Shown here: positions 1-64,000 of the stretch, in pieces
How positions within the stretch are numbered: the stretch's first letter is position 1
Layout of the letters: each line of letters opens with the position of its first letter
From: Candidatus Komeilibacteria bacterium
GTDB lineage: Bacteria; Patescibacteriota; Patescibacteriia; UBA1558; GWA2-36-10
Assembly: GCA_018656065.1 (NCBI GenBank)
Contig: JABHZY010000017.1
Coordinates: 20,873-84,872, forward strand
Length of the DNA stretch: 64,000 nucleotides
Reading direction: 5' to 3'
Program-made: the position numbers and the translations under genes
Notes under the pieces: model-generated
Told to the model about the DNA's origin: nothing
Database searches by the model: none
The model's input: the letters and a program-made list of their open reading frames with translations, nothing else

Positions 1-1787
1 TTTTAGGGTTTTGGGGAACGCTAGTTATTCTTTTAGCAATCTTATTTATTGGAGTATTTTTGAGTTTTAATACTTCTTTCGCAGATATTATAGCTAAAGC
101 TAAAGCTTTGGGTATTATTAAAGAAAAATTTTTACCAGATCAGGAATTTGAAGAGGAAGAAGAGGAGCAGGAATTTGAAGTAGATGAAGTAATGGAAGAG
201 GAAGAAGAGGAACAAGATTCCGACGAAGAGGAAGAAGAGAATGATGAAGAAGTAGAAGTAAAAAAACCCAGAAAAAAAATTGTTGTACCAGTTGATTTGC
301 TTTCTAAATCTAATACTAAACCAGACTCAGGAGATGTTAATTCTAACATGAACAAAATTCAAAAGACTTTTGAAAACTTTGGTATTGAAGTTGAGATGGC
401 AGATGTAAATGTTGGGCCAACTGTTACTCAATATACTCTTAGGCCCGCAGAAGGTGTTAGACTTTCTCAAATGTTAACTTTGCAAAACGATTTAGCCTTG
501 GCTTTGGCAGCTCATCCACTTCGTATGGAAGCACCTATCCCAGGTAAATCTTTAGTTGGTGTTGAGGTGCCAAATCAATCAGTTTCTATTGTTAAGCTTA
601 GAGAAATATTAGAAAGCAATACTTATAAAAAAAGAAAAAATAATTTACATATATCACTAGGTAAAGATGTGGCGGGTAATGCTATTATGGGCAACTTAGC
701 TACCATGCCTCATTTATTAATCGCTGGTTCTACAGGATCAGGTAAGTCAGTTTGTATAAATAATGTCATTTTATCTTTGATATATCAAAATTCACCTGAT
801 CAATTAAAATTTATTTTAATTGATCCAAAGAGGGTAGAGCTTTCTTCATATAATGATATTCCACATTTACTTACACCAGTGATTAATGACACAGATAAAG
901 CTATTAATGCTTTGCGTTGGGTAGTAAATGACATGCATGAAAGATATAAATTACTTCAAGCAGCTGGCAAAAGAAATATTGAAAGTTATAATAAAGCAGT
1001 TATAGTTAATAAGATACCTTATATTGTGGTAATAGTAGATGAATTTGCAGCTCTGATGTCACTGGCTTCCAAAGAAATAGAGGCGGCTGTAGTATCACTA
1101 GCTCAAATGGCTAGAGCAGTGGGAATTCACTTGGTATTAGCCACTCAACGTCCCTCAGTAGATGTGATTACAGGCCTTATTAAAGCTAATATTACTTCTA
1201 GAATTGCTTTTGCTGTAGCTTCATCTATGGATTCTCGTACTATTATAGATACCTCAGGAGCAGAGAAATTGCTAGGAAAAGGAGATATGTTATTTATGAC
1301 GGCTGAACTTTCTAAAGCTCGTCGTATTCAAGGGGCTTATGTATCAGACGAAGAAATTAATGATGTGGTTGCTTTTATAAAAGACAAAGAAGAGCCAGAA
1401 TATAATGAAAGTATCGTAGAAAAGAAAGGTGGTGCTGTAGCTGGTTTCGGTGGTGGCGGAGATTTTGATGATGATTTAACTCTAGAAGCTAAAGAGGTAG
1501 TTATTAAAGCTGGCAAAGCTTCAGCTACATTATTACAAAGGAGATTAAGAGTGGGTTATGCTAGAGCAGCTCGATTATTAGATATATTGGAAGAAATGGG
1601 AATAGTTGGCCCATCAGAGGGCTCTAAAGCAAGAGAGGTTTTAATTTCTCAAGATGAATTGGAAGAAAATTTTGATTCAGTCTTAGACGAAGAAGAGGTA
1701 GAGAGCGAGGAACTAGATGGAGAGTTAGAAGATTCTGAGGATGATGAAGGTGTAGAATATGAAGAGGATGAAGAAGAAGATAAGTAA
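1..1787 (+). CDS. ftsK: DNA translocase FtsK/SpoIIIE, 5' end cut by window edge
   Basis: The frame is open from nt 3, with a TM-like LGFWGTLVILLAILFIGVF before the ORF-track start at 60. Motifs: Walker A GSTGSGKS, Walker B VVIVDEFA, ATQRPS, and gamma-domain LLQRRLRVGYARAARLLD. It has an E/D-rich linker and tail. Confidence 0.9.
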   Translation, partial: LGFWGTLVILLAILFIGVFLSFNTSFADIIAKAKALGIIKEKFLPDQEFEEEEEEQEFEVDEVMEEEEEEQDSDEEEEENDEEVEVKKPRKKIVVPVDLLSKSNTKPDSGDVNSNMNKIQKTFENFGIEVEMADVNVGPTVTQYTLRPAEGVRLSQMLTLQNDLALALAAHPLRMEAPIPGKSLVGVEVPNQSVSIVKLREILESNTYKKRKNNLHISLGKDVAGNAIMGNLATMPHLLIAGSTGSGKSVCINNVILSLIYQNSPDQLKFILIDPKRVELSSYNDIPHLLTPVINDTDKAINALRWVVNDMHERYKLLQAAGKRNIESYNKAVIVNKIPYIVVIVDEFAALMSLASKEIEAAVVSLAQMARAVGIHLVLATQRPSVDVITGLIKANITSRIAFAVASSMDSRTIIDTSGAEKLLGKGDMLFMTAELSKARRIQGAYVSDEEINDVVAFIKDKEEPEYNESIVEKKGGAVAGFGGGGDFDDDLTLEAKEVVIKAGKASATLLQRRLRVGYARAARLLDILEEMGIVGPSEGSKAREVLISQDELEENFDSVLDEEEVESEELDGELEDSEDDEGVEYEEDEEEDK

Positions 1788-1795
1788 AATTAATT

Positions 1796-2476
1796 ATGTC
1801 CAGTTTTAGACAGAAGAAGATAACACGGTCTCAAAATTTAGCAGATAAGTTACGACAAGCTAGGTTAGCTAAAGAAATCAGTTTAGAAGAAGTTGCTGAG
1901 GCCACCAAGATTCAAGTAAAGTATCTAGAAATATTAGAAGAGGGTGATTATCAAAAATTACCAGGAGATATTTATTCCAAAGCCTGGTTAAAGCTCTATG
2001 GAGATTTTTTAGGTTTGCAAGTTAATGAGCTATTAGTGGATTATAAAATAGAGAAATCCATTAGTAATAAATTAACTAAAGTATCTAGTCCAGTTGTTAA
2101 GTCTAATAATATTTCTCTTTATAGTATTCTTAAGCCTAGGGTTTTAAAATTTTTAGGTATAGCTTTATTAATATTGGCATTGTTAGCTTATTTAGGATGG
2201 GAAATTAATAATACTATATCACCTCCAGAAGTAACTATTTTTGAACCAAGTAATAATTTTAAAACTACTGAATCTAGTGTTAATATTAAAGGACAAACTA
2301 AAGCAGAGGTACAGTTGACTATTAATAATGAATTGGTATTATTGGATGAGGAGGGTAAATTTAATCAGTCAATAAATTTGATAAACGGTTTGAATAATTT
2401 GGAGATAAGTGCTAAAAAGAAACATAGTAAAGTAAAGACAATAGAAATTATCATTTTGCGAGAATCATTAGAATAA
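1796..2476 (+). CDS. RodZ-like HTH membrane protein
   Basis: N-terminal Xre-type HTH (LRQARLAKEISLEEVAEATKIQVKYLEILEEGDY), a single TM (FLGIALLILALLAYLGW) and an extracytoplasmic C-terminus. This is a RodZ-type architecture. Confidence 0.6.
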   Translation: MSSFRQKKITRSQNLADKLRQARLAKEISLEEVAEATKIQVKYLEILEEGDYQKLPGDIYSKAWLKLYGDFLGLQVNELLVDYKIEKSISNKLTKVSSPVVKSNNISLYSILKPRVLKFLGIALLILALLAYLGWEINNTISPPEVTIFEPSNNFKTTESSVNIKGQTKAEVQLTINNELVLLDEEGKFNQSINLINGLNNLEISAKKKHSKVKTIEIIILRESLE

Positions 2477-2539
2477 TTAAATAATATAATTAAGGCAAGC
2501 ATAAGCAGGCTGGTTTGCTATCAAGAAAGGATTAGATAT

Positions 2540-3547
2540 ATGGTCAAAAAGACTAAAGATGATGTTGATCAAGGTGTGAAAAATGCCATTGATCAAATTA
2601 GAACTCGTTTTGGTGAAGGTTCAATTATGAATTTAGGTGAAGCTAAAGCTATGGACGTAGCCGCTACTAGTACAGGTTGCTTATCGTTAGATATTGCCCT
2701 AGGGGTGGGAGGAGTACCACGGGGTAGAATTATAGAGATCTATGGTCCTGAAGCGTCCGGCAAGACTACTTTGGCACAGCATATTGTAGCTGAAGTTCAA
2801 AAAGAAGGCGGTGTAGCCGCTTTTGTGGATGCTGAACATGCCTTAGATCCAAGCTATGCCAAAAAAATTGGTGTAAATATAGACAAGATGTTGATATCTC
2901 AACCAGATACAGGTGAGCAAGCATTGGAGATTGTAGAGACTTTGGTTCGCTCAGGTGGAGTTGATGTAATAGTCGTTGATTCTGTGGCTGCTCTAGTACC
3001 AAAGAAAGAAATCGAAGGAGATATGGGAGATTCTCATATGGGCCTTCAGGCTAGATTGATGAGTCAGGCTCTTAGAAAATTAGCTGGTATAGTACATAAG
3101 AGTAAAACTACTGTTATTTTTATCAATCAAATCAGAATGAAAATTGGTGTTGTATTTGGTAACCCAGAGACAACCACAGGTGGTAATGCTCTGAAATTTT
3201 ATTCTTCGGTTAGAATTGAGGTCAGAAGAGCTGCTGTAATCAAACAAGGAGAAAAGGTTATTGGAAATCAAGTCAAAGCCAAGGTTGTAAAAAATAAAGT
3301 AGCCGCACCATTTAAAACAACAGTTTTTGATATTATGTATAATGAAGGTATTTCTGTAGCGGGGGATATGTTAGATACTGGTTTAGCTTTTGGTGTTCTT
3401 ACTAAGGCTGGTAATTCCTATAGCTATGGAGATATCAAGCTTGGAGTAGGTCGCGAAACCGCTAAGACATTTTTAAAAAGCGATAAAAAATTGTTAGCAG
3501 AACTTAGAAAAAAAGTTTGGAAAGAACATAAATCTTCTGAAGAATAA
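2540..3547 (+). CDS. recA: Recombinase RecA
   Basis: Full-length RecA-like sequence with Walker [21 protein letters not shown] and [11 protein letters not shown]. Confidence 0.97.
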
Positions 3548-3558
3548 TAAGTGTATTT

Positions 3559-3590
3559 AAAAAACACCCCGAAGTGGGGTGTTTTTATTT
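3559..3590 (+). terminator. Rho-independent terminator after recA
   Basis: Stem ACACCCC (3564-3570) pairs with GGGGTGT (3576-3582), loop GAAGT, followed by a T-run. Confidence 0.8.
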
Positions 3591-3757
3591 ATTATGAAAT
3601 ATAATTTATGAAGATTAATTTGACAAATTATAGTGTTATGTTAAATTATATACTATATGAATATTTTGAATGTAAATATTAATATTATCCGCAGAACCTC
3701 CGAATAATCCTTCGGAGAGGCACTTGTATATTAATAAAATTATAATTATATATTAAG

Positions 3758-3790
3758 CAGCTTTCCGAAGGGGAGCTGGTTTTTTATTTA
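3758..3790 (+). terminator. Orphan intrinsic terminator with no annotated gene upstream; possible 3' end of a small RNA
   Basis: CAGCTTTCC / GGGAGCTG stem with GAAG loop, followed by GTTTTTTATTT. It lies about 170 nt after the recA terminator. A TTGACA box is at 3620-3625. Confidence 0.45.
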
Positions 3791-3802
3791 TAAATTTATA
3801 TT

Positions 3803-3940
3803 ATGAAAAAAATAAATTATATACAATCTATATTGGGTCGTAGCAGACGCTTAAGAATAATCTTGAGGTCGTTTGTTAGTGTTTAAAATATAGGGGTATT
3901 TAAAATTTATCATGCGGCCTCAAGTAGGTCGTTTTTTGGT
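3803..3940 (+). promoter_or_regulatory. Candidate attenuator-type leader: 27-aa Arg-rich sORF plus alternative helices and a T-run, upstream of ORF 3973
   Basis: sORF 3803-3886 encodes MKKINYIQSILGRSRRLRIILRSFVSV. A 10-bp helix pairs 3862-3871 with 3915-3924. It competes with a small hairpin at 3916-3930, which is followed by GTTTTTT (3931-3937). Confidence 0.25.
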
Positions 3941-3972
3941 AAATTTGTTCTTTTAAACACAGGAGGTCAGCG

Positions 3973-4518
3973 ATGACTCGAATCATTGAAGCAGGGCATT
4001 ACTACAAGGCAAAAGGGCCAACACTTTGGTCAGTCGTAGCTTGGGAGATTATGAGTAATATCAAGCAACTAGACGACAAAACATTACTCATGGTTGATGA
4101 TGTGCATACTGTAGAGCAGATGTCTGTTCAAGAAAAAACATTATCTACCGAACCATTTAACCCTTCTGTTGATTTATTTGTTTATGAATCAGAGCTTTGT
4201 TCATACGGTAAAGATGCTTTGCAAAAATTAGCATCTTTATCTAAGAAGAAAAAAGCTAGAAAGAATGGAAATGGAAAGTGGTTTTGCTCGGGCATACCTC
4301 TAACTAACGAAATGGGATTGCCGCTTTGTATTTTGTATGATGTAGGTTTAACTCTTTTTAAAAGTGCCAGGGCAGATAAAGCGATAAATATCTTGCCGTA
4401 CTTTTATGAAGAGGAACAAAGAAACCTGATCCGTATTATACAAAAAATTCTTCCTGAATTTTCCATCAAGGTAATATTATTTGATCTTGAAGGAAAATAT
4501 TGGGAGATGCCACTTTGA
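3973..4518 (+). CDS. Hypothetical protein (ORFan, 181 aa), compositionally atypical
   Basis: Strong SD AGGAGG at 3961-3966. The counted 5' lines are 40-50% GC. I recognise no motif. A lysine-rich patch KKKKARKNGNGK is present. Confidence 0.7.
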   Translation: MTRIIEAGHYYKAKGPTLWSVVAWEIMSNIKQLDDKTLLMVDDVHTVEQMSVQEKTLSTEPFNPSVDLFVYESELCSYGKDALQKLASLSKKKKARKNGNGKWFCSGIPLTNEMGLPLCILYDVGLTLFKSARADKAINILPYFYEEEQRNLIRIIQKILPEFSIKVILFDLEGKYWEMPL

Positions 4519-4580
4519 TTAGTGGGAGGTAAGGACAAAAACTTATCTCCCACAAAACTTATTATTAATTAATAAACATT

Positions 4581-5285
4581 ATGAAATTTAAAAAAACAAT
4601 AGGCATCCTTGGTGGTATGGGACCAGAAGCAAGTCTGAATATGTACAAAACTATAATTAACTTATGCCAAGATAAATATAATTGTCAGCAAGATTTTGAT
4701 TTTCCAAAAATTATAATTTATAATTTACCATTGATTGGTTTTGATGAAACAGGGATAAGGAATAAAATTTTAGTTAAATCACAACTAATTCAAGCTGCTC
4801 AAAAAATAGAATTAGCTGGCAGTGATTTTTTAATTATAGCTTGTAATACAGTGCATTATTTCCAAAAAGACATAGAAGAGGTTATAAATATTCCTTTGAT
4901 AAGTATGATTGATGAAACAGTAAAAAAAGTACAAGAACATAATTTCAAAACTGTTAGTGTTTTGAGTTCGGCTAGTACCACAACACTGGGGTTATATGCG
5001 AAAGTTTTAAATAATAGAGGCATAGAAGTTGTAGGTTTAACTAAACAGCAACAAGAAATAATTAATAAAAGTATATTTAATGTAATGCAAAATAAAAATA
5101 ATAAACTAGATAGTAAAAATATTAAAAACATTATAAATAGTGTAGTATCATTAGGAGTAGAAGCAGTTATATTAGGATGTACTGAGCTACCTTTACTTAT
5201 AAGCCAAAAAGATATTGCGGTTAAATTATTTAATTCAACAGAGATTACTAGTAATGAAGCATTGCAATATTCTTTAGGTAAATAA
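4581..5285 (+). CDS. Aspartate/glutamate racemase family protein
   Basis: Motifs GILGGMGPEAS, ACNTVH and GCTELPL, the two catalytic Cys motifs of the Asp/Glu racemase family. Confidence 0.85.
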   Translation: MKFKKTIGILGGMGPEASLNMYKTIINLCQDKYNCQQDFDFPKIIIYNLPLIGFDETGIRNKILVKSQLIQAAQKIELAGSDFLIIACNTVHYFQKDIEEVINIPLISMIDETVKKVQEHNFKTVSVLSSASTTTLGLYAKVLNNRGIEVVGLTKQQQEIINKSIFNVMQNKNNKLDSKNIKNIINSVVSLGVEAVILGCTELPLLISQKDIAVKLFNSTEITSNEALQYSLGK

Positions 5286-5320
5286 ATATATTTATTAAGC
5301 AGCTCCAGCCTTGCTAGGCG

Positions 5321-5350
5321 CCCCTAGTATACTTGCTAGGGGTGGTTTTT
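5321..5350 (+). terminator. Rho-independent terminator after the racemase gene
   Basis: CCCCTAG (5321-5327) pairs with CTAGGGG (5336-5342), then TGGTTTTT. Confidence 0.7.
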
Positions 5351-5368
5351 ATTAGTATAATATTGAAT

Positions 5369-6793
5369 ATGTCTACAGCTAATAAAATATTCACCAATAC
5401 TCTCTGGCAGGTGATAATTAGGGTTATCAATATTTTGATAGGTGTTTTTTCTTTAGCCTTAATTACCCGTATGTTAGGCAAAGCTGGTTTTGGTTTTTAT
5501 ACTACTATATTTGCTTTTGTGCAGATGTTTGCCATTTTAGCAGATCTAGGTCTTTATATGGCAATGCTTAGAGAAATATCTTCTGTTAAAGATAAAGTTA
5601 GTGAAAATAAAATAATAAATAATATATTTACTATTAGACTAGTATCATCTCTTTTGATGTTGGTTCTAATTCCACTAGTCATTCAATTCTTCCCCTATGA
5701 TCAGGCAGTCAAGACAGGAGTTATATTTTTTATGGGCACATTCTTTTTTCAAACTTTAATTACTACTTTGACAGCAGTTTTTTCCAAAAAATTAGATATG
5801 GCCAAGGTAGCCTTTATAGATTTTGTAAATAAACTTCTTTATGCTGGATTCTTGCTCTATTTATTTTTTTATGGCTTTTCTCTTCATACCATAGTGTTGG
5901 GCAATTCATTCACCATGGGAGTATCATTCATTTTACTTTTATTTTTTATACGGCGACACATTAAATTATCATTAGCTTGGGACTTTAAATACTGGAAGAC
6001 TGTTTGGCATCGTTCTTGGCCTTTAGCTATTACGGTAGTATTAAATTTATTATATTTTAAGGCTGACACTTTAGTATTGTCTGCCTATAAATCTCCAGAG
6101 GAAGTGGGTTTGTATGGTGCTCCCTACAGAGTGCTGGAAGTAATGGCTACATTTCCGCATATGTTTATGTCTCTAATTTTGCCAATCTTTACAGCTAATT
6201 GGGTGGCTAGAAAAATCAAAGACTTAAATGAAAATTTTCAGCACAGTTTTGATTTTTTTAGTATTATAAGTATAGCTATGCTTTTCAGTACCTGGTTGAT
6301 TAGTAGGCCACTGATGATTAAGTTATCTGGAGAAGAATTTGCTGCTTCAGGGCCAATACTAGATGTATTGATTGTTGCTACAGTAGGTATATTTTTTGGA
6401 ACTTTGTTTATTTATATGGTAGTAGCCATTGACGCTCAAAGACAAATGATCAAATACTTTCTTTGGTCAGCTATTGTAGCTTTAATTGGCTATTTCATAT
6501 TTATACCTATTTATTCTTATTGGGGGGCAGCTTATATGACATTAGTTGTTGAGTGGTTGATAGTACTTTTTGCTTGGCGAGTTGTCAAAAAAAATATAAA
6601 CATAAATATCAAGTTGGGTGTTCTATATAAAAGTATCTTTGCAGGAGCTTTTGCTTTTTTAGTAGCCTGGATGTTACGATCATATAATATAGTTTTTACT
6701 TTAGCTCTTGCGCTGTTGTTATATTTTATAATTTTGACTTGGTTCAAAACTATCAGTCGCAAACATCTTAAGCAAATATTTTTAAATAAATGA
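5369..6793 (+). CDS. Polysaccharide/oligosaccharide flippase (MOP/Wzx-like)
   Basis: About 14 predicted TM helices and a Wzx-type N-terminus (NTLWQVIIRVINILIGVFSLALITRMLGKAGFGFY). I chose ATG 5369 because the ORF-track TTG at 5333 lies inside the upstream terminator. Confidence 0.8.
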   Translation: MSTANKIFTNTLWQVIIRVINILIGVFSLALITRMLGKAGFGFYTTIFAFVQMFAILADLGLYMAMLREISSVKDKVSENKIINNIFTIRLVSSLLMLVLIPLVIQFFPYDQAVKTGVIFFMGTFFFQTLITTLTAVFSKKLDMAKVAFIDFVNKLLYAGFLLYLFFYGFSLHTIVLGNSFTMGVSFILLLFFIRRHIKLSLAWDFKYWKTVWHRSWPLAITVVLNLLYFKADTLVLSAYKSPEEVGLYGAPYRVLEVMATFPHMFMSLILPIFTANWVARKIKDLNENFQHSFDFFSIISIAMLFSTWLISRPLMIKLSGEEFAASGPILDVLIVATVGIFFGTLFIYMVVAIDAQRQMIKYFLWSAIVALIGYFIFIPIYSYWGAAYMTLVVEWLIVLFAWRVVKKNININIKLGVLYKSIFAGAFAFLVAWMLRSYNIVFTLALALLLYFIILTWFKTISRKHLKQIFLNK

Positions 6794-8055
6794 TGAATTT
6801 ATTTTTTGCCATTTTATTGATAGGATTTATTTTTCTAAGTTACAGAAAATTACTTTGGGGAGTGGGCGCGGTGATAGTTTTATTACCAGCCTATCTTTGG
6901 CGTTTTGATATTTTAGGACTGCCAACTACTTTTTTAGAGTTGTTGATAGTTTCTTTATTTATAATTTGGCTGATCAAAGAAAAAAAATATACTAAAATAA
7001 ACTTTTCTTTACAAAAAAACTCTAATAATCAAGTTCCTAAAATTTTAAGATACTTATTAGGCCTGTGGTCATTGGCAGCTATCTTGGCCTTGCTAACAAA
7101 TTTTAGCTATTCCTCTTTAGGCTTGTGGCGAGCTTATTTTTTGGAGCCTCTAATGTTCTTCCTAGTTTTTATTTATACGGTTAAGGATAAAAAAGATTGG
7201 AAAGTAATTATAAATTCTCTGGGTTTGTTATTGGCCTGGTTATTTACCGTTGCCATGTATCAGAACTTTACAAATTGGAATTATATTAACGCTTATAATT
7301 TTCCTAATGTTAAAAGATTGACTGGGCCCTTTGCCTATCCTAATGCACTTAGTTTAATTACAGCGCCACTGACAGCTTTATTTGCCGGCCTCTGGATTTA
7401 TACTAAAGATAAGTTATTAAATTGGCATTATTTAATATTATTTATTTTTGGCGTATCTTTAGCAATTATGACTGTTAGCCAGGGGGCTATTTCAGCTATT
7501 GGGTTTGCACTATTTTTAGCTCTAATATTAGCCAAAAAAATAAGAAAAATAGGCATTTCTATTATAGTCTTGGGATTAATTAGTATTCTTTTAGTATTAC
7601 CAAGTATAGACATTAATCCAGAGTTAAATTTACAATCTAGCTCCCTAGACATTCGTCTTAATCAATGGCAAGAGACTAGTGATTTGCTAGCGGACAATTT
7701 TTTATTAGGGGTTGGTTTAAATGGATACCAGGCTGCTCTACAAAATTATCATCAAACAGAATGGTTAGAGATTTATTTATATCCACATAATATATTTTTA
7801 AATTTTTGGACAGAGATGGGCATATTTGGCTTATTGGTTTTTGTAAGCTTATTAGTATACGTAGTCTTACTGTTAAAAAATTTATTTAAGAATAAAAATA
7901 ATTTAGCTTGGCCATTAGCTATGATGTGGGTGACTTGGTTTATACATGGTTTAGTTGATGTGCCTTATTTTAAAAATGATTTAAGTATTTTATTTTTTAC
8001 AATGCTAGTTTTTACTTTAGTAGTTTCTAAATATAAAAAAGATGTCAAAAGCTAA
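6790..8055 (+). CDS. O-antigen ligase / Wzy_C-family membrane protein (WaaL/PglL-like)
   Basis: Polytopic membrane protein with the Wzy_C-type segment GVGLNGYQ...YPHNIFLNFWTEMGIFGL. Its start overlaps the upstream stop as ATGA. Confidence 0.75.
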   Translation: MMNLFFAILLIGFIFLSYRKLLWGVGAVIVLLPAYLWRFDILGLPTTFLELLIVSLFIIWLIKEKKYTKINFSLQKNSNNQVPKILRYLLGLWSLAAILALLTNFSYSSLGLWRAYFLEPLMFFLVFIYTVKDKKDWKVIINSLGLLLAWLFTVAMYQNFTNWNYINAYNFPNVKRLTGPFAYPNALSLITAPLTALFAGLWIYTKDKLLNWHYLILFIFGVSLAIMTVSQGAISAIGFALFLALILAKKIRKIGISIIVLGLISILLVLPSIDINPELNLQSSSLDIRLNQWQETSDLLADNFLLGVGLNGYQAALQNYHQTEWLEIYLYPHNIFLNFWTEMGIFGLLVFVSLLVYVVLLLKNLFKNKNNLAWPLAMMWVTWFIHGLVDVPYFKNDLSILFFTMLVFTLVVSKYKKDVKS

Positions 8056-8662
8056 TAAAATATTTTTTTATCCATCTAGCCTAGTTTTAGTTTTAGTGAA
8101 TCTAATTCCTTTGTTAGGAGTGTTATTTTTAGGTTGGGATGTATTTTCAATTATTATTTTGTATTGGATGGAATCAGCTGTAATTGGATTTTTTAATATT
8201 TTAAAAATGCAGAAGATAAATAATTATAAATTTACTCCTCTGTTACCATTTTTTATAATGCATTATGCAATTTTTATGTTTGTGCATTTATCTTTTATAA
8301 TAAATTTTTTTCAACCAAATTTACAACCAGCCTCAGATCAACTAGAGGCCCTTGTAATAATTTGGCAATATTTTAGAAGTATATTTATTTCCTTGTTTCT
8401 TATATTTTTGAGTCACGGGCTTTCATTTATATATAATTTTATAAAAAGAGAGGAATTTAAACATATTAGTATAAAACAACAAATGTTTATTCCCTATAGA
8501 AGGATTATAATAATGCATCTTGTGATTATGTTAGCTGGAGCAGGAATTATATACCTTGAATATGATAAAGCAGTTTCAGCTATAGTTTTTTTAGTGATTT
8601 TAAAGATAATTTTTGACTTAGGTTCTCATATCTTTGAACATCGTAAAAATATTTTGAATTAA
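8042..8662 (+). CDS. Polytopic membrane protein, unknown function
   Basis: Has 5-6 hydrophobic helices and overlaps the upstream gene by 14 nt. No motif recognised. Confidence 0.6.
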   Translation: MSKANKIFFYPSSLVLVLVNLIPLLGVLFLGWDVFSIIILYWMESAVIGFFNILKMQKINNYKFTPLLPFFIMHYAIFMFVHLSFIINFFQPNLQPASDQLEALVIIWQYFRSIFISLFLIFLSHGLSFIYNFIKREEFKHISIKQQMFIPYRRIIIMHLVIMLAGAGIIYLEYDKAVSAIVFLVILKIIFDLGSHIFEHRKNILN

Positions 8663-8701
8663 GCCATTTACATATAGTTAAAATTTTAGTATAATATACA
8701 C

Positions 8702-9565
8702 ATGAAAAAAGTTAAAAAAGCTATAGTCGCAGTAGCAGGGTCAGGTACAAGATTATTGCCAGCTACTAAGTCTATGCCAAAGGAGATGCTGCCTATTGTA
8801 GATAAGCCGGCTATTCAATTAGTAGTTGAAGAATTAGTGGCTGGTGGCATTGAAGATATTATTCTTGTTACAAAATGGGATAAAAAACCCCTAGAAGATC
8901 ATTTTGATCATTCTTGGGCTCTTGAATACGAATTAGCTCAAGCAGGCAAGAAAGAAAAATTAGCTGAAGTTAAAAAAATCTCAGAAATGGCTAATTTTAT
9001 ATACGTCAGACAAAAAGGGCCTTATGGGAATGGCACCCCAGTTTTATCTGCGGCTAGTTTAGTCCAAGATGAGCCTTTTTTATATGTTTGGGGGGATGAT
9101 TTAGTTAAATCTAAGATATCTTTTACTAAACAGATGATCGATGATTATAATAAGACTGGCCATTTAATGATTGGTGTACAACAAGTTGCTCGTAATCAAG
9201 TTGATAGATATGGGATCGTTAGTCTTAAGGATAAAAAAACTATGCAATTAGATGGTATTATTGAAAAACCATCTATCCAAGAGGCTCCTTCTCGTTTAGC
9301 AGATTTTGGCCGTATGATATTGAATCAAGAAATTGTAGACGTGCTTAAAAAAACTAAATTAGGCAAAGGTAAAGAACTTTGGATAGTAGATGCTATTCGT
9401 GATTATATAAAAGCAGGTGGTGATTTTTACGCCAAGGAAGTTCAAGATGGAGAATGGCTAACTACCGGAGACCCTTTGAATCTACTTAGAACAAATTTAG
9501 AATACGCTCAAGACAGACCAGAGCTTAAAAGGTTTTTGAAAAAATATCTTAAAACATTAAAATAA
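8702..9565 (+). CDS. galU: UTP-glucose-1-phosphate uridylyltransferase
   Basis: N-terminal AVAGSGTRLLPATKSMPKEMLPIVDKPAIQ and GalU-like length. Confidence 0.9.
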   Translation: MKKVKKAIVAVAGSGTRLLPATKSMPKEMLPIVDKPAIQLVVEELVAGGIEDIILVTKWDKKPLEDHFDHSWALEYELAQAGKKEKLAEVKKISEMANFIYVRQKGPYGNGTPVLSAASLVQDEPFLYVWGDDLVKSKISFTKQMIDDYNKTGHLMIGVQQVARNQVDRYGIVSLKDKKTMQLDGIIEKPSIQEAPSRLADFGRMILNQEIVDVLKKTKLGKGKELWIVDAIRDYIKAGGDFYAKEVQDGEWLTTGDPLNLLRTNLEYAQDRPELKRFLKKYLKTLK

Positions 9566-9575
9566 TTTTTCTCGA

Positions 9576-10958
9576 ATGCTTGTCAAAAAAAGGATAAAAA
9601 TATTTACACTACTTATGCTAATGATATTTGTTATTAGCTCAGGTTTTGGTTGTAAATGGAATCCTTTTAAAAAAGATCCAGCTTCTTATGATAAAGTTAC
9701 TCTAGAATATTGGGGAGTTTGGGATACGCCCGGGCAGTTAAAGGCTTTAATGGCTGATTATAATACTAGTCATCCTACTATAAAAGTTAAATATAAAAAT
9801 TTTAGATATGATGAGTATGAAAGGAAGTTATTAGAAGCCTGGGCTGATGATAGGGGGCCAGATATTTTTGCCATACCTTCGACTTGGCTTAAAAGCTACC
9901 AGCATAGGATAGAACCAATGCCTAAAACTCATAAAATTCCAGTATATGAATTACAAGGCAGTATTAAAGAAGAGCTAGTTATAGTTTTGAAAAGCTTTAA
10001 GGGTTTATCCCCACAAGACGTAAAAAACCAATATGTGACAGTAGTCTATGAGGATGTGATTTTAGATGGTAAGGTTTATGCTTTGCCATATTATCTTGAT
10101 ACTTTAGCAACATTTTATAATATTGACTTACTTACTCAAGCTGGTATTCCAGAGCCAATGGATGATTTTTTTGACCTAGTTGAACAAGTTCCAAAACTTA
10201 CTAAAGCCACTGATAGTAATAGGATAATCCAATCAGCTGTAGCTTTAGGAGGTACAGATAATATACCAAGATTTTTTGATATATTTTCTAGCATTATGTT
10301 ACAAAATGGTGTAAAGGCAGATGGTAAAAGATTTAAGCCTATGGAAGATAAGGAGTCTGCTACTAGGTTAGTACAAGCTTTTAATTTTTATACTGATTTT
10401 GCTAGACCAGGTAAGGCTAGTTATAGTTGGAATGCTGAGGCAGAAGATGCTTTAGAGATGTTTGCCGGTGGTAGATTGGCTTATATGTTTGGCTATAGTT
10501 ATCACGCTGATCAACTGAGAGATAGGAATTTACAATTTGATTGGGATATAAAAAATTTCCCACAAACTAGGGGTGCTAGCGGAACTAAATATTACGCAGA
10601 TTACTGGGTGAATGTAGTATCTAAAAAATCAGACAGCGTTGACGCAGCTTGGAATTTTATTCAAAGCACGGCTGCTGCTGATAAAGTTAATATATATCTA
10701 AAAGCTAATAAAAGACCAACGGCTCTCAGATCATTAATTGATAAGCAACTTAATGATTATGAACTAGCTACCTTTGCTTCTCAAGTTTTGACAGCTGATA
10801 ATTGGTATAACGGTTATAATATTTCCTTAGCTGAAAAATTTACAGCTGAGATAATCGATGGTCTTGTATCTGGCGAGTTGATAATGGACAAAGAAGCTAC
10901 GCCGATCAATTTATTTGTTAATAAAATTAATCAAACTTATGTACCGCCTAATAACTAA
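9576..10958 (+). CDS. Extracellular solute-binding lipoprotein (ABC sugar-binding family), orphan
   Basis: Signal peptide ending in the lipobox-like SSGFGC, with SBP_bac_1-like length and composition. No permease or ATPase gene is adjacent. Confidence 0.7.
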   Translation: MLVKKRIKIFTLLMLMIFVISSGFGCKWNPFKKDPASYDKVTLEYWGVWDTPGQLKALMADYNTSHPTIKVKYKNFRYDEYERKLLEAWADDRGPDIFAIPSTWLKSYQHRIEPMPKTHKIPVYELQGSIKEELVIVLKSFKGLSPQDVKNQYVTVVYEDVILDGKVYALPYYLDTLATFYNIDLLTQAGIPEPMDDFFDLVEQVPKLTKATDSNRIIQSAVALGGTDNIPRFFDIFSSIMLQNGVKADGKRFKPMEDKESATRLVQAFNFYTDFARPGKASYSWNAEAEDALEMFAGGRLAYMFGYSYHADQLRDRNLQFDWDIKNFPQTRGASGTKYYADYWVNVVSKKSDSVDAAWNFIQSTAAADKVNIYLKANKRPTALRSLIDKQLNDYELATFASQVLTADNWYNGYNISLAEKFTAEIIDGLVSGELIMDKEATPINLFVNKINQTYVPPNN

Positions 10959-11580
10959 AATTTTATTTGTTGCTTTTTTATTTATCCTACTTCCTCAGAT
11001 AGCGCAGGCAGGATTTATGGATGATATAGCATATTGCACAGCTAATGGATCTTGTAATTTTGAAGATGCAGCAGCCGGCCTTAATTCACTTATTAAATTA
11101 TTATTAGGCATGATGGGCGCTGTGGCTTTATTATTTTTTGTATGGGGCGGTTTACAGTGGCTTACATCTGGCGGTAGTGCAGAGAGAGTAAATAGAGGTA
11201 AGCAAATAATGATAAATACAGTTTTTGCTATTATTTTAGCTTTTGGTTCTTACATATTAGTAAGTTTTTTCGTCAACGATGTTTTAAATGTTGAAGATAA
11301 TTTTCAAATCCAAGAAGGCCCATTTACGGGCTGTAATGAAATGCCAATTTTTACAGATTGCGGAGACAACAAGCAATGCGGAGCAGGATTTCCAGCTCCT
11401 TGGGAACATTTAAATAATAGTTGTGTATATATTTGCGAGATTCATAGTGTGTTGCTTAGTGGAGGCACTAGAGGTGGGAAATGTGTAGGTGTGTTGTTAG
11501 AGGGGTCGGAAGTAGTTCCTGGCTGGGATAGTAGTTGGTGTCCAGCTACTCAAACTTGTGCTTATCCACCGCCAAATTAA
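10939..11580 (+). CDS. VirB2/TrbC-like (T4SS-pilin family) protein with a Cys-rich C-terminal extension
   Basis: Signal peptide (..PQIAQA), TM1, conserved loop WLTSGGSAERVNRGK, TM2, then about 100 aa containing 8 Cys. Start ATG 10939 is in frame within the ORF-track ORF. Confidence 0.75.
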   Translation: MYRLITKILFVAFLFILLPQIAQAGFMDDIAYCTANGSCNFEDAAAGLNSLIKLLLGMMGAVALLFFVWGGLQWLTSGGSAERVNRGKQIMINTVFAIILAFGSYILVSFFVNDVLNVEDNFQIQEGPFTGCNEMPIFTDCGDNKQCGAGFPAPWEHLNNSCVYICEIHSVLLSGGTRGGKCVGVLLEGSEVVPGWDSSWCPATQTCAYPPPN

Positions 11581-11605
11581 GCTTAATAAATTATTTTCAA
11601 ATATT

Positions 11606-11941
11606 ATGTTAAAAAAAATTATATTATTTATTCTCTTGTTTATTCCAAATATGTCTAAAGCTGCGGAAGATCACAGAGTGCCTTTGCCGAATCCAATAAA
11701 GGCAGACAATATACAAGAATTGTCAGGATATATGATTAGGGGCTTATTGGGTGTTAGTGGTGCTATAGCTTTATTTATGCTAGTTTGGGGCGGCATAGTA
11801 TGGATGACCTCAAATGGTAATGCCGAGAGACTTAAAAAAGGGAAGGATACTATTTTATGGGCCATACTAGGTTTAATAATTATCTTTACAAGTTATATAA
11901 TTATTAATTTCCTATTTACTATTATTGGTGGAAATGCATAA
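11606..11941 (+). CDS. VirB2/TrbC-like (T4SS-pilin family) protein
   Basis: Signal peptide and two TM helices flanking WMTSNGNAERLKKGK. Start ATG 11606. Confidence 0.75.
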   Translation: MLKKIILFILLFIPNMSKAAEDHRVPLPNPIKADNIQELSGYMIRGLLGVSGAIALFMLVWGGIVWMTSNGNAERLKKGKDTILWAILGLIIIFTSYIIINFLFTIIGGNA

Positions 11942-11958
11942 TATCTGTGAATAAAAAA

Positions 11959-11987
11959 TTGTAAAATTATTATTTTTGTTCTATAAT
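11959..11987 (+). promoter_or_regulatory. Sigma70-like promoter for the third pilin gene
   Basis: TTGTAA (11959-11964), 17-nt spacer, TATAAT (11982-11987). It is followed by a strong SD AAGGGGG before ATG 12025. Confidence 0.45.
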
Positions 11988-12024
11988 TTAATTAAATTTA
12001 CTATATTTGAAAGGGGGTGAAAAA

Positions 12025-12384
12025 ATGAAAAAAATACTTATTTCTTTAATGGTTTTAGCACCTAGCATGGCTAGTGCTCAAACTAATCTTGACAGTTGGG
12101 GATATAATGATTTCTCTGAGAGTAATATCGCTTTAGGCTCAAAGGATCTTAAAGAAACAATTGGTGGTGTTATTAACATTATCTTAGGTTTCTTAGGAAT
12201 TTTAACAACTTTGATTATTTTAATGGGTGGTTTCAAATGGATGACTTCTCAAGGTAATACTGAAAAAGTTGACGAAGCTAAAAAGCTTATCGGTGCTGGT
12301 ATCGTCGGTTTAGTAATCATATTAACAGCTTACGCTGTATCTAGATTCGTATTAAGCGAATTATATGCACAAACTGTTGAATAA
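12025..12384 (+). CDS. VirB2/TrbC-like (T4SS-pilin family) protein, likely the major subunit
   Basis: Signal peptide (..SMASAQ) and two TM helices flanking WMTSQGNTEKVDEAKK. It has its own promoter and the strongest SD in the array. Confidence 0.8.
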   Translation: MKKILISLMVLAPSMASAQTNLDSWGYNDFSESNIALGSKDLKETIGGVINIILGFLGILTTLIILMGGFKWMTSQGNTEKVDEAKKLIGAGIVGLVIILTAYAVSRFVLSELYAQTVE

Positions 12385-12481
12385 TCATTATGTAATGATT
12401 TAATTTATATATGTAGTCTAGACTATAGTAGGTTATACTAATAATAACCTACTAGAGCTTACACTATATGCCAAAAACAAA

Positions 12482-12856
12482 ATGAAATTTCAAAAATACA
12501 AATTAACTTTATTGTCATTATTATTTACTCCTCTAGCAGTTTTAGCAGCAGACATTGTTGGACAGGCAGAACTTCGAGAAGCTGCTACGATAGCTAAGTT
12601 TGGTATGGAAACAGACGTCTACGTAATTGCTACTAGATGGATTAATGGTTTTCTGTCTATATTTATGATGGTGTTTACTTATTTTGTAATCTCAGCCGGC
12701 TTTATGTGGATGACTTCTGGGGGGAATGTAGAAAAGGTATCAGCAGCCAAGGCCACTTTAAAAAATGCTTTAATTGGTTTGATAGTTGCTCTAACCGCTT
12801 ATTCTTTAGCTAGGTATGTAATGTTAGCCCTAGGTCAAACTACCGGCATTGCTTAA
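12482..12856 (+). CDS. VirB2/TrbC-like (T4SS-pilin family) protein
   Basis: Signal peptide (..LAVLAA) and two TM helices flanking WMTSGGNVEKVSAAK. Confidence 0.75.
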   Translation: MKFQKYKLTLLSLLFTPLAVLAADIVGQAELREAATIAKFGMETDVYVIATRWINGFLSIFMMVFTYFVISAGFMWMTSGGNVEKVSAAKATLKNALIGLIVALTAYSLARYVMLALGQTTGIA

Positions 12857-12869
12857 TAATTTTAATTTT

Positions 12870-12896
12870 AAAACCCCGTTAGGGGTTTTTTTATTT
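12870..12896 (+). terminator. Rho-independent terminator ending the pilin array
   Basis: AAACCCC GTTA GGGGTTT followed by a T-run. Confidence 0.8.
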
Positions 12897-12934
12897 TTGT
12901 TCAAATTAAAATATTATATGCTATAATTAATTGA

Positions 12935-14746
12935 ATGCTGAAAATTTTTAAAAAACATAGTAATAAAATACTTTGGATATCAATCTTTATCTATATTTTA
13001 TTATTTTCTTTTCTAAGTTTAAAAAAATATTATGCTTTTGGTTATAATGCTTTTGACTTAGCTATTTTTAATCAAGTCTTTTTTAATACTCTCGATGGCA
13101 GATGGTTTGAGATGACGATTAATCTTAATAGTTATTTGGCAGATCATTTTACGCCAATAATAATTTTATTATTGCCTGTATATAAATTATGGCCCAGAGC
13201 AGAGACTTTACTTATTCTACAGAGTATAGTATTGGGGTTATCAGCTTGGCCTCTTTATAAAATTAGCAGGCATGTAAAAAAGAATAGTTTATTTGCTTTA
13301 AGTATCGCCTTATTATGGCTAGTAAATCCTTTTGTTCATAATGCTAATGTTTTTGAATTTCATTTGTTGCCTTTAGCTGTGTTTTTCATTTTTTGGACTT
13401 TCTATTTTTACCAAAAGGATAGTTATAAGCTTTTTATATTATTTTTAGTACTTAGTTTATTAGTTAGAGAAGATATTGCTTTAATACTCGTTGGATTTTT
13501 TCCTTTGGCTTTTTTTGAAAAAAGAAATCTAAAATGGAAAATAATAAGTATTATATTACCAGTTGTTTATTTTCTTTTTAGTATTAGCCTGGTATCTTCT
13601 TTTTCGGGGGGAGCTTATAAATTCGTTATATATTATTCATGGTTAACTAATATCTTTAGTCAGCCTATTAGTGTTTTAGCTAAAATATTTTCTTTATCAA
13701 ATATTTTTAATTTTAGTTTTGTTTTTTTGCCATTATTGTTTATTCCTTTTTTGCGGGCTCGTTATTTATTTTTATCTTTACTGCCTTTACTACAATTTGT
13801 GTTATCTTCCACTGGTTTTTACTCGGTAATTTATAATAGTCATTATATTTTATTATTATTGCCAGGCATATTTATATCTTTTATTTTTGCTTTCTCTCGG
13901 ATAGATAAGCAAAAAATTATTTATAATAATAAAAACTTTTTTAATTTAATATTTTTATTTACAGTAATATATTTTTTAATATTTTCATCTCCTATTAAAA
14001 ACTTTTTTAATAATACCATTTCTAAAGACCATATTAAAGAGAAATTTATTACTTATATCGACAAGGGGGCTAGCTTAGTCACAGACTTATCCATAGCTTC
14101 ACAACTTAGCAATAGGCAAGAAATATACCCTCTACATTATACTTATTTTGCCAAAGGACAGTTTGGTAATAAGGACTTTAATTTACCGTCAGTGGATTAT
14201 ATTTTAATAGATTATAGTAATTTTTTTGATATTTTAGTGGATTTAGAATCTCGGCCAGAGCGCAGTATAGATAATCCAGCTAGTAACTTTAGAAATATAC
14301 TAGCCAATTATTATTTGGTAGAGGCTAGAAATAATATGTTTTTATTTAGTGCTCAAGCAGGGAAAAACAACTATCCTCTTTATGAACTAGGCCCTGAGTC
14401 TAGTGCTTCGGTCGGTGATAATTTAGTTGATGATTATAAATTAGAGAAAAAAGATAATTTAAATACTTTAAAAATAAATTTTAAAAAAACACACAGTGAT
14501 AATAAATATCTAGTGCGTTTTTATAAAGATGATTCTTACTTTGACTTACCCTTAGATTATGGCTTATGGCCAATGGATGAATGGCCAGAGGATTATCCAA
14601 TTAGTTTTTATTATTATTTATCTGACAATGTTAATTCTTGGCAAATATTTTCTTGGCAGGGTGATAATAAGTTAGGGTATATTAGAGAATTGGCGGTAGA
14701 TATGGATGTTTCTCCAATTACAAGTGTTATTTTATTGAATAATTAA
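12935..14746 (+). CDS. DUF2079-family polytopic membrane protein (copy 1)
   Basis: N-terminal YYAFGYNAFDLAIFNQVFFNT signature, many TM helices and a C-terminal soluble domain. It is a full-length paralog of 24394-26223. Confidence 0.75.
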   Translation: MLKIFKKHSNKILWISIFIYILLFSFLSLKKYYAFGYNAFDLAIFNQVFFNTLDGRWFEMTINLNSYLADHFTPIIILLLPVYKLWPRAETLLILQSIVLGLSAWPLYKISRHVKKNSLFALSIALLWLVNPFVHNANVFEFHLLPLAVFFIFWTFYFYQKDSYKLFILFLVLSLLVREDIALILVGFFPLAFFEKRNLKWKIISIILPVVYFLFSISLVSSFSGGAYKFVIYYSWLTNIFSQPISVLAKIFSLSNIFNFSFVFLPLLFIPFLRARYLFLSLLPLLQFVLSSTGFYSVIYNSHYILLLLPGIFISFIFAFSRIDKQKIIYNNKNFFNLIFLFTVIYFLIFSSPIKNFFNNTISKDHIKEKFITYIDKGASLVTDLSIASQLSNRQEIYPLHYTYFAKGQFGNKDFNLPSVDYILIDYSNFFDILVDLESRPERSIDNPASNFRNILANYYLVEARNNMFLFSAQAGKNNYPLYELGPESSASVGDNLVDDYKLEKKDNLNTLKINFKKTHSDNKYLVRFYKDDSYFDLPLDYGLWPMDEWPEDYPISFYYYLSDNVNSWQIFSWQGDNKLGYIRELAVDMDVSPITSVILLNN

Positions 14747-14810
14747 TAAAAAAGAGGTATCATAAATGTATTATATTTGGGTATAATATGGTAATTAACT
14801 TATTAATTTT

Positions 14811-15758
14811 ATGGATTTAAGTGTAGTCATTCCTTTGTACAACGAAGAAGAATCATTGAGGCCATTAAATAAAATTTTAAAAAATGTGCTCGGTAAGTTG
14901 AATGTTAAATATGAAATTTTATATATTGATGATGGTTCAAGAGATGAGTCAGTAAAAATTTTAAAAGAGATTTCTTCTAATGATAAGCATGTAAAAGTAA
15001 TAGAATTAAAAAGAAATTTTGGTAAATCAATTGCCTTAGCTGTTGGTTTTGATAAATTAGTGGGTGATTTAGTTATTACTATGGATGCTGATTTACAAGA
15101 TGATCCAGAGGAAATACCAAAATTGATCGAGCAAATAGAAAAGAATTACGACCTTGTATCTGGTTGGAAATACAAAAGAAAAGATCCTTTAGTTAAGATA
15201 TTGTCGTCTAAAATTTTTAATTTTACTGTATCTTTACTCTCAGGCTTAAAAATTCATGATTTTAATTGTGGCTTCAAGATTTATAGAAAAGAGGTAGTAA
15301 AAAGTATAGAACTTTACGGAGAATTACATAGATTTTTACCTTTTTTAGCTTATCAGCAAGGTTTTAAGGTGGGAGAGATAAAAGTAAAACACAATGTTCG
15401 TCAATTTGGAGAGTCAAAATATGGTCGTTCTGGTTTAAAAAGGTTAAGTAATTATATTTTAGATCCTATCAATGTGGTTTTTTTAACTAAATATCAAAGA
15501 AAGCCAGCTCATTTTTTTGGGAATATAGGGCTTATCTCTTTTGCGATTGGCTTACTAATATCAATATATTTGACCGTTATCTGGTTTATGGGGCAAGGTA
15601 TTGGAAATAGACCATTACTTTTTTTAGGAGTATTACTTATGATCATAGGTATACAATTAGTATCAATGGGGTTTTTAGGGGAGTTGATTGTCAGAGAAAA
15701 TATATCAAAAAGCAAAGATAAGTATGTCAAAAAACATGATAAAGAATTGGTGGAATAA
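14811..15758 (+). CDS. GT2 polyprenol-phosphate glycosyltransferase (DPM1/ArnC-like)
   Basis: Motifs VVIPLYNEEE and DADLQDDPEE (DxD), plus two C-terminal TM helices. Confidence 0.9.
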   Translation: MDLSVVIPLYNEEESLRPLNKILKNVLGKLNVKYEILYIDDGSRDESVKILKEISSNDKHVKVIELKRNFGKSIALAVGFDKLVGDLVITMDADLQDDPEEIPKLIEQIEKNYDLVSGWKYKRKDPLVKILSSKIFNFTVSLLSGLKIHDFNCGFKIYRKEVVKSIELYGELHRFLPFLAYQQGFKVGEIKVKHNVRQFGESKYGRSGLKRLSNYILDPINVVFLTKYQRKPAHFFGNIGLISFAIGLLISIYLTVIWFMGQGIGNRPLLFLGVLLMIIGIQLVSMGFLGELIVRENISKSKDKYVKKHDKELVE

Positions 15759-17088
15759 TATAAAAGAAGATAAGCATAAGCGCCGCGTAGTGTTGGCTTT
15801 TTTTCTTTTGGCTTTTTTTCTTATTTTATTTACGGAACCTTACTTTAATACTTATAATGTAATTTCTAGATATTTAACAATAGAATCTATAGTAGAAGAT
15901 GGGGATTTTATTATAGATGAAAGACATCAAGCTACGGGTGATAAAATTTATAGAGAGGGGCATTATTATTCTTCTAAGCCACCAATTTTGTCTGTTGCAG
16001 CCTCTTCAATTTATTATATTACTCATAATTTTTTTGGACAGGATTTTCCAGAAACTGGCATAAATACTAGATCTGAATATTTTCATTCTATATATCCTAC
16101 GGTGTATGTTGCTAATTTGATTTTTGTAGGTTTGCCATTTTTATTTTTACTTTTTTATTTTTATAAAACTCTCAAACTTTTTTATATTAAAAGTAGATAC
16201 CATTTACCTCTTATTTTAGGTTTGGGCTTAGGTAGTTTGTTATTTACTTACTCCGTGACTTTTAATAATCATGTTATAGCTGGTAGTTTGTTATTTATAG
16301 GGTTTTATTATTTATTATTAATAAAAAAATTCAATTATAAGTTTGATGACATAAATAAATATCTTTTTCTGTCAGGACTTTTTACCAGTTTATCAGCGGT
16401 GATTGATTTGCCTACGGGCCTTACTTTTTTTGCTTTATTTTTTGTTTATTTTTTTCTAAAACTTGGATTTAGAAAAATATTATATTATATAGGACCTGCC
16501 TTAATAATATTTTCTTTACATTTATATTTTAATTATCAAGCTTTTGGAGGTTTTCTACCAGCCCAAGCCTATGAGGATTATTGGATAGGGCCAGATGGCG
16601 AGCTTGTCTTGATACATTTTTTTAGAGATCATAGTTGGTATACATTATTGTTTAATATTTTTATTGGTACTAATGGTTTTTTTATTTATACTCCATTATT
16701 ATTACTACCTTTGTATAGTATTTATAAAATTATTAAAGAAAAATCAGAGTTTATTTGGGAAGCTTTAATGATAGTATTTGGATTTATAATTTTAATTCTT
16801 TTTTATATAAACCTTGCCAAAGACTATGGGGGTGGTGCATATGGCTATAGATGGTTTATAGCTATCACACCTTTATTTTACTTTTTTATTATATTTTTAT
16901 TCAAAAAAACGCTCAGTGCAAAAATGAGCACTGTTTTTACTATTTTACTTTTATGGTCATGTATAGTGGCTATTATAGGTGTTTTTGATCCTTGGCCTCA
17001 GAGTCTTAGGTTTGATATTTTTGGGACACTTTTTCCAGTTCCACCACTTTGGGTGGCCTTAGGTTTAGATTATTCTTTTTTATACTAA
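15724..17088 (+). CDS. GT-C fold membrane glycosyltransferase (ArnT/PMT_2-like)
   Basis: Polytopic, with a first-loop motif YREGHYYSSKPPIL resembling the KPPL loop of the ArnT/GT39-83 families. The start is uncertain (15724 or 15736). Confidence 0.6.
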   Translation: MSKNMIKNWWNNIKEDKHKRRVVLAFFLLAFFLILFTEPYFNTYNVISRYLTIESIVEDGDFIIDERHQATGDKIYREGHYYSSKPPILSVAASSIYYITHNFFGQDFPETGINTRSEYFHSIYPTVYVANLIFVGLPFLFLLFYFYKTLKLFYIKSRYHLPLILGLGLGSLLFTYSVTFNNHVIAGSLLFIGFYYLLLIKKFNYKFDDINKYLFLSGLFTSLSAVIDLPTGLTFFALFFVYFFLKLGFRKILYYIGPALIIFSLHLYFNYQAFGGFLPAQAYEDYWIGPDGELVLIHFFRDHSWYTLLFNIFIGTNGFFIYTPLLLLPLYSIYKIIKEKSEFIWEALMIVFGFIILILFYINLAKDYGGGAYGYRWFIAITPLFYFFIIFLFKKTLSAKMSTVFTILLLWSCIVAIIGVFDPWPQSLRFDIFGTLFPVPPLWVALGLDYSFLY

Positions 17089-18653
17089 ATAATTTTATAA
17101 ATTATAGTTTCGCTGTCTTGAAAAACCTCAATTGCATTTTGGTCTATTGTAAGATTACGCATTAAATTACCATGAGTTGATTTTTCTACAAATATGTAGT
17201 TAGCCCTAAAATCTTCTTTTATATATTTAGAAACATCATATAAAATATTACCATAGTTTATTTCTCTGTATAGGGTGTGTATTTGTGAATCGTAATTTTC
17301 CATAAAAGTTGGATCTAGGCCAACTATGTAATAATTTTGGTCATTATGATAGAACAAAACTGGCCACTCATCCCAATCACTATGAAAAATTACAGATCTT
17401 GGTTCGGTATTATTAGCTAGCCAAACGGCGGCATCTTTATATTTGTCCGTAGAATACGCATCAGATAGTTTTACATGCAATATTCGTTCATAAGTAATAG
17501 GCATAATTAAGATTAAAAGCATTAGTGTAGAAGTGCCCAGATATATCTTTAGTTGTTTTGATAAGCTATGCCAGGCTTTTTTTAATTTTGTTACATTAAC
17601 AAAGCTTTTGATATCTTTACTAGCGCTAGCTACAAAAAGTAACGTGAAAGGCATATAATATTCTACATATCTTTGTGACTTGGCGGTTAGAATTATAAAA
17701 ATCATGGCCATTATGAAAGAAAACCAAGTTAAACGACTGATTTTTTTTATTTGAAAAAACAAAATTAAGAAACAAATAGATCCAGCTATAAAAAGGTGTG
17801 GTGCTGATGATATTATTTTTGTTATGCTTACGCCATACCATTCACCGCCTACGGTAAATTGGTTTCCCATATTCACTACGCCAATTTGTAAAAATTGTTG
17901 GTAATAAAGGTATAGATTTTGCGGCCAGTATGGATTTATTAACACGCCTAATCCAAGTCCAATTAAAAGGTATGAAGATATTTTGAGAGTTGGTTGGGGT
18001 TTTTTGTGGAGAGCAAATAAATGTAGAGTTTGATGCCAGAATATTTTGAATTTGTTAACATGTATTTTTTGGTATATTTTATGAGCTAGTAGATATACAC
18101 CTAATATTAATATAGCTAGTGGCCATCCGCCATAGAGCCAGACAAATAAAAAACCCAGCACTAGAGCTAAAATATTTTTTTTCTCAAATAAAGCATAAAT
18201 AATAAGCCAGATTATTAATATAGAAAGACTATTAGCTTTAATTAGTGACACTCTAAAATTTAGACCATTAAGTAATAAAAATCCCAAGGCAAAATAAAAA
18301 GCCCCAGGAATATACATTTTTTTCAGTAACCAATAAAATCCCAAGACCATTAAAACAGAAAAAATTACAGCAGATATTTTTACGCCTATCAGAGGATCAA
18401 AAAAATATGTAAATGGAACTAATAACAGGTGATAAAGTAAGTGATGATCAGTAAAGCTATCCCGCAGACTAGCAAACTGCATCCAAGGTAGACTTTCTAT
18501 TAATCTGCCCTCACTTAGCCATTTAGCTAATTTAGCATGATAAAAACCATCTGGGTCACCAATAAAGTTATTCCACTGTATTTGACCATAAAAGACTGAC
18601 ATTATGATAGTCAGCCATAGGTATTTCCAATCCCATTTTTTTGATTTTGTCAT
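17085..18653 (-). CDS. GT-C fold membrane protein with an STT3/AglB/PglB-like signature
   Basis: Polytopic. First loop GDPDGFYH (DxD-like). After the last TM, SVIFHSDWDEWPVLFYHNDQNYYIVGLD resembles the SVVVTWWDYGYPVRYYSD..VDGG region of PglB. Confidence 0.55.
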   Translation of the reverse strand: MTKSKKWDWKYLWLTIIMSVFYGQIQWNNFIGDPDGFYHAKLAKWLSEGRLIESLPWMQFASLRDSFTDHHLLYHLLLVPFTYFFDPLIGVKISAVIFSVLMVLGFYWLLKKMYIPGAFYFALGFLLLNGLNFRVSLIKANSLSILIIWLIIYALFEKKNILALVLGFLFVWLYGGWPLAILILGVYLLAHKIYQKIHVNKFKIFWHQTLHLFALHKKPQPTLKISSYLLIGLGLGVLINPYWPQNLYLYYQQFLQIGVVNMGNQFTVGGEWYGVSITKIISSAPHLFIAGSICFLILFFQIKKISRLTWFSFIMAMIFIILTAKSQRYVEYYMPFTLLFVASASKDIKSFVNVTKLKKAWHSLSKQLKIYLGTSTLMLLILIMPITYERILHVKLSDAYSTDKYKDAAVWLANNTEPRSVIFHSDWDEWPVLFYHNDQNYYIVGLDPTFMENYDSQIHTLYREINYGNILYDVSKYIKEDFRANYIFVEKSTHGNLMRNLTIDQNAIEVFQDSETIIYKII

Positions 18654-18690
18654 AGCTTTATTTTATCAAAAATTAACTTAATAATAAAGC

Positions 18691-18733
18691 ATTTAAATAA
18701 AAAATCTCCGCCAGGCACGGACGCGGAGATTTT
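18691..18733 (-). terminator. Intrinsic-terminator-like hairpin inside the 5' leader of the GT-C gene
   Basis: An 11-bp stem pairs 18701-18711 with 18723-18733. On the minus strand it is followed by TTTTTTATTT, and it lies about 45 nt upstream of ATG 18653. Confidence 0.45.
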
Positions 18734-18881
18734 AGAGAAATAATTAATATCTGTATCTTATTATTTAAAGTTCCATCAGTCAAGTGGATAGTTAATTTTA
18801 TAATTAAAAAGTGGTTTTTAGCATTGATTTTTTGACCTATTATTGATAAGATGATACCAGAAATTGATTAAAATATATATT

Positions 18882-19589
18882 ATGAGTGGACACAGTAAAT
18901 GGTCAACAATTAAACGTGCCAAAGAGGGAAAAGACGCTAAGCGTAGTAATTTATTTACTAAGTTATCCAAAAATATAGCTGTAGCCGCTAGAGATGGAGC
19001 AGATCCAGAAATGAATTTTAAATTGAGGATGGCTATTGATAAAGCTAGATCTTTATCTATGCCTAAAGACAATATAGAAAGAGCTATTAAAAAAGGTAGT
19101 GGTGATGATGACAGTGCTCGAATTGAAAGTTATTTATATGAAGGTTATGGACCAGGTGGAGTAGCTCTGATTGTTGAGATTTTGACAGATAATAAAAATA
19201 GAAGTGTATCTAATTTAAAGCATATTTTAACAAAACACGGAGGAAATTTAGGAGGAGATGGCAGTGTGCAGTGGATGTTTGCTACTAAAGGACAGATTAG
19301 TTTAGATAAAGCTAGCTTGAATGATGATGAAGAAATGCAGATTATTGAAGCTGGAGCTGAAGACATAGATACTAGTGATGAGAAAATAAAAGTAATTACC
19401 GCTTTAGATAATTTAGAAGCTGTTAAAAATAAATTACAAGAGAGTAGCTTTGAAGTGGAATCTTCTGAGATGATTTACTTAGCCAAAGAAAAAGTGGTTC
19501 CGACTAAAGAAGAGCAACTTTTAAATCTAATGAATTCTTTAGACGATGACGATGACGTTAATAATATTTATACTAACGCGGAGATTTAA
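18882..19589 (+). CDS. yebC: YebC/PmpR-family DNA-binding regulator
   Basis: The N-terminus MSGHSKWSTIKRAK is diagnostic. Start ATG 18882. Confidence 0.9.
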   Translation: MSGHSKWSTIKRAKEGKDAKRSNLFTKLSKNIAVAARDGADPEMNFKLRMAIDKARSLSMPKDNIERAIKKGSGDDDSARIESYLYEGYGPGGVALIVEILTDNKNRSVSNLKHILTKHGGNLGGDGSVQWMFATKGQISLDKASLNDDEEMQIIEAGAEDIDTSDEKIKVITALDNLEAVKNKLQESSFEVESSEMIYLAKEKVVPTKEEQLLNLMNSLDDDDDVNNIYTNAEI

Positions 19590-20083
19590 TGTCTAAATCT
19601 AATAAAATTATTTTAGGGCTTGATCCAGGCTTTGCTGATACTGGCTGGGGAGTGATTGATAAGGATGGTGCTAGTATAAAGTTTGTGGCTACTGGGAGTA
19701 TTCAAACTTCTAAGGAAGAAGAATTTGTTAATCGTTTAGAAATTATATATAAGGAGGTAGATAAGTTAATAAAAAAGTATAGGCCGGACATCATAGCTGT
19801 AGAAAAATTATTTTTTGCTAAAAATGTGAAAACAGCTTTAGATGTTGGGCAAGCAAGAGGGGTGCTTCTTTTATCTATTATAAAAAATAAAAAAGAATTT
19901 TTAGAATTTACTCCTTTACAGATAAAGCAGGCAGTTTGTGCCAATGGGCATGCTAATAAGAGACAAGTAGGGCTAATGGTTAAAACCATACTAAACTTGA
20001 AAGCCGTGCCTAAACCTGATGATGCAGCTGATGCTTTAGCTGTTGCAATTACTGCCTCGTTTTTTAATAAAAAATTAGTTTAA
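19589..20083 (+). CDS. ruvC: Holliday junction resolvase RuvC
   Basis: Motifs ILGLDPGFADTGWGVI and PDDAADALAVAI. Its start overlaps the yebC stop. Confidence 0.9.
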   Translation: MSKSNKIILGLDPGFADTGWGVIDKDGASIKFVATGSIQTSKEEEFVNRLEIIYKEVDKLIKKYRPDIIAVEKLFFAKNVKTALDVGQARGVLLLSIIKNKKEFLEFTPLQIKQAVCANGHANKRQVGLMVKTILNLKAVPKPDDAADALAVAITASFFNKKLV

Positions 20084-20086
20084 AAA

Positions 20087-21571
20087 ATGCCAAAGAAATT
20101 AAAAATAGTATCAATTGCTTCAGAAGTTGATCCATATTCAAAAACAGGTGGATTAGGTGATGTGGCCAGATCTTTACCAAAATCTTTAACTAGGCTAGGT
20201 AATAAGGTTATTATTATTACGCCTTTTTATAAAAAATTTATTGATCGTAAAGCTCATAAACTAGAAAAGATTTATAGTGATGTTAGTCTTCATATTGATA
20301 AAAAAAATGAAGTGAAAGTTGCCTATTACCGAGCAGAATTAATGCCAGATTTAGAGGTTTATTTTGTAAGTAATGACAAATATTTTTCTCGTCGTAAAAA
20401 TCTCTATGGTTCTAGTCATGAAAATGCTCGTTTTTATTTATTTGATGTCGCTGCTTTGAAATTAATATCACTTTTAAAATTTAAGGCTGATATTATTCAT
20501 TGTCATGATTGGCATGCTGGACTTATTCCATACCTTAAGAAAACTCGTTTTAAAAAAAGTCAGACCTTAGCTAAAGCAGCTACAGTTTATACTATTCATA
20601 ATATGGTTTTCCAAATGGGCCAGGCTTGGTGGGAAGTGCCACTAAAGAAAAAAGACAAAGGTATAAAAGGTCTACCTTTATTTCATGACCCCAATATAGA
20701 ATATATAAATTTTGCTAAGCGAGGGATATTAGAAGCCGATGTTATTAATACAGTGTCAGAAACTTATGCTGAAGAAATACTAAATAAGAGCTTCGGCCAA
20801 GATTTGCATAGGGTTTTGAAAAATCGTAAGCATAAGTTATTTGGTGTGGTAAATGGAATTGACTATAAAGATTTTAATCCCAAGAATGATCCTAGTATTT
20901 ACAAAAATTATGATCATAAAAATATTAAACGCAAAAAAGAAAATAAAAAATATATACAAAAATTATTTAAACTACCAGTTAATGAAGATGTTCCGATTCT
21001 TTGTAGCACTTCTAGGATTGCATTTCAAAAAGGCTTTGATTTGATACTGAAAATCATCTATCAACTAATGCGTTTTGATTTGCAGATTATTATCATAGGT
21101 AGTGGGGACAAAAATTATATAAAAGAGCTTAAAAAAGTGGCTAAGAAATATCCAGAAAAGTTGGCCATCATACCATCTCATGAAAAAAATCAAAAATATG
21201 AGACTCAAGTTTATGCTGGTTCTGATTTATTACTACTGCCTTCACATTATGAACCTTGTGGTATTAATCAAATGAAGAGTTTTCGTTACGGTTGTGTGCC
21301 GATTGTTAGAAATACTGGAGGGCTTAGTGATACAGTAATTAATTTTGAGCCAGGCAGTAAAAAAGGCAATGGTTTTACTTTTAAAGATTATAATGAAAAA
21401 GAATTATTGATTGCAATTACCAGAGCTTTAGAAACATTTAAATATAAAAAAGTTTGGCGAGATTTAGCCTGCCGAGGCATGAAACCATCATTCTCTTGGG
21501 AGCTACCCGCTAAAAAATATATTCAACTATATAAGAAAGCAATAAAATTTAAAAAAGAAAATGGTAAATAA
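20087..21571 (+). CDS. glgA: Glycogen/starch synthase (GT5), copy 1
   Basis: N-terminal SKTGGLGDVARSLP, CHDWHAG, and C-terminal EPCGINQM..RNTGGLSDTV. Confidence 0.85.
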   Translation: MPKKLKIVSIASEVDPYSKTGGLGDVARSLPKSLTRLGNKVIIITPFYKKFIDRKAHKLEKIYSDVSLHIDKKNEVKVAYYRAELMPDLEVYFVSNDKYFSRRKNLYGSSHENARFYLFDVAALKLISLLKFKADIIHCHDWHAGLIPYLKKTRFKKSQTLAKAATVYTIHNMVFQMGQAWWEVPLKKKDKGIKGLPLFHDPNIEYINFAKRGILEADVINTVSETYAEEILNKSFGQDLHRVLKNRKHKLFGVVNGIDYKDFNPKNDPSIYKNYDHKNIKRKKENKKYIQKLFKLPVNEDVPILCSTSRIAFQKGFDLILKIIYQLMRFDLQIIIIGSGDKNYIKELKKVAKKYPEKLAIIPSHEKNQKYETQVYAGSDLLLLPSHYEPCGINQMKSFRYGCVPIVRNTGGLSDTVINFEPGSKKGNGFTFKDYNEKELLIAITRALETFKYKKVWRDLACRGMKPSFSWELPAKKYIQLYKKAIKFKKENGK

Positions 21572-22718
21572 AATAACTTGGGTAAATTTTTTACATATTT
21601 ATCAACCGCCCTGGCAAAACGAAGGGGTGATTGATCAAATATCTTCAGAGAGCTATGAATATTTGATAACTTTATTTGAAAAGTATCCAAATTTTAGAAC
21701 TAGTTTAAATATTACTGGTAATTTAGTAGAGCAATTAGATAATTATCGTCCAGACTTGATCAAGCGCTTACAAGCCTTGGTGAGTAAAGGTCATATTGAG
21801 TTAACTTCCAGTTCTAAATACCACGCTCTTTTGCCTCTGCTTTCTAAATCAGAGATACAAAGGCAGATTGAGCTTAATCAAGAAGTTTTGGCGCAATATT
21901 TTGATTTAGATAAAATTAAAGGTTTTTATATGCCGGAGATGGCTTATTCAGATGATGTAGCCAAGATTGTCAAAAAATTAAATTTTGAATGGATTATACT
22001 TGATCCAATAAATTATAAAGACGATGTCGTTGAAGACACTTTATATATTCATAAAAAAACTAAGTTAAAAATTGCTTTTAGAAATAGAACCATATCCAAA
22101 GCTTATCCAGCTGAAGTGATTTATAAAAAATTGAAAAAAAATGCTCCAGCAGAAACTATTGTGACGGGTAGCGATGGAGAGATATATGGTCATTTTCATG
22201 AAGATTGGCAGGGGCATATAGAAAAAGTATTAGCCAATAAGAACGTAGAACTTCAGACAGTTGGAAAATATTTATCTTCTTTAGATCAAGTTAAGAAAAT
22301 ATCACTGAGAGATGCTTCATGGGAGAGTTTACCGACAGAGCTAAGTCAAAAGATTCCTTTTGCTTTATGGAATGATCCAAAAAATAAAATTCATAAATCA
22401 CTTTGGAAGCTAGTATCTTTAGCTACTAAACTAATAGATAAGTATAAAGAAGATAAAAATTGGCATTGGGCTAGAAATCATTTGGACAGAGGCGTATCAT
22501 CTTGCACTTTTTGGTGGGCATCAGGTAAAAAGCCTTCGGATTTTTCTCCACTTACTTGGAATCCAGATATGATAGACAATGGTGCTGAAGAATTGATTAA
22601 AGCTATTCGGTCATTGGACTCCGCTAGTGCCAAAGATAAAATAAAAGCAGAAAAAATTTATATTGATATTAAGAAAAATACTTGGACAGATCACTGGAAC
22701 AAGTATAATAAAAAATAA
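21561..22718 (+). CDS. GH57-like glycoside hydrolase domain protein
   Basis: N-terminal WVNFLHIYQPPWQ resembles the GH57 N-terminal HQP motif. At 385 aa it is short for GH57. It overlaps glgA by 11 nt. Confidence 0.55.
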   Translation: MVNKITWVNFLHIYQPPWQNEGVIDQISSESYEYLITLFEKYPNFRTSLNITGNLVEQLDNYRPDLIKRLQALVSKGHIELTSSSKYHALLPLLSKSEIQRQIELNQEVLAQYFDLDKIKGFYMPEMAYSDDVAKIVKKLNFEWIILDPINYKDDVVEDTLYIHKKTKLKIAFRNRTISKAYPAEVIYKKLKKNAPAETIVTGSDGEIYGHFHEDWQGHIEKVLANKNVELQTVGKYLSSLDQVKKISLRDASWESLPTELSQKIPFALWNDPKNKIHKSLWKLVSLATKLIDKYKEDKNWHWARNHLDRGVSSCTFWWASGKKPSDFSPLTWNPDMIDNGAEELIKAIRSLDSASAKDKIKAEKIYIDIKKNTWTDHWNKYNKK

Positions 22719-22721
22719 ATT

Positions 22722-23789
22722 ATGAAGTTATCAGAAAAAACTAAGCAGAGGATTTCTAAGTTGGTAGAAAAGGATTTTGTAATAAACACTTTAAATGAAC
22801 GCTTACCAAAGTATTACAAAGATTTTAAAACTATAAAAAGCGTTAAGTTGGACCCCTTTAAACGTCACCTGGGAGTGACTAGTGCAGTATTTGTAGTAGA
22901 GTATAAAATAAAATATATTAACTTGGAAGGAAAAATTAAAGATATAGATATTTTTGTATCAGCTCATTCTGATGGTTCACGTAAAGGAGCCTATCAAAAA
23001 ACTAAAGCCCTATATAATCATGGTTTTGATAAGGGGAACTATAGAGTAACTAAGCCTTTATTTTTTCTAGCAGAGCAAAAAGCATTTTTTTATGTCTCCT
23101 CGCCCGGTAGAAGCTTTTTTAATTTTTTTACTCAGGATACTTCAAGTGATTTAGAGAATTCTATGGAGCTTATTACTGGCTGGATAAAAAAACTACATAA
23201 GATTGATATTAAAACTGTTGATTTTAAGTGGCCTAGCTTTGATATTTTAAAGATGGTACCAGCGCCAGCAAGCTTTATCAAAGATTTTAAGGATAGTGAT
23301 CCCCAGTTAGGCGCTAATATAGAAAAACTAGTAAATGACTTATCTAGAATGGACAGAAAATTTAGAAAAGATATTGGCAATATTTTGATATACGGCGATT
23401 TTCATCCAGAAAATATTATTATGCAAAGTCTGGAGGCCAAAGAAATAGAAATGATTGATTTTACTGATATTGCTCTGGGAGATCCAATGATGGATTTAGG
23501 TACATTTATTCAGCAGTTTGATTTTATGGGGCATAATTTTATTTCGCGGCAAGATATAGACAAATATAAACAATCTTTTGTAGAGGCTTATTTTGATCAG
23601 AAATTTGAAGATATTGATATAAAATATATAAATCGAATTAATCTTTATCAATCTTGGACAGCTATGCGCACTACTACATTTCTTTTTTATATGAAGGATG
23701 TCGTTAATCCCATAGATGATTTATTAGAAGATAGTATTCAATATTTAGAATTAGCTAAAAATAACCAAAGGTCTATTAATGTAAATTAG
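22722..23789 (+). CDS. Aminoglycoside-phosphotransferase-fold kinase (possible sugar/maltokinase-like)
   Basis: APH/choline kinase-type catalytic segment YGDFHPENIIM ... IDFTDIALGDP. Confidence 0.6.
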   Translation: MKLSEKTKQRISKLVEKDFVINTLNERLPKYYKDFKTIKSVKLDPFKRHLGVTSAVFVVEYKIKYINLEGKIKDIDIFVSAHSDGSRKGAYQKTKALYNHGFDKGNYRVTKPLFFLAEQKAFFYVSSPGRSFFNFFTQDTSSDLENSMELITGWIKKLHKIDIKTVDFKWPSFDILKMVPAPASFIKDFKDSDPQLGANIEKLVNDLSRMDRKFRKDIGNILIYGDFHPENIIMQSLEAKEIEMIDFTDIALGDPMMDLGTFIQQFDFMGHNFISRQDIDKYKQSFVEAYFDQKFEDIDIKYINRINLYQSWTAMRTTTFLFYMKDVVNPIDDLLEDSIQYLELAKNNQRSINVN

Positions 23790-23790
23790 T

Positions 23791-24369
23791 ATGAAAAATC
23801 CAAAACATAATATAATATTTGAAGGGCCAGAATTGGTGGGCAAGAGTTATTTGATGAGCCAAGTTTATAATTATTTAGAGCCAAAATATAATAGTGGCGG
23901 CAAAATAATGGATGGCTGTCATTGGTTTAATTGCGATGTGGGAATTTTTGGTACAGCTTTTGGCCAAATAACTTTACAAAAGTATCTAGAGTTATTTGAA
24001 GAGATAAATGACACCAATGTCATGGCGGAAAAATTTCATTTAACAGAGGCTGTTTATCAAAAGCTCTATAATAATAAAGATTTTGATTTTTCAGCCATAG
24101 AGGATAGACTAGCTAAAATAAATACTAAAATAATTTTATTAATTTTTGATGAAGATGAAGAACTTCTAGCCAAAAGACTTAAAGATAGATTAGAGCTTTA
24201 TCCTCACTATAGTCGAATAGCTCAGACTCCAGCAGATTATATTAAACAGCAACAGCTATATTTAGAATTAATTAAAAAAAGTAAACTAGATTATTTAATT
24301 ATCAATTCATCCAAACTGCCCAATCCGTCTTTGGTGGATAAAATATTATCGTTTTTGCGAGAAAAATAG
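23791..24369 (+). CDS. P-loop kinase-like protein (dNK/TMPK-like)
   Basis: N-terminal IIFEGPELVGKSYL resembles the EGxxGxGKS/T P-loop of nucleoside or nucleotide kinases. The assignment is weak. Confidence 0.4.
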   Translation: MKNPKHNIIFEGPELVGKSYLMSQVYNYLEPKYNSGGKIMDGCHWFNCDVGIFGTAFGQITLQKYLELFEEINDTNVMAEKFHLTEAVYQKLYNNKDFDFSAIEDRLAKINTKIILLIFDEDEELLAKRLKDRLELYPHYSRIAQTPADYIKQQQLYLELIKKSKLDYLIINSSKLPNPSLVDKILSFLREK

Positions 24370-24393
24370 TACAATATTTACATTGTATAAGTT

Positions 24394-26223
24394 ATGAATT
24401 TTTTTAAAAAATATTCACATAAATTTCTTTGGGGGTTTATTTTTATTTACATAATACTTTTTTCATTCCTAAGTCTTAAGAAATATTATGGATTCGAATA
24501 CAATATTTTTGATTTAGCTATTTTTAATCAAGTCTTTTTTAATACTGTAAATGGTCGTTGGTTTGAATTGACAATTAATTTAAATAATTATTTGGGAGAT
24601 CATTTTACTCCAATTATATTTTTTCTTTTGCCAATATATAAAATATGGCCTAATCCACAAACATTATTGGTTATGCAGAGTGCGATTATAGGGCTTTCTG
24701 CTTGGCCTATATATAAAATTACGCATTATAAAACATCAGATATTTTAGTGAGCCTAGGAGTAGCTTTTTTGTGGTTAGCTAATCCCTTTGTACACTCTGT
24801 TAATTTATTTGAATTTCATTTAATATCTTTTGCGGCATTTCTAATTTTTTGGACATTTTATTTTTACCAAATAAACAATTTTAAGTTATTTCTTTTATTT
24901 TTTATTCTTAGTTTATTAGTTAGGGAAGATATAGCTTTGATTTTGTTAGCCTTTTTCATTTTTTCATTTTTAGATAAAAAGACATTAAAATGGAAATTGA
25001 CGTCCTTAATATTACCTTTAGTATATTTTGTTTTAGCTATTTCTTTTATTAGATTTTTTTCTTTTTCGGGAAGCTATAAATTTTTAGCATTTTATGGCTG
25101 GCTAGGGGGAACAGATTTTATTTCTATAATGATGTCGTGGGCAGTAAATATCAAAGCACTTATAATTCATACTTTCAATCCTGTACAAACATTATATATA
25201 TTATATATTTTTTTACCTCTTCTTTTTATTCCATTATTAAGAATAAGGTATTTATTACTTTTATTAGCGCCATTAGCTGCAAATGTTTTAAGTATTAGTG
25301 GGTTTTTAACTTGGCAAGCGTATGCTCATTATACAATGTTTTTGTTGCCAGCGATTTTTATTTCTTTTATTTTTGCTTTAGTTGATTTAAAGAATTTTAA
25401 GAAGATATTGTTGATGGTTATTTTATTTACGTTTTATATGGCTTTATTTATTTCACCTCTTAAGAATACTCTATTGAAGAATCCTGATCATGAAAAAATA
25501 ATTTTAAGAAAGAATTTTTTAAATAAAATTAATAACGAAGAAAGTCTAGTGGTTTCAGAAAATTTTATGCCAAATCTCAGCAATAGAGAAGTTGTATATC
25601 CAATAAAATATCATTATCTAAGAAAGACGCAATTTTGTATAAAGAATTTTGATCCGCCTATGGTTAGTCAGGTTTTGATAGATTATCAAGATTTTATGTT
25701 GCAAGAATCATTTTTTAAAGATAGTCCGTTTTGTTCGAAATATTTGTTTCAGGAAACACCGTCTAATTTTAGGCGATATTTAGATAATTATAATTTATCA
25801 GAGATACATGATAATGTTTTATTGTGGAGAGCAGCGCAAGAGGAGTCTAATAAGGTTATCTATAAGATAGAACACAAGAAAGATGAATTAGTAGGTGTAA
25901 ATTCTTTTTTAGTAGATAGAAATTTAGAAGTTGAAGGTGAAGAAAAAATATTAAGCTTGCTTTTTCATAAGAAACCAGCCAATAATGATTATTTGATACG
26001 GTTTTATAAAGATAATAGTTATTATGATTTGATTTTTGATTATGGATTATTTAATGACAATGAATGGACCGACGATAAGAATATAAGGTTTTTTTACTAT
26101 TTAAGCGATGATGTAAAAGCTTATCAGATTTTTCAATTCTCATATAAAAACTTTATTAATTATAATAATATTATAGAGAATCAAAAAAAAGTTAAAGAGG
26201 TAACGGAGTTATTTAATATATAA
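24394..26223 (+). CDS. DUF2079-family polytopic membrane protein (copy 2)
   Basis: Collinear with 12935-14746 along its full length, and shares a 33-nt identical DNA run (24514-24546 = 13058-13090). Confidence 0.75.
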   Translation: MNFFKKYSHKFLWGFIFIYIILFSFLSLKKYYGFEYNIFDLAIFNQVFFNTVNGRWFELTINLNNYLGDHFTPIIFFLLPIYKIWPNPQTLLVMQSAIIGLSAWPIYKITHYKTSDILVSLGVAFLWLANPFVHSVNLFEFHLISFAAFLIFWTFYFYQINNFKLFLLFFILSLLVREDIALILLAFFIFSFLDKKTLKWKLTSLILPLVYFVLAISFIRFFSFSGSYKFLAFYGWLGGTDFISIMMSWAVNIKALIIHTFNPVQTLYILYIFLPLLFIPLLRIRYLLLLLAPLAANVLSISGFLTWQAYAHYTMFLLPAIFISFIFALVDLKNFKKILLMVILFTFYMALFISPLKNTLLKNPDHEKIILRKNFLNKINNEESLVVSENFMPNLSNREVVYPIKYHYLRKTQFCIKNFDPPMVSQVLIDYQDFMLQESFFKDSPFCSKYLFQETPSNFRRYLDNYNLSEIHDNVLLWRAAQEESNKVIYKIEHKKDELVGVNSFLVDRNLEVEGEEKILSLLFHKKPANNDYLIRFYKDNSYYDLIFDYGLFNDNEWTDDKNIRFFYYLSDDVKAYQIFQFSYKNFINYNNIIENQKKVKEVTELFNI

Positions 26224-26278
26224 TAATAATTACTTAAACATCCTTTTTATTAAGGGTGTTTTTTGATATAATAAGTTT

Positions 26279-27124
26279 ATGAAAAAAGCATTTATTGGTT
26301 TTGATGTAGGAGGGACAAATATAGCTGCTGGTTTAGTATCTAAACAAGGTAAGATTTTAGATTTGACATCTCATCCAACCCAAGCTAAAAAGGGCAAACA
26401 ACAAATAGCTAAAAATACTTTAAAAGTATTGGATGAATTGTTAAGTGGAGATGTAGAATGTTTAGGTCTTTGTTTAGCTTGGCCTGGAAAATCAAACGTA
26501 CCTTTAATTGGGCAAGAAATAAAGAAAATAATAAGTAAAAAATATAAATATCCAGTATATTTAGAAAATGACGCTAATTTATTTACTCTAGCGGAAGCTT
26601 TTATAGGACAGGGCAAGAATAAGAGAGTGGTGGTTGGTATTACATTAGGTACGGGGGTTGGTAGTGGCGTAGTAATAGATAAACAGCTTTATGGAACGCA
26701 AGGTTATAATCCTGAGTTTGGTCATATTTCAATAAATTTTGACGGACCAAAATGTAAATGTGGTAATTATGGTTGTTTTGAAGAATATGCTGGTTCTAGA
26801 TCTTTAAAACGTTTAGCTAAAAAATATAAACTAAAAGAAAATACTGGTGAAGAGCTTTATAATTTGGCTAAACAGGGTAATAAACAAGCTTTAAAACTTT
26901 GGCAAGAATATGGGCATCATTTAGGATTTGCTCTAATCGGAATAGTCAGAGCTTATAATCCAGATGTTATTATTTTGGGAGGACAAATTTCTAAAGCGTT
27001 TAGATTTTTTTCTAAATCAATGAATAAAACATTAAAATATAAATCATCATTTAAAGTGCCATCTGTTAAAGTTTCAAAATTAAAAAATGCAGCTATTGTA
27101 GCAGCTGCTTTTGTAGATAAATAG
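26279..27124 (+). CDS. glk: ROK-family glucokinase
   Basis: GFDVGGTNIAAGLV and the Zn motif CKCGNYGCFEEYAG. Confidence 0.85.
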   Translation: MKKAFIGFDVGGTNIAAGLVSKQGKILDLTSHPTQAKKGKQQIAKNTLKVLDELLSGDVECLGLCLAWPGKSNVPLIGQEIKKIISKKYKYPVYLENDANLFTLAEAFIGQGKNKRVVVGITLGTGVGSGVVIDKQLYGTQGYNPEFGHISINFDGPKCKCGNYGCFEEYAGSRSLKRLAKKYKLKENTGEELYNLAKQGNKQALKLWQEYGHHLGFALIGIVRAYNPDVIILGGQISKAFRFFSKSMNKTLKYKSSFKVPSVKVSKLKNAAIVAAAFVDK

Positions 27125-27128
27125 ACAT

Positions 27129-28292
27129 ATGAAAGATTATACAGAAGATTGCCTGCGGGAATCAATAAAATTACTTAAAGAAAACTCTACAAAGTTTGGT
27201 ACTTTAGCCAGCGCACCTTCAGGAACTGCCAAGGCTAGAAATTATGCGAGTATTTTTGGTCGAGACGCTTCTATATGTGCGATGGGTATGGCAGTTAGTG
27301 GAGACAAGAGTCTTAAAATGTCAGCTCGTCGTAGTTTGGAAACTCTAGCTAAGTATCAAGCCGACAATGGACAGATTGCTTTTTGGGTTAAGCCTGAAAA
27401 AAAGCAATCTGATTTTTATTATTTAGGTTGTATTGATTCTACATTGTGGTGGTTAATAGCTTTGAAGTTTTATGATCAAAATACAGGAGAAAATTTGAGC
27501 AAGAAGTTTAGTAAAAAAATAAAATTAGCTATCAATTGGTTAGAGTGCCAAGAACATCCTAAATTTTATTTACTTCAACAAAATGAAGCCAGCGATTGGG
27601 CTGATAGAATGCCTCGTTCTGGTTTTGTTTTATATAGCAATGCTTTGTGGTATTGGGTTAAGACTTTGTATAAATTGAAAAATACAGACAAGACCAAAGA
27701 ATATTTTAATTATATGCTAGACGGCAATCTTAAGTTGCCAATAGAAATTGCTAGATCTAATACACATTTAAAAACTTTAAGAACCTCTATTGATCAAAAC
27801 AAAAATAATCCAACATATGTTAGCTTTGTAAATTATTCATACGCTGGACACGAGATAGATATTTTTGGAAACATTTTAGCCTGCTTGGTTGGCTTAGCTG
27901 ATGAGAAAAAAACAAAGCAAATTATAAAGTACTTTATAAATAAAAAAGCCAATGATCCGTGGCCTATTAAAAGTGTCTTAAAACCTATCAAAAAGGGTGA
28001 TAAATTGTGGAGAAAATATATGGATTTACATAGTGGTACCAATAATAGACCGGGTCAGTACCACAATGGCGCTATATGGCCCTTTATAGGCGGATTTTGG
28101 GCTCTTTTGCTCAATATGGTAGGAAATGACCTAGTAGAGTCAGAGCTTCTAAAATTGGCCAAATTGAACGCCCGTAGTGATTGGCAATTTAATGAATGGT
28201 TTGATGGTAAAAGTAGTAAAGTGCTTGGTATGCCAAGACAATCTTGGAACGCCGCAACTTACATTTTAGCTTATAAAAATTTAAATAATTAG
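27129..28292 (+). CDS. (alpha/alpha)6-type glycoside hydrolase, amylo-alpha-1,6-glucosidase / neutral-invertase-like
   Basis: Motifs FGRDASICAMGM, EASDWADRM and YHNGAIWPFIGGFWA, typical of GDE_C/GH100-like enzymes. Confidence 0.6.
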   Translation: MKDYTEDCLRESIKLLKENSTKFGTLASAPSGTAKARNYASIFGRDASICAMGMAVSGDKSLKMSARRSLETLAKYQADNGQIAFWVKPEKKQSDFYYLGCIDSTLWWLIALKFYDQNTGENLSKKFSKKIKLAINWLECQEHPKFYLLQQNEASDWADRMPRSGFVLYSNALWYWVKTLYKLKNTDKTKEYFNYMLDGNLKLPIEIARSNTHLKTLRTSIDQNKNNPTYVSFVNYSYAGHEIDIFGNILACLVGLADEKKTKQIIKYFINKKANDPWPIKSVLKPIKKGDKLWRKYMDLHSGTNNRPGQYHNGAIWPFIGGFWALLLNMVGNDLVESELLKLAKLNARSDWQFNEWFDGKSSKVLGMPRQSWNAATYILAYKNLNN

Positions 28293-28305
28293 ATATAAAT
28301 ATAAT

Positions 28306-29760
28306 ATGGCAAACAAAAAATTATCAGTTTTAATGGCTACAGCCGAATTAGCACCTTTGGCCAAAGTAGGCGGCTTAGGAGATGTGGCTGGTTCATTACC
28401 AAAAGCATTACAAAAATTAAATACATCCATAAAAATGATCATGCCTTTTTATGGAGCTATCGATAAAAAGAAATTTAAAACTACTTTAGTCAAAAGAAAC
28501 ATTTCTGTTGAAGTAGATTTAAATAAAGGAAAATTTGATTTGTATAAAACTAAATTACCAGGTTCAAGTATTGATATTTTTTTAGTTAAACATAAAATTT
28601 TTGATGGCAAAGTTTATATTGGTAAGCCAAAAAATAGAAAGATAGGCGATGTGGAGAGATTTGTATTTTTTTCTAAAGCTTTGGTTGAAGCTATCAAGGT
28701 TATGAAGTGGAATATAGATCTTATTCATTGTCATGATTGGCATACAGCTATAGTGCCAACTTTCATAGATGAGTATAGTATTGAGGATAGAAAGTTTTCT
28801 AATATTAAAACTCTATTAACTATTCATAATTTATCAGTCCAAGGTAGGTCAGGCTTAGATATTGTAGATTATGGTGGCTTACACCACGATTTAACGCCGG
28901 CTTTAATGGAAGATTATTATGATAAGGATGGCGATTTAATTACTTTGGTTCGGATTGGTATTTTATCCGCTGATTATGTTAATACAGTTAGTCCAAACTA
29001 TGCTAAAGAAATTTTAACTAAAGAATACGGTGATGGCATGGAGGATTTTTTGGCCAGAAGGAAAAAACATTTAACAGGTATAGTAAATGGCATTGATACA
29101 GATCTTTTCAATCCCAAAAAAGATAAGTTTATTAAAAAGAAATATGATTTAAAGACTGTTTTAAAAAATAAGCCAGTTAATAAAAAATATTTGCAGACAA
29201 TGTCTGGCTTGCCGACTGAAGATGTGCCAGTACTAGGCTTGGTTTCTCGTTTGTTTGATCAAAAAGGTTTAGATATTTTGCTACCGGCCTTGAAAAAGAC
29301 ATTAAAAAAATATGATTTTCAATTAGTAGTACTTGGCACGGGTGCTCCTGAACATGAAAAGGCTTTTGAGGATTTAGCCAAAATTTATCCAGATAAAGTA
29401 AAGGCTAATATCACTTTTAATGTTGGTTTAGCTCAAGAGATTTATGGGGGAAGTGACTTTTTTCTTATCCCATCTCGTTTTGAACCATGTGGATTGGGCC
29501 AAATGATAGCTATGCGTTATGGCACAATACCTATAGCTAGACAAACTGGTGGTCTTAAGGATACAGTCACTCATAATAAAACAGGCATTGTGTTTAAAAA
29601 GTATACGCAAAAAGAAATGATTAAAGCTATTGAACAATCTTTGAAGCTATATAAAAATAAAGGAAAATTTGTTAAAATGATAAAAACTGATATGAAAGAA
29701 GATTTTTCTTGGGATAGATCAGCCAAAGAGTATTTAAAACTATATAATAAATTGAAATAG
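28306..29760 (+). CDS. glgA: Glycogen/starch synthase (GT5), copy 2
   Basis: Motifs AKVGGLGDVAGSLP, CHDWHTA and EPCGLGQM..RQTGGLKDTV. Confidence 0.9.
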   Translation: MANKKLSVLMATAELAPLAKVGGLGDVAGSLPKALQKLNTSIKMIMPFYGAIDKKKFKTTLVKRNISVEVDLNKGKFDLYKTKLPGSSIDIFLVKHKIFDGKVYIGKPKNRKIGDVERFVFFSKALVEAIKVMKWNIDLIHCHDWHTAIVPTFIDEYSIEDRKFSNIKTLLTIHNLSVQGRSGLDIVDYGGLHHDLTPALMEDYYDKDGDLITLVRIGILSADYVNTVSPNYAKEILTKEYGDGMEDFLARRKKHLTGIVNGIDTDLFNPKKDKFIKKKYDLKTVLKNKPVNKKYLQTMSGLPTEDVPVLGLVSRLFDQKGLDILLPALKKTLKKYDFQLVVLGTGAPEHEKAFEDLAKIYPDKVKANITFNVGLAQEIYGGSDFFLIPSRFEPCGLGQMIAMRYGTIPIARQTGGLKDTVTHNKTGIVFKKYTQKEMIKAIEQSLKLYKNKGKFVKMIKTDMKEDFSWDRSAKEYLKLYNKLK

Positions 29761-29764
29761 CCTT

Positions 29765-30712
29765 ATGTCTACAATGAAACAACCAGAGTTAAGAAAGGAT
29801 TATATTCAGGAAAAGTATGTAATTATTGCGCCGAAGCGTGGTAAGAGGCCCCATGATACTATTAAGTCTAACCCAGCCCAGAAGAAGAAAATGGTTACTT
29901 CCTGTATATTTTGTCCTAACAATCTTAAAGACGTGCCAAGTATATATAAGAAAGGCGCAGACCTAGATTGGTCAATCAATATTATTGCTAATAAGTACCC
30001 AGCCGTTTCTTTAGTTAATGACCATGCCTATGGCAAGCAAGAGGTAGTAATAGAAACAGGTGATCATACAGAAGAATTAGAAGATTTATCTACTGAGCAT
30101 ATCGCAGATTTATTAGAAGCCTATGCAATCAGAACTAAAGAAATATCTAAGGATGACAAGATCGATTATATTTTGATATTTAAAAATGACGGTGGTGTGG
30201 CTGGAGCTAGTTTGCAGCATTCTCATTCTCAAATATTTGCGACTCATTTTTTACCACCGCATCTTTTTGATAAGAGCCAACGACAACAGGCCTACAAATT
30301 AACAGAAGGGAATTGTGTTTACTGTGATGTTATTGCCAAAGAATCTAAAGATAAGCGTTTAGTTTATAAAGACAAAAATGTAATTGCCTTTACCCCTTAT
30401 GCTTCCATGTTTAATTATGAGATTTGGATAATGCCTCTTAAGCATCGTGATAATATTACAGAATTAACAGCTGATGAGCGAAAATCTTTTGCTAAAATTT
30501 TGAAACATGTTTTGAAAAAAATTGGTCAACTTGATTTACCTTACAATTTTTATTTTCATCAAGTGATTAATGATAATGATCAGCATTTGTATATGAAAGT
30601 AGTACCACGTGGTTCTGTTTGGGCTGGTGTGGAAATTGGTTCAGGTTTAATTATAAACCCAATTGATCCAGCTGATGCGGCTGAGTTTTATCGAGACGGA
30701 GCACCAAAATAA
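29765..30712 (+). CDS. galT: GalT-type HIT-family nucleotidyltransferase (hexose-1-phosphate uridylyltransferase / NDP-glucose phosphorylase-like)
   Basis: Zn-site CIFCP and active-site LQHSHSQIFA (HxHxQ). Confidence 0.8.
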   Translation: MSTMKQPELRKDYIQEKYVIIAPKRGKRPHDTIKSNPAQKKKMVTSCIFCPNNLKDVPSIYKKGADLDWSINIIANKYPAVSLVNDHAYGKQEVVIETGDHTEELEDLSTEHIADLLEAYAIRTKEISKDDKIDYILIFKNDGGVAGASLQHSHSQIFATHFLPPHLFDKSQRQQAYKLTEGNCVYCDVIAKESKDKRLVYKDKNVIAFTPYASMFNYEIWIMPLKHRDNITELTADERKSFAKILKHVLKKIGQLDLPYNFYFHQVINDNDQHLYMKVVPRGSVWAGVEIGSGLIINPIDPADAAEFYRDGAPK

Positions 30713-30720
30713 TAATATTA

Positions 30721-30758
30721 AAAAAACCGTCCTGAGCGTAGTCGAAGGGCGGTTTTTT
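30721..30758. terminator. Bidirectional terminator between convergent genes; carries the GTCCTGAGCG..AGTCGAAGGGC motif
   Basis: AAAAAACCGTCC ... GGGCGGTTTTTT, with an A-run on one side and a T-run on the other. Confidence 0.8.
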
Positions 30759-30762
30759 GTTT

Positions 30763-31326
30763 TTATAAATTTCTAGCGTCGTTTATAAATTTCTTTAAGC
30801 TATTATAATATTCATCAAGTTCATCTTTGCAATATTGTAATGACAATATATTTTTCTTTTCATCTAATTTATATTCTGCTTGATCTAAAACTTTTGAAAA
30901 TTCTTGAGCTCGTTCACCACCTAGCAGAGTCAGGTAATAAAAGAATCCCCGTGGGTGTATAAAACGATAGCAATCAGCATTGGCACATATTTCAGCCTCG
31001 ATACAATCAAATTTTACAGCGCCGTGATGAGCTTCGACACAGTTTATTATTTTATTTTTGTCTTTTTGAGAGAAATCATATGTATTTAAAAATTCTTTTG
31101 TAGCTTCGACGCTCATTTTTACATGCTCAGAAATTTTGTTAGCAGCCAAAGCTTCTGTAAGCATGATATCCATTAAAAAAATACTAAGCTGTACAATATT
31201 TTTATCAGCTTCAGGGAATTTGTCACAAAGCTCCAGTGCTTTTTTTTCAGATATTTCAATTAAAATTTTAGGAGGCGATTTCTTTGAATATGCTAATTTT
31301 TTGGCATCAGCTATAGCAGTTTTCAT
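30763..31326 (-). CDS. HD-superfamily-like protein (weak)
   Basis: All-helical. CVEAHHG resembles the distal His pair of HD domains, but the canonical HD dyad is degenerate (FLMD). Confidence 0.45.
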   Translation of the reverse strand: MKTAIADAKKLAYSKKSPPKILIEISEKKALELCDKFPEADKNIVQLSIFLMDIMLTEALAANKISEHVKMSVEATKEFLNTYDFSQKDKNKIINCVEAHHGAVKFDCIEAEICANADCYRFIHPRGFFYYLTLLGGERAQEFSKVLDQAEYKLDEKKNILSLQYCKDELDEYYNSLKKFINDARNL

Positions 31327-31329
31327 AGT

Positions 31330-31587
31330 TTATTTCTTTATTTTCTGATAAACAAATTGTATAGCACAAGCTAGTATATATAGCCATGAGACAGCTAGTA
31401 TAAAATATATAATTGCATTTTCATTTTGAGGAAATAATTTATTATATAAATAAGGTAATAAATTTAACAATGGCCATATTTTTAAAATAAGCCAATCAGC
31501 CCCAAAATTTCTAGCACCACCAATAATAAAAAATAATACAAGTAGGATTATAAAATTAATTATTTTTGTTTTATTAGCTTTTAGCAT
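31330..31587 (-). CDS. Small membrane protein (85 aa)
   Basis: Three hydrophobic helices. Its start overlaps the tyrS stop as TAATG, implying translational coupling. Confidence 0.5.
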   Translation of the reverse strand: MLKANKTKIINFIILLVLFFIIGGARNFGADWLILKIWPLLNLLPYLYNKLFPQNENAIIYFILAVSWLYILACAIQFVYQKIKK

Positions 31588-32792
31588 TATTTCACCTTAG
31601 CGAATTTTCGTTTGCCAGTCTGAACAATATCGCCAGATTTTAGAGATATATCATCTTTCCAGTTAGCTACTTTGACATTATTTATTTTCATACCGTTGCC
31701 ATCTATAAGTCTTCTAGCTTCTCCTTTAGAACTTACAAATTTTAACTCTACCAGTAAATCTATGGGACTTATTGTTTTATTAGAAATTTTTATTTCAGCG
31801 ATATCATCGGGTGTGCCTTTTTTGGCAAAGATATTTACAAAATTTTCAGCAGCAGCTTTAGCTTTTTTTTCACCATGAAATATTGTTACAATCTCCAATG
31901 CTAATCTTACCTTAGCATCTTTAGGATTGTCAGCCTTCATGATTTGTTTGATCTCATCAAGAGCTAAATAAGTATTGTGAGTAAATAATATTTCTATCAT
32001 TTCGTCTGGTTGAGACATTATTTGTCCATACATATCATTAGCGCTAGTATCTAGAAATACACCAGTACCTTTACTCTTAGACATTAGTTCACCAGTTTTA
32101 GGGTTTTCCATTAAAGTAACCGCCACCACAAATTTTTCTCTGTTATTTAACTTTCTTTGTAGAGTACGACCAGCTAAAGCATTAAAGATTTGGTCAGTAC
32201 CACAAATTTCTACATCCACATCCATAGCTACAGAATCATAACCTTGCATCATCGGATAAAGGAATTCATGAAGGCCAATTGGTTTATTGGCTTTGAGACG
32301 TTTTTGAAACATGTCTCTCTCAATAGTTTGTTGGACTGTAAAGTTGCTAGCTAGATTTATCAGATCTTCCATATTTAATTTAGCCAACCAATCATCATTA
32401 TACATTATCTTGGGAGGATTTTTTTTATCATTAAAGGCCATCAGAGGCTTGATAAGTTCTTTCCATTTTTTGACATTAGCTAGCACATCTTTTCTGGTAA
32501 GCTGATCTCTAGTTTTACTTTCGCCTGTTGGATCACCAATCCGGGCTGTAAAGTCTCCAAATAGTACAATTACCTCATGACCGAGCTGACGAAATTTTTC
32601 TAACAATATAAAATTTTTGGCATGAGATAAATGAAGAGTAGGAGCAGTGGCGTCAAAGCCAATGTAAAATCTCAATTTTTCTCCGCTTAGTAATTTTTTG
32701 GCAAAGTCATTTTTTTTGGGCAAAACCTCGACAATAGTGCCTCTATTTAGTAGTTCTTGAATTTTTTGCTTATCTGTATTAATCTTAGTCAT
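31587..32792 (-). CDS. tyrS: Tyrosyl-tRNA synthetase
   Basis: HIGH-type motif (PTLHLSH), KMSKS-type motif (LMSKSKG) and a C-terminal S4 domain. Confidence 0.92.
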   Translation of the reverse strand: MTKINTDKQKIQELLNRGTIVEVLPKKNDFAKKLLSGEKLRFYIGFDATAPTLHLSHAKNFILLEKFRQLGHEVIVLFGDFTARIGDPTGESKTRDQLTRKDVLANVKKWKELIKPLMAFNDKKNPPKIMYNDDWLAKLNMEDLINLASNFTVQQTIERDMFQKRLKANKPIGLHEFLYPMMQGYDSVAMDVDVEICGTDQIFNALAGRTLQRKLNNREKFVVAVTLMENPKTGELMSKSKGTGVFLDTSANDMYGQIMSQPDEMIEILFTHNTYLALDEIKQIMKADNPKDAKVRLALEIVTIFHGEKKAKAAAENFVNIFAKKGTPDDIAEIKISNKTISPIDLLVELKFVSSKGEARRLIDGNGMKINNVKVANWKDDISLKSGDIVQTGKRKFAKVK

Positions 32793-32859
32793 ACTTTTTA
32801 TTAAAATTTAATCTTAACATATTCAAATTATAGCGTATTTTTGCTATAATTTAAATACT

Positions 32860-35796
32860 ATGCCAATTCCTAAACTTAAGTCAAATTTTAGCAAAAGAAA
32901 AATTAGTGATATTCATCCACAATTTTCTCATCGTTCTATAGCTAAACCTAAGAAGCTCAAAAAAAAGAAGTTAGTTGGGCGTTTTTTGTATCACAAAAGA
33001 AAACCTAAAATACCTAAGATTGAAGGCTCTGGAGGCTGGTTTAAAGGCTTAATTAAGCGTTTATGGCCTTATGCATTAGGATTGGTGTTTATAGGGGGTA
33101 TTTTCTTAATAGGTTTGTTTGCTTGGTATTCTCGTGATTTGCCAGAACCAGGTAAGATTATGGACAGACCGGTAGCTCTTAGTACTAAAATATATGATAG
33201 AACAGGCGAAGTATTATTATATGAAGTACATGGTCCAGAAAATAGGACTTTAGTTTCTATAGAAGATATCCCGGATCATGTAGTTGATGCTACTATAGCC
33301 ATTGAAGATAAGAATTTTTATAACCATCAAGGTATTTCCGTTTGGGGTATTTTGAGAGGACAAATAGTGCCGCGCCTGCAAGGCAAGCGTGCTCAAGGTG
33401 GGTCAACCTTGACTCAGCAATTTGTTAAAAATGCCATACTGACTAATGAACGTAAGTTGTCTCGTAAAATTAAAGAATGGATTTTATCTTGGCAAATAGA
33501 AAAGAAATATGACAAAGATCAAATATTAGAATTTTATTTTAATGAAATTCCTTACGGAGGTTCAGTGTATGGAGTTCAGGCCGCAGCTCAGTATTATTTT
33601 GACAAAACTGCTCAAGAATTGACTATAGCTGAAGCGGCTATCTTAGCTGCTCTACCTCAAGCACCGACTTTGTACTCCCCTTATGGTAATAACAAAGATT
33701 TATTGATTGCTCGTCAACAAACTATTATTAATCTAATGGTTGAGCAAGAATATATTAGTATAGAGGAGGCAGTTAGTGCTAAGGCTCAGGGGCTAGTTTT
33801 CAAAAAGCGAGCTGAACAAATAAAAGCTCCGCACTTTGTGATGTACGTTCGAGAATTATTAGAACAAAAATATGGCGCTAGTATTATTCAGCAAGGTGGC
33901 TGGGAAATTAAAACTTCTCTAGATTGGGACGCTCAACAAAAAGCCCAAGAGATTATAGATGAAAGAGCTGAAGGTAATTTAGAAAATTATGAAGCTAATA
34001 ATGCAGCTTTAGTTTCCATGGATGTTGAAACAGGCGAGCTCCTAGCTATGATAGGCTCCAAAGATTATTTTAATGATGAGATAGACGGGCAGGTAAATGT
34101 TGCCTTAGCTGAAAGACAGCCAGGTTCATCAATGAAGCCATTAGCTTATTTAGCTGCTTTTGACAAAGGTTATCGTCCTGATACTATCATATTTGATTTA
34201 GAAACTAATTTTGCTGCAGTTGGCGATGATTATAAACCAAAAAATTATGATCTAGAAGAAAGGGGGCCAGTATCTATGCGCAAGGCTTTAGCTGGCTCAT
34301 TGAATATTCCGGCAGTTAAAACTTTGTATTTAGCAGGAGTACATAATACAGTTGATCTAGCTAATCGTTTTGGCTATAGCACTTTGACTGATCCAGACAG
34401 GTATGGTTTATCATTGGTTTTAGGCGGTGGTGAAGTTAAATTATTAGAACATGTTAGTGCTTATGCTACTTTTGCCAGAGAAGGTATATATAAAGAACCA
34501 ACAGCTATTTTGGAAATAAAAGATAGCGAAGGCGAAGTTATTGAGAAAAATGATAATAATAAAGGCCGTAGAGTTTTAGAAAAAGAGTCAGTTAGAATAT
34601 TAAATGATGTTTTATCAGATAACGGAGCTAGAGCTTACGTTTTTGGTGAAATAAATCCATTGACTTTGCCTGATAGGCCAGTAGCTGCCAAAACTGGTAC
34701 CACTAATGATTATCGTGATGCTTGGACTATGGGCTTTACGCCAAATATCGCTACAGGTGTTTGGGTTGGCAATAATGATAATACAGCCATGGGAGATGGG
34801 GCTAGTGGATCTACGATGGCTGCTCCAATTTGGCAGGCTTTCATGAAAGAGATTACTAAAGACAGGTCAATTAAAGAATTTAAAAAAGAAGATATTGGCA
34901 AATGTGACAAGCCAATGGTTTGTGGGGAGCTTTCTGGTGCAGAGCCAGTCAAGGTTGATACTATGAGTGGTAAGCTAGCTACAGAATATACGCCTTATAC
35001 AACTACTAAAGAGAAGAAATTTCTTGAAGTACACACTATATTACATTATATAAATACAAATGATCCTTTGGGAGATCCATTATCAGATCCAAACAAAGAA
35101 CCGCAATATAGTCTTTGGGAAGGACCTATATTAGCTTATGCAGAAGAACAAGGTTATACAGCTCAGCAACCGCCTACTGAATATGATGATATACATGTAG
35201 CAGAAGACAGGCCAAGTTTAAATTGGGACTCGCCAAATAATAAGCAAACAATTACTAGTAGCCGTTTGAGTATGAGTGTAGATGCTAGCGCTCCTAGAGG
35301 GATGCGTCGGGTCGAATATTTCTTAGATGATGAATTAATTGGCACTAGTTATTCCGAACCATTTGATTTTACTTATCAAGTAAGTCCTTTTATAGTCAAT
35401 GGTCGTCATGAGCTCAAAGCAATTGCTTTTGATGATCGAGATAATTTTAAGGCCAAAAGTATAAATATAGACATAGACCTTGATAGTGCAGCTAGAGATT
35501 TTAATTTAGTATGGCTTAGTCCAACTAGCGGTGATACTCTTAAGCTTTTAGATTTTCCAATTAATTTAGAATTAAATTTAGACAAACCATCTAAAGTAAA
35601 GAAAATAGATTTCTATTATGTAGATTTAGAAGATAGGTCACGTTGGTTTGCTTATATTGAGTCACCTTATCAAAATAAATTATTTGTTAATTGGGATAAA
35701 GATATTGAAGCGGGGGTCTATAAACTTTATATGGTTGTGAAAGACCAGTCGAATAATTTAATAACTACACCAAGTATTATAGTAAATGTAGAATAA
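32860..35796 (+). CDS. Class A penicillin-binding protein (PBP1A-type) with a C-terminal Ig-like extension
   Basis: GT51 motifs EDKNFYNHQGIS, GGSTLTQQ and RKIKE. Transpeptidase motifs SSMKP, SLN and KTGT. About 200 extra C-terminal residues. Confidence 0.93.
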   Translation: MPIPKLKSNFSKRKISDIHPQFSHRSIAKPKKLKKKKLVGRFLYHKRKPKIPKIEGSGGWFKGLIKRLWPYALGLVFIGGIFLIGLFAWYSRDLPEPGKIMDRPVALSTKIYDRTGEVLLYEVHGPENRTLVSIEDIPDHVVDATIAIEDKNFYNHQGISVWGILRGQIVPRLQGKRAQGGSTLTQQFVKNAILTNERKLSRKIKEWILSWQIEKKYDKDQILEFYFNEIPYGGSVYGVQAAAQYYFDKTAQELTIAEAAILAALPQAPTLYSPYGNNKDLLIARQQTIINLMVEQEYISIEEAVSAKAQGLVFKKRAEQIKAPHFVMYVRELLEQKYGASIIQQGGWEIKTSLDWDAQQKAQEIIDERAEGNLENYEANNAALVSMDVETGELLAMIGSKDYFNDEIDGQVNVALAERQPGSSMKPLAYLAAFDKGYRPDTIIFDLETNFAAVGDDYKPKNYDLEERGPVSMRKALAGSLNIPAVKTLYLAGVHNTVDLANRFGYSTLTDPDRYGLSLVLGGGEVKLLEHVSAYATFAREGIYKEPTAILEIKDSEGEVIEKNDNNKGRRVLEKESVRILNDVLSDNGARAYVFGEINPLTLPDRPVAAKTGTTNDYRDAWTMGFTPNIATGVWVGNNDNTAMGDGASGSTMAAPIWQAFMKEITKDRSIKEFKKEDIGKCDKPMVCGELSGAEPVKVDTMSGKLATEYTPYTTTKEKKFLEVHTILHYINTNDPLGDPLSDPNKEPQYSLWEGPILAYAEEQGYTAQQPPTEYDDIHVAEDRPSLNWDSPNNKQTITSSRLSMSVDASAPRGMRRVEYFLDDELIGTSYSEPFDFTYQVSPFIVNGRHELKAIAFDDRDNFKAKSINIDIDLDSAARDFNLVWLSPTSGDTLKLLDFPINLELNLDKPSKVKKIDFYYVDLEDRSRWFAYIESPYQNKLFVNWDKDIEAGVYKLYMVVKDQSNNLITTPSIIVNVE

Positions 35797-35797
35797 C

Positions 35798-35832
35798 AAA
35801 AAAACTCCCCTTAATAGGGGAGTTTTTATTTT
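35798..35832. terminator. Bidirectional terminator
   Basis: AAAAACTCCCC TTAATA GGGGAGTTTTT. Confidence 0.8.
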
Positions 35833-35834
35833 TA

Positions 35835-36083
35835 CTAATATCCTTCTCGAGCATGTATCTGATTAGCTTTTTCTGTACTTAGTTCATCACTATCTACTTT
35901 TTCATGAATAGGATTGACCGAATTGAGAAAAATTAATAATATACCCATTACGGCTATAATTACAGATAGCCATATTGGCATATAAATCTCCCAAACATTA
36001 AAAAAGGAAAAGATGGCCAAAAGGACCATAAAAATACCTATTGTAACGTTGAAAGATGTTGGACAGTAACAATATTTTCCCAT
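35835..36083 (-). CDS. Small membrane protein (82 aa)
   Basis: Strong SD GGAGG 8 nt upstream of the ATG, and two TM helices. Confidence 0.6.
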   Translation of the reverse strand: MGKYCYCPTSFNVTIGIFMVLLAIFSFFNVWEIYMPIWLSVIIAVMGILLIFLNSVNPIHEKVDSDELSTEKANQIHAREGY

Positions 36084-36191
36084 ATTACCTACCTCCTTTC
36101 TATTTTTAGAAAGTATTAAATACTTTTATATTGTAACTGTGACTGGCATTTTTTGTCAATTCAGGTTATTTAGTATAATATAATCTTTAGT

Positions 36192-37295
36192 ATGAACAAA
36201 AAAGTATTAGTTTTTGGAAAGTTTGATATTTTGCATCCTGGACATATGCACATTTTAGCTATGGCTAAAAAATTAGGACAAGTAATAATAGTTTTAGAGG
36301 CAGATCAAAGCATTAAATCTTTAAGAAATTATATCCCTTATAATAATGAAAAGACTAGAATTAAAAATTTAAAAGATTTAGGCTTTGAAGTTTTTATTAG
36401 AGCCATTAATCATGATGCTAAATATTTAATTAATCATCTACAGCCAGATATTCTATGTATTGGTGAGGATCAAAGATATTTACAAGACACTTTTTCTAAA
36501 TTTAAAGATATAAATTTAGAGATTATAAAATTTGTTAAAAGCAATCTATATAAATCTTCTCGTTTGAGAACTATTTTAGAAGATCAGTCCGCTGGAATTT
36601 ATCTAATAGACAAACCCAAGGGTGTAAATTCTTTTAGAGCAGTGTCAGTCTTGAGAAAAGTTTTAAACACCAAGCGAGTTGGATTTTCTGGCACACTTGA
36701 TCCTTTAGCTTCTGGCCTTTTGATTGTGGCTAGTGGCAAAGCCACTCGTTTGTTAGATTGGTTTCACGAATTACCAAAAATTTATCAAGCGGATGTTTTA
36801 TTTGGACAAGATTCGGATACTTATGATATGGAAGGTGAAATAGTAATAAATGAAAATGCTAAATCAGTTACTAAAAAACAATTAGAACAAGCTTTAGCTA
36901 GCTTTATAGGTAAACAAAACCAAGTCGCACCAATTTATAGTGCCAAAAAAGTAGCTGGTCAAAAATTATATAAATTAGCTAGAGCTGGTAAGGTGGTTAA
37001 AGCTCCGAGTAAAGAAATTGAGATTCATGAATTAGAAATAAAAGAATTTAAATATCCAAATTTAGATTTATTAGTATCAGTTTCAGCAGGAACTTATATA
37101 CGTTCTTTAGCTCATGACCTTGGTCAGACCATGAAGACAGGAGCTATGCTAGCCGGCTTAAGACGTATTGCTATAGGAAGTTTTAATATAAAAAATGCCG
37201 TACCTCTAGAAAAAGTAGAAGTAGACATTTTAGTTAAAAATAAATTAAAAGTAAAAGATGTTATAGAGAACTTAAATGAACATCTTTACCAGTGA
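36192..37295 (+). CDS. truB: Fusion: cytidylyltransferase-like nucleotidyltransferase domain + tRNA pseudouridine-55 synthase TruB
   Basis: Residues 1-130 carry GKFDILHPGH (HxGH) and YKSSRLR (ISSTxIR-like). Residues 135-367 carry the TruB motif GFSGTLDPLASGLL. Confidence 0.88.
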   Translation: MNKKVLVFGKFDILHPGHMHILAMAKKLGQVIIVLEADQSIKSLRNYIPYNNEKTRIKNLKDLGFEVFIRAINHDAKYLINHLQPDILCIGEDQRYLQDTFSKFKDINLEIIKFVKSNLYKSSRLRTILEDQSAGIYLIDKPKGVNSFRAVSVLRKVLNTKRVGFSGTLDPLASGLLIVASGKATRLLDWFHELPKIYQADVLFGQDSDTYDMEGEIVINENAKSVTKKQLEQALASFIGKQNQVAPIYSAKKVAGQKLYKLARAGKVVKAPSKEIEIHELEIKEFKYPNLDLLVSVSAGTYIRSLAHDLGQTMKTGAMLAGLRRIAIGSFNIKNAVPLEKVEVDILVKNKLKVKDVIENLNEHLYQ

Positions 37296-37509
37296 TATCT
37301 TTGATAAAGCGCTGTATATCATATTGTTTAAACTCGGTTTTTTTCAATTTTCTAGCAAATTCAAACATAGTGAGAGTTTTTTCACCTACTCTACCAAGCT
37401 GGCCTTGGTATTTTTTGTTAAATTTTTCAGTGCTGGTTATAGAGTCGGTGGAGTAATATAATTTTTCTATAATTAGCCTTTGTTCCTTTGGTGATACGTA
37501 TTCACTCAT
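37261..37509 (-). CDS. Hypothetical 82-aa protein (uncertain)
   Basis: An ORF convergent with truB, overlapping its 3' end by 35 nt. No SD and no motif. Confidence 0.3.
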   Translation of the reverse strand: MSEYVSPKEQRLIIEKLYYSTDSITSTEKFNKKYQGQLGRVGEKTLTMFEFARKLKKTEFKQYDIQRFIKDITGKDVHLSSL

Positions 37510-37583
37510 AGTATTGACGAATTAGCTTGATTATGTTAATCTTTTACAAGTCTTATTATAAATAATAAAGGAAAAAAGCATTT

Positions 37584-37886
37584 ATGCCAAATAAGAAAGC
37601 CGCAATTAAAGATTTGAAGCAAACTAAAAAGCGTACTTTACGCAATTCTTTGATTAAAAGAAATATTAAAGAGATCATCAAAAAAGGTAGAAAGGCTGCC
37701 ATAGATGGAAAAAAAGTTGATGAGATTTCCAAAGAACTTCAAAAAGTAGTAGATAAAGCTGTGAAGACTAATATATTGAAGCCTAATACTGGAAATCGTA
37801 AAAAATCTCGTTTTGCTGATATGGTCAAAAAAGTTTCTTCAGCTCCAAAAGCTAAAGAAGAAGCTAAGACTGAGGAAAAGAAATAA
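37584..37886 (+). CDS. rpsT: 30S ribosomal protein S20
   Basis: MPNKKAAIKDLKQTKKRTLRN, basic and all-helical, 100 aa. Confidence 0.9.
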   Translation: MPNKKAAIKDLKQTKKRTLRNSLIKRNIKEIIKKGRKAAIDGKKVDEISKELQKVVDKAVKTNILKPNTGNRKKSRFADMVKKVSSAPKAKEEAKTEEKK

Positions 37887-37901
37887 ATTATATTAAAAAT
37901 T

Positions 37902-37926
37902 GCCTCCGAAGGGGGGCTTTTTTTGT
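37902..37926 (+). terminator. Rho-independent terminator after rpsT
   Basis: GCCTCC GAAG GGGGGC followed by TTTTTTTGTTTTG. Confidence 0.75.
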
Positions 37927-37955
37927 TTTGTTAAATTTATGTTAGAATTAAGCAT

Positions 37956-38828
37956 ATGGAAACAACAATTGGAATACTTTTTGGTTTTATTGCCATGTTA
38001 GGATTTGGCCTAGGTAATGCTATTGCCAAAGTACCAATTCAAAAAATAGGTAGCGAGAAAACTATATTTTATAGAAATGTTATTATTAGCATTTTATTAT
38101 TTTTGATACTTATATTTTTTGGACAAGATGCAGTATTTTCTACAAAATATATTTTATTAGCATTTTTGATTGCAGGTATTGGCTATATTCCATTATTATT
38201 TTTTTATAAAGCTCTTAATCTTGGAAAAGTTGGTGTTGTATCTCCAGTAGCTAATTCATCAGCTATCTTTACAGTTTTGTTTTCCATAATATTTTTTTAT
38301 GAAACTATATCTATTGATCAAGGCTTAGCCATTGCCATTATAATTTTAGGTATTATACTTATATCCTTAAACCCTAAAGATTTAAAAAATTCACAAATAC
38401 TAAAGATTTCTAGTGGTGTACCTTATGCCTTAATTACATCTGTATTGTGGGGTTTAGTATTTTTCTTGTGGAAAATCCCAGTCAATGTCTTGGGACCGAT
38501 CCTCACAGTGTTGATTATAGAATTTGGCACTATGCTTTGTAGTGCTACTCATATTTATGTAACAAAAAAAGATTTTAGATTGCCGAACAAGCGAATTCTT
38601 AAATATTTATTTTTTATATCTTTGGGCGGAGCTATTGGTGGATTATTTTTTAATATGGGTATTCAAAGAGCTAATGTTTCTATAGTTTCACCAATCGCTG
38701 CTGCCGCTCCTTTGGTAGCTACCTTGTATGGTAAATTTGTATTTAAAGAAAAAATTTCCAAGTTACAATATTTGGCAATATTTATTATAATAATTGGTGT
38801 GGTCTTAGTTTCTTATTTATCAAAATAA
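37956..38828 (+). CDS. EamA/DMT-family transporter
   Basis: Ten TM helices in a two-fold EamA repeat architecture. Confidence 0.8.
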   Translation: METTIGILFGFIAMLGFGLGNAIAKVPIQKIGSEKTIFYRNVIISILLFLILIFFGQDAVFSTKYILLAFLIAGIGYIPLLFFYKALNLGKVGVVSPVANSSAIFTVLFSIIFFYETISIDQGLAIAIIILGIILISLNPKDLKNSQILKISSGVPYALITSVLWGLVFFLWKIPVNVLGPILTVLIIEFGTMLCSATHIYVTKKDFRLPNKRILKYLFFISLGGAIGGLFFNMGIQRANVSIVSPIAAAAPLVATLYGKFVFKEKISKLQYLAIFIIIIGVVLVSYLSK

Positions 38829-38829
38829 T

Positions 38830-39417
38830 ATGAAAACAATAATTTTTGATTTTGGCGGAGTTTTTAATCTTAGAACTAGCGTAAAAGAATTTTGGCAAAA
38901 CAATGCTAAAGTCTTAGGGGTTGATCCAGAGAAAGCAGATAAGATAACTTTAGATATATGGTTGAAAGCTAGAATAGGAAAAATAGATTCTGATATATTT
39001 TGGACAGAATCAGCCAAGCTTGTAAAAATGAGTGCAGAAGACTTTAAAGACTGTTTTTTTAATTATACTGGCTGGCGAGAGGATTTGTATGATTTTGTTA
39101 AGCAAGAATTGGCAGGAAAATATAAACTGGGCATGGTATCAAATCAAATAGAATCATGGCTTGAGCCTATAATAGAAGAGAAGGGTCTTAGGGATCTGTT
39201 TGATGTAATAATAACGTCTTATGAGCTGGGAATAGCTAAGCCAGATATTAGAGCCTATCAAGAGGCTGTTAATAAATTAGCAGTTGATCCAAAAGATTGT
39301 ATTTATATTGATGATTTTGAACACAATTTGAAACCAGCTCAAGAATTGGGCATGGAAACTATACTTTTTAAAGACACGGCTAGTTTAAAAAAAGAGTTAA
39401 ATAAATTATTATCATGA
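38830..39417 (+). CDS. HAD-superfamily hydrolase
   Basis: Motif I IIFDFGGV, motif II MVSN, and motif IV IYIDDFEHN. Confidence 0.8.
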   Translation: MKTIIFDFGGVFNLRTSVKEFWQNNAKVLGVDPEKADKITLDIWLKARIGKIDSDIFWTESAKLVKMSAEDFKDCFFNYTGWREDLYDFVKQELAGKYKLGMVSNQIESWLEPIIEEKGLRDLFDVIITSYELGIAKPDIRAYQEAVNKLAVDPKDCIYIDDFEHNLKPAQELGMETILFKDTASLKKELNKLLS

Positions 39418-40136
39418 AAGCCACAGATTTAATAAAAGAGTTAAAAAAATACGCTTCGCCGGCTCGTAAAAAATCTAATGAATGGTTTTTTAAGACTGGT
39501 AAAGGCCAGTATGGAGAAGGGGATCAATTCATTGGTGTAACAGTGCCAAATATTAGATTAGTAGCTAGGCAATTTTTAGACTTAAGTTTTATAGAGCTAG
39601 CTAAGTTAATTAAATCTCCTATTCATGAAATACGTTTAATGGCTATTTTAATATTAGTTGAAAGGTCTAAACAATCTAGAAAAGCTGAGGATAAAGTATT
39701 GCAAAAAAAGATTTTAGATTTTTATCTTAAGCACAGAAAATATGTAAATAATTGGGATTTAGTTGATTTATCAGCTCATTATATTTTAGGACAGGCAATA
39801 TTAGATGGTTTACAATCTAAACAAATATTATATAAGTATGCTAAAAGTAAAAATCTTTGGGAAAGGCGTATAGCTATAATTTCAACTTGGATATTTATTA
39901 GAGAAGGTAAATTAGATGATTGTTTCAGATTATCTAAGCTATTATTAAAAGACAAAGAAGATTTGATGCATAAGGCAGTTGGTTGGATGCTTAGAGAGTC
40001 TTGGAAAAAAGATAGTATTAAAGTAGAAAAGTTTTTAATTGCTAATTATAAGAATTTACCTCGTACAACTTTGCGTTATGCTATAGAGAGGATGGAGGAA
40101 AAGCAAAGAAAAAAATTCCTCAAAGGGAATTTCTAA
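39414..40136 (+). CDS. DNA alkylation repair protein (AlkD/AlkC-like HEAT repeat)
   Basis: Motifs FIGVTVPNIR, NNWDLVD and RTTLRYAIE, typical of the DNA_alkylation family. Confidence 0.8.
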   Translation: MKATDLIKELKKYASPARKKSNEWFFKTGKGQYGEGDQFIGVTVPNIRLVARQFLDLSFIELAKLIKSPIHEIRLMAILILVERSKQSRKAEDKVLQKKILDFYLKHRKYVNNWDLVDLSAHYILGQAILDGLQSKQILYKYAKSKNLWERRIAIISTWIFIREGKLDDCFRLSKLLLKDKEDLMHKAVGWMLRESWKKDSIKVEKFLIANYKNLPRTTLRYAIERMEEKQRKKFLKGNF

Positions 40137-40154
40137 AAATTGATATAAAGTTTG

Positions 40155-40183
40155 AGCGGCGGTCCCCAGGGGGAACCGCCGCT
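40155..40183 (+). terminator. Very GC-rich hairpin downstream of the alkD-like gene
   Basis: AGCGGCGGTCCC / GGGAACCGCCGCT, about 12 bp with one bulge, followed by a U/G-rich TCGTGTGTTGTCGTCGTTG. Confidence 0.5.
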
Positions 40184-40317
40184 TCGTGTGTTGTCGTCGT
40201 TGTGAGCCACTTATTTGTAGGCCTTGGTGACTTTCATGTTTGATAGGAATTGGAGTGAGTACTCTAGGACGCCTATCGTGGCGTTGAGGACTTGCTTCTT
40301 GTAGTTCTTAACGCTAT

Positions 40318-40342
40318 AAAATCCAGCTTTTAGCTGGATTTT
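40318..40342 (-). terminator. Rho-independent terminator of holA
   Basis: AAAATCCAGC TTTTA GCTGGATTTT, overlapping the holA stop codon. Confidence 0.7.
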
Positions 40343-41291
40343 ATAAGTCATTTATCATTTTGGCAAATAGTATTTTTTCTTGGCCTGTGCTAGATTTGAA
40401 TTTTTCATCAAGATAGAGAAGATATTTATATATTTTTTTGAGTTGTTCACTATCGTACATCTGACTTTGTTGATAGGTTTTTTGAGCTATAAACTTTGGT
40501 ACTTTCAAAACTTGCATCAAGGCAAAATAGTTTTTAGCTTTAGTACCCAAGGCCTTAGCTTTGATTAGTAATCTGTATTGGCGAATTATCATAGTGAGTA
40601 TATATTGATGATTTACTCCACTGTCTAATTTTTCTTCAATAAGCTGTAAAGCTAATGATTTATCTTTATTTCCCAGAGCATCTATTAGATTAAATATATT
40701 TTCATCTACCTTAGCTTGGACTAAAGATTTTACGTCTTCTTCGCTAACATCCTTTTTGCTAAAACTTACTAATTTATTTACTTCATTATTTATTTGCCAG
40801 AGATTATTGCCCACGTAGGCGATTAAAAGATCTAGAGCAGGCGGGCTAATAGATTTTGAATGTTTAGAAAATTGATTTTGTACCCAAGTTTTTAATTTAC
40901 TGGCGCTAAGTAATTCAAACTCCTCATTAAATTTTAGTTTAGATAGTTTTTTATATAATTTTAGGCGACTATCTGGCTTACTTGTTTGGAAAAATATAAT
41001 ATAATTTTCATTAGGGCTATCCTTTTGTGTGTCTAAAAATTTTATAAGTTGATCTTGCCAATCTTTTAGTTTTTTATTATCAAAAATATTTTTAATAACA
41101 ATTAATTTTTTGTCAGCTAAAAAACCCATTACAGAAACTGCTTGGAAAAAATCATCTGGACCAATTGTCTCACCATCAAGATGTTGAATATTGTGTCCAC
41201 CGGGATCTACCTTTTCTTTAAATTTATTTTTAATAGCCTCAACCTTTTGATTCGCTCTAAAAGAATCTTGGCCATAGTAGAAAAATAGCAT
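40341..41291 (-). CDS. holA: DNA polymerase III delta subunit
   Basis: 316 aa with N-terminal FYYGQDSFRANQKVEAIK and delta-like helical C-terminal domains. It lies directly downstream of polA. Confidence 0.8.
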   Translation of the reverse strand: MLFFYYGQDSFRANQKVEAIKNKFKEKVDPGGHNIQHLDGETIGPDDFFQAVSVMGFLADKKLIVIKNIFDNKKLKDWQDQLIKFLDTQKDSPNENYIIFFQTSKPDSRLKLYKKLSKLKFNEEFELLSASKLKTWVQNQFSKHSKSISPPALDLLIAYVGNNLWQINNEVNKLVSFSKKDVSEEDVKSLVQAKVDENIFNLIDALGNKDKSLALQLIEEKLDSGVNHQYILTMIIRQYRLLIKAKALGTKAKNYFALMQVLKVPKFIAQKTYQQSQMYDSEQLKKIYKYLLYLDEKFKSSTGQEKILFAKMINDL

Positions 41292-44018
41292 TTATATTTT
41301 ATAACTTTCTAATTTACCCCAATTGTTACCTGTCTCGATATCTACGGTTAGTGGTATAGGAAGCTTATAGACTGATTCCATAGCTTTTTTAACAAATTTA
41401 GCCACTTTTCGCAGGTCCTTTTTAGGTACTTCTAGCACTAGTTCATCGTGTACCTGTAGGACTATTTTAGAGCTCTTAGATACTTTTGGCAAGTCACGAT
41501 AAAGATCTATCATAGCTAGTTTCATTAAATCAGCGGCAGTACCTTGGACAGGCATGTTTATTGCCATACGTTCGGCGGCAGCCCTAAGCATCGGCATAGA
41601 GGAGTTGATATCTGGAAAGTAGCGACGACGACCAAAGATAGTTTGACTATAGTCATGTTTGTGCGCAAAGTCTTTGGTATATTCAATATATTGTTTTACT
41701 TTTTTATAGATATTAAAATATTGTTCTATGAATTCTTTGGCCTCATTTCTATTAAGGTCTGTCCGTTGAGACAGTCCTAGAGAGCCCAGGCCATAAAGAA
41801 TTCCGAAATTGACTTCTTTAGCGGTACGCCTAATTTCTTTACTGACATCTTTGAGGTCAATTTTATGAATTTCAGCAGCTGTACGAGCATGAATATCTTC
41901 GCCCTTTTTAAATGAAGTTATCATTTTTGGATCACTAGATAGAGCAGCCACTAAACGAAGTTCAATTTGAGAATAATCAGCTGATAGTAAGACATAATTT
42001 TTTGGAACAACAAAGGCTTGGCGTATTTTTTTGCCTAAGCTAGTTCTAATTGGTATATTTTGTAGGTTAGGATTAGAAGATGACAATCTACCAGTAGCCG
42101 TGACGGTTTGATTGAAGTTAGTATGTATTCTTTTAGTTTTAGGATTAATCAATTCTGGTAGAGCAGTAATATAAGTAGATTGTAATTTACTCAATTCTCT
42201 ATATTCAACTATAAAAGGAATAATCTCATGAGCATCTTTCATTTTTTCTAGTTGAGCAGCATTGGTGGAAAATCCAGTTTTAGTTTTTTTTATACCTTGA
42301 GTGCTTATTTCCAAATCTTCAAACAAAATCTTTTTTAGTTGAGCGGGAGAGGCTATATTAAATTCAGAGCCGGCTAGTTTGTATATTTTTTTAGTTAGCT
42401 TATTCAAATCTTTTTTAACTTCACTTTCCATTTTGCTTAAAAATTTACCATCAAGTGAAATACCATTTAGTTCCATATTAGCCAATACAGGGATAAGAGG
42501 AATTTCCATTTTTTGTAGCAGGTCTAGATTTTTATTATTTTTGATAATAGAATATAGTTTTTTATATAATCTAAAAGTAATATCAGAATCTTCAGCGCCA
42601 TACCAGGCTAGCTTAGTGGGGTTGATAAGAGTAATATCTATTTCATTTTTTCTTTTAGGTTTTTCGTCTAATAAATCAGCTAGTTTTAGTTTTTTGTAGC
42701 CTAGATAGGTAAAGGCTAATTCTTCTAGTTTGAGACCTCGGTTGTGATTTATCAGGTAGGCAGCTAATAAAGTATCAAAGGCTATACCCCTTAACTCTAT
42801 ATCTAGAACTTTCAATACTTTATAATCAAATTTTACATTGTGACAAATTTTAGCTATTTTATCATTTTCAAAAATCGGTTTTAATTTAGCTAAAACTAAT
42901 TTATTAAATTTTGGATCACTCAATTCTATATAATAGGCAGTTTTAGCTTGCCAAGAAAAAGAAATTCCTAGAATTTTTTCATTTATTACATCCAAGCCAG
43001 TAGTTTCTGTATCAAAGGCAAATATTTTTTGTGTTTTTAAATTATGTAGAAAATCAGCTAGACCACTCGCATCTTTTATAGTTTGATAATTAGCATCTTT
43101 ATTTTCTATAAAAGCATTATTATTTACTTCAGCTTGATGATTGGGAATCTTTTTGAGCAAAGAATTGAATTCTAATTCTTGAAATATTTTATAAACTGCT
43201 TCACTATCAAATTCAGAAAATTTTGCGTCTTCCAATTTCCATTTTAGTGGTACATCGTTTACAATTGTCACTAAGCGTTGACTTTCATAGGCTTCTTTTT
43301 TTTGAGTCAGCATCAGTTGTCTGATGCGCTCTTTCACGTCAGATTTATCAATTTTTTTATAGATATTATCTAATGAGCCAAATTCTTTTATCAAATCTGT
43401 AGCTCCTTTAATACCAATACCTTTGACGCCTTTGATATTATCAGAAGTATCTCCTTGAATAGCTTTGAGGTCTATCAGTTGGTCAGGTACTAATCCATAG
43501 CGCTCTTTAACAGCATCAATACTATAGGTGATAGTTTCGTGAAAGCCTCTTTTGAGAGTAACCACTTTAACCCTATCATTTACCAATTGTAGAGCATCAA
43601 GATCACCGGTAATAATAATAACTTCTAGATCATCATATTTTTCATAAGCTTCTTTGGCAATAGTTCCTATGACATCATCAGCTTCAAAGCCAGCTTTTGT
43701 CATGATAGGAATATTGAAGGCCTCAAGGACATCTTTACTAATAGGAAATTGATCATAAAATTCGTCGGCTTGTTTTTCTCTATGAGCCTTATATTCTGTG
43801 TACTCTTCATGACGAAATGTTTTGCCAGCCAAATCAAAAGTAGCAATGATATATTCAGGGTTTAATGCTTTGAGAATATTCAAAAGTAAGGAAGTATAGC
43901 CAAATACAGCATTGACCATAATACCATCTTTTGTTTCTAGCGGCGGCACTGCATGCCAAGCACGGTGGAGTAGTGCATTACTATCTATTAGTACTAATTT
44001 TTTAAGCTTTTTAACCAT
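41292..44018 (-). CDS. polA: DNA polymerase I
   Basis: 5'-3' exonuclease N-terminus, 3'-5' exonuclease FDTETTGL, and polymerase motifs A (LLSADYSQIELR), B (RRTAKEVNFGILYG) and C (LQVHDELV). Confidence 0.97.
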   Translation of the reverse strand: MVKKLKKLVLIDSNALLHRAWHAVPPLETKDGIMVNAVFGYTSLLLNILKALNPEYIIATFDLAGKTFRHEEYTEYKAHREKQADEFYDQFPISKDVLEAFNIPIMTKAGFEADDVIGTIAKEAYEKYDDLEVIIITGDLDALQLVNDRVKVVTLKRGFHETITYSIDAVKERYGLVPDQLIDLKAIQGDTSDNIKGVKGIGIKGATDLIKEFGSLDNIYKKIDKSDVKERIRQLMLTQKKEAYESQRLVTIVNDVPLKWKLEDAKFSEFDSEAVYKIFQELEFNSLLKKIPNHQAEVNNNAFIENKDANYQTIKDASGLADFLHNLKTQKIFAFDTETTGLDVINEKILGISFSWQAKTAYYIELSDPKFNKLVLAKLKPIFENDKIAKICHNVKFDYKVLKVLDIELRGIAFDTLLAAYLINHNRGLKLEELAFTYLGYKKLKLADLLDEKPKRKNEIDITLINPTKLAWYGAEDSDITFRLYKKLYSIIKNNKNLDLLQKMEIPLIPVLANMELNGISLDGKFLSKMESEVKKDLNKLTKKIYKLAGSEFNIASPAQLKKILFEDLEISTQGIKKTKTGFSTNAAQLEKMKDAHEIIPFIVEYRELSKLQSTYITALPELINPKTKRIHTNFNQTVTATGRLSSSNPNLQNIPIRTSLGKKIRQAFVVPKNYVLLSADYSQIELRLVAALSSDPKMITSFKKGEDIHARTAAEIHKIDLKDVSKEIRRTAKEVNFGILYGLGSLGLSQRTDLNRNEAKEFIEQYFNIYKKVKQYIEYTKDFAHKHDYSQTIFGRRRYFPDINSSMPMLRAAAERMAINMPVQGTAADLMKLAMIDLYRDLPKVSKSSKIVLQVHDELVLEVPKKDLRKVAKFVKKAMESVYKLPIPLTVDIETGNNWGKLESYKI

Positions 44019-44083
44019 ATTTATATATCTTTACTTTAGTTTATAATAGCATTTTTGTAGGTGAATACCAAGGACAGATTGGC

Positions 44084-44111
44084 TTGACTTTATCGGTATT
44101 TATTGTATAAT
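44084..44111 (+). promoter_or_regulatory. Sigma70-like promoter for the tRNA-Gly/tRNA-Leu pair
   Basis: TTGACT (44084-44089), 16-nt spacer, TATAAT (44106-44111). The tRNA starts at 44125. Confidence 0.45.
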
Positions 44112-44124
44112 ACTTGTGTTTTAA

Positions 44125-44201
44125 GCGAGTGTAGTTCAGTTGGCTAGAACATTTCCTTGCCAAGGAAAAGGTCGCCGGTTCGAGCCCGGTCACTCGCTCC
44201 A
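44125..44201 (+). tRNA. tRNA-Gly (GCC), CCA encoded
   Basis: Hand-folded cloverleaf: acceptor GCGAGTG/CACTCGC, anticodon loop TTGCCAA, T-loop TTCGAGC. 74 nt plus CCA. Confidence 0.93.
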
Positions 44202-44206
44202 GACAT

Positions 44207-44293
44207 GCCGGCGTGGTGGAATTGGTAGACACGCAGGACTTAAAATCCTGTGGCAGTAATGCCGTATCGGTTCAAGTCCGATCGCCGGTACCA
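44207..44293 (+). tRNA. tRNA-Leu (UAA), CCA encoded
   Basis: Class II tRNA with a long variable arm, anticodon loop CTTAAAA and T-loop TTCAAGT. There is no intron in the anticodon loop. Confidence 0.93.
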
Positions 44294-44400
44294 TTCGACT
44301 CCATTCTGCTTTGCAGAATTTCGCTCATGGTCTTTGACCACTTTTCAAATTTGTTGATGAGTAGTCGAATGTCCTGAGCGAACGGAGAGAGTCGAAGGGC
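44291..44400 (+). repeat. About 110-nt extended imperfect hairpin element abutting tRNA-Leu
   Basis: Left arm CCATTCGACTC / TTCGCTCA pairs with right arm TGAGCGAA / GAGTCGAAGGG. There is an inner local hairpin ATTCTGC-TTT-GCAGAAT. The right arm carries the motif also present at 30729-30750. Confidence 0.5.
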
Positions 44401-44453
44401 AATTTAATTCAGTTTTTTATAAAGCTGTTTTTTTGTTATTTAGAATAATGTAT

Positions 44454-44487
44454 AAAAAATACTCGGCTAGTCCGAGTATTTTTTATT
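44454..44487. terminator. Bidirectional terminator between the tRNA operon (+) and tRNA-Cys (-)
   Basis: AAAAATACTCGG CTAGT CCGAGTATTTTT. Confidence 0.75.
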
Positions 44488-44507
44488 TAATGTAATTTAT
44501 TTTATAA

Positions 44508-44582
<75 letters not shown>

Positions 44583-44613
44583 CAAGGATAATAACTTAAC
44601 AAATATTTATATT

Positions 44614-45402
44614 TTAGGCAAGTCTAAGTTTTCTCATATCTTTTACAACTAGAGGATATAAATCTTTATTAGCACATATTATACTTTTAGATGTTTTTAT
44701 CCAAGGCTTTCCTTGCCAAGTAGTTAATGTTCCACCTGCTTCAGTAATCATAATAACACCAGCTGCTACATCCCATAGTTTAGCTCCAGAAACTACATAA
44801 CCGTCTATGTGACCTGCTGCTACCATTGCCATTTGTAGAGTGGTTGAATATATATTTCGACAACGAAAAGCATTAAGATGAAAATGTTCATATACTTTGT
44901 AGGCCTTTTTTGTATTAGCTATTCCTTTGCCATGATTATATGACATTATAGCTTGTTCGATGTTTTTTATTTTCGAAACAGATAGTTTTTTATTATTCTT
45001 ATAAGCTCCGCCCCCTTTTACAGCAAAATACATTTCATCTAGAATGGGCATATAAGTAACTCCTAAGACCACTTCTTTTTTATAAAATAAACTGATAGAA
45101 GAAGTGAATATTGGTAAATGATTTGTAAAGTTTGTAGTTCCGTCTAAAGGATCTACTACCCAAAAGTAATCACTTTTTTTATCTAACAGACCACTCTCTT
45201 CAGAAAGAATAGCATATTTGGGGAAGGCTTTTTTAATATACGAAAAAATAATTTTTTCAGCCTGTTTATCACATTTAGTTACTAATTCGCGATCAGTTTT
45301 ATAACTAGCCTTGCCTCGACTCCAGAGCAAAAATTCTTTCCCAAGATATTTGCCTGCCTGACGAGCGGCTTTTTTCGCAATTTCTAATTCTTTTTTATAC
45401 AT
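44614..45402 (-). CDS. Inositol monophosphatase family protein (SuhB-like)
   Basis: Motifs WVVDPLDGTTNF and WDVAAG. Confidence 0.88.
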   Translation of the reverse strand: MYKKELEIAKKAARQAGKYLGKEFLLWSRGKASYKTDRELVTKCDKQAEKIIFSYIKKAFPKYAILSEESGLLDKKSDYFWVVDPLDGTTNFTNHLPIFTSSISLFYKKEVVLGVTYMPILDEMYFAVKGGGAYKNNKKLSVSKIKNIEQAIMSYNHGKGIANTKKAYKVYEHFHLNAFRCRNIYSTTLQMAMVAAGHIDGYVVSGAKLWDVAAGVIMITEAGGTLTTWQGKPWIKTSKSIICANKDLYPLVVKDMRKLRLA

Positions 45403-45426
45403 ATTTTTATAATAAACTTAGAATTA

Positions 45427-45990
45427 TTATGCTCCTCCCCCTCCTCCAGGGCATATTCCGTGAACTTGGCAGATGCCAGTACAGCAGGGCGTGCCACTTG
45501 GATGGCAGCCGGTTTCTCCAGCAAGTACACAACAGTTCTTAGTAGTTGTTTCTTCACAAGATTCATTAGAACAGCTAATATATTTTTCCTCACCAGTCTT
45601 TTTTACTTCTAAACAAAAGCTAGTGTTTTCAAAATCAGATTGAGCACTATACCAATTCCAGCCGGTTTCAAGAAAACTACCCCAGGTAGGTTCGCTCATT
45701 CCACTTAGGCAAAGAGAATTACCTGACCAAGGTGTGTAGTCAGTTATTTCATCTTGAACACCATCCCAACCATTACAATCACGACCATTACAATTTAATT
45801 CAGTTTCAGAATAAACACAAAGAGTGGCAGCTTTTTGGAGTTGAGCTAATGAATGCATTATTTTAGCTTTATTGGCTTTATCTTTAGCGCTCCGTAGATT
45901 AACTACGGCTGTAGTTGATAGTATACCGATAATAGCTATTACTATTAGTAGCTCTACTAAAGTAAAACCTTTTTTGTCTTTGTGAAACAT
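45427..45990 (-). CDS. Type IV pilin-like protein with a Cys-rich C-terminal module
   Basis: Prepilin leader and N-methylation site KKGFTLVELLIVIAIIGIL. It has 14 Cys, ending in CCVLAGETGCHPSGTPCCTGICQVHGICPGGGGGA. Confidence 0.85.
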   Translation of the reverse strand: MFHKDKKGFTLVELLIVIAIIGILSTTAVVNLRSAKDKANKAKIMHSLAQLQKAATLCVYSETELNCNGRDCNGWDGVQDEITDYTPWSGNSLCLSGMSEPTWGSFLETGWNWYSAQSDFENTSFCLEVKKTGEEKYISCSNESCEETTTKNCCVLAGETGCHPSGTPCCTGICQVHGICPGGGGGA

Positions 45991-46016
45991 TATGTCTATT
46001 ATAACATTTTTATTTT

Positions 46017-46045
46017 AAACAAAAAAGCCTCCTACCTAGGAGGCT
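46017..46045 (-). terminator. Rho-independent terminator after tig
   Basis: AGCCTCCT ACCT AGGAGGCT, with a T-run on the minus strand. Confidence 0.75.
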
Positions 46046-46051
46046 TAAAAA

Positions 46052-47332
46052 TTATTTTATAACTTTTTGAGCTATTAGATCAATTATTCTTTGATTGGTT
46101 ATTACATTAGCTATATGTTGTCGATAATTAGGATGAGTTATATTCTTCATAGCTTCTTCATTATCTTTGTACTTTTCAGTTTCTTTTTTAATTTCTTCAT
46201 CAATTTCTTTATCATCAATCTTGATTTTTTCCTCTTGAGAAATTTGGCGCATTGCTAGGGCAGCCTTTATTCTTTCTTCAGCTTGAGGACGGAAATCTTT
46301 TTTAAGATCTTCTTGGGTTTTATTAATTGATTTTAAGTATCCAGCCATGTCCATGCCTTGCTGTGTAATACTGTGCTCTAATTCATGAGACATTTTATGA
46401 ACTTCGCTATCAATTAACTTTTCAGGGATATCTTCAATCTTAGCTTGTTTAACTATAGCTTCTATAGCCTCACCTTCAGCACGTTGTTTTTCTTTAGCTT
46501 CTTTATCTTGTTTGATATTTTGAGATAACTGTTCTTTTAGCTTAGCCATACTCTCCATGCCCATCAGCTTAGCAAGTTCGTCATCTAGTTTAGGTAATTC
46601 TCTATTAGCTACGCTTAGTAGCTTTACTTTGAAAGTAGCTAGCTTACCGGCTAGATTTTCTTTAAAATATTCTTTTGGAAAATTTAATTCAAATTCTTTT
46701 TTATCATCTTTTTTCATACCAATAATTTGATCCTCAAAACCAGGAATCATACGTCCTTCGCCAATTACCATTGGATACTTTGGATTTTTACCACCTTCAA
46801 TTACTACCTTGTCGATTAAAACTTCAAAATTAACTTCTATTTTATCTCCTTTTTTAGCAGCTCTATCAACAGCGCTTTCTTTGACCTGCATATTTTGCAG
46901 TTGCTCTAAAGTTTTATTAATATCTTCATCATTAGCTTCTATTTTCTTTTTCTTTACTTTTAGAGTTTGCCATTCACCTAAAGTGACTTTAGGCAATAGA
47001 GCAACAATAGCAGTGTAAGACAGAGGATTGCCGGGAGCAATTTTTTCTATATTAATTTCAGGCTGACCAACGCTTTCAACTTTTTCACGAGTAATAGCTT
47101 TGTAAAATGAGTCGTTAACAATCATATCAAGAGCTTCTTGATAAATGGCCATTTCTCCAAATTTATTTTTGACTAACTCATAAGGAGCTTTACCAGGTCT
47201 AAAGCCGGGTAGTTTAGAATTTTTACTCATTTTTTCCGCAGCTTTTTCTAAGTGAGGTTTCATTTCGTCCAGAGACACTTCGATAGACAACTTTACTTGG
47301 TTTTTTTCTAAATCTTTTTTAGTAATTTTCAT
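46052..47332 (-). CDS. tig: Trigger factor
   Basis: The N-terminal ribosome-binding region contains GFRPGKAP, followed by a central FKBP-like domain and a helical C-terminus. Confidence 0.9.
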   Translation of the reverse strand: MKITKKDLEKNQVKLSIEVSLDEMKPHLEKAAEKMSKNSKLPGFRPGKAPYELVKNKFGEMAIYQEALDMIVNDSFYKAITREKVESVGQPEINIEKIAPGNPLSYTAIVALLPKVTLGEWQTLKVKKKKIEANDEDINKTLEQLQNMQVKESAVDRAAKKGDKIEVNFEVLIDKVVIEGGKNPKYPMVIGEGRMIPGFEDQIIGMKKDDKKEFELNFPKEYFKENLAGKLATFKVKLLSVANRELPKLDDELAKLMGMESMAKLKEQLSQNIKQDKEAKEKQRAEGEAIEAIVKQAKIEDIPEKLIDSEVHKMSHELEHSITQQGMDMAGYLKSINKTQEDLKKDFRPQAEERIKAALAMRQISQEEKIKIDDKEIDEEIKKETEKYKDNEEAMKNITHPNYRQHIANVITNQRIIDLIAQKVIK

Positions 47333-47338
47333 AATTTT

Positions 47339-49378
47339 TTAGATTATTAATATAGCTACTAGTAATAGGGCTACAACATTTAAAATTTTAATCATTGGAT
47401 TGATAGCTGGACCAGCAGTGTCTTTATAAGGGTCGCCAACTGTATCACCAGTTACAGCAGCTTTATGAGCTTCAGATCCTTTACCACCATGGTTACCACT
47501 TTCAATGTATTTTTTAGCATTATCCCAAGCTCCACCACCTGAGGTCATAGATAAAGCCATGAAAATTCCAGTTACGATACTACCAACTAAAGTACCACCC
47601 AGTACTAGCCAACCATTATCTCCTCTAAAAACTAAGACAATAAGAATTGGTACTACCACAGGAATTAGTGCAGGCACTATCATTTGTTTTAGAGCGCCTT
47701 TAGTTACAATATCAACAGCAGAAGTGTAATTTGGTTTTTCAGTACCATCCATAATACCAGGATGTTTTTTAAATTGCTCACGAACTTCTTTTACAATGTA
47801 TCCAGCTGTTTTACCAACTGCTTCCATAGACATAGCACTAAAGATATAAGGCAATAGTCCACCTATAAATAAACCAGCTAACACATAAGGATCATCTAAG
47901 CTAAAAGTAAGATTAATTCCTTTTAGACTTAAATCTTTCATGTAAGCTGCGAAAAGTACTAGAGAAGCTAAGCCAGCAGAGGCAATAGCATAGCCCTTAG
48001 TTACAGCTTTAGTTGTATTACCAACAGCGTCTAATGGATCAGTAATATTTCTAACCTTTTCTGGCATTTCAGCCATTTCAGCAATACCACCGGCATTGTC
48101 TGTAATAGGACCATAGGCATCAATAGTAACAATAATACCAGCTAAAGAAAGCATACTCATTGCTGCAACAGCAATACCGTATAAACCAGCAAAATAGAAT
48201 GCAGCTATAATACCAGCTACGATTACTAAGACTGGCCAAGCAGTAGCTTTCATAGAAATAGCTAAGCCTTGAATAACATTTGTGCCGTGTCCAGTTTCAC
48301 TAGCCTTGGCAATTGATTGAACAGGTTTGTATTTTGTAGAAGTGTAATATTCTGTTAACCAGACAATAAAAGCAGTCACTACTAGACCAACAATAGAAGC
48401 ATAATAGATTTCAATATACTTTGCAGTTACTAGATCGGCCATCATATGTTTAGTTACAAAGTAAAAAGCTATGGCAGCTAATACACCGGCAGCGATTAAA
48501 CCTTTATATAAAGCTTTCATTATATGATCACCTTTTTCAATTTCTTCTACACTTTTATTTTTATCTAATCTAATAAAGAATAAACCAATAATAGAAGCGC
48601 CAATAGCCACAGCACCTAAAGCTAGGGGATATAGCACAGCGTTTTCATTGCCAGTAAATGTAAATGAGCCCAAGAGCATAGCAGCTACTAAAGTAACAGC
48701 ATATGTTTCGAATAGATCAGCGGCCATACCAGCGCAATCACCTACATTATCACCTACATTATCAGCAATTACGGCTGGGTTTCTTGGATCATCTTCTGGA
48801 ATACCAGCTTCTACTTTACCAACTAAATCAGCTCCTACATCAGCTGCTTTAGTAAAGATACCACCACCTAATCTAGCAAAAACTGAGATAAGACTTCCAC
48901 CAAAGCCAAGTCCAACCAAATGATGAACTTCTATAAATGGTAGAGCAAACATAAGTGATACTCCTAGTAATGCTAAACCAACTACTAACATGCCAGTTAC
49001 AGCTCCTCCCATAACAGCTAAGTTCATAGCTGGTTGGATGCCTTTACGAGCAGCTTCTGCAGTACGAACATTAGTGCGAACAGATATGTTCATACCAATA
49101 ATACCAGCTGCAGCTGATAAAACAGCACCAACTAAAAATGCTAGAGCTGTGCTCCATTCAGTGGCAAAGCCTAAAATTATAAATAAACCGGCTGCTAAAT
49201 AAGCAATGGTTTTATATTGACGACTAAGATAAGCCTTAGCTCCAATTTGAATTGCCTTAGCAATTTCTTTCATCTTATCATCTCCAGCAGGGTTTTTTAG
49301 GATTTTTTTGATTAGTAGTATACCGAAAACGATAGATACTACGCTGGCTATAATAGCCAAAAGGATTACATTGTTCAT
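47339..49378 (-). CDS. hppA: Membrane-integral pyrophosphatase (K+-independent type by sequence rule)
   Basis: Motifs GDNVGDCAG and [10 protein letters not shown], about 16 TM helices, and [10 protein letters not shown] with Lys at the A/K determinant. Confidence 0.95.
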
Positions 49379-49405
49379 AATGTTTTTAGTTTATTAATAT
49401 AAAAA

Positions 49406-50788
49406 TTATTCTTTATCTTCTTTTTTAGCTTTAGAAGTTTTCTTCTTAACTGCTTTCTTTTTAGGTTTTTCGTCTTCGCTTTCCTCATCTTTTTTGGCAG
49501 TTTTCTTTTTTGATTTCACTTCTTTGTCTTCCTTCTTAGCTTTAGAAGTTTTCTTCTTTGATTTTTCTTCTTTATTATTCTTTTCGTCTTTTTTATCTGT
49601 TACTTCTTCAATCTCTTCTTTATCTTCTTTTTTCTTTTTATCATCAGCAGAAATTTTATCGCCAGTTTCAGAAGAAATAATATCTATTTTCCAATTAGTT
49701 AGTTTAGCAGCTAGTCTAACATTTTGACCACCACGTCCGATAGCTAGTGATAATTGATCATCCGCTACTTTAACAGAAGCAGTTTGTTCTTCTTCATTGA
49801 TATCAATATTTTCTATTTCAGCTGGAGAAAGGGCATTAGTGATAAAGTGTTTTACATCTTCATCCCATTCTATAATATCAATTTTTTCTCCACCTAATTC
49901 ATTGATGACTGTTTGGACTCTAGAGCCACGTTGGCCCACACAAGAACCTACTGGATCTATATTTTCTTCAGTAGCAATTACGGCTATTTTTGATCTAGAA
50001 CCAGCTTCACGAGCAATAGATTTAATTTCTACTGTCCCGGCAGCAATTTCAGGAACTTCAGTAGCAAATAATTCATGGACAATATCAGGATGAGTGCGAG
50101 ATAATACAATTTCTGGCCCTTTGTTTCCTACACGCACTTCGACGATGTAAAAATTTAATCTAGCTCCAATATTATATCTCTCCGTTCTAATTTGTTCTTC
50201 GATTGGTAGGATTGCGTTAGCTTTACCTAAATCAACAATAAACCTACGACCTTCTTTTCTTTGAATTGTACCTAAGACTAATTCGCCTTCTTTATCTTTG
50301 TATTCATTGAAAATATGATCACGCTCAGCTTCACGAAGCCGTTGGACAATTACTTGTTTAGCGGTTTGAGCTGCCATACGTCCATATTCATCAGGTACTT
50401 CTAATTTAGTTTCTATGATATCGCCAATTTTATAATCAGCCTTATCTTGATTTACCTCAGAGATCATAATTTCTGAACGAGGATTAAATCTTTTGATTAA
50501 GTCTTCTTCAGGAATTTCATCACCGGCTTCTTTTTTCTCTTTTTGTTCTTCGACTAGCCTTTCTTCTTCTTCTAGATCTACATTCTCGACTACAGTTTTC
50601 ACATCAAAAACAGCCGTCTGACCATTGTCAGCGTTAAAGACTACTTTGATATTTTGATTTTTATTGCCAAACTCTTTACGGTAGGCTGCGGCCAGAGCTG
50701 CTTCTATAGCTCCGATAATAGCTTCCATAGATAAGTTCTTTTCATCGGCAATTTGTTTTATAGCTGCTGCTATATTGTTTGTTGCCAT
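49406..50788 (-). CDS. nusA: Transcription termination/antitermination factor NusA with a Lys-rich tail
   Basis: NTD, S1 domain and two KH domains (IGRGGQNVRLA). The roughly 90-aa K/E-rich C-terminal tail contains a repeated KKKTSKAKKEDKE. Confidence 0.93.
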   Translation of the reverse strand: MATNNIAAAIKQIADEKNLSMEAIIGAIEAALAAAYRKEFGNKNQNIKVVFNADNGQTAVFDVKTVVENVDLEEEERLVEEQKEKKEAGDEIPEEDLIKRFNPRSEIMISEVNQDKADYKIGDIIETKLEVPDEYGRMAAQTAKQVIVQRLREAERDHIFNEYKDKEGELVLGTIQRKEGRRFIVDLGKANAILPIEEQIRTERYNIGARLNFYIVEVRVGNKGPEIVLSRTHPDIVHELFATEVPEIAAGTVEIKSIAREAGSRSKIAVIATEENIDPVGSCVGQRGSRVQTVINELGGEKIDIIEWDEDVKHFITNALSPAEIENIDINEEEQTASVKVADDQLSLAIGRGGQNVRLAAKLTNWKIDIISSETGDKISADDKKKKEDKEEIEEVTDKKDEKNNKEEKSKKKTSKAKKEDKEVKSKKKTAKKDEESEDEKPKKKAVKKKTSKAKKEDKE

Positions 50789-50963
50789 AGTTCTTTCTTT
50801 AGTTATTTATTTTATATACGATTATATAAGCTCCTCGGTTCGGAAATATAAATTTATATTATATTTCGCTCACCTTACGTCGCTTATAAAAAAGAGCCAG
50901 TCTACTATAGTAAACTGACTTTAACATAAATAATAATACTCTTTTTTATATATTTAGTCAATA

Positions 50964-51308
50964 TTAAATTTGATAACGGCGAATTTTAGCTATTTTATCA
51001 TTTATTTCAATGATAAAAGCTTCTAGATAGAAAAATTCAGACAACTTCTCTTGTCTAGCTAATAGCTGATAAGTAATATAGATGTTATTTATTTTTTTGT
51101 TACTAATACTTTCTTCAGGCCAAGAAAATTGTTTACCGTATCTAGTTTTTACTTCTACTACTAATATTTGCTTATTTTTAACTAAAACTAAATCAAGTTC
51201 ACCATAGCGACTAAAATAATTTTGAATTATTAATTTATAGCCTCGTTTTTGGTAATAGCGTAAGGCAATTTGTTCACCGTATTGACCTAATGATTTTTTA
51301 TATAACAT
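50964..51308 (-). CDS. yraN: YraN-family (UPF0102) endonuclease-like protein
   Basis: GEQIALRYYQKRGYKLIIQNY..GELDLV..VVEVKTR. Confidence 0.85.
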   Translation of the reverse strand: MLYKKSLGQYGEQIALRYYQKRGYKLIIQNYFSRYGELDLVLVKNKQILVVEVKTRYGKQFSWPEESISNKKINNIYITYQLLARQEKLSEFFYLEAFIIEINDKIAKIRRYQI

Positions 51309-51348
51309 AAAAACAGACTTTAGCCTGTTTTTATTTGTATTTTAAAAT

Positions 51349-51753
51349 TTATTTTTGCTTAGGTAGCCATTTATCAAACTCTTGTTCTTTTTTTTCGCGC
51401 TCTTCTTTATTAGGTATTTTAGTTTTAGCAAATTTGATAATAAAGACTAACCAGATTATCATAATAATGATAAATATCAAAAACCAACCACGAGCACTAA
51501 GATACAAGGCCCTTGTTTCTCTAAAAGACATAAAAACTAAACCGACTAAACCATTAGTCCAGCCCCAGACTTGTATTTTTTGCCATAATTTTTTACTTAA
51601 GCCTTTTTCATTTATTTTTTTCTGAGCATAGATGGCTAAGATTATAGATCCTATAAATACTATAAACAACGCTATTCTAATTGGCCAAGAAAATCCAGCC
51701 GGAGGAAAGCGGTTAAACATATAAGCTAGGTCAAAAAGTTTTTCTAGATTCAT
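51349..51753 (-). CDS. Membrane protein (134 aa), unknown function
   Basis: Three TM helices and a basic C-terminal tail. Confidence 0.55.
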   Translation of the reverse strand: MNLEKLFDLAYMFNRFPPAGFSWPIRIALFIVFIGSIILAIYAQKKINEKGLSKKLWQKIQVWGWTNGLVGLVFMSFRETRALYLSARGWFLIFIIIMIIWLVFIIKFAKTKIPNKEEREKKEQEFDKWLPKQK

Positions 51754-51784
51754 GTGATTATTATTAATTATCTATATGTTAGAT

Positions 51785-51816
51785 AAAAAAACAGCCCTAG
51801 TCAAGGGCTGTTTTTA
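51785..51816 (-). terminator. Rho-independent terminator after the methyltransferase gene
   Basis: CAGCCC TAGTCAA GGGCTG, flanked by A and T runs. Confidence 0.75.
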
Positions 51817-51823
51817 AATAAGT

Positions 51824-52567
51824 TTATTGTTTAATGAATATCATACCAAAGTGATATTGTCCGGCTTTAAATTGTTGCTCTAATACTAGGTTTATTTTTT
51901 CAGCTTGTTTTAAGAGATTATTTGAGTCTACCTGTCTATCGTTATGTGGGCCTAGTCCTGTATTAGTAGTACTCCAATCTATGATTAACATTTTTCCACC
52001 AGTTTTTAGTAATCTAGCGCCTTCGGTGATCATTTTATCAGTTTCCTTTGCTTGGAATAATACATTTATTAATAAGACAAAGTCTAAGGTATCAGTTGGT
52101 ATTTTTGTGGCGCCTACTATTTCTATATTACTCCACACGGTTTTGATATTATATAAATTAGCCATTCGAGCCTTGGATTCAACATCGGCGAGGATAGGTT
52201 TAATAATATCTACAGCATAAACTTCTCCTTGATCACCTACTAATCTAGCTGCCTGTAATGTAAACATTCCACCGCCAGTTCCTAAATCCGCTACTCTATT
52301 TCCAACCTTAATATTCAATATTTTGCTTAATATATCATTAGCATTTAATAATTCACTCTTACCAAAAACAGTCGTTTGGTCTTGTTTATTATCATTTAAA
52401 GGACTTGTCTGGTTGGCTTGTTCGGGCGGTAAATCTTGATTAGCTGTCTGATTGACTGGCATATCAGAGGGCGGAGCTGGGTTAGTGAAATTAGGATCAG
52501 CTGTATTGGGATCTTGATTGTTGGGAGAGGTTTGTAAATTTTCATTTGTGATATTTTTTTCTTCCAT
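51824..52567 (-). CDS. Class I SAM-dependent methyltransferase with an N/Q/P-rich disordered N-terminus
   Basis: Motif I VADLGTGGGMF. It is preceded by about 65 aa of low-complexity sequence (NPNTADPNFTNPAPP...). Confidence 0.8.
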   Translation of the reverse strand: MEEKNITNENLQTSPNNQDPNTADPNFTNPAPPSDMPVNQTANQDLPPEQANQTSPLNDNKQDQTTVFGKSELLNANDILSKILNIKVGNRVADLGTGGGMFTLQAARLVGDQGEVYAVDIIKPILADVESKARMANLYNIKTVWSNIEIVGATKIPTDTLDFVLLINVLFQAKETDKMITEGARLLKTGGKMLIIDWSTTNTGLGPHNDRQVDSNNLLKQAEKINLVLEQQFKAGQYHFGMIFIKQ

Positions 52568-52680
52568 AGTATTATTTACTATTTATATTTGTATTATACC
52601 AGATTTTGGTTTTTTATTGAATAATAAAATAAAACAGAGTATTATACATAGTATAAGTTATCTAATTTTAAATAATAATT

Positions 52681-54480
52681 ATGTGTGGAATCATAGGTTA
52701 CATTGGTCAAAGAAAGACTGCGCCAATATTAATTAATGGCTTGGCTAAACTTGAATATCGGGGATATGATAGCGCTGGTATTTGTGTTTTAGAAGATCAA
52801 GAACTTAAAACTATTAAGAAGAAAGGAATGATAGCTGAATTGGCGAAGGATAAAAATATTAATAATTTATCAGCTGTTTTAGGGATTGCTCATACTCGCT
52901 GGGCTACTCACGGTGAGCCAAATGAAAGAAATGCTCATCCCCATTTTGATTGTGATGGAAATATAGCCATAGTACATAATGGAATAATAGAAAATCATCA
53001 AGCTTTGAAAAAACTATTAGAAAAACATGGACATAAAATAAAATCTGATACAGATTCTGAAATAATTGCTCATCTGATTGAAAAATTTTATAAAGATGAT
53101 TTAGAAGAAGCTGTAATTCAAGCACTTAATTTAATTGAGGGAGCCTTTGGTTTGGCAGCTTTGCATAAAAATGAAAATAGGATAGTAGTAGCGCGTAGAG
53201 GTTCACCACTTATTATTGGGGTTGGAGATGGAGAGATGTTTGTAGCTTCAGATATTCCAGCTATTCTAGAGTATACTAAACGTGTTATTTATCTTAATGA
53301 TGACGAATTAGCTGTTATTGAAAAAGATAAATATCAAATTAAAAAGTTAACAGGTGAGAATGTAGATAAAGAAATTCATGAAATAAAATGGACAGTAGAT
53401 CAAATAGCTAAGCAGGGTTATAAGTATTTCATGCTTAAAGAAATTTTTGAGCAGCCAGAGGCACTGCTTAATACTCTGAGAGGGCGTATTAAAGAAAATC
53501 AAATTAAGATTTCAGTTGACCTTGATATTACTAAAATCAAAAGAATTATTATTGTTGCCTGTGGAACTTCTTGGCATAGCGCTTTGATTGGTAAATATTT
53601 ATTAGAATTAATAACTGGCATTAAAACAGAAGTAGATTATGCATCAGAATTTCGTTATAGGCAACCTATAGTAGATTCGGATGATCTTATGATAGTTATT
53701 TCACAATCAGGCGAGACAGCGGATACTTTAGCAGCTTTAAAGGAAGCTAAGAAAAAAGGAGCTAAAACTTTAGGTATTGTAAATGCAGTGGGTTCTACTA
53801 TTACTAGAGAAGTAGATACAGGTATTTATCTTCATGCTGGACCAGAAATTGGAGTAGCCTCTACTAAAGCTTTTACTTCTCAAGTTTTGGCTTTAATTAT
53901 TTTTGCTCTAAATACAAAACAAAATCAAGGAGAAAAAATAGATAAAGAAATTATTAGAGAGTTAGCTAATATTCCAGATAAAATTTCTCAGGCCTTGAAA
54001 CAAGATAAAAAAATTATAAAATTGGCTGATAAATTTAAAGATGCTAAAAATTTTCTTTATTTAGGTAGGGGATTTAATTTTCCAGTGGCGTTAGAGGGAG
54101 CTCTTAAATTAAAAGAAATTTCTTATATCCACGCTGAGGGTTATCCGGCTGCTGAAATTAAACATGGACCAATTGCTTTAATAGATAAAAATATGCCAGT
54201 AGTTTTTATAGCTACTAAAAGTAATCTGTCTCAAAAAATTATTTCTAATATGCAGGAGGTTAAATCTCGTAATGGAATAATTATTGCTCTAGTTAATAAA
54301 GGTGATAAAGATATTAAGAAAATAGCAGATCATGTAATAGAAGTACCAGAGACTTTAGATGAATTTTCCCCAATAATAAATGTAATACCATTACAATTAT
54401 TAGCTTATCATATTGCAGATTTAAAAAATCTTAATGTAGATAAACCAAGAAATTTAGCTAAAAGTGTTACAGTGGAATAA
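52681..54480 (+). CDS. glmS: Glutamine-fructose-6-phosphate aminotransferase
   Basis: N-terminal MCGIIGY, two SIS domains, and C-terminal KSVTVE. Confidence 0.97.
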   Translation: MCGIIGYIGQRKTAPILINGLAKLEYRGYDSAGICVLEDQELKTIKKKGMIAELAKDKNINNLSAVLGIAHTRWATHGEPNERNAHPHFDCDGNIAIVHNGIIENHQALKKLLEKHGHKIKSDTDSEIIAHLIEKFYKDDLEEAVIQALNLIEGAFGLAALHKNENRIVVARRGSPLIIGVGDGEMFVASDIPAILEYTKRVIYLNDDELAVIEKDKYQIKKLTGENVDKEIHEIKWTVDQIAKQGYKYFMLKEIFEQPEALLNTLRGRIKENQIKISVDLDITKIKRIIIVACGTSWHSALIGKYLLELITGIKTEVDYASEFRYRQPIVDSDDLMIVISQSGETADTLAALKEAKKKGAKTLGIVNAVGSTITREVDTGIYLHAGPEIGVASTKAFTSQVLALIIFALNTKQNQGEKIDKEIIRELANIPDKISQALKQDKKIIKLADKFKDAKNFLYLGRGFNFPVALEGALKLKEISYIHAEGYPAAEIKHGPIALIDKNMPVVFIATKSNLSQKIISNMQEVKSRNGIIIALVNKGDKDIKKIADHVIEVPETLDEFSPIINVIPLQLLAYHIADLKNLNVDKPRNLAKSVTVE

Positions 54481-54516
54481 GTAAAATTTTTATAACTATG
54501 CTATAATATACTGGCT

Positions 54517-54921
54517 ATGGAATATTTAAGTGATGAGGCAGACAAAAGAATAAGGCATATGCTATCCATGCCATTTATATGGATTATGATAGTGCCTATA
54601 GTATTTTTAGATATAACATTATATATTTATCAGCAAATAGTATTTTATTTGTATGATTTAGAATATATAGATAGATCAAAATATATAAAAATAGATAGAC
54701 ATAAATTATCTTATTTGAATCCGTTAGAAAAGCTTAATTGTGCTTATTGTGGTTATAGTAATGGATTATTAGCTTATGCGTTAGCTATTGCAGCTCAGAC
54801 AGAATTATATTGGTGCGGTATAAAACATGCTAAAGATCCTGAGTTTGTAGCACCCGATCATCATCAAAAATTTGCAGAGTATAATAATAAAAAGGATTTT
54901 GATAGAAAATATAAAAAATAG
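54517..54921 (+). CDS. Hypothetical membrane protein with a CxxC..C motif
   Basis: One or two TM helices, with CAYCGYSNG and YWCGIKH. Confidence 0.55.
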   Translation: MEYLSDEADKRIRHMLSMPFIWIMIVPIVFLDITLYIYQQIVFYLYDLEYIDRSKYIKIDRHKLSYLNPLEKLNCAYCGYSNGLLAYALAIAAQTELYWCGIKHAKDPEFVAPDHHQKFAEYNNKKDFDRKYKK

Positions 54922-54934
54922 ATATAACATACTA

Positions 54935-54963
54935 TTGACATTTAGTTAATTTCTTGCTATTAT
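54935..54963 (+). promoter_or_regulatory. Near-consensus sigma70 promoter upstream of tRNA-Glu/cspA
   Basis: TTGACA (54935-54940), 17-nt spacer, TATTAT (54958-54963). Confidence 0.55.
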
Positions 54964-55045
54964 ATTGACGTTCTATTATTTGACCTCATTTCCGAGAAAG
55001 GCTCGGTAATAGACTAGGCGTTTAGGACATAAAATTTTATTTTTA

Positions 55046-55120
55046 GGCCCCATCGTCTAGTGGTTAGGACACCAGGTTTTCATCCTGGCAACCGGAGTTC
55101 GATTCTCCGTGGGGTCACCA
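55046..55120 (+). tRNA. tRNA-Glu (UUC), CCA encoded
   Basis: Acceptor GGCCCCA/TGGGGTC, anticodon loop TTTTCAT, T-loop TTCGATT. Confidence 0.93.
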
Positions 55121-55195
55121 CAAACATAGTAATCGTAGAAATAGAGTCGGATTTCGAAGTTACTATTAGTTAATTCGTTTCTTATTTCTACAAAA

Positions 55196-55393
55196 ATGAA
55201 CGGAACAATCAAAAAATTAACTGACAAAAATTTTGGATTTATTAGTCCAGAAGAAGGTGATAAAGATCTTTTCTTTCACGCCAATGAGTTAGTTGACACA
55301 AGTTTTGAAGAACTTAGAGAAGGTGATGCTGTTAGCTTTGAAGTATCTGATACTCCAAAAGGACCAGCCGCTACTCAAGTTAAAAGAGTTTAA
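55196..55393 (+). CDS. cspA: Cold-shock protein (CspA family)
   Basis: GTIKKLTDKNFGFISPE (RNP1-like), LFFHAN (RNP2-like), 65 aa. Confidence 0.93.
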   Translation: MNGTIKKLTDKNFGFISPEEGDKDLFFHANELVDTSFEELREGDAVSFEVSDTPKGPAATQVKRV

Positions 55394-55413
55394 TTCTCTT
55401 TCAAACTTATAAA

Positions 55414-55446
55414 TAAAAAAACCGCCCATTCGGGCGGTTTTTTTAT
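55414..55446. terminator. Bidirectional terminator
   Basis: AAAAAAACCGCCC ATTC GGGCGGTTTTTTT. Confidence 0.85.
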
Positions 55447-55462
55447 TATGGTTTATATTTGA

Positions 55463-56905
55463 CTATCGAGTGGCTCCAGAATAAGTAATAGCTTGCATAA
55501 TATTCCAGTCTTCAGTACTGTCCGGAGTAGAACCATAGATATATTTGAAAGTTTTAATACCTTCTCTTTCACTATCTAGATTTCTGTTCTCAGCTTTTTG
55601 TCTAAGGCCGTAAGTCATAACAGTTACAGCTGCATTATCATTTGGATTGTTCATATTAGCATCACGCAGATAGATTGTCTTAAATTCTTTTTTACCTCTA
55701 GCTTCAGCTACCTCATTGGTCTTTGATGGCCAGCGTCCATTAGCAATCTTAATTGCATCAGCTACCTCATCTTCTGTTTCAGGAAGTTTATTGAAAGCTG
55801 ATTTATAAGAATGAATTACAGCTGCTCTTTCACCTTCACCCAGCTTTTGTGTATTAGCATCTACACCATAGGTGATAAATTGATTTAGAGTATCTTTAAC
55901 ACCTTGGGTTAATTCATGCATGTCGGACATTAGAGATCGTAAGTATTTAATTTCATTCTCTTGCTCTCTAATTATACTTCTAAGTTCTTTGAGCTCAGCT
56001 AAAATATCGCCTAGTTCACTGTTCTTAAGTAATTTAGCTTTATTATGCATGTCCACTAAAGGATCTACATGCGGCTTTGGATCTACATTATCATGAGTCG
56101 GTCCATCATAATCAGATAATATTGCGTTGCCAGCTACTTTACCAGTACTGTATAGAGCTGTAATTGAAAAATAATATTTTTCAGTATTTTTAAAGTATGA
56201 TCCAAAATCACCATTACGATAAGCGCTAGAATTATTTATCAAGTAAGAAGTTGTGTCATCGTTGGTAATATATTTTAAATAGCCATCATTTGGATATTTT
56301 GGTTTGGAGTTAGATTTTGAGGCCACTACTTTATAACCATTAAATCTATCATCATCAATTTTTTCCCAAGACACCAATACTCCTTCTGATGAAGAAGAAA
56401 CACTTACCACAGGAACAGGAGGTGCTGTGTTAGATGTATCATCGTCTTCATCGTCATCGTCAGTATCATCGTCTTCATCATTGCTATTACCTGGGTAGCT
56501 AAGATGGATTACATTACCAGCTATTTTTTCACCACAGCCATAAACAGCTGTAATTGAAAAATAATAATCTTCACCTTCTTCCAGGTATGATCCAAAATCA
56601 CCATTTCTATATGAAGAAGAGTTGTCTACTTCTTGTGAAATGACACCGGCATTGGTTATCCATTTTAGATAACCATTAGATGGATAAACTGGAGTTTCAT
56701 CTTCTTTTGAGATGACCACCTTGTATCCATTTAAATCATCATGATCAATCTCTTGCCATGACAAAGTAATGCTATCGTTATTTTCTGTAGCGCTAACTAC
56801 AGGCGTTGGTAAAACATCATCACATTCATTTGGAGGATTTGTAGCTAAAGTAAGACTAGGCATAGCTAAAACTGCGATAATGAATGAAAATATAAGTTTT
56901 TTCAT
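55463..56905 (-). CDS. Secreted protein: two FN3-like repeats, poly-Asp linker, coiled coil and a C-terminal domain
   Basis: Signal peptide. An internal duplication has DNA runs 56156-56176 and 56546-56566 identical, 390 nt apart. Linker DEDDDTDDDDEDDD. Confidence 0.75.
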   Translation of the reverse strand: MKKLIFSFIIAVLAMPSLTLATNPPNECDDVLPTPVVSATENNDSITLSWQEIDHDDLNGYKVVISKEDETPVYPSNGYLKWITNAGVISQEVDNSSSYRNGDFGSYLEEGEDYYFSITAVYGCGEKIAGNVIHLSYPGNSNDEDDDTDDDDEDDDTSNTAPPVPVVSVSSSSEGVLVSWEKIDDDRFNGYKVVASKSNSKPKYPNDGYLKYITNDDTTSYLINNSSAYRNGDFGSYFKNTEKYYFSITALYSTGKVAGNAILSDYDGPTHDNVDPKPHVDPLVDMHNKAKLLKNSELGDILAELKELRSIIREQENEIKYLRSLMSDMHELTQGVKDTLNQFITYGVDANTQKLGEGERAAVIHSYKSAFNKLPETEDEVADAIKIANGRWPSKTNEVAEARGKKEFKTIYLRDANMNNPNDNAAVTVMTYGLRQKAENRNLDSEREGIKTFKYIYGSTPDSTEDWNIMQAITYSGATR

Positions 56906-57060
56906 AGGTTTTAATTAATTTATTAACTTATGTATAAGTATAGCAAATACAAAAAAAACCGCTAGTAGTGGTATTTTTATTGAGTAGTTTTGAAAATACA
57001 TTGTAATTATAGGAACAAAGTTATAAAATATAGATAGGTAGTATATAAATTAAAAATTCC

Positions 57061-58281
57061 ATGTTTAAAAAACTTTTATTAAGTTTAGCTTTTTTACTCG
57101 TTGCTTTTTCTGCCAGCGCCCAAACCAAACCGGAAATTTATTTTTTCTATTCTAATTCATGCCCTCATTGTCACAAAGAGGCCTTATTTTTAGATAAATT
57201 AGAAAATGACTATAGTTCTAAAATCAAGATAAATAGATTCGAAGTAGGCAAAACTCAAGCTAATGTTGATTTGATGTTAGGAATGGCGAGTAAGCTAGGA
57301 ACTGAGGTATCGGGGGTACCTTTTACAATAATAGGCGATAAATATTTTACTGGTTATTATAATGATCAAATAACTGGTTCACAAATAAAACAGGCTATTG
57401 ATGATTGGTTAAGTATAGCAGCTAATAGTGTTGTAATTCCTAATAAACCAATCGGACAACCTGAGCCAAATGGTTCCAATCCTGAGACTGATCCAATCGA
57501 TTTATTGGATTCTCCGCCAGTAGAAGAAACAGCCAATAATATTGAAGTGCCTTTTGTTGGTCAAATAGACGCTAAGACATTTTCTTTACCACTACTATCA
57601 GTTATTTTAGGATTTTTAGATGGTTTCAATCCGTGCGCTATGTGGGCATTGATATTTTTGATTTCACTTTTATTGGGCATGAAAGATAAAAAAAGAATGT
57701 GGATTTTGGGAGTGACTTTTATAGTTGTTTCTGCGTTTGTATATTTTTTATTTATGGCCGCTTGGCTTAATATATTTTTATTTATAGGTTTGGTTTTATG
57801 GGTGCGAATTGCTATTGGCCTTCTAGCTTTAGGTGGAGGAGGATATAATGTGAGAGAATTTTTCAAAAATAAAGCAGGTACTTGCAAGTTAGATGGTCAG
57901 GCTAAGAAGAAACAAGTTTTTGATAAATTAAAAAATATTACAGAACAAAAGAGTTTTTGGTTAGCTTTATTAGGAATTATACTTTTAGCTCTGGCAGTTA
58001 ATATGGTGGAATTGGTATGTTCAGCAGGGCTTCCAGCTGTCTATACTCAAGTCTTAGCACTTAATGATTTGAGTACTTGGCAATATTATAGCTATATTTT
58101 GCTTTATATTTTCTTTTTTATGTTAGATGATCTTCTGGTATTTTTTGTGGCCATGGTTACCATGCAGATTACAGGACTTAGTACTAAATATAGTAGATAT
58201 TCTTCTTTAATAGGAGGAATAATTATGATAATAATTGGTTTATTACTTTTATTTAGATATGATATTTTAACATTTGCTTAG
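57061..58281 (+). CDS. Thioredoxin-fold (CPHC) domain fused to a CcdA/DsbD-type membrane thiol-disulfide transporter
   Basis: Signal peptide and YSNSCPHCHKE. The membrane domain carries FLDGFNPCAMW and ELVCSAGLP. Confidence 0.75.
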   Translation: MFKKLLLSLAFLLVAFSASAQTKPEIYFFYSNSCPHCHKEALFLDKLENDYSSKIKINRFEVGKTQANVDLMLGMASKLGTEVSGVPFTIIGDKYFTGYYNDQITGSQIKQAIDDWLSIAANSVVIPNKPIGQPEPNGSNPETDPIDLLDSPPVEETANNIEVPFVGQIDAKTFSLPLLSVILGFLDGFNPCAMWALIFLISLLLGMKDKKRMWILGVTFIVVSAFVYFLFMAAWLNIFLFIGLVLWVRIAIGLLALGGGGYNVREFFKNKAGTCKLDGQAKKKQVFDKLKNITEQKSFWLALLGIILLALAVNMVELVCSAGLPAVYTQVLALNDLSTWQYYSYILLYIFFFMLDDLLVFFVAMVTMQITGLSTKYSRYSSLIGGIIMIIIGLLLLFRYDILTFA

Positions 58282-58285
58282 ATAT

Positions 58286-58317
58286 AAAAAACACCGCTTA
58301 GAGAGCGGTGTTTTTTA
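58286..58317. terminator. Bidirectional terminator
   Basis: AAAAAACACCGC TTAGAGA GCGGTGTTTTTT. Confidence 0.85.
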
Positions 58318-58323
58318 GTTCGT

Positions 58324-59733
58324 TTATTTTATATACTTTTTGTATTTAAGATAATCAGAGTTATTTTTCCAGGAGTGCCAGCTTATATCAGGATGGACAG
58401 TATGGCCGTCTAATTTAATATACATTATAATTGCCCCTGCAGGATAGTCTCCATAAATATAAGCGTTTACTAACATATGCCAAGTTTGAGGGCTGATATG
58501 TATATATTTTATTTTTTCATCTATAGCTTCTCTTAGTTTTTTCGCTTTAGTTTGTTCAGTAGCTAAATCTACACGAATTTGGCCATAGAAAAATTCTATT
58601 TTATTATTCCATTTACCTGGACCTAGAGGGTTATAACCATTTTTGACTTCTGTACCATCGCGATAACCATCGTTATCAGTATCTGGATCTCTTGGATCAG
58701 TACCGATGGCCATTTCTAAGGCATTGCTTAATTGGTCATGGTCACTATCTAGACTGGCAGCCGTTTCTTTAACGCCCAGTACTTCACCTTTAGTTACAAA
58801 ACTTAATCTTTTCATAGAAGTTTTCTTTCTATATACAGCTTCGGTTACATAAATATTATAATAGTAAGTAGTATTAGGTTTTAAATCTTCAATAGTAACT
58901 TCGTGATCAGTAGTTCGGTGTTTATTATTTATATAAACTTTCTTTTTTAGCTTGTTTGGAGTAGTACCATACTTGATATAAGATTTAGCTGCTAGATTAG
59001 TATTAAATTTTATAGTAATTTTATCACTAGCTATTAAATTTGTATTAGAATCTAAAGGTTCTACATTTCTAAGTTTAAGACTAGAATTTTTATCAAATTT
59101 TTCGTAGATATTAGCAGTAAAGGTTTTTCTTTTTTGGTTACCAGCCTTATCTTTAATTACTATTTTAATATAGTATTTTGAATGCTCGTCTAAATTATAG
59201 AGAATATATTCACGGTATGCTTTATAACTATTTAATTTTTTAACTTTAGCATTTTCACCATCTTTCCAATAGTGAATTTCAGTTTTTACCTTTTCACTGG
59301 CCTCCCAAGCTAAAGTTATGGTATTGCCAGCTATTTGAATAATTTCAGAGTCCAAAAATCTAGGGGCAATAGTGTCTATCATGCTATCTGTAGAAAAAGA
59401 TCTAGTATAGAGCTCTAACCTTTCGCCACCTCTAGAATACATGATTATTTTATAATAGTAGACAGTGTCTTCTTCTAGATTATATAAAGTAGCGCTATGG
59501 TTTCTTTTATAATTATCGTTTATTATTTTTTTATTTAGATTCTGAGCATCAGAACCATAGTAAAATATACTTTTTACATCTTCATTAGTACGCCATTTTA
59601 GAGTAGCTTGGCCATTTTTGATGTTTTCTGTGTGGATATTATAAGCAGAGATTTGGGCAGAGGCTTTAAATCCAAATCCAAAAGAATTAATCAAAAGTGT
59701 AGTTATTAGTAATATTTTTAGCCAATTTTTCAT
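58324..59733 (-). CDS. Secreted protein with three FN3-like modules and a thrombospondin-type-3-like Ca-binding motif
   Basis: Signal peptide. Three modules of about 95 aa each end in ..YYY(K/N)I... A DPRDPDTDNDGYRDGTEV motif is present. Confidence 0.75.
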   Translation of the reverse strand: MKNWLKILLITTLLINSFGFGFKASAQISAYNIHTENIKNGQATLKWRTNEDVKSIFYYGSDAQNLNKKIINDNYKRNHSATLYNLEEDTVYYYKIIMYSRGGERLELYTRSFSTDSMIDTIAPRFLDSEIIQIAGNTITLAWEASEKVKTEIHYWKDGENAKVKKLNSYKAYREYILYNLDEHSKYYIKIVIKDKAGNQKRKTFTANIYEKFDKNSSLKLRNVEPLDSNTNLIASDKITIKFNTNLAAKSYIKYGTTPNKLKKKVYINNKHRTTDHEVTIEDLKPNTTYYYNIYVTEAVYRKKTSMKRLSFVTKGEVLGVKETAASLDSDHDQLSNALEMAIGTDPRDPDTDNDGYRDGTEVKNGYNPLGPGKWNNKIEFFYGQIRVDLATEQTKAKKLREAIDEKIKYIHISPQTWHMLVNAYIYGDYPAGAIIMYIKLDGHTVHPDISWHSWKNNSDYLKYKKYIK

Positions 59734-59803
59734 AAATTTAGCTTATTTCTTTAGTTAATAGAGAATTATACCATATTTACTAAAAAATGTCAATATATTA
59801 ATA

Positions 59804-60445
59804 TTATAGCTTAAATTTTAGATAATGAATACTTCGGCCTGCTTTTAAATGTTTTTTTTCAAAATCAGTCTTTGTTTTTAGTATTTCTTTTAATTTTTTT
59901 TGTTTATATATATTTCTTATCTCCTCTATAATTTCACCTTTATTATTTTTAATAGTAATTATAGAATAATCAAATAAATTAAGATCATCAGTTTTAAGAT
60001 GTATTAATCCATTCGCTATTAATATATTTTTATAAATATTTAGAAATCTAGGAGAGCTTAATCTTTTTTTAATTTGTCTTTCCCGTGGAAATGGATCAGG
60101 GAAGGTAATCCAAATTTCAGAAATAGAATGTTTAGTAAAAAATTCTTCTAAACTTTCTATTTGCATTCTCAGGAAGAATAGATTATCTAATTTTTTATCT
60201 AAAGCTTGGCCAGCTCCATACCATATTCTTTCTCCTTGGATATCTACACCAATTATTTTTTTATTGGGGTATTTTTTCGCCAAAGCTAAAGAGTAGTCAC
60301 CTTTACCGCAGGCCAATTCTAAAATTATTTCTTGATTACCATCTAGAAAATCTTTTAGTTTATTTTTTGCATCAGCTTGATTGAATTGAGCTACATTTTT
60401 GAATGTAGCAAGTTCTGCAAAGCGTTGTAATTTCTGTCTGGACAT
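59804..60445 (-). CDS. trmB: tRNA (guanine46-N7)-methyltransferase
   Basis: ELACGKGDY (SAM motif) and FPDPFPRERQIKKRL (FPDPWxKxRHxKRR-like). Confidence 0.88.
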   Translation of the reverse strand: MSRQKLQRFAELATFKNVAQFNQADAKNKLKDFLDGNQEIILELACGKGDYSLALAKKYPNKKIIGVDIQGERIWYGAGQALDKKLDNLFFLRMQIESLEEFFTKHSISEIWITFPDPFPRERQIKKRLSSPRFLNIYKNILIANGLIHLKTDDLNLFDYSIITIKNNKGEIIEEIRNIYKQKKLKEILKTKTDFEKKHLKAGRSIHYLKFKL

Positions 60446-60483
60446 GTATTTATCTTATAGTGAGAGCTTACTACAGAATTGAA

Positions 60484-60523
60484 TAAAAAAGAAGAGGCAC
60501 TTCCCCGCATGGGGAAGTGCCTC
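60484..60523 (-). terminator. Rho-independent terminator of the GC-rich island operon
   Basis: A perfect 13-bp stem pairs GAGGCACTTCCCC (60494-60506) with GGGGAAGTGCCTC (60511-60523), loop GCAT. On the minus strand it is followed by TTCTTTTTTATTC. Confidence 0.85.
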
Positions 60524-60543
60524 GAGCTTTCCGGCGTCCTTGG

Positions 60544-60864
60544 TCAGGCTTGCCAGATGAAGCTCAGGTGAGTTTCGGCGCCAGCGTCCTTGAGGGTGCA
60601 CTGGCTGTGTGGTTGCATTACCACAGTGGTTCCCGTGGTCAGCATCTCCTCTTCGTCATCTTGGACGCACTTGATATGCCCCTGGTCGATGTGAATGACC
60701 AGGAGGTGTTCGTTGGTGTCGATTTCGTAGGGAGGTGAGTCGGGATCGACTTTTTCCTTGCGCAGGAAGGGTCGTTCCGGGATGTCCTTGGCGTGTGACT
60801 GGACGTTACCAGTCTCATCGATATCCAGGGCTACCACAGAACTTGGCGGCAGAATGATTAGCAT
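60544..60864 (-). CDS. Hypothetical 106-aa protein (GC-rich island gene 2)
   Basis: SD-like AAGGAA precedes the ATG, which lies 14 nt after the upstream stop. Codon usage is GC-rich. Acidic, no signal peptide, no motif recognised. Confidence 0.65.
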   Translation of the reverse strand: MLIILPPSSVVALDIDETGNVQSHAKDIPERPFLRKEKVDPDSPPYEIDTNEHLLVIHIDQGHIKCVQDDEEEMLTTGTTVVMQPHSQCTLKDAGAETHLSFIWQA

Positions 60865-60878
60865 CGATTTCCTTTCCG

Positions 60879-62132
60879 TTAGAACCGTTTGGTTGTTTTG
60901 ACGGTAATGCCGCCGTTGTTGTCGAAGCCTAGGCTGAAGCGCATGTCATGCTCAGCAACCTTGACTCTGGCGCCCAGCTTGATCTGCCAGTATTCTCGGC
61001 GAGGGTCACCTAGCTGGTGGGTTTGGTAGTCATAGATCAAGTCCGAATACTCGGCCCAGGTGAAACCCATATAGGGTCGGTTGAGCGATCCCCAGTTGTC
61101 CGGGTAGCTCAGGTAGGCACTGACGTCGTTGTGCATCAACTCGGTATCTTGACTAACGTCGATAGACAGCGAAGAAATTGCAACAACAAAGACGCCGAAA
61201 TCGACCGTTTCGTGAGCAGAGCCTAGTCCAGGATCACCCATGTAGCGCCCGCCGATAATTCGAGAGCGCTTGAACATGCCTAAGGCAAGGGCCTGATCAA
61301 TAACCAGGGTGACTGGAGATCCTAGGGCTTTGCCGCCTAAGGTGAAGATAGTCAGGGAATAGCGTGACTGGTCCTTGACTCGTAGGACCGCCACCAGACC
61401 AGGGTTGAACCCATTGGCTCGGTAATCGATGGAGTGAGATATTCCACCGAGCCAGGTGACTTTGCCATCGTCACTGGGGTTGATGTTGGCGCCGCCGATT
61501 AGGTGCCAGCGACCGATCAGGGCATAGCGCAGCGCACCGCCGAAGCGGTTGTGCTCCACCTGATTGACGTTGGGTCCGTGACCCTCCTCGAAGCTCTCTC
61601 GTGAGATTGCCAAGAGGACGTGGTACTCTCCCATCTTCAGATTACTCATCAGATAGTGGAAAGACCCATCAACATCGTACTCGCTACCGATCTCTACTTC
61701 GACATCTTCCCACTTGTAGTAGGGGTAGAAGCCGTGGGCGAAGAAAGGATCGTCGCCTAGGAAGCTCTGGTAGCTTGCTGCCAGCTTGATGCCGCCGGGA
61801 CTGTGTGGAGGGTATTTGAGACTCAGTGCGAATTCATGCTCTGGCAGAATCAGCCCTCGAGACTGGTCAACACCATCGTTGTTGTAGCTCATCAACTCAA
61901 AGCCGAAGAGCTGGGTCCAGGTGGTATCCGGTTTGCCGTGTCGGAGTTTGACCTTGCCCTGGTCAACGTAGAAGTTCAGCCCTCGGTGGCTGATGTTGCC
62001 GATGTCCTCGTTTCCGAGGAGACGAGGGACAGTGCCGATTTCCAGGTCAGCCTTGTGCTTGAAGGGGTCTCCCGATGCCATATTCGGCAGCAAGAGGCTG
62101 GTGATCAGTAGTGCAGCGATCAGGTTTCTCAT
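60879..62132 (-). CDS. Signal-peptide protein with outer-membrane beta-barrel-like features (GC-rich island gene 1)
   Basis: Start ATG 62132 is preceded by GGAGGA. Signal peptide MRNLIAALLITSLLLPNMASG. Many alternating-polarity strands (RYSLTIFTLGG, VDFGVFVVAISSLSIDVS), and C-terminal ...GGITVKTTKRF with a terminal Phe. Confidence 0.7.
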   Translation of the reverse strand: MRNLIAALLITSLLLPNMASGDPFKHKADLEIGTVPRLLGNEDIGNISHRGLNFYVDQGKVKLRHGKPDTTWTQLFGFELMSYNNDGVDQSRGLILPEHEFALSLKYPPHSPGGIKLAASYQSFLGDDPFFAHGFYPYYKWEDVEVEIGSEYDVDGSFHYLMSNLKMGEYHVLLAISRESFEEGHGPNVNQVEHNRFGGALRYALIGRWHLIGGANINPSDDGKVTWLGGISHSIDYRANGFNPGLVAVLRVKDQSRYSLTIFTLGGKALGSPVTLVIDQALALGMFKRSRIIGGRYMGDPGLGSAHETVDFGVFVVAISSLSIDVSQDTELMHNDVSAYLSYPDNWGSLNRPYMGFTWAEYSDLIYDYQTHQLGDPRREYWQIKLGARVKVAEHDMRFSLGFDNNGGITVKTTKRF

Positions 62133-62294
62133 GGTGGATTCCTCCATGGTTACATGTGACGGGAATGACGAAATTGTGTCAAAGCTAGTTGTCAAAGGTG
62201 CAGAACTGATATACTTTAGCATAAATTGTCTACAAGTCAATGTTTATAGCTTAATTATTGACAATAGTATATTTTTAGCTAAAATAAGTAAATC

Positions 62295-62303
62295 TGTTAT
62301 AAT
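62295..62303 (+). promoter_or_regulatory. Extended -10 element (TGTTATAAT) 6 nt before the tsaD ATG, a leaderless-type layout
   Basis: TGTTATAAT at 62295-62303, ATG at 62310, with no SD in the gap. An alternative TTGACA (62258) / TAAAAT (62280) pair also exists. Confidence 0.45.
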
Positions 62304-62309
62304 ATATAT

Positions 62310-63362
62310 ATGAAGATATTAGCCATAGAATCATCTTGTGACGAAACAGCCATTGCTATTTTAGAAGGAAATGGTAATTCTTTAAAATTGAAGAAAGATG
62401 CTGTATATTCTCAGATTGATATTCATAAAAAATATGGTGGAGTAGTGCCCGAAGTAGCTGCTCGTAAACATGTTGAGACTGTCATTCCATTGATAGATAG
62501 CACCTTAGGTAAAAATAAACTTAAGGGAGTAGATTATGTGGCTGTGACCAGTGGTCCAGGCCTGGTGACATCTTTGATATTAGGTATGGCTACGGCCAAG
62601 ACTTTAGCTTTTGCCAATAAGCTACCCTTGGTCGCAGTAAATCATATGGAAGGACATGTTTATTCTAATTGGTTGTCTAATAAAGAGCTGGTCAAAGATA
62701 GTCAGAAATATTTTCCAGCTTTAATTTTGGTAGTTTCTGGCGGTCATACAGAATTAGTATTAATGAAGGGCCATAATCAATATCAATTATTAGGACAGAC
62801 ATTAGACGATGCTGTAGGCGAGGCTTATGATAAAGTTGCTAAGTTACTTGAGCTTGGTTATCCGGGTGGTCCAATTGTTAGTCAATTAGCTGAACAAGGC
62901 GATGAAGAGGCTTATGATTTTCCTCGGCCAATGATGGATAAGCCAAATTATGATTTTTCTTTTTCAGGATTGAAAACGGCCGTACTTTATACATTAGAAA
63001 AAAAGAAAAAAATTAATAAACAAGACATCAACAATATTTGTGCTTCTTTTCAAACAGCAGCTACTGAAGTATTAGTTAAAAAGACAATTAAGGCTGCTCA
63101 AGAATATAATGTAAAATCTATTATGGTTGCGGGTGGCGTATCAGCCAATAAAAATCTTAAAGTTGTTTTAGCTAAACAAACTAAGGAAATAGGCTTGCCA
63201 TTTTTTTATCCAGACCTTAAATATACAGGAGATAATGCAGCTATGATTGCTACTGCAGCCTACTATAATATTTTAAGTAAACAAGATAATATACTAAAAG
63301 GTCAGGATATATTTGATCTAGAACCAAAGTCTAATTGGCAATTAAGCAAAAATAAAATATAA
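62310..63362 (+). CDS. tsaD: tRNA N6-adenosine threonylcarbamoyltransferase
   Basis: MKILAIESSCDETAIAIL, NHMEGHV and GGVSAN. Confidence 0.95.
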   Translation: MKILAIESSCDETAIAILEGNGNSLKLKKDAVYSQIDIHKKYGGVVPEVAARKHVETVIPLIDSTLGKNKLKGVDYVAVTSGPGLVTSLILGMATAKTLAFANKLPLVAVNHMEGHVYSNWLSNKELVKDSQKYFPALILVVSGGHTELVLMKGHNQYQLLGQTLDDAVGEAYDKVAKLLELGYPGGPIVSQLAEQGDEEAYDFPRPMMDKPNYDFSFSGLKTAVLYTLEKKKKINKQDINNICASFQTAATEVLVKKTIKAAQEYNVKSIMVAGGVSANKNLKVVLAKQTKEIGLPFFYPDLKYTGDNAAMIATAAYYNILSKQDNILKGQDIFDLEPKSNWQLSKNKI

Positions 63363-63370
63363 TTATAATA

Positions 63371-63793
63371 ATGAAAGAATATATAGCTAAAAATCAAGCA
63401 GCCACAGAAGAAATAGCCACTAAACTAGCCACAGAGCTAAAGGGCGGCGAGCTTTTGGCATTGAGTGGAAATTTAGGAGCTGGCAAAACAGTTTTTGTTC
63501 AAGCTTTAGCCAAGGCTTTGGGCATAGAAGAGAATATTACTAGTCCAACTTTTGTATTAATGAAGATTTATGATATAGAACATCAAGCGGCTAACAAGTT
63601 CGTGCACGTTGATTGTTATCGGCTGTCCACGCAAGAAGATTTATTTGAAATTGGTTTAGGAGATTACTTAAATTATGATAATATAATAGTAGCTATTGAA
63701 TGGGCAGATAAGATAGCTAATTTACCAGACACAGCTATTAAAATTCATATAGAATTAATAGAAGATGAGCAAAGAAAAATAACAATAACTTAA
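63371..63793 (+). CDS. tsaE: tRNA t6A biosynthesis ATPase TsaE
   Basis: P-loop GNLGAGKT and HVDCYRL. Confidence 0.9.
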   Translation: MKEYIAKNQAATEEIATKLATELKGGELLALSGNLGAGKTVFVQALAKALGIEENITSPTFVLMKIYDIEHQAANKFVHVDCYRLSTQEDLFEIGLGDYLNYDNIIVAIEWADKIANLPDTAIKIHIELIEDEQRKITIT

Positions 63794-63795
63794 TT

Positions 63796-64000
63796 ATGGC
63801 CAAGAAATTAGAAGAAATGGATAAGGCATACGAGCCGAGTAAATACGAAGACGATATATACAAGATTTGGGAAGAGTCTGGCTTTTTTAATCCAGATAAT
63901 TTAGATACTAAAGGCAAAGCTTTTACTATTTCTATGCCGCCGCCTAATGCTACTGGAATTTTGCACCTTGGTCATGCAGCTGCTTTAGCTTATGAAGATT
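63796..64000 (+). CDS. valS: Valyl-tRNA synthetase, 3' end cut by window edge
   Basis: From ATG 63796 the frame is open to the window end. Sequence: MAKKLEEMDKAYEPSKYEDDIYKIWEESGFF...SMPPPNATGILHLGH (HIGH region). Confidence 0.88.
   Translation, partial: MAKKLEEMDKAYEPSKYEDDIYKIWEESGFFNPDNLDTKGKAFTISMPPPNATGILHLGHAAALAYED

Follow-up and report, generated by a model that had tools for sequence, protein, structure and literature searches.

The solute-binding lipoprotein (SBP) gene and the four small pilin genes at positions 9576-12856 of the window (the whole 64-kb stretch of DNA analysed, from Candidatus Komeilibacteria, class ABY1) are best explained, with moderate confidence, as a chromosomal pilin operon of a Patescibacteria-type T4SS. 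In this explanation the third pilin, pil3, is the major subunit and the SBP is the glycan-binding partner of the first pilin, pil1. The pilin array by itself is of an already known kind, published in 2023 and 2025. The SBP gene ahead of the array and the folded RNA, kept over dozens of species, seem not to have been described previously; the SBP-pilin pair, the fixed order of the paralogues and the RNA hairpin after pil3 appear to be new.

Organization of the locus

The window matches GCA_018651305.1, and pil1 corresponds to NCBI HOE19_01950 of Candidatus Komeilibacteria. The closest named relative is RIFOXYD1_FULL_37_29 (locus L009). The open reading frames and signals listed in an earlier note on this DNA were all found in the sequence where it had placed them. 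The features of the locus are the following.

8702-9565, + strand: GalU-like nucleotidyl transferase gene (PF00483, 1e-26)
9576-10958, + strand: SBP, 460 aa, MalE-like oligosaccharide-binding fold (PF13416, PF01547)
10939-11580, + strand: pil1, VirB2-like pilin, 213 aa (PF18895, 33.3 bits)
11606-11941, + strand: pil2, VirB2-like pilin, 111 aa (PF18895, 44.2 bits; PF04956 TrbC, 28.0 bits)
11959-11987, + strand: internal pil3 promoter TTGTAA-17-TATAAT, with conserved -10 region
12010-12019, + strand: strong Shine-Dalgarno sequence of pil3, AAAGGGGGTG, in which GAAAGGGGGTGAAAnAATG is nearly invariant between species
12025-12384, + strand: pil3, probable major pilin, 119 aa (PF18895, 32.8 bits)
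12408-12473, + strand: structured RNA element 3' of pil3, a 20-bp interrupted hairpin (fold and covariation)
12482-12856, + strand: pil4, fast-evolving VirB2-like pilin, 124 aa (PF18895, 34.7 bits)
12870-12899, + strand: intrinsic terminator at the end of the array (8-bp GC-rich stem, then a T run)

The GalU-like gene ends 10 nt before the start of the SBP gene. The SBP gene ends with the stop codon at 10956-10958, and its last 20 nt are shared with pil1, which starts at the ATG at 10939; this overlap had been pointed out earlier and is seen in the sequence. The gene pil2 starts 25 nt past pil1 with no recognisable Shine-Dalgarno sequence, and pil4 starts 9 nt past the hairpin, also without one. 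A single terminator ends the array, as the earlier note had said, with a stem at 12870-12889 followed by the T run.

A promoter-like sequence, TTTACA-17-TATAAT, is located upstream of the GalU-like gene at 8667-8695 and matches at 11 of 12 positions. Of 75 related loci, 31 have an orthologue of the GalU-like gene just upstream of the SBP. This gene probably opens the SBP transcription unit; that it is part of the pilin/SBP system we only infer.

The solute-binding protein and its pilin neighbour

The SBP matches the Pfam families SBP_bac_8 (2e-23) and SBP_bac_1 (4e-20). Its AF2 model (pLDDT 90.7) has a two-lobe MalE-like fold with an extra β-hairpin at residues 118-142, and the best Foldseek matches are oligosaccharide SBPs with E about 1e-22 and 13-19% identity. 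The lipobox residues G23 and C26 do not vary among 52 homologues, which points to a membrane-anchored lipoprotein.

In 77 of the 78 assessable species genomes with this SBP family (39-81% identity), the SBP stop codon is also where a pilin gene begins; the sole exception has a 1.4-kb insertion. Start-stop overlaps of 4-20 nt are common. The upstream neighbours of the pair belong to three unrelated families and the downstream neighbours vary too; since both flanks differ between loci, the pair has outlived rearrangements. The adjacency in related genomes is far beyond chance. Among the closer species synteny extends over about 20 kb, so that part of their adjacency is inherited gene order. Among arrays traced from pil3-like pilins, only 16 of the 28 with 8 kb of upstream sequence have the SBP, so that some arrays do without it. 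In S. epibionticum, where the array is essential, no PF01547 or PF13416 protein occurs in the published tables.

The SBP had also been described as lacking a transporter partner, and this description holds. The precomputed Pfam matches contain no ABC permease or ATPase in the 64-kb window. In 80 related loci none was found within 10 kb of the SBP by a scan, cruder than an HMM search, for the ATPase signature and the permease EAA-loop, in which SMC, FtsK and ComM were the sole matches.

It is important to consider here an unlikely but quite possible alternative: the SBP could be the receptor of an ordinary carbohydrate ABC importer whose permease and ATPase are encoded elsewhere, its adjacency to the pilin reflecting co-expression of two surface proteins or inherited order, with no physical or functional link. 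The fold is the canonical one of MalE-like oligosaccharide-binding proteins. The window contains genes of glycogen/maltodextrin-type metabolism (GT5, GH57, GDE_C, ROK kinase, GalT), so that a carbohydrate importer would be useful. Both the synteny of closer species and the many pilin arrays that have no SBP would also agree with this alternative. However, the genes of CUT1-type importers are normally clustered, and no such cluster lies within 10 kb in the 80 genomes. Moreover, despite changing flanks on both sides, the two genes stay adjacent in 77 of 78 species, even where the SBPs are only 39% identical, and the short start-stop overlaps are frequent.

The four pilins

All four small proteins pass the gathering cut-off of PF18895 T4SS_pilin (26.6 bits), with 33.3, 44.2, 32.8 and 34.7 bits for pil1 to pil4, respectively. 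This agrees with their earlier assignment, to be checked by Pfam searches, to the VirB2-like 'T4SS pilin' proteins, a family expanded in CPR genomes. PF04956 TrbC is passed by pil2 only, with 28.0 bits, barely above the cut-off of 27.9; pil3 is below it with 16.6 bits, and pil1 and pil4 have no match in the PF04956 search. The alignment of the four proteins reveals a common blueprint consisting of a signal peptide, helix 1, the loop W[ML]TSxG[NS]xE[RK] and helix 2. The shared blueprint proposed in the earlier note therefore stands for all four genes, while the 'GN' of the loop is not invariant as it had stated, because pil1 carries GS.

The sequences of pil2-pil4 are 23-34% identical to pil1. 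By a published definition, an array comprises two or more pilin genes of low mutual identity that are in tandem or have one non-pilin gene between them (PMC12102498); the four tandem genes form an array in this sense. No copies beyond the four were found with a pilin HMM over the window. A profile of 48 pilins gave only spurious matches to PDB sequences, with no solved VirB2 or TraA structure among them, and Foldseek with the pil1 model returned nothing at E <= 0.001.

The pilin paralogues are positional orthologues between species, and their order is fixed. The orthologues of pil2 are 48-70% identical, and those of pil4 30-68%. The most conserved pilin is pil3 (45-82%), which is comparable to the SBP in this respect and is duplicated in some species. 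The pil1 protein has two N-terminal Cys residues and a Cys-rich C-terminal extracellular domain of ~85 aa; the cysteines are kept in the orthologues. Its AF2 model (pLDDT 82-89) consists of a helix hairpin (residues 41-76 and 81-115) and a small α/β domain (131-213). In a distant group, the SBP-adjacent pilins have a common C-terminal WxTSGWF tail. Antigenic variation or host-range versatility has been proposed for such arrays (PMC12102498). The positional conservation of each paralogue, as judged from sequence comparison, would fit fixed structural roles better.

Expression signals and the RNA hairpin of pil3

The sequence TTGTAA-17-TATAAT is located at 11959-11987, and AAAGGGGGTG precedes the ATG at 12025. 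Promoter-like matches are found 31 times in this AT-rich DNA with 20.5 expected, so that a lone match means little. In the pil2-pil3 spacer, TTTTGTTyTATAAT is kept in more than 20 species. The ribosome-binding site of pil3 is likewise kept in more than 20 species, with GAAAGGGGGTGAAAnAATG nearly invariant. The promoter and the best Shine-Dalgarno sequence that the earlier note attributed to the third gene are thus present, and the -10 box and ribosome-binding site are conserved. With the highest conservation among the paralogues and a conserved promoter, ribosome-binding site and 3' hairpin, pil3 looks like the major subunit, the role already suggested for it. PF18895 pilins are among the top-expressed secreted-protein genes in Paceibacteria metatranscriptomes (PMC10936435).

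The 65-nt hairpin after pil3 (12408-12473) has a predicted energy of -22.8 kcal/mol (z = -3.7). A hairpin between genes 3 and 4 had been noticed before; its position stands, but its size (10 bp, 12426-12454) has to be extended to 12408-12473. The 5' half is an invariant 19-mer, TAGTCTAGACTATAGTAGG. The 12 nt TAGTCTAGACTA within it form a perfect palindrome, suggesting that a protein binds here. Compensatory changes occur at 7 pairs, and 97.3% of the alignment cells are paired, compared with 30-43% when the partner is slid. With a covariance model, each locus gives a single copy, invariably 3' of a pil3-type gene; the model scores the + strand better by 20-30 bits, and the G-U pairs are on the sense strand. 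In more distant lineages, the same position is occupied by other hairpins of equal stability. Rfam gave no match at E <= 1 in 9000-13500 and, at the gathering score, four tRNAs only in the whole window. The hairpin was also considered as an intrinsic terminator. This was rejected: GCCAAAAACAAAATG, and not a T run, comes after the stem, and the element does not appear in the terminator scan.

Secretion machinery

No T4SS ATPase or VirB6-like gene was found in the 64 kb, in ~8 kb to the left or in ~10 kb to the right, so the earlier observation on the 64 kb is correct. Counted from the array, about 19 kb upstream and 61 kb downstream are free of T4SS genes. The gene at 60-1787 encodes the FtsK_4TM, alpha and gamma domains of a genuine FtsK and is not a coupling protein gene.

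Relatives that carry this locus do have such genes, at other loci. Komeilibacteria RIFOXYD1_FULL_37_29 and three other locus-carrying genomes are VirB4-positive (PMC12102498 Table S1), and in one such genome TrsD and VirB4 are about 230 genes from tandem VirB2 matches (PMC12102498 Table S3). A VirD4-type ATPase gene is located 2.4 kb from pil3-like paralogues in two relatives (L091 and L092), and it shares contigs with the SBP in the L020 genome and in one Komeilibacteria genome. In 813 of 1,948 Patescibacteria assemblies, the pilin genes lie away from virB4 (PMC12102498). An array with no machinery nearby is therefore ordinary, since arrays far from virB4 are published and the relatives have VirB4 and a VirD4-type ATPase. 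The proposal of a T4SS-independent organelle, drawn from the missing machinery, is not supported by this comparison. A T4SS elsewhere in the genome, by which the earlier note allowed that the pilins might be explained, is largely what VirB4, TrsD and the VirD4-type ATPase of the relatives indicate.

It also seems improbable that the PF18895 proteins of this locus are small two-helix membrane proteins and not a filament, the SBP-adjacent one forming with the SBP a new channel or signal transducer and the other paralogues forming hetero-oligomeric membrane assemblies. This might explain why the invariant unit is the SBP with exactly one pilin-like gene, larger arrays being sometimes separate, why the SBP-adjacent pilins of the distant group have a common WxTSGWF tail, and why no solved pilin is detected by sequence or fold. 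Positional conservation of the paralogues is likewise expected for fixed parts of a hetero-oligomer. However, the four proteins all belong to PF18895, with pil2 also over the TrbC/VirB2 cut-off, and in S. epibionticum members of this family lie within the essential T4SS cluster (PMC10633639). In addition, pil3-like paralogues adjoin the VirD4-type ATPase, and the major-subunit expression design suits a polymer. A T4SS-independent multi-subunit surface filament with the SBP as its tip adhesin, the reading of the earlier note, is very improbable: no T4SS gene surrounds the array and the exposed Cys-rich domain of pil1 could serve as an adhesin, but the lipobox invariant in the 52 homologues would hold the SBP at the cell membrane, the relatives have VirB4, TrsD and T4CP elsewhere, and the locus has no alternative assembly machinery.

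Proposed mechanism

From the observed family membership, gene order, conservation, RNA structure and lack of transporter genes nearby, we infer how a T4SS-type filament could be assembled, what its subunit stoichiometry may be, and which roles the hairpin and the SBP might have. The first unit, SBP-pil1-pil2, probably with the GalU-like gene, is tightly packed with weak or no ribosome-binding sites and the SBP-pil1 overlap. With this design, the SBP and two accessory pilins would be made at low levels and in approximately equal numbers. The second unit, from the conserved internal promoter and a near-perfect ribosome-binding site, would yield abundant pil3 as the major subunit. The hairpin is likely to shield the pil3 mRNA from decay or to reduce read-through, pil4 then being made in smaller amounts.

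Each pilin would be exported by its signal peptide and inserted into the membrane as a two-helix hairpin. Polymerisation would be carried out by a distant VirB4-type machinery, with the ATPases and channel genes presumably elsewhere in the genome. The disulphide-rich domain of pil1 may be displayed on the outside. The SBP, lipid-anchored on the external side of the membrane, would be the conserved partner of the first pilin; most likely it would recognise or capture glycans at the site of host-cell contact, and would not feed an adjacent ABC importer.

More tentatively, and rather unlikely as a claim of its own, the SBP and one VirB2-like pilin may constitute a new module in which an SBP works with a T4SS-type pilin in place of an ABC permease. 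If these proposals are true, recognition or capture of host glycans would be coupled to the secretion-system pilus that epibiotic Patescibacteria need on their hosts. The locus would then offer a first genetic handle on the idea that the relaxase-less T4SS serves nutrient acquisition or host sensing, and the hairpin would be a new lineage-specific regulatory RNA setting pilin stoichiometry.

Comparison with known systems

Divergent tandem arrays of VirB2-like pilins in Patescibacteria were described by Wang et al. (2023, Cell, PMC10633639), where the six-pilin array SEML1_0014-0019 of S. epibionticum is essential. Quinonero-Coronel et al. (2025, Microb Genom, PMC12102498) reported 441 arrays of 2-11 divergent genes; class ABY1 is in that dataset, including genomes with this very locus. 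These arrays are likewise tandem PF18895 genes, structurally alike, about 25% identical, chromosomal and often away from virB4. However, the fixed paralogue order, the pil3 promoter and ribosome-binding site and the 3' RNA hairpin are not described in the two papers, and 'solute-binding' or 'substrate-binding' occurs nowhere in their main texts.

The VirB2/TrbC/TraA pilins of Gram-negative T4SSs (PF04956) also have a signal peptide, two hydrophobic helices and a short basic loop. In contrast to them, pil1, pil3 and pil4 are below the PF04956 cut-off with no sequence match to solved pilins, the locus has no VirB5, cyclising peptidase or adjacent machinery, and the host is a monoderm. A pilus is not known to have been observed in Patescibacteria.

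In fimbrial and pilus operons, 3' stem-loops set subunit ratios. The stem-loop of papA in E. coli is likewise a stable hairpin directly 3' of the major-subunit gene and before the minor-subunit genes. The hairpin of pil3 differs from it in the invariant 19-mer of the 5' half with its 12-nt palindrome and in having no U-tract.

The binding proteins of CUT1 importers (MalE, GacH, Lmo0181, CbpB) have the same two-lobe fold and a lipoprotein anchor, which is usual for binding proteins in monoderms. The present SBP is only 13-19% identical to such proteins, contains the extra β-hairpin and is followed by a pilin gene. Solute-binding proteins have also been recruited to conjugation or T4SS control: PrgZ/TraC of the enterococcal pheromone plasmids and ChvE of Agrobacterium are likewise SBP-fold proteins linked to a T4SS with no importer of their own. 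PrgZ is an OppA-type family-5 protein, and ChvE is a monosaccharide-binding protein signalling to VirA. In contrast, the SBP described here is a family 1 and 8 protein with the fold of MalE, and its association is with a pilin gene and not with a regulator.

The locus and its genes

The locus consists of five genes in one direction, namely the gene of the solute-binding lipoprotein (SBP) followed by four VirB2-like pilin genes, pil1 to pil4. The sequence of the SBP is identical on 21 metagenome contigs examined, and pil1 corresponds to NCBI HOE19_01950 of a Candidatus Komeilibacteria MAG. The features are as follows:

1796-2476: RodZ-like gene, matched on GCA_018651305.1, contig JABIEH010000011.1
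9576-10958, + strand: SBP gene, 460 aa
10939-11580, + strand: pil1, 213 aa, starting 20 nt inside the SBP gene
11606-11941, + strand: pil2, 111 aa
12025-12384, + strand: pil3, 119 aa
12408-12473, + strand: RNA hairpin element, 65 nt, directly 3' of pil3
12482-12856, + strand: pil4, 124 aa

All four small proteins exceed the gathering score of the Pfam family PF18895 (T4SS_pilin), and pil2 barely passes the threshold of PF04956 (TrbC/VirB2), with 28.0 against 27.9 bits. Sub-threshold NCBIfam matches to a mycoplasma ICE 'pilin-like conjugal transfer protein' were obtained for pil2, pil3 and pil4. The common blueprint is a signal peptide, helix 1, the loop W[ML]TSxG[NS]xE[RK] and helix 2, and the identity of the other paralogues to pil1 is 23-34%. 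The array described in the earlier note is thus confirmed, since the five genes, the loop, a promoter-like site, a ribosome-binding site (RBS), a hairpin and a terminator are all present, and the proposed pilin identity is supported by the PF18895 scores. The 64-kb window contains no further copy that is recognised by a pilin HMM trained on 325 relatives. The pilin profile gave only spurious matches among PDB sequences, to designed 'Pizza' proteins.

Conservation of the SBP-pilin pair

A pattern scan for relatives of the SBP, in which each GTDB species was represented by one genome, gave 468 species genomes, and the best 80 of the 468 (39-81% identity) were taken with 10-kb flanks. Of these loci, 78 extend far enough downstream to be judged, and in 77 of them an ORF recognised by the pilin HMM starts between -85 and +228 nt from the SBP stop codon; in most of the 77 it overlaps the SBP gene or starts within 30 nt of the stop. 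The sole broken pair is that of the related locus L045, in which a 1.4-kb insertion (L045:7538-8916) separates SBP and pilin; it contains a 295-aa ORF of no known kind and a 95-aa ORF read, from its sequence, as AntA-like (antirepressor). The surrounding genes vary. The upstream neighbour of the SBP is a GalU-like transferase in 31 loci, ComM in 31 and SMC in 12, and the downstream non-pilin neighbour is RodZ-like in 38, a protein of no known family in 13 and DUF2079 in 5. The SBP-pilin linkage is real and strongly conserved. No mention of the association was found in the literature, and it is apparently undescribed.

The SBP is present in 16 of 28 distinct metagenome loci that were found through pil3 and have 8 kb of upstream sequence, and absent from the other 12; the tables for Southlakia epibionticum contain no SBP of the kind. 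Pilin arrays can occur without the SBP, and therefore the invariant unit is the SBP with one pilin. Larger arrays adjoin this pair, as in the window, or are located 4-5 kb from it or elsewhere. In distant SBP loci, a six-pilin array is separated from the pair by a 4.5-kb gap coding for a RodZ-like HTH protein, a methyltransferase, UPF0102, GT2 and a membrane protein of no known family. T4SS genes hidden in this gap were considered and none were found. Many SBP-adjacent pilins of the distant group (L038-L088; for example, L045:8952-9359) end in a conserved aromatic tail, G(G/E)W(A/S)TSGWF(K/N). The array pilins lack this tail, and it is a candidate site of contact with the SBP.

The SBP protein

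The AlphaFold2 model of the SBP (52 homologues) has a pLDDT of 90.7. The nearest proteins in Foldseek and sequence searches are oligosaccharide-binding proteins of ABC importers, with 13-19% identity; the matched proteins bind cycloalternan, maltodextrin, sophoro-oligosaccharide and cello-oligosaccharide. The Gly and Cys of the lipobox are invariant, many aromatic residues are conserved, and the rate of evolution is about that of YebC or RuvC of the same genomes. The protein exceeds the aligned MalE-like structures in length by some 60-70 residues. In the model, residues 118-142 (window 9927-10001) form a long beta-hairpin insertion, possibly a family-specific interaction surface.

A motif scan of the 10 kb around the SBP in the 80 loci revealed neither an ABC ATPase nor an ABC permease. 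The main uncertainty, with these 10-kb flanks covered, is whether the functional partner of the SBP is the pilin or an importer whose genes lie elsewhere. A role of the SBP as tip adhesin is unlikely. The window also contains a glycogen/maltodextrin-type cluster (20087-30712) with two GT5 glycogen synthases, GH57, a GDE_C/GH100-like protein, a ROK kinase, GalT and a second DUF2079, which bears on the possible ligand of a MalE-like SBP.

The pilin paralogues

Species whose SBP is at least 55% identical keep the order SBP-pil1-pil2-pil3, followed by a pil3-like gene or pil4. The best-conserved pilin is pil3 (45-82%), on a par with the SBP, and the fastest-evolving are pil1 and pil4. In the distant group each of the seven positions has a mean identity of 40-57% across species, which is higher than the identity among the paralogues of the window. 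Judged by these alignments, the pilins are fixed paralogues and not variable cassettes. Their fixed order and conservation argue for distinct structural roles over antigenic variation.

The orthologues of pil1 retain two N-terminal and about eight C-terminal Cys residues in a domain that is otherwise variable (85-200 aa). This Cys-rich domain, residues 128-213 in pil1 (window 11320-11580), has orthologues in the related loci L010-L037, and in L020, L024, L025 and L030 it exceeds 300 aa, with additional Cys repeats. AlphaFold2 predicts a small alpha/beta fold for it, with pLDDT of 82-89 (database homologues), and the domain is taken to be disulphide-rich. Foldseek comparison of the pil1 model with the PDB gave generic helical hairpins only, with nothing at E <= 0.001 and no match for the Cys-rich domain. 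The two closest Komeilibacteria loci, L009 and L011, are without pil1, so it is dispensable there. The N-terminus of a 406-aa ORF of the window (57061-58281, + strand) matches DsbA/thioredoxin weakly and below threshold; the ORF is possibly an extracytoplasmic disulphide oxidoreductase, of relevance to the Cys-rich pil1.

Expression signals and the RNA hairpin

The window holds a promoter-like TTGTAA-17-TATAAT, the RBS AAAGGGGGTG, the hairpin and a terminator. In the pil2-pil3 spacer TTTTGTTyTATAAT is kept in more than 20 species and GAAAGGGGGTGAAAnAATG is nearly invariant. No recognisable RBS was found at the SBP gene, pil1, pil2 or pil4.

The hairpin, which follows the gene of the probable major pilin (pil3), has a counterpart at the same position in L009-L035, L047 and L093-L104. 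Its 5' half, TAGTCTAGACTATAGTAGG, is invariant. The 17-mer GTCTAGACTATAGTAGG is present in a single copy in the window and in each related locus, but in two copies where pil3 is duplicated. The invariant 19-mer includes a perfect palindrome, TAGTCTAGACTA. RNAalifold gives an interrupted hairpin of 20 bp with G-U pairs on the sense strand and compensatory changes in seven pairs, the covariation being located in the upper stem. In the alignment 97.3% of cells are paired, against 30-43% with the partners slid, and no shuffle reached the observed covariation score. The covariance model matches solely after pil3-type genes in the 1.35 Mb searched, also recovers the more distant locus L047, and scores the sense strand 20-30 bits above the antisense strand. 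The element has no U-tract and no Rfam match. A shufflon or recombination site was rejected as a reading of the palindrome because there is one copy per locus.

By stabilising the message or by partly terminating transcription, the hairpin would bring pil3 to a higher level than the pilins encoded after it, and the invariance of the palindrome suggests that it may be bound by a protein. As a new, uncatalogued RNA element it is an additional novelty. We know of almost no regulation in Patescibacteria, and the hairpin offers a compact element for studying the control of gene dosage. In more distant lineages two or three GC-rich hairpins, different and equally stable, come after the opening gene of the six-pilin array, and only 0-20 nt separate the genes further on. 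These tandem hairpins, of unrelated sequence and two flavours, lie about 100 nt after the first array gene (for example, L082:16739-16830) in L042, L048-L052, L056-L059, L063, L068 and L082-L088.

Gene surroundings in the window

The neighbours in the window are housekeeping and envelope genes: FtsK, RecA, flippase, Wzy_C, GalU-like, DUF2079, GT2, RuvC, the glycogen-metabolism cluster, PBP, PolA and NusA. Envelope-glycan genes (flippase, Wzy_C, DUF6498, GalU-like, DUF2079 and GT2) flank the array at 5333-8662 and 12935-18653, and two GT-C-like membrane proteins are found among them. The Wzy_C family also includes pilin O-oligosaccharyltransferases. S. epibionticum has a lone PF18895 pilin, SEML1_0024, encoded right beside an STT3/PglB-like protein. 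Glycosylation of the pilins is possible on these gene contexts. The unannotated membrane ORFs 15688-17088 and 17085-18653 were considered as VirB6 and rejected; they look like polytopic GT-C-type proteins and adjoin GT2 and DUF2079. Neither is significantly similar to the 537-aa protein encoded next to the distant arrays, and a conserved link between pilins and glycosylation is therefore just a suggestion.

A type IV pilin-like gene (N_methyl) is located at 45427-45990 (- strand), and a T2SSE/PilB-type ATPase lies just past the right end of the window, at 14061-15776 of L090. Besides the VirB2-like array, the organism therefore carries separate type IV pilus genes. At 60879-62240 (- strand) a 453-aa ORF with a signal peptide has no Pfam match; its stretch has 49% GC against about 31% in the rest of the window, and it may be horizontally acquired. 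An rRNA in this GC-rich stretch (60-62 kb) was ruled out, the stretch being a protein ORF.

Relation to T4SS machinery and published arrays

S. epibionticum cannot do without its T4SS and pilin array, and we know of no other Patescibacterium that is genetically tractable. The SBP, with its adjoining pilin gene in 77 species or more, is a testable lead, as a soluble, expressible protein with a measurable ligand and partners.

No T4SS ATPase or channel gene was found in the window or within about 8-10 kb past either end. The earlier note was correct in this observation for the 64 kb, and the lack of machinery is explained by relatives and by published remote arrays. In L091 (an 860-kb contig) and L092, close relatives found via pil3 orthologues, pil3-like paralogues lie 2.4 kb downstream of a VirD4-type coupling ATPase of 818 aa. 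Such an ATPase and the SBP occur on the same contig in one Komeilibacteria genome and also in the L020 genome. This second locus of close relatives has the order LepA-143aa-160aa-VirD4-type ATPase-195aa-DnaX-pil3-like pilin(s)-UppS (L091:3163-5619, pilin 8001-8375; L092:2663-5116, pilins 7568-8757; also L171), and is without the SBP and the hairpin 17-mer. Its unannotated 143-aa, 160-aa and 195-aa ORFs could be T4SS parts.

The T4SS cluster of S. epibionticum holds an essential series of predicted pilins, SEML1_0014-0019 (Wang et al. 2023, PMC10633639). Quinonero-Coronel et al. (2025, PMC12102498) used PF18895 and PF04956 to screen 3,035 Patescibacteria genomes and found VirB2-like pilins in 1,948 VirB4-positive assemblies, near virB4 in only 1,135. 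Their count of arrays is 441; an array has 2-11 genes, and its members share about 25% identity on average. Four genomes that carry the locus of the window, Komeilibacteria RIFOXYD1_FULL_37_29, GW2011_GWA2_36_10, GWC2_42_12 and GWF2_45_11, are listed there as class ABY1 and VirB4-positive (Table S1). In GW2011_GWA2_36_10, TrsD and VirB4 are genes 233-234, and the tandem VirB2 hits, genes 464-466, are marked 'not near VirB4' (Table S3). If the SBP is an ordinary importer part, the locus is merely another pilin array of the published type. Since published arrays often lie far from virB4, a divergent pilin array remote from the machinery is a known kind of feature.

Follow-up and report, generated by a model that had tools for sequence, protein, structure and literature searches.

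The first of four tandem pilin genes in a 64-kb stretch of Candidatus Komeilibacteria DNA (hereafter the window, meaning the whole stretch analysed) encodes a 213-aa protein (10939-11580, + strand) with a cysteine-rich C-terminal tail of ~100 aa. We put the probability at about one in two that this protein is a two-module patescibacterial VirB2-like (PF18895) pilin, that is, an exported and displayed, specialised subunit presenting a Cys-rich ligand-binding domain. VirB2-like pilin arrays are already known from Patescibacteria, and it is the tailed first member that sets this one apart as a variant. The features of the locus are collected in Table 1.

Table 1. Features of the solute-binding protein (SBP) and pilin locus, with positions in the window.
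Feature	Position	Strand	Basis
SBP gene (SBP_bac_8/SBP_bac_1), lipoprotein-like N-terminus (…SSGFGC)	9576..10958	+	Pfam E=2e-23
Bimodular VirB2-like pilin gene	10939..11580	+	ORF, 213 aa + stop; PF18895 33.3 bits; P0001 exact match
Sec signal peptide, residues 1-24, predicted cleavage AQA|G	10939..11010	+	Hydrophobic residues 1-28; AXA rule
Mature pilin core, residues 25-118	11011..11292	+	Pfam match, AF2 helices, ortholog identity, charge bias
Low-confidence linker, residues 119-131	11293..11331	+	pLDDT <50 at 121-130; ortholog indels
Cys-rich C-terminal domain, residues 132-213	11332..11577	+	8 conserved Cys; AF2 pLDDT 88.6
Cys-free short pilin, paralog 2 (111 aa)	11606..11941	+	PF18895 and TrbC matches
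Cys-free short pilin, paralog 3 (119 aa)	12025..12384	+	PF18895 match
Cys-free short pilin, paralog 4 (124 aa)	12482..12856	+	PF18895 match
Intrinsic-terminator-like hairpin AAAACCCCGTTAGGGGTTTT + T-run	12870..12899	+	14 nt past pilin 4

The start codon of the tailed pilin, ATG at 10939, agrees with the N-termini of all orthologs (MY[RH]...) and gains further support from a database entry that matches all 213 aa exactly (P0001; Candidatus Komeilibacteria MAG, HOE19_01950). The protein scores 33.3 bits against PF18895 (T4SS_pilin; gathering cutoff 26.6), the alignment covering residues 48-111, and the three short paralogs are likewise above the cutoff at 32.8-44.2 bits. As in PF18895 pilins generally, two hydrophobic helices come after a signal peptide, with a short basic loop between them; hydropathy windows start at residues 1-10, 46-55 and 89-98, and AF2 places the helices at residues 41-76 and 81-115. 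Signal peptide cleavage is predicted at AQA|G from the AXA rule, and the junction AQAGF[LM]DD is kept across the orthologs. The core comprises, in order, an N-terminal CX5C loop (C33, C39), the two helices with the basic loop TSGGSAERVNRGK between them, and FFVNDVLNV, a conserved juxtamembrane motif directly after helix 2. Identity between the cores of the four pilins is 22-36%, and the loop motif GG.xW.TS.G..E[KR]V is common to all of them. In length, the tailed pilin exceeds what is usual for PF18895 pilins, which are small (about 100-135 aa) and end shortly past helix 2, as do the three short paralogs (6-11 residues past the second hydrophobic helix). Since the best 120 of 1787 family matches span 82-138 aa, a member of 213 aa is atypical.

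The original prediction counted eight cysteines in the tail and two in the mature N-terminus, and a residue count of the protein gave the same result: positions 33 and 39, and then 132, 141, 147, 162, 166, 182, 201 and 207, the latter spaced C-x8-C-x5-C-x14-C-x3-C-x15-C-x18-C-x5-C. Cys makes up 7.9% of the tail versus 0.34% across 28 further genes of the window, and the probability of at least eight Cys in 101 residues is ~3e-9. All 16 full-length orthologs (49-76% identity) keep the eight tail and two N-terminal Cys, and 28 of 33 relatives have exactly eight tail Cys with an invariant C-x3-C. A natural deletion variant, P0020, retains C132, C141, C201 and C207 and has lost C147, C162, C166 and C182; this predicts Cys pairing inside each set. 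The same tailed architecture, with its Cys positions, recurs in the 16 full-length orthologs and in at least 12 independent MAG loci, and the identical protein was found on 26 contigs. An annotation or assembly artefact, in which a frameshift or misassembly fused a short pilin to an unrelated ORF, had no finding in its favour, is refuted by this ortholog set and is hardly conceivable.

A check proposed earlier was whether the Cys positions are conserved while the remainder of the tail varies, and the ortholog alignment bears this out. Non-Cys identity in the tail is ~25% among relatives, versus a mean ortholog identity of 76% over core residues 48-118; over the mature N-terminus (residues 25-47) the mean is 60%. 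The linker (residues 119-131) differs in length between orthologs through indels. No non-Cys tail column reaches 90% conservation, which argues against an enzyme and for a scaffold that serves binding or structure. The tail evolves faster than the core (dN 0.227 vs 0.066), yet it is under purifying selection, since its pairwise dN/dS by the Nei-Gojobori method is 0.16-0.18 (core, 0.09), well below 1. Positive selection on the tail is unsupported by these pairwise values, which were obtained at dS of 0.6-1.35, near saturation, so that site-specific selection may still occur. The recurrence of one identical protein on so many contigs gives no sign of strain-level hypervariation.

Because Foldseek with the full-length model gave only non-significant helical-bundle matches, the tail was re-predicted alone. 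AF2 then yielded a compact alpha/beta domain (pLDDT 88.6, pTM 0.74). The tail-only model had no match in the PDB at E<=10, a weak negative as small disulfide-rich domains are hard for Foldseek, and its best match in BFVD was at E=2. At the sequence level, a PDB profile search with the tail gave a best E of 1.4, and no significant family was found in Pfam or NCBIfam; the Pfam match of the tail to a yeast killer toxin is weak and non-significant (E=0.36), and a match to EGF_Mua-3 (E=0.38) is confined to the N-terminus of the protein. A phmmer search of the tail against 1.84 billion representative proteins returned only the ortholog P0028 and P0029, an FG-GAP-type repeat protein without Cys which we judged spurious. 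No counterpart was thus found among the knottin, EGF and lectin folds proposed for comparison, and as the PDB, BFVD, Pfam and the representative proteins gave no match, we regard the tail as an orphan fold. Its 8-Cys domain seems to represent a fold family not described before.

The inter-helix loop is basic, with a mean of 2.8 K/R versus 1.2 D/E, and the N- and C-flanks are acidic. Under the positive-inside rule, this charge bias and the signal peptide together place the tail outside the cytoplasm, which supports, as a predicted extracytoplasmic location, the earlier claim that the C-terminus faces outward. From residue 119 onward the protein is acidic (pI 4.2). The Cys are even in number and conserved in position, their predicted location is outside, and the window encodes one candidate oxidoreductase with sub-threshold DSBA matches (57061). 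As a displayed Cys-rich module the tail is well supported, and disulfides are predicted for it. The Trx-CcdA fusion formerly described at 57061 has a signal peptide and a CPHC motif, but its DSBA/thioredoxin matches are sub-threshold (E 0.003-0.007) and the membrane half is without a match. Meanwhile, the true type IV pilin at 45427-45990, whose tail had been considered comparable, is Cys-rich (14 Cys), but homology to the 8-Cys tail was rejected and this protein is unrelated to the tailed pilin. Two further assignments gained no support. Solitary 14-Cys paralogs of ~300 aa carry SCHYGGP…DGSYAADLRS…HIHIS, which resembles LAS/M15 zinc-peptidase motifs, but Pfam and PDB sequence searches did not back this, and a zinc peptidase is a tentative lead. 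The GC-rich block at 60.5-62.1 kb of the window, suspected to be rRNA, has no Rfam match.

The stop of the SBP gene overlaps the start of the tailed pilin by 20 nt in the window, which makes the SBP a likely operon partner. All 13 loci have this gene immediately upstream of the tailed pilin, and in 11 of the 13 the two genes overlap, by 4-20 nt. The order SBP, tailed pilin and three to four short pilins is kept in 13 loci, with SBP identity down to 35%, and the tailed pilin is always the first pilin gene of this conserved operon. The hairpin past pilin 4 is likely the operon end. The same adjacency and overlap would also suit a membrane-anchored surface protein, in which the pilin hairpin is only a two-helix anchor and the Cys-rich domain works with the SBP, for example as a docking module. 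It would likewise fit that no ABC permease gene was found near the SBP/pilin locus, that VirB4, VirB6 and VirD4 genes are absent from the ~60 ORFs scanned in the window, and that pili are unproven in Patescibacteria, the literature demonstrating a pilus for no patescibacterial VirB2-like protein. However, conservation within the protein is highest in the core, which also keeps the family loop motif and so probably does more than anchor, and canonical short pilins always follow in the same operon. We therefore hold a mere anchor to be rather doubtful.

Alternatively, the tailed pilin could be the major coat protein, polymerising along the whole filament with its Cys-rich domains as a protective or stabilising outer sheath instead of a tip adhesin. 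It is encoded by the first pilin gene of the operon, its flexible 13-residue linker (pLDDT <50) could hold the domain off the shaft, and disulfide-rich domains are robust outside the cell. Nevertheless, three Cys-free short pilins are co-conserved with it, the typical member of the family has no tail, and rapid tail divergence with no conserved surface fits packing contacts less well. A coat role is accordingly unlikely.

The protein could also be a pro-pilin whose tail is cleaved, either to be lost or to act outside the cell as a secreted Cys-rich factor, for instance a toxin or signal. The conserved FFVNDVLNV and the disordered linker directly past helix 2 would suit such processing, small secreted disulfide-rich proteins are common effectors, and there is the killer-toxin match noted above. 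That match is non-significant, however, the operon has no protease gene, and a propeptide made to be discarded would hardly be a folded 82-residue domain in which eight Cys are invariant, so we think this quite improbable. In the pro-pilins RP4 TrbC and Ti VirB2, the C-terminus ends in a short extension that lacks structure and is cut off, and for TrbC the loss of C-terminal residues in maturation has reportedly been described. The tailed pilin resembles them as a VirB2-family precursor that extends C-terminally past the mature core, but here the extension is a conserved 8-Cys domain with a confidently predicted fold.

As a specialised subunit, the tailed pilin may be compared with several known systems. 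The modular type IV pilins PilB and PilC of Streptococcus sanguinis are said to fuse a pilin module to a C-terminal functional domain, and the present protein would be similar in design, with a polymerisation module followed by a grafted globular domain that the filament shows. In contrast to them, it belongs to another filament superfamily, lacks the N-methyl/prepilin-peptidase motif and has a signal of Sec type. VirB2-like pilin arrays occur widely among Patescibacteria, and in Southlakia epibionticum they are essential (PMC12102498, PMC10633639, PMC12857230); 441 arrays were catalogued by Quinonero-Coronel et al. 2025, and that of Ca. Southlakia epibionticum ML1 is an essential array of six pilins (PMC12102498; PMC10633639). 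The array described here agrees with them (PF18895/PF04956) in Pfam family, in its tandem divergent paralogs and in coming from a monoderm organism of the same phylum. The published descriptions concern short pilins and mention no C-terminal domain, whereas here an orphan 8-Cys domain sits on the first member, translational coupling links the array to the gene of a solute-binding lipoprotein, and the T4SS ATPase genes lie apart from the array. The MAG encodes a VirD4/TraG-like ATPase at another site, where a fifth pilin lies 2.5 kb away, and according to the literature about 40% of assemblies have their pilins at a distance from virB4. In Gram-negative T4SS, the VirB5/TraC-type minor subunit is described as a pilus-tip protein (PMC12857230). 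The likeness to VirB5/TraC is in proposed role only, namely a minority subunit giving the filament its binding specificity: the tailed pilin has no VirB5/TraC match in Pfam or by Foldseek, and VirB5 is a separate soluble helical protein, whereas the tailed pilin is a VirB2 fusion.

According to the favoured reading, the tailed pilin would be exported via Sec and cut at the predicted signal peptide site, and its two-helix hairpin would, from the sequence features, have the basic loop inside and both termini outside. The C-terminus is predicted to be an acidic alpha/beta domain of ~82 residues held by four disulfides, with a fifth (CX5C) in the neighbouring mature N-terminus. Because gene overlap and order are conserved and a terminator is present, we infer co-expression with the SBP lipoprotein and three short Cys-free pilins from one operon. 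The tailed pilin would then be a specialised, probably sub-stoichiometric subunit of a pilin surface structure built with the organism's T4SS, and its place could be the tip, the shaft or the base, each of which fits the sequence data. The tip adhesin originally suggested is one candidate among these, since the evidence suits a tip, a body or a membrane-anchored position alike. Its fast-evolving, scaffold-conserved domain would be shown outward for putative binding of a host-cell or environmental ligand; a host- or ligand-binding module is a plausible candidate role for the tail. Against this reading speak the absence of VirB4, VirB6 and VirD4 genes from the window, the fact that the literature demonstrates no pilus for a patescibacterial VirB2-like protein, the lack of any fold or sequence relative with a known function among the matches to the tail, its dN/dS well below 1, and the one identical protein on 26 contigs. 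By a geometric estimate, a VirB2-type filament may also be difficult to pack if each subunit bears a 10-kDa domain. A more speculative extension, to which we give little credence, is that the SBP and the tailed pilin form the recognition or capture end of a T4SS-derived device for uptake of host molecules in episymbiotic CPR bacteria. In it, the tail would either dock the SBP onto the pilin structure or attach to the host envelope, letting the SBP and the pilin conduit harvest host-derived sugars.

Patescibacteria depend on host-cell contact, and T4SS and VirB2-like arrays are essential in the one genetically tractable species; no PrgB-type adhesin has been found in Patescibacteria, and no adhesin or specificity factor has been identified for their T4SS/pilin system (PMC12102498, PMC10633639, PMC12857230). 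The tailed pilin, whose displayed domain evolves fast while its disulfide scaffold stays fixed, offers a concrete and expressible candidate for the missing specificity factor. It also indicates that globular domains can be grafted onto VirB2-type pilins, which are normally minimal proteins of two helices, much as in modular type IV pilins. Meanwhile, the constant coupling to an SBP lipoprotein gene points to a testable link between a pilin array and nutrient capture. If the uptake device were real, no specificity module fused to a pilin would have been described before it in any VirB2-type system.

The tailed pilin, a 213-aa VirB2-like protein and the first of four tandem pilins in the window, is encoded by an intact ORF. 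The mechanical ORF list starts it at a TTG at 10915, the public annotation starts it at the ATG at 10939, and all tailed-pilin orthologs begin with MY[RH]. P0001, a database protein encoded at locus HOE19_01950 of a Candidatus Komeilibacteria MAG, is 100% identical to it over 213 aa and is present on 26 contigs. Its ten Cys are residues 33, 39, 132, 141, 147, 162, 166, 182, 201 and 207, and Cys accounts for 7.9% of the last 101 residues versus 0.34% in 28 neighbouring genes (the probability of at least eight Cys in 101 residues is ~3e-9). Paralogs 2-4, the short pilins downstream, contain no Cys and end 6-11 residues past the second hydrophobic helix. The original observation, that a Cys-rich tail follows the helix 2 past which the short paralogs soon end, was thus correct.

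Coordinates of the pilin operon, other features and related loci (window positions unless a locus or residues are named)
Feature	Location	Strand	Description
Operon flanks	5333-8662, 12935-17088		Envelope-glycan genes: Polysacc_synt flippase, Wzy_C, DUF6498, NTP_transferase, DUF2079, GT2, unannotated polytopic 466-aa protein
SBP (solute-binding protein)	9576-10958	+	SBP_bac_8, lipoprotein-like N-terminus
Pilins and terminator	10939-12899		Operon block together with SBP
Tailed pilin	10939-11580	+	213 codons
Paralog 2	11606-11941	+	111 aa
Paralog 3	12025-12384	+	119 aa
Paralog 4	12482-12856	+	124 aa
Hairpin	12870-12889		Strong, terminator-like
Type IV pilin	45427-45990	-	N_methyl motif, 14 Cys
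Thioredoxin-like ORF	57061-58281	+	Signal peptide, CPHC thioredoxin-like domain, polytopic membrane domain with NPC motif
High-GC block	60500-62100		~1.6 kb, 52-58% GC
Block ORF 1	60544-60864	-	
Block ORF 2	60879-62240	-	Signal-peptide-like N-terminus
Tailed pilin, signal peptide	residues 1-24		Sec-type, ends AQA before G
Tailed pilin, core	residues 41-76, 81-115		Two long helices (AF2 prediction)
Tailed pilin, linker	residues 119-131		Between helix 2 and tail, pLDDT <50 at 121-130 (AF2)
First pilin of array	L017:6010-6972		320 aa, 22 Cys
First pilin of array	L019:4836-5564		14 Cys
Solitary paralogs	L003:10001-10921, L007:5974-6912, L010:6001-6891, L013:6001-6894		14 Cys each
817-aa protein	L021:5084-7537		T4SS ATPase domains
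Fifth short pilin	L021:10001-10375		HOE19_03280

All four pilins match T4SS_pilin (PF18895) in Pfam above the gathering score. In addition, paralog 2 matches TrbC/VirB2 in Pfam, and paralogs 2-4 give sub-threshold matches to the Mbov_0395 pilin-like conjugal transfer family in NCBIfam. The inter-helix loop of the tailed pilin (TSGGSAERVNRGK) is net basic, while the mature N-terminus and the stretch past helix 2 are net acidic in 16/16 orthologs; from residue 119 on, the protein is acidic (pI 4.2, 10.2 kDa). Under the positive-inside rule, this charge pattern predicts a loop facing the cytoplasm and both termini facing outward, which bears out, as a prediction, the outward-facing tail proposed originally. 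Profile and predicted topology place the tailed pilin in the family, but its size and architecture depart from it, as the best 120 of 1787 family matches are all 82-138 aa versus 213 aa.

A search of 5.8 billion proteins returned 27 relatives of the tailed pilin, including 16 full-length orthologs (49-76% identity), and this ortholog set excludes the reading of the gene as an artefact. The ten Cys align in all 16 orthologs, although P0012 first had to be shifted locally in the alignment. When loci from GTDB genomes were added to the database relatives, giving 33 sequences, exactly eight tail Cys were found in 28 of them, with the pattern C-x(3-10)-C-x(5-14)-C-x(4-16)-C-x3-C-x(12-21)-C-x(14-25)-C-x(5-7)-C, wherein C-x3-C is invariant. 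Mean pairwise ortholog identity is 76% in the helix-loop-helix core and 33% in the tail, falling to 25% once Cys columns are removed, and no non-Cys tail column of the ortholog alignment reaches at least 90% conservation; the Cys positions are therefore kept while the rest of the tail varies. Compared with L020, the closest relative of the window (76% identity), the tail has a dN of 0.227 and the core one of 0.066, with dN/dS of 0.18 and 0.09 respectively, so that the tail evolves ~3.4 times faster. This pair carries no signature of positive selection in the tail (dN/dS well under 1); however, dS of 0.6-1.35 is near saturation, which makes this weak evidence against site-specific selection. 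The natural deletion variant P0020 keeps C132, C141, C201 and C207 and lacks C147, C162, C166 and C182; the loss of one set with retention of the other suggests that disulfides may pair within each set.

Using the ortholog alignment, AF2 modelled the tail with pLDDT 72-89 within the full-length protein and with pLDDT 88.6 and pTM 0.74 alone, as a small alpha/beta domain (hairpin, short helix, strand, helix and two further strands). Foldseek gave 0 matches in PDB at E<=10 and a best E of 2 in BFVD, and a profile run against PDB sequences found no significant match (best E=1.4). A knottin, EGF or lectin relationship thus found no support, although Foldseek handles small disulfide-rich domains poorly and this negative result is weak. 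Meanwhile, the tail has no significant match in Pfam or NCBIfam, and phmmer against 1.84 billion cluster representatives returned only one ortholog and one spurious repeat protein. The tail domain is an orphan confined to the tailed-pilin subfamily. It is well supported as an exported, rapidly diverging domain, predicted to be outward-facing and disulfide-scaffolded, that is grafted onto a VirB2-like pilin; a rival explanation is that the tail is a cleaved pro-domain.

The window is ordinary chromosomal DNA (~31% GC) encoding FtsK, RecA, PolA, NusA, trigger factor, PBP1, glycogen enzymes and envelope-glycan genes, and no VirB4, VirB6 or VirD4 was found within its 64 kb. The local order is NTP_transferase, SBP, tailed pilin, three short pilins and DUF2079. 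No ABC permease adjoins SBP, whose stop overlaps the tailed-pilin start by 20 nt, and the hairpin follows pilin 4. The arrangement of SBP, tailed pilin, 3-4 short pilins and terminator recurs at 13 loci from different Komeilibacteria/Parcubacteria-group MAGs, with an overlap of 4-20 nt in 11 of the 13. We infer that the tailed pilin is co-expressed with the SBP lipoprotein and three plain pilins; a rival reading of the protein is that of a membrane-anchored SBP partner. At L019, the most distant locus (SBP 35% identical), the first pilin is again Cys-tailed, with a differing layout spanning N-terminus and tail, so the position-linked Cys tail is conserved deeper than the tail sequence. The operon is flanked by envelope-glycan genes. 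Pilin O-oligosaccharyltransferases occur among Wzy_C-family enzymes, and with Wzy_C beside the operon, pilin glycosylation is a possibility.

At L017, the first pilin carries an appended second Cys-rich module. Encoded away from the array is a solitary paralog family (~300 aa) that shares the pilin core and whose tail of ~190 aa contains the invariant motifs SCHYGGP..DGSYAADLRS and HPPSDPPxHIHIS; solitary and 10-Cys forms coexist in MAG JBAZSG01 (L005 and L013). These motifs look somewhat like those of LAS/M15 zinc peptidases, a likeness for which Pfam and PDB sequence searches gave no support.

Besides the tailed pilin, the only comparably Cys-rich real gene in the window encodes the type IV pilin. 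Its last 30 residues read C-x7-C-x6-CC-x3-C-x5-C, resembling an inhibitor-cystine-knot pattern by eye, as had been proposed; homology to the VirB2-like tail was rejected on comparison. A Trx-CcdA fusion had also been proposed at 57061. Its signal peptide, CPHC motif and membrane half are present, but the Pfam matches are sub-threshold (DSBA, E=0.003; thioredoxin, E=0.007) and the membrane half has none, leaving the fusion a reasonable guess. The protein may serve the Cys-rich pilins as an envelope disulfide oxidoreductase. The high-GC block has no Pfam or Rfam match and could be a horizontal acquisition or a chimeric assembly.

The window's own MAG, HOE19, encodes a fifth short pilin. An 817-aa protein encoded 2.5 kb upstream of this pilin has above-threshold matches to T4SS-DNA_transf, TrwB_AAD_bind and TraG-D_C and is predicted to be a VirD4/TraG-like coupling ATPase. 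Its presence indicates that at least part of a T4SS exists in the organism. A second DUF8128 protein lies nearby.

Published excerpts describe 441 tandem arrays of 2-11 divergent VirB2-like pilin genes in Patescibacteria, often away from virB4, and state that Southlakia epibionticum requires its array for epibiotic growth; they report that no pilus has yet been observed for these pilins and no PrgB-type adhesin found in the phylum, and they make no mention of a pilin extended by a C-terminal domain (PMC12102498, PMC10633639, PMC12857230). The closest functional analogues of the tailed pilin are VirB5 minor pilus subunits and modular type IV pilins, which are alike in design and not relatives. 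The original observation is confirmed, and its interpretation holds in part, with tip adhesin as a candidate role. While the tailed pilin might instead be a sheath-forming major subunit, we infer a specialised, probably minor, subunit that would be a putative source of binding specificity for the pilin structure.
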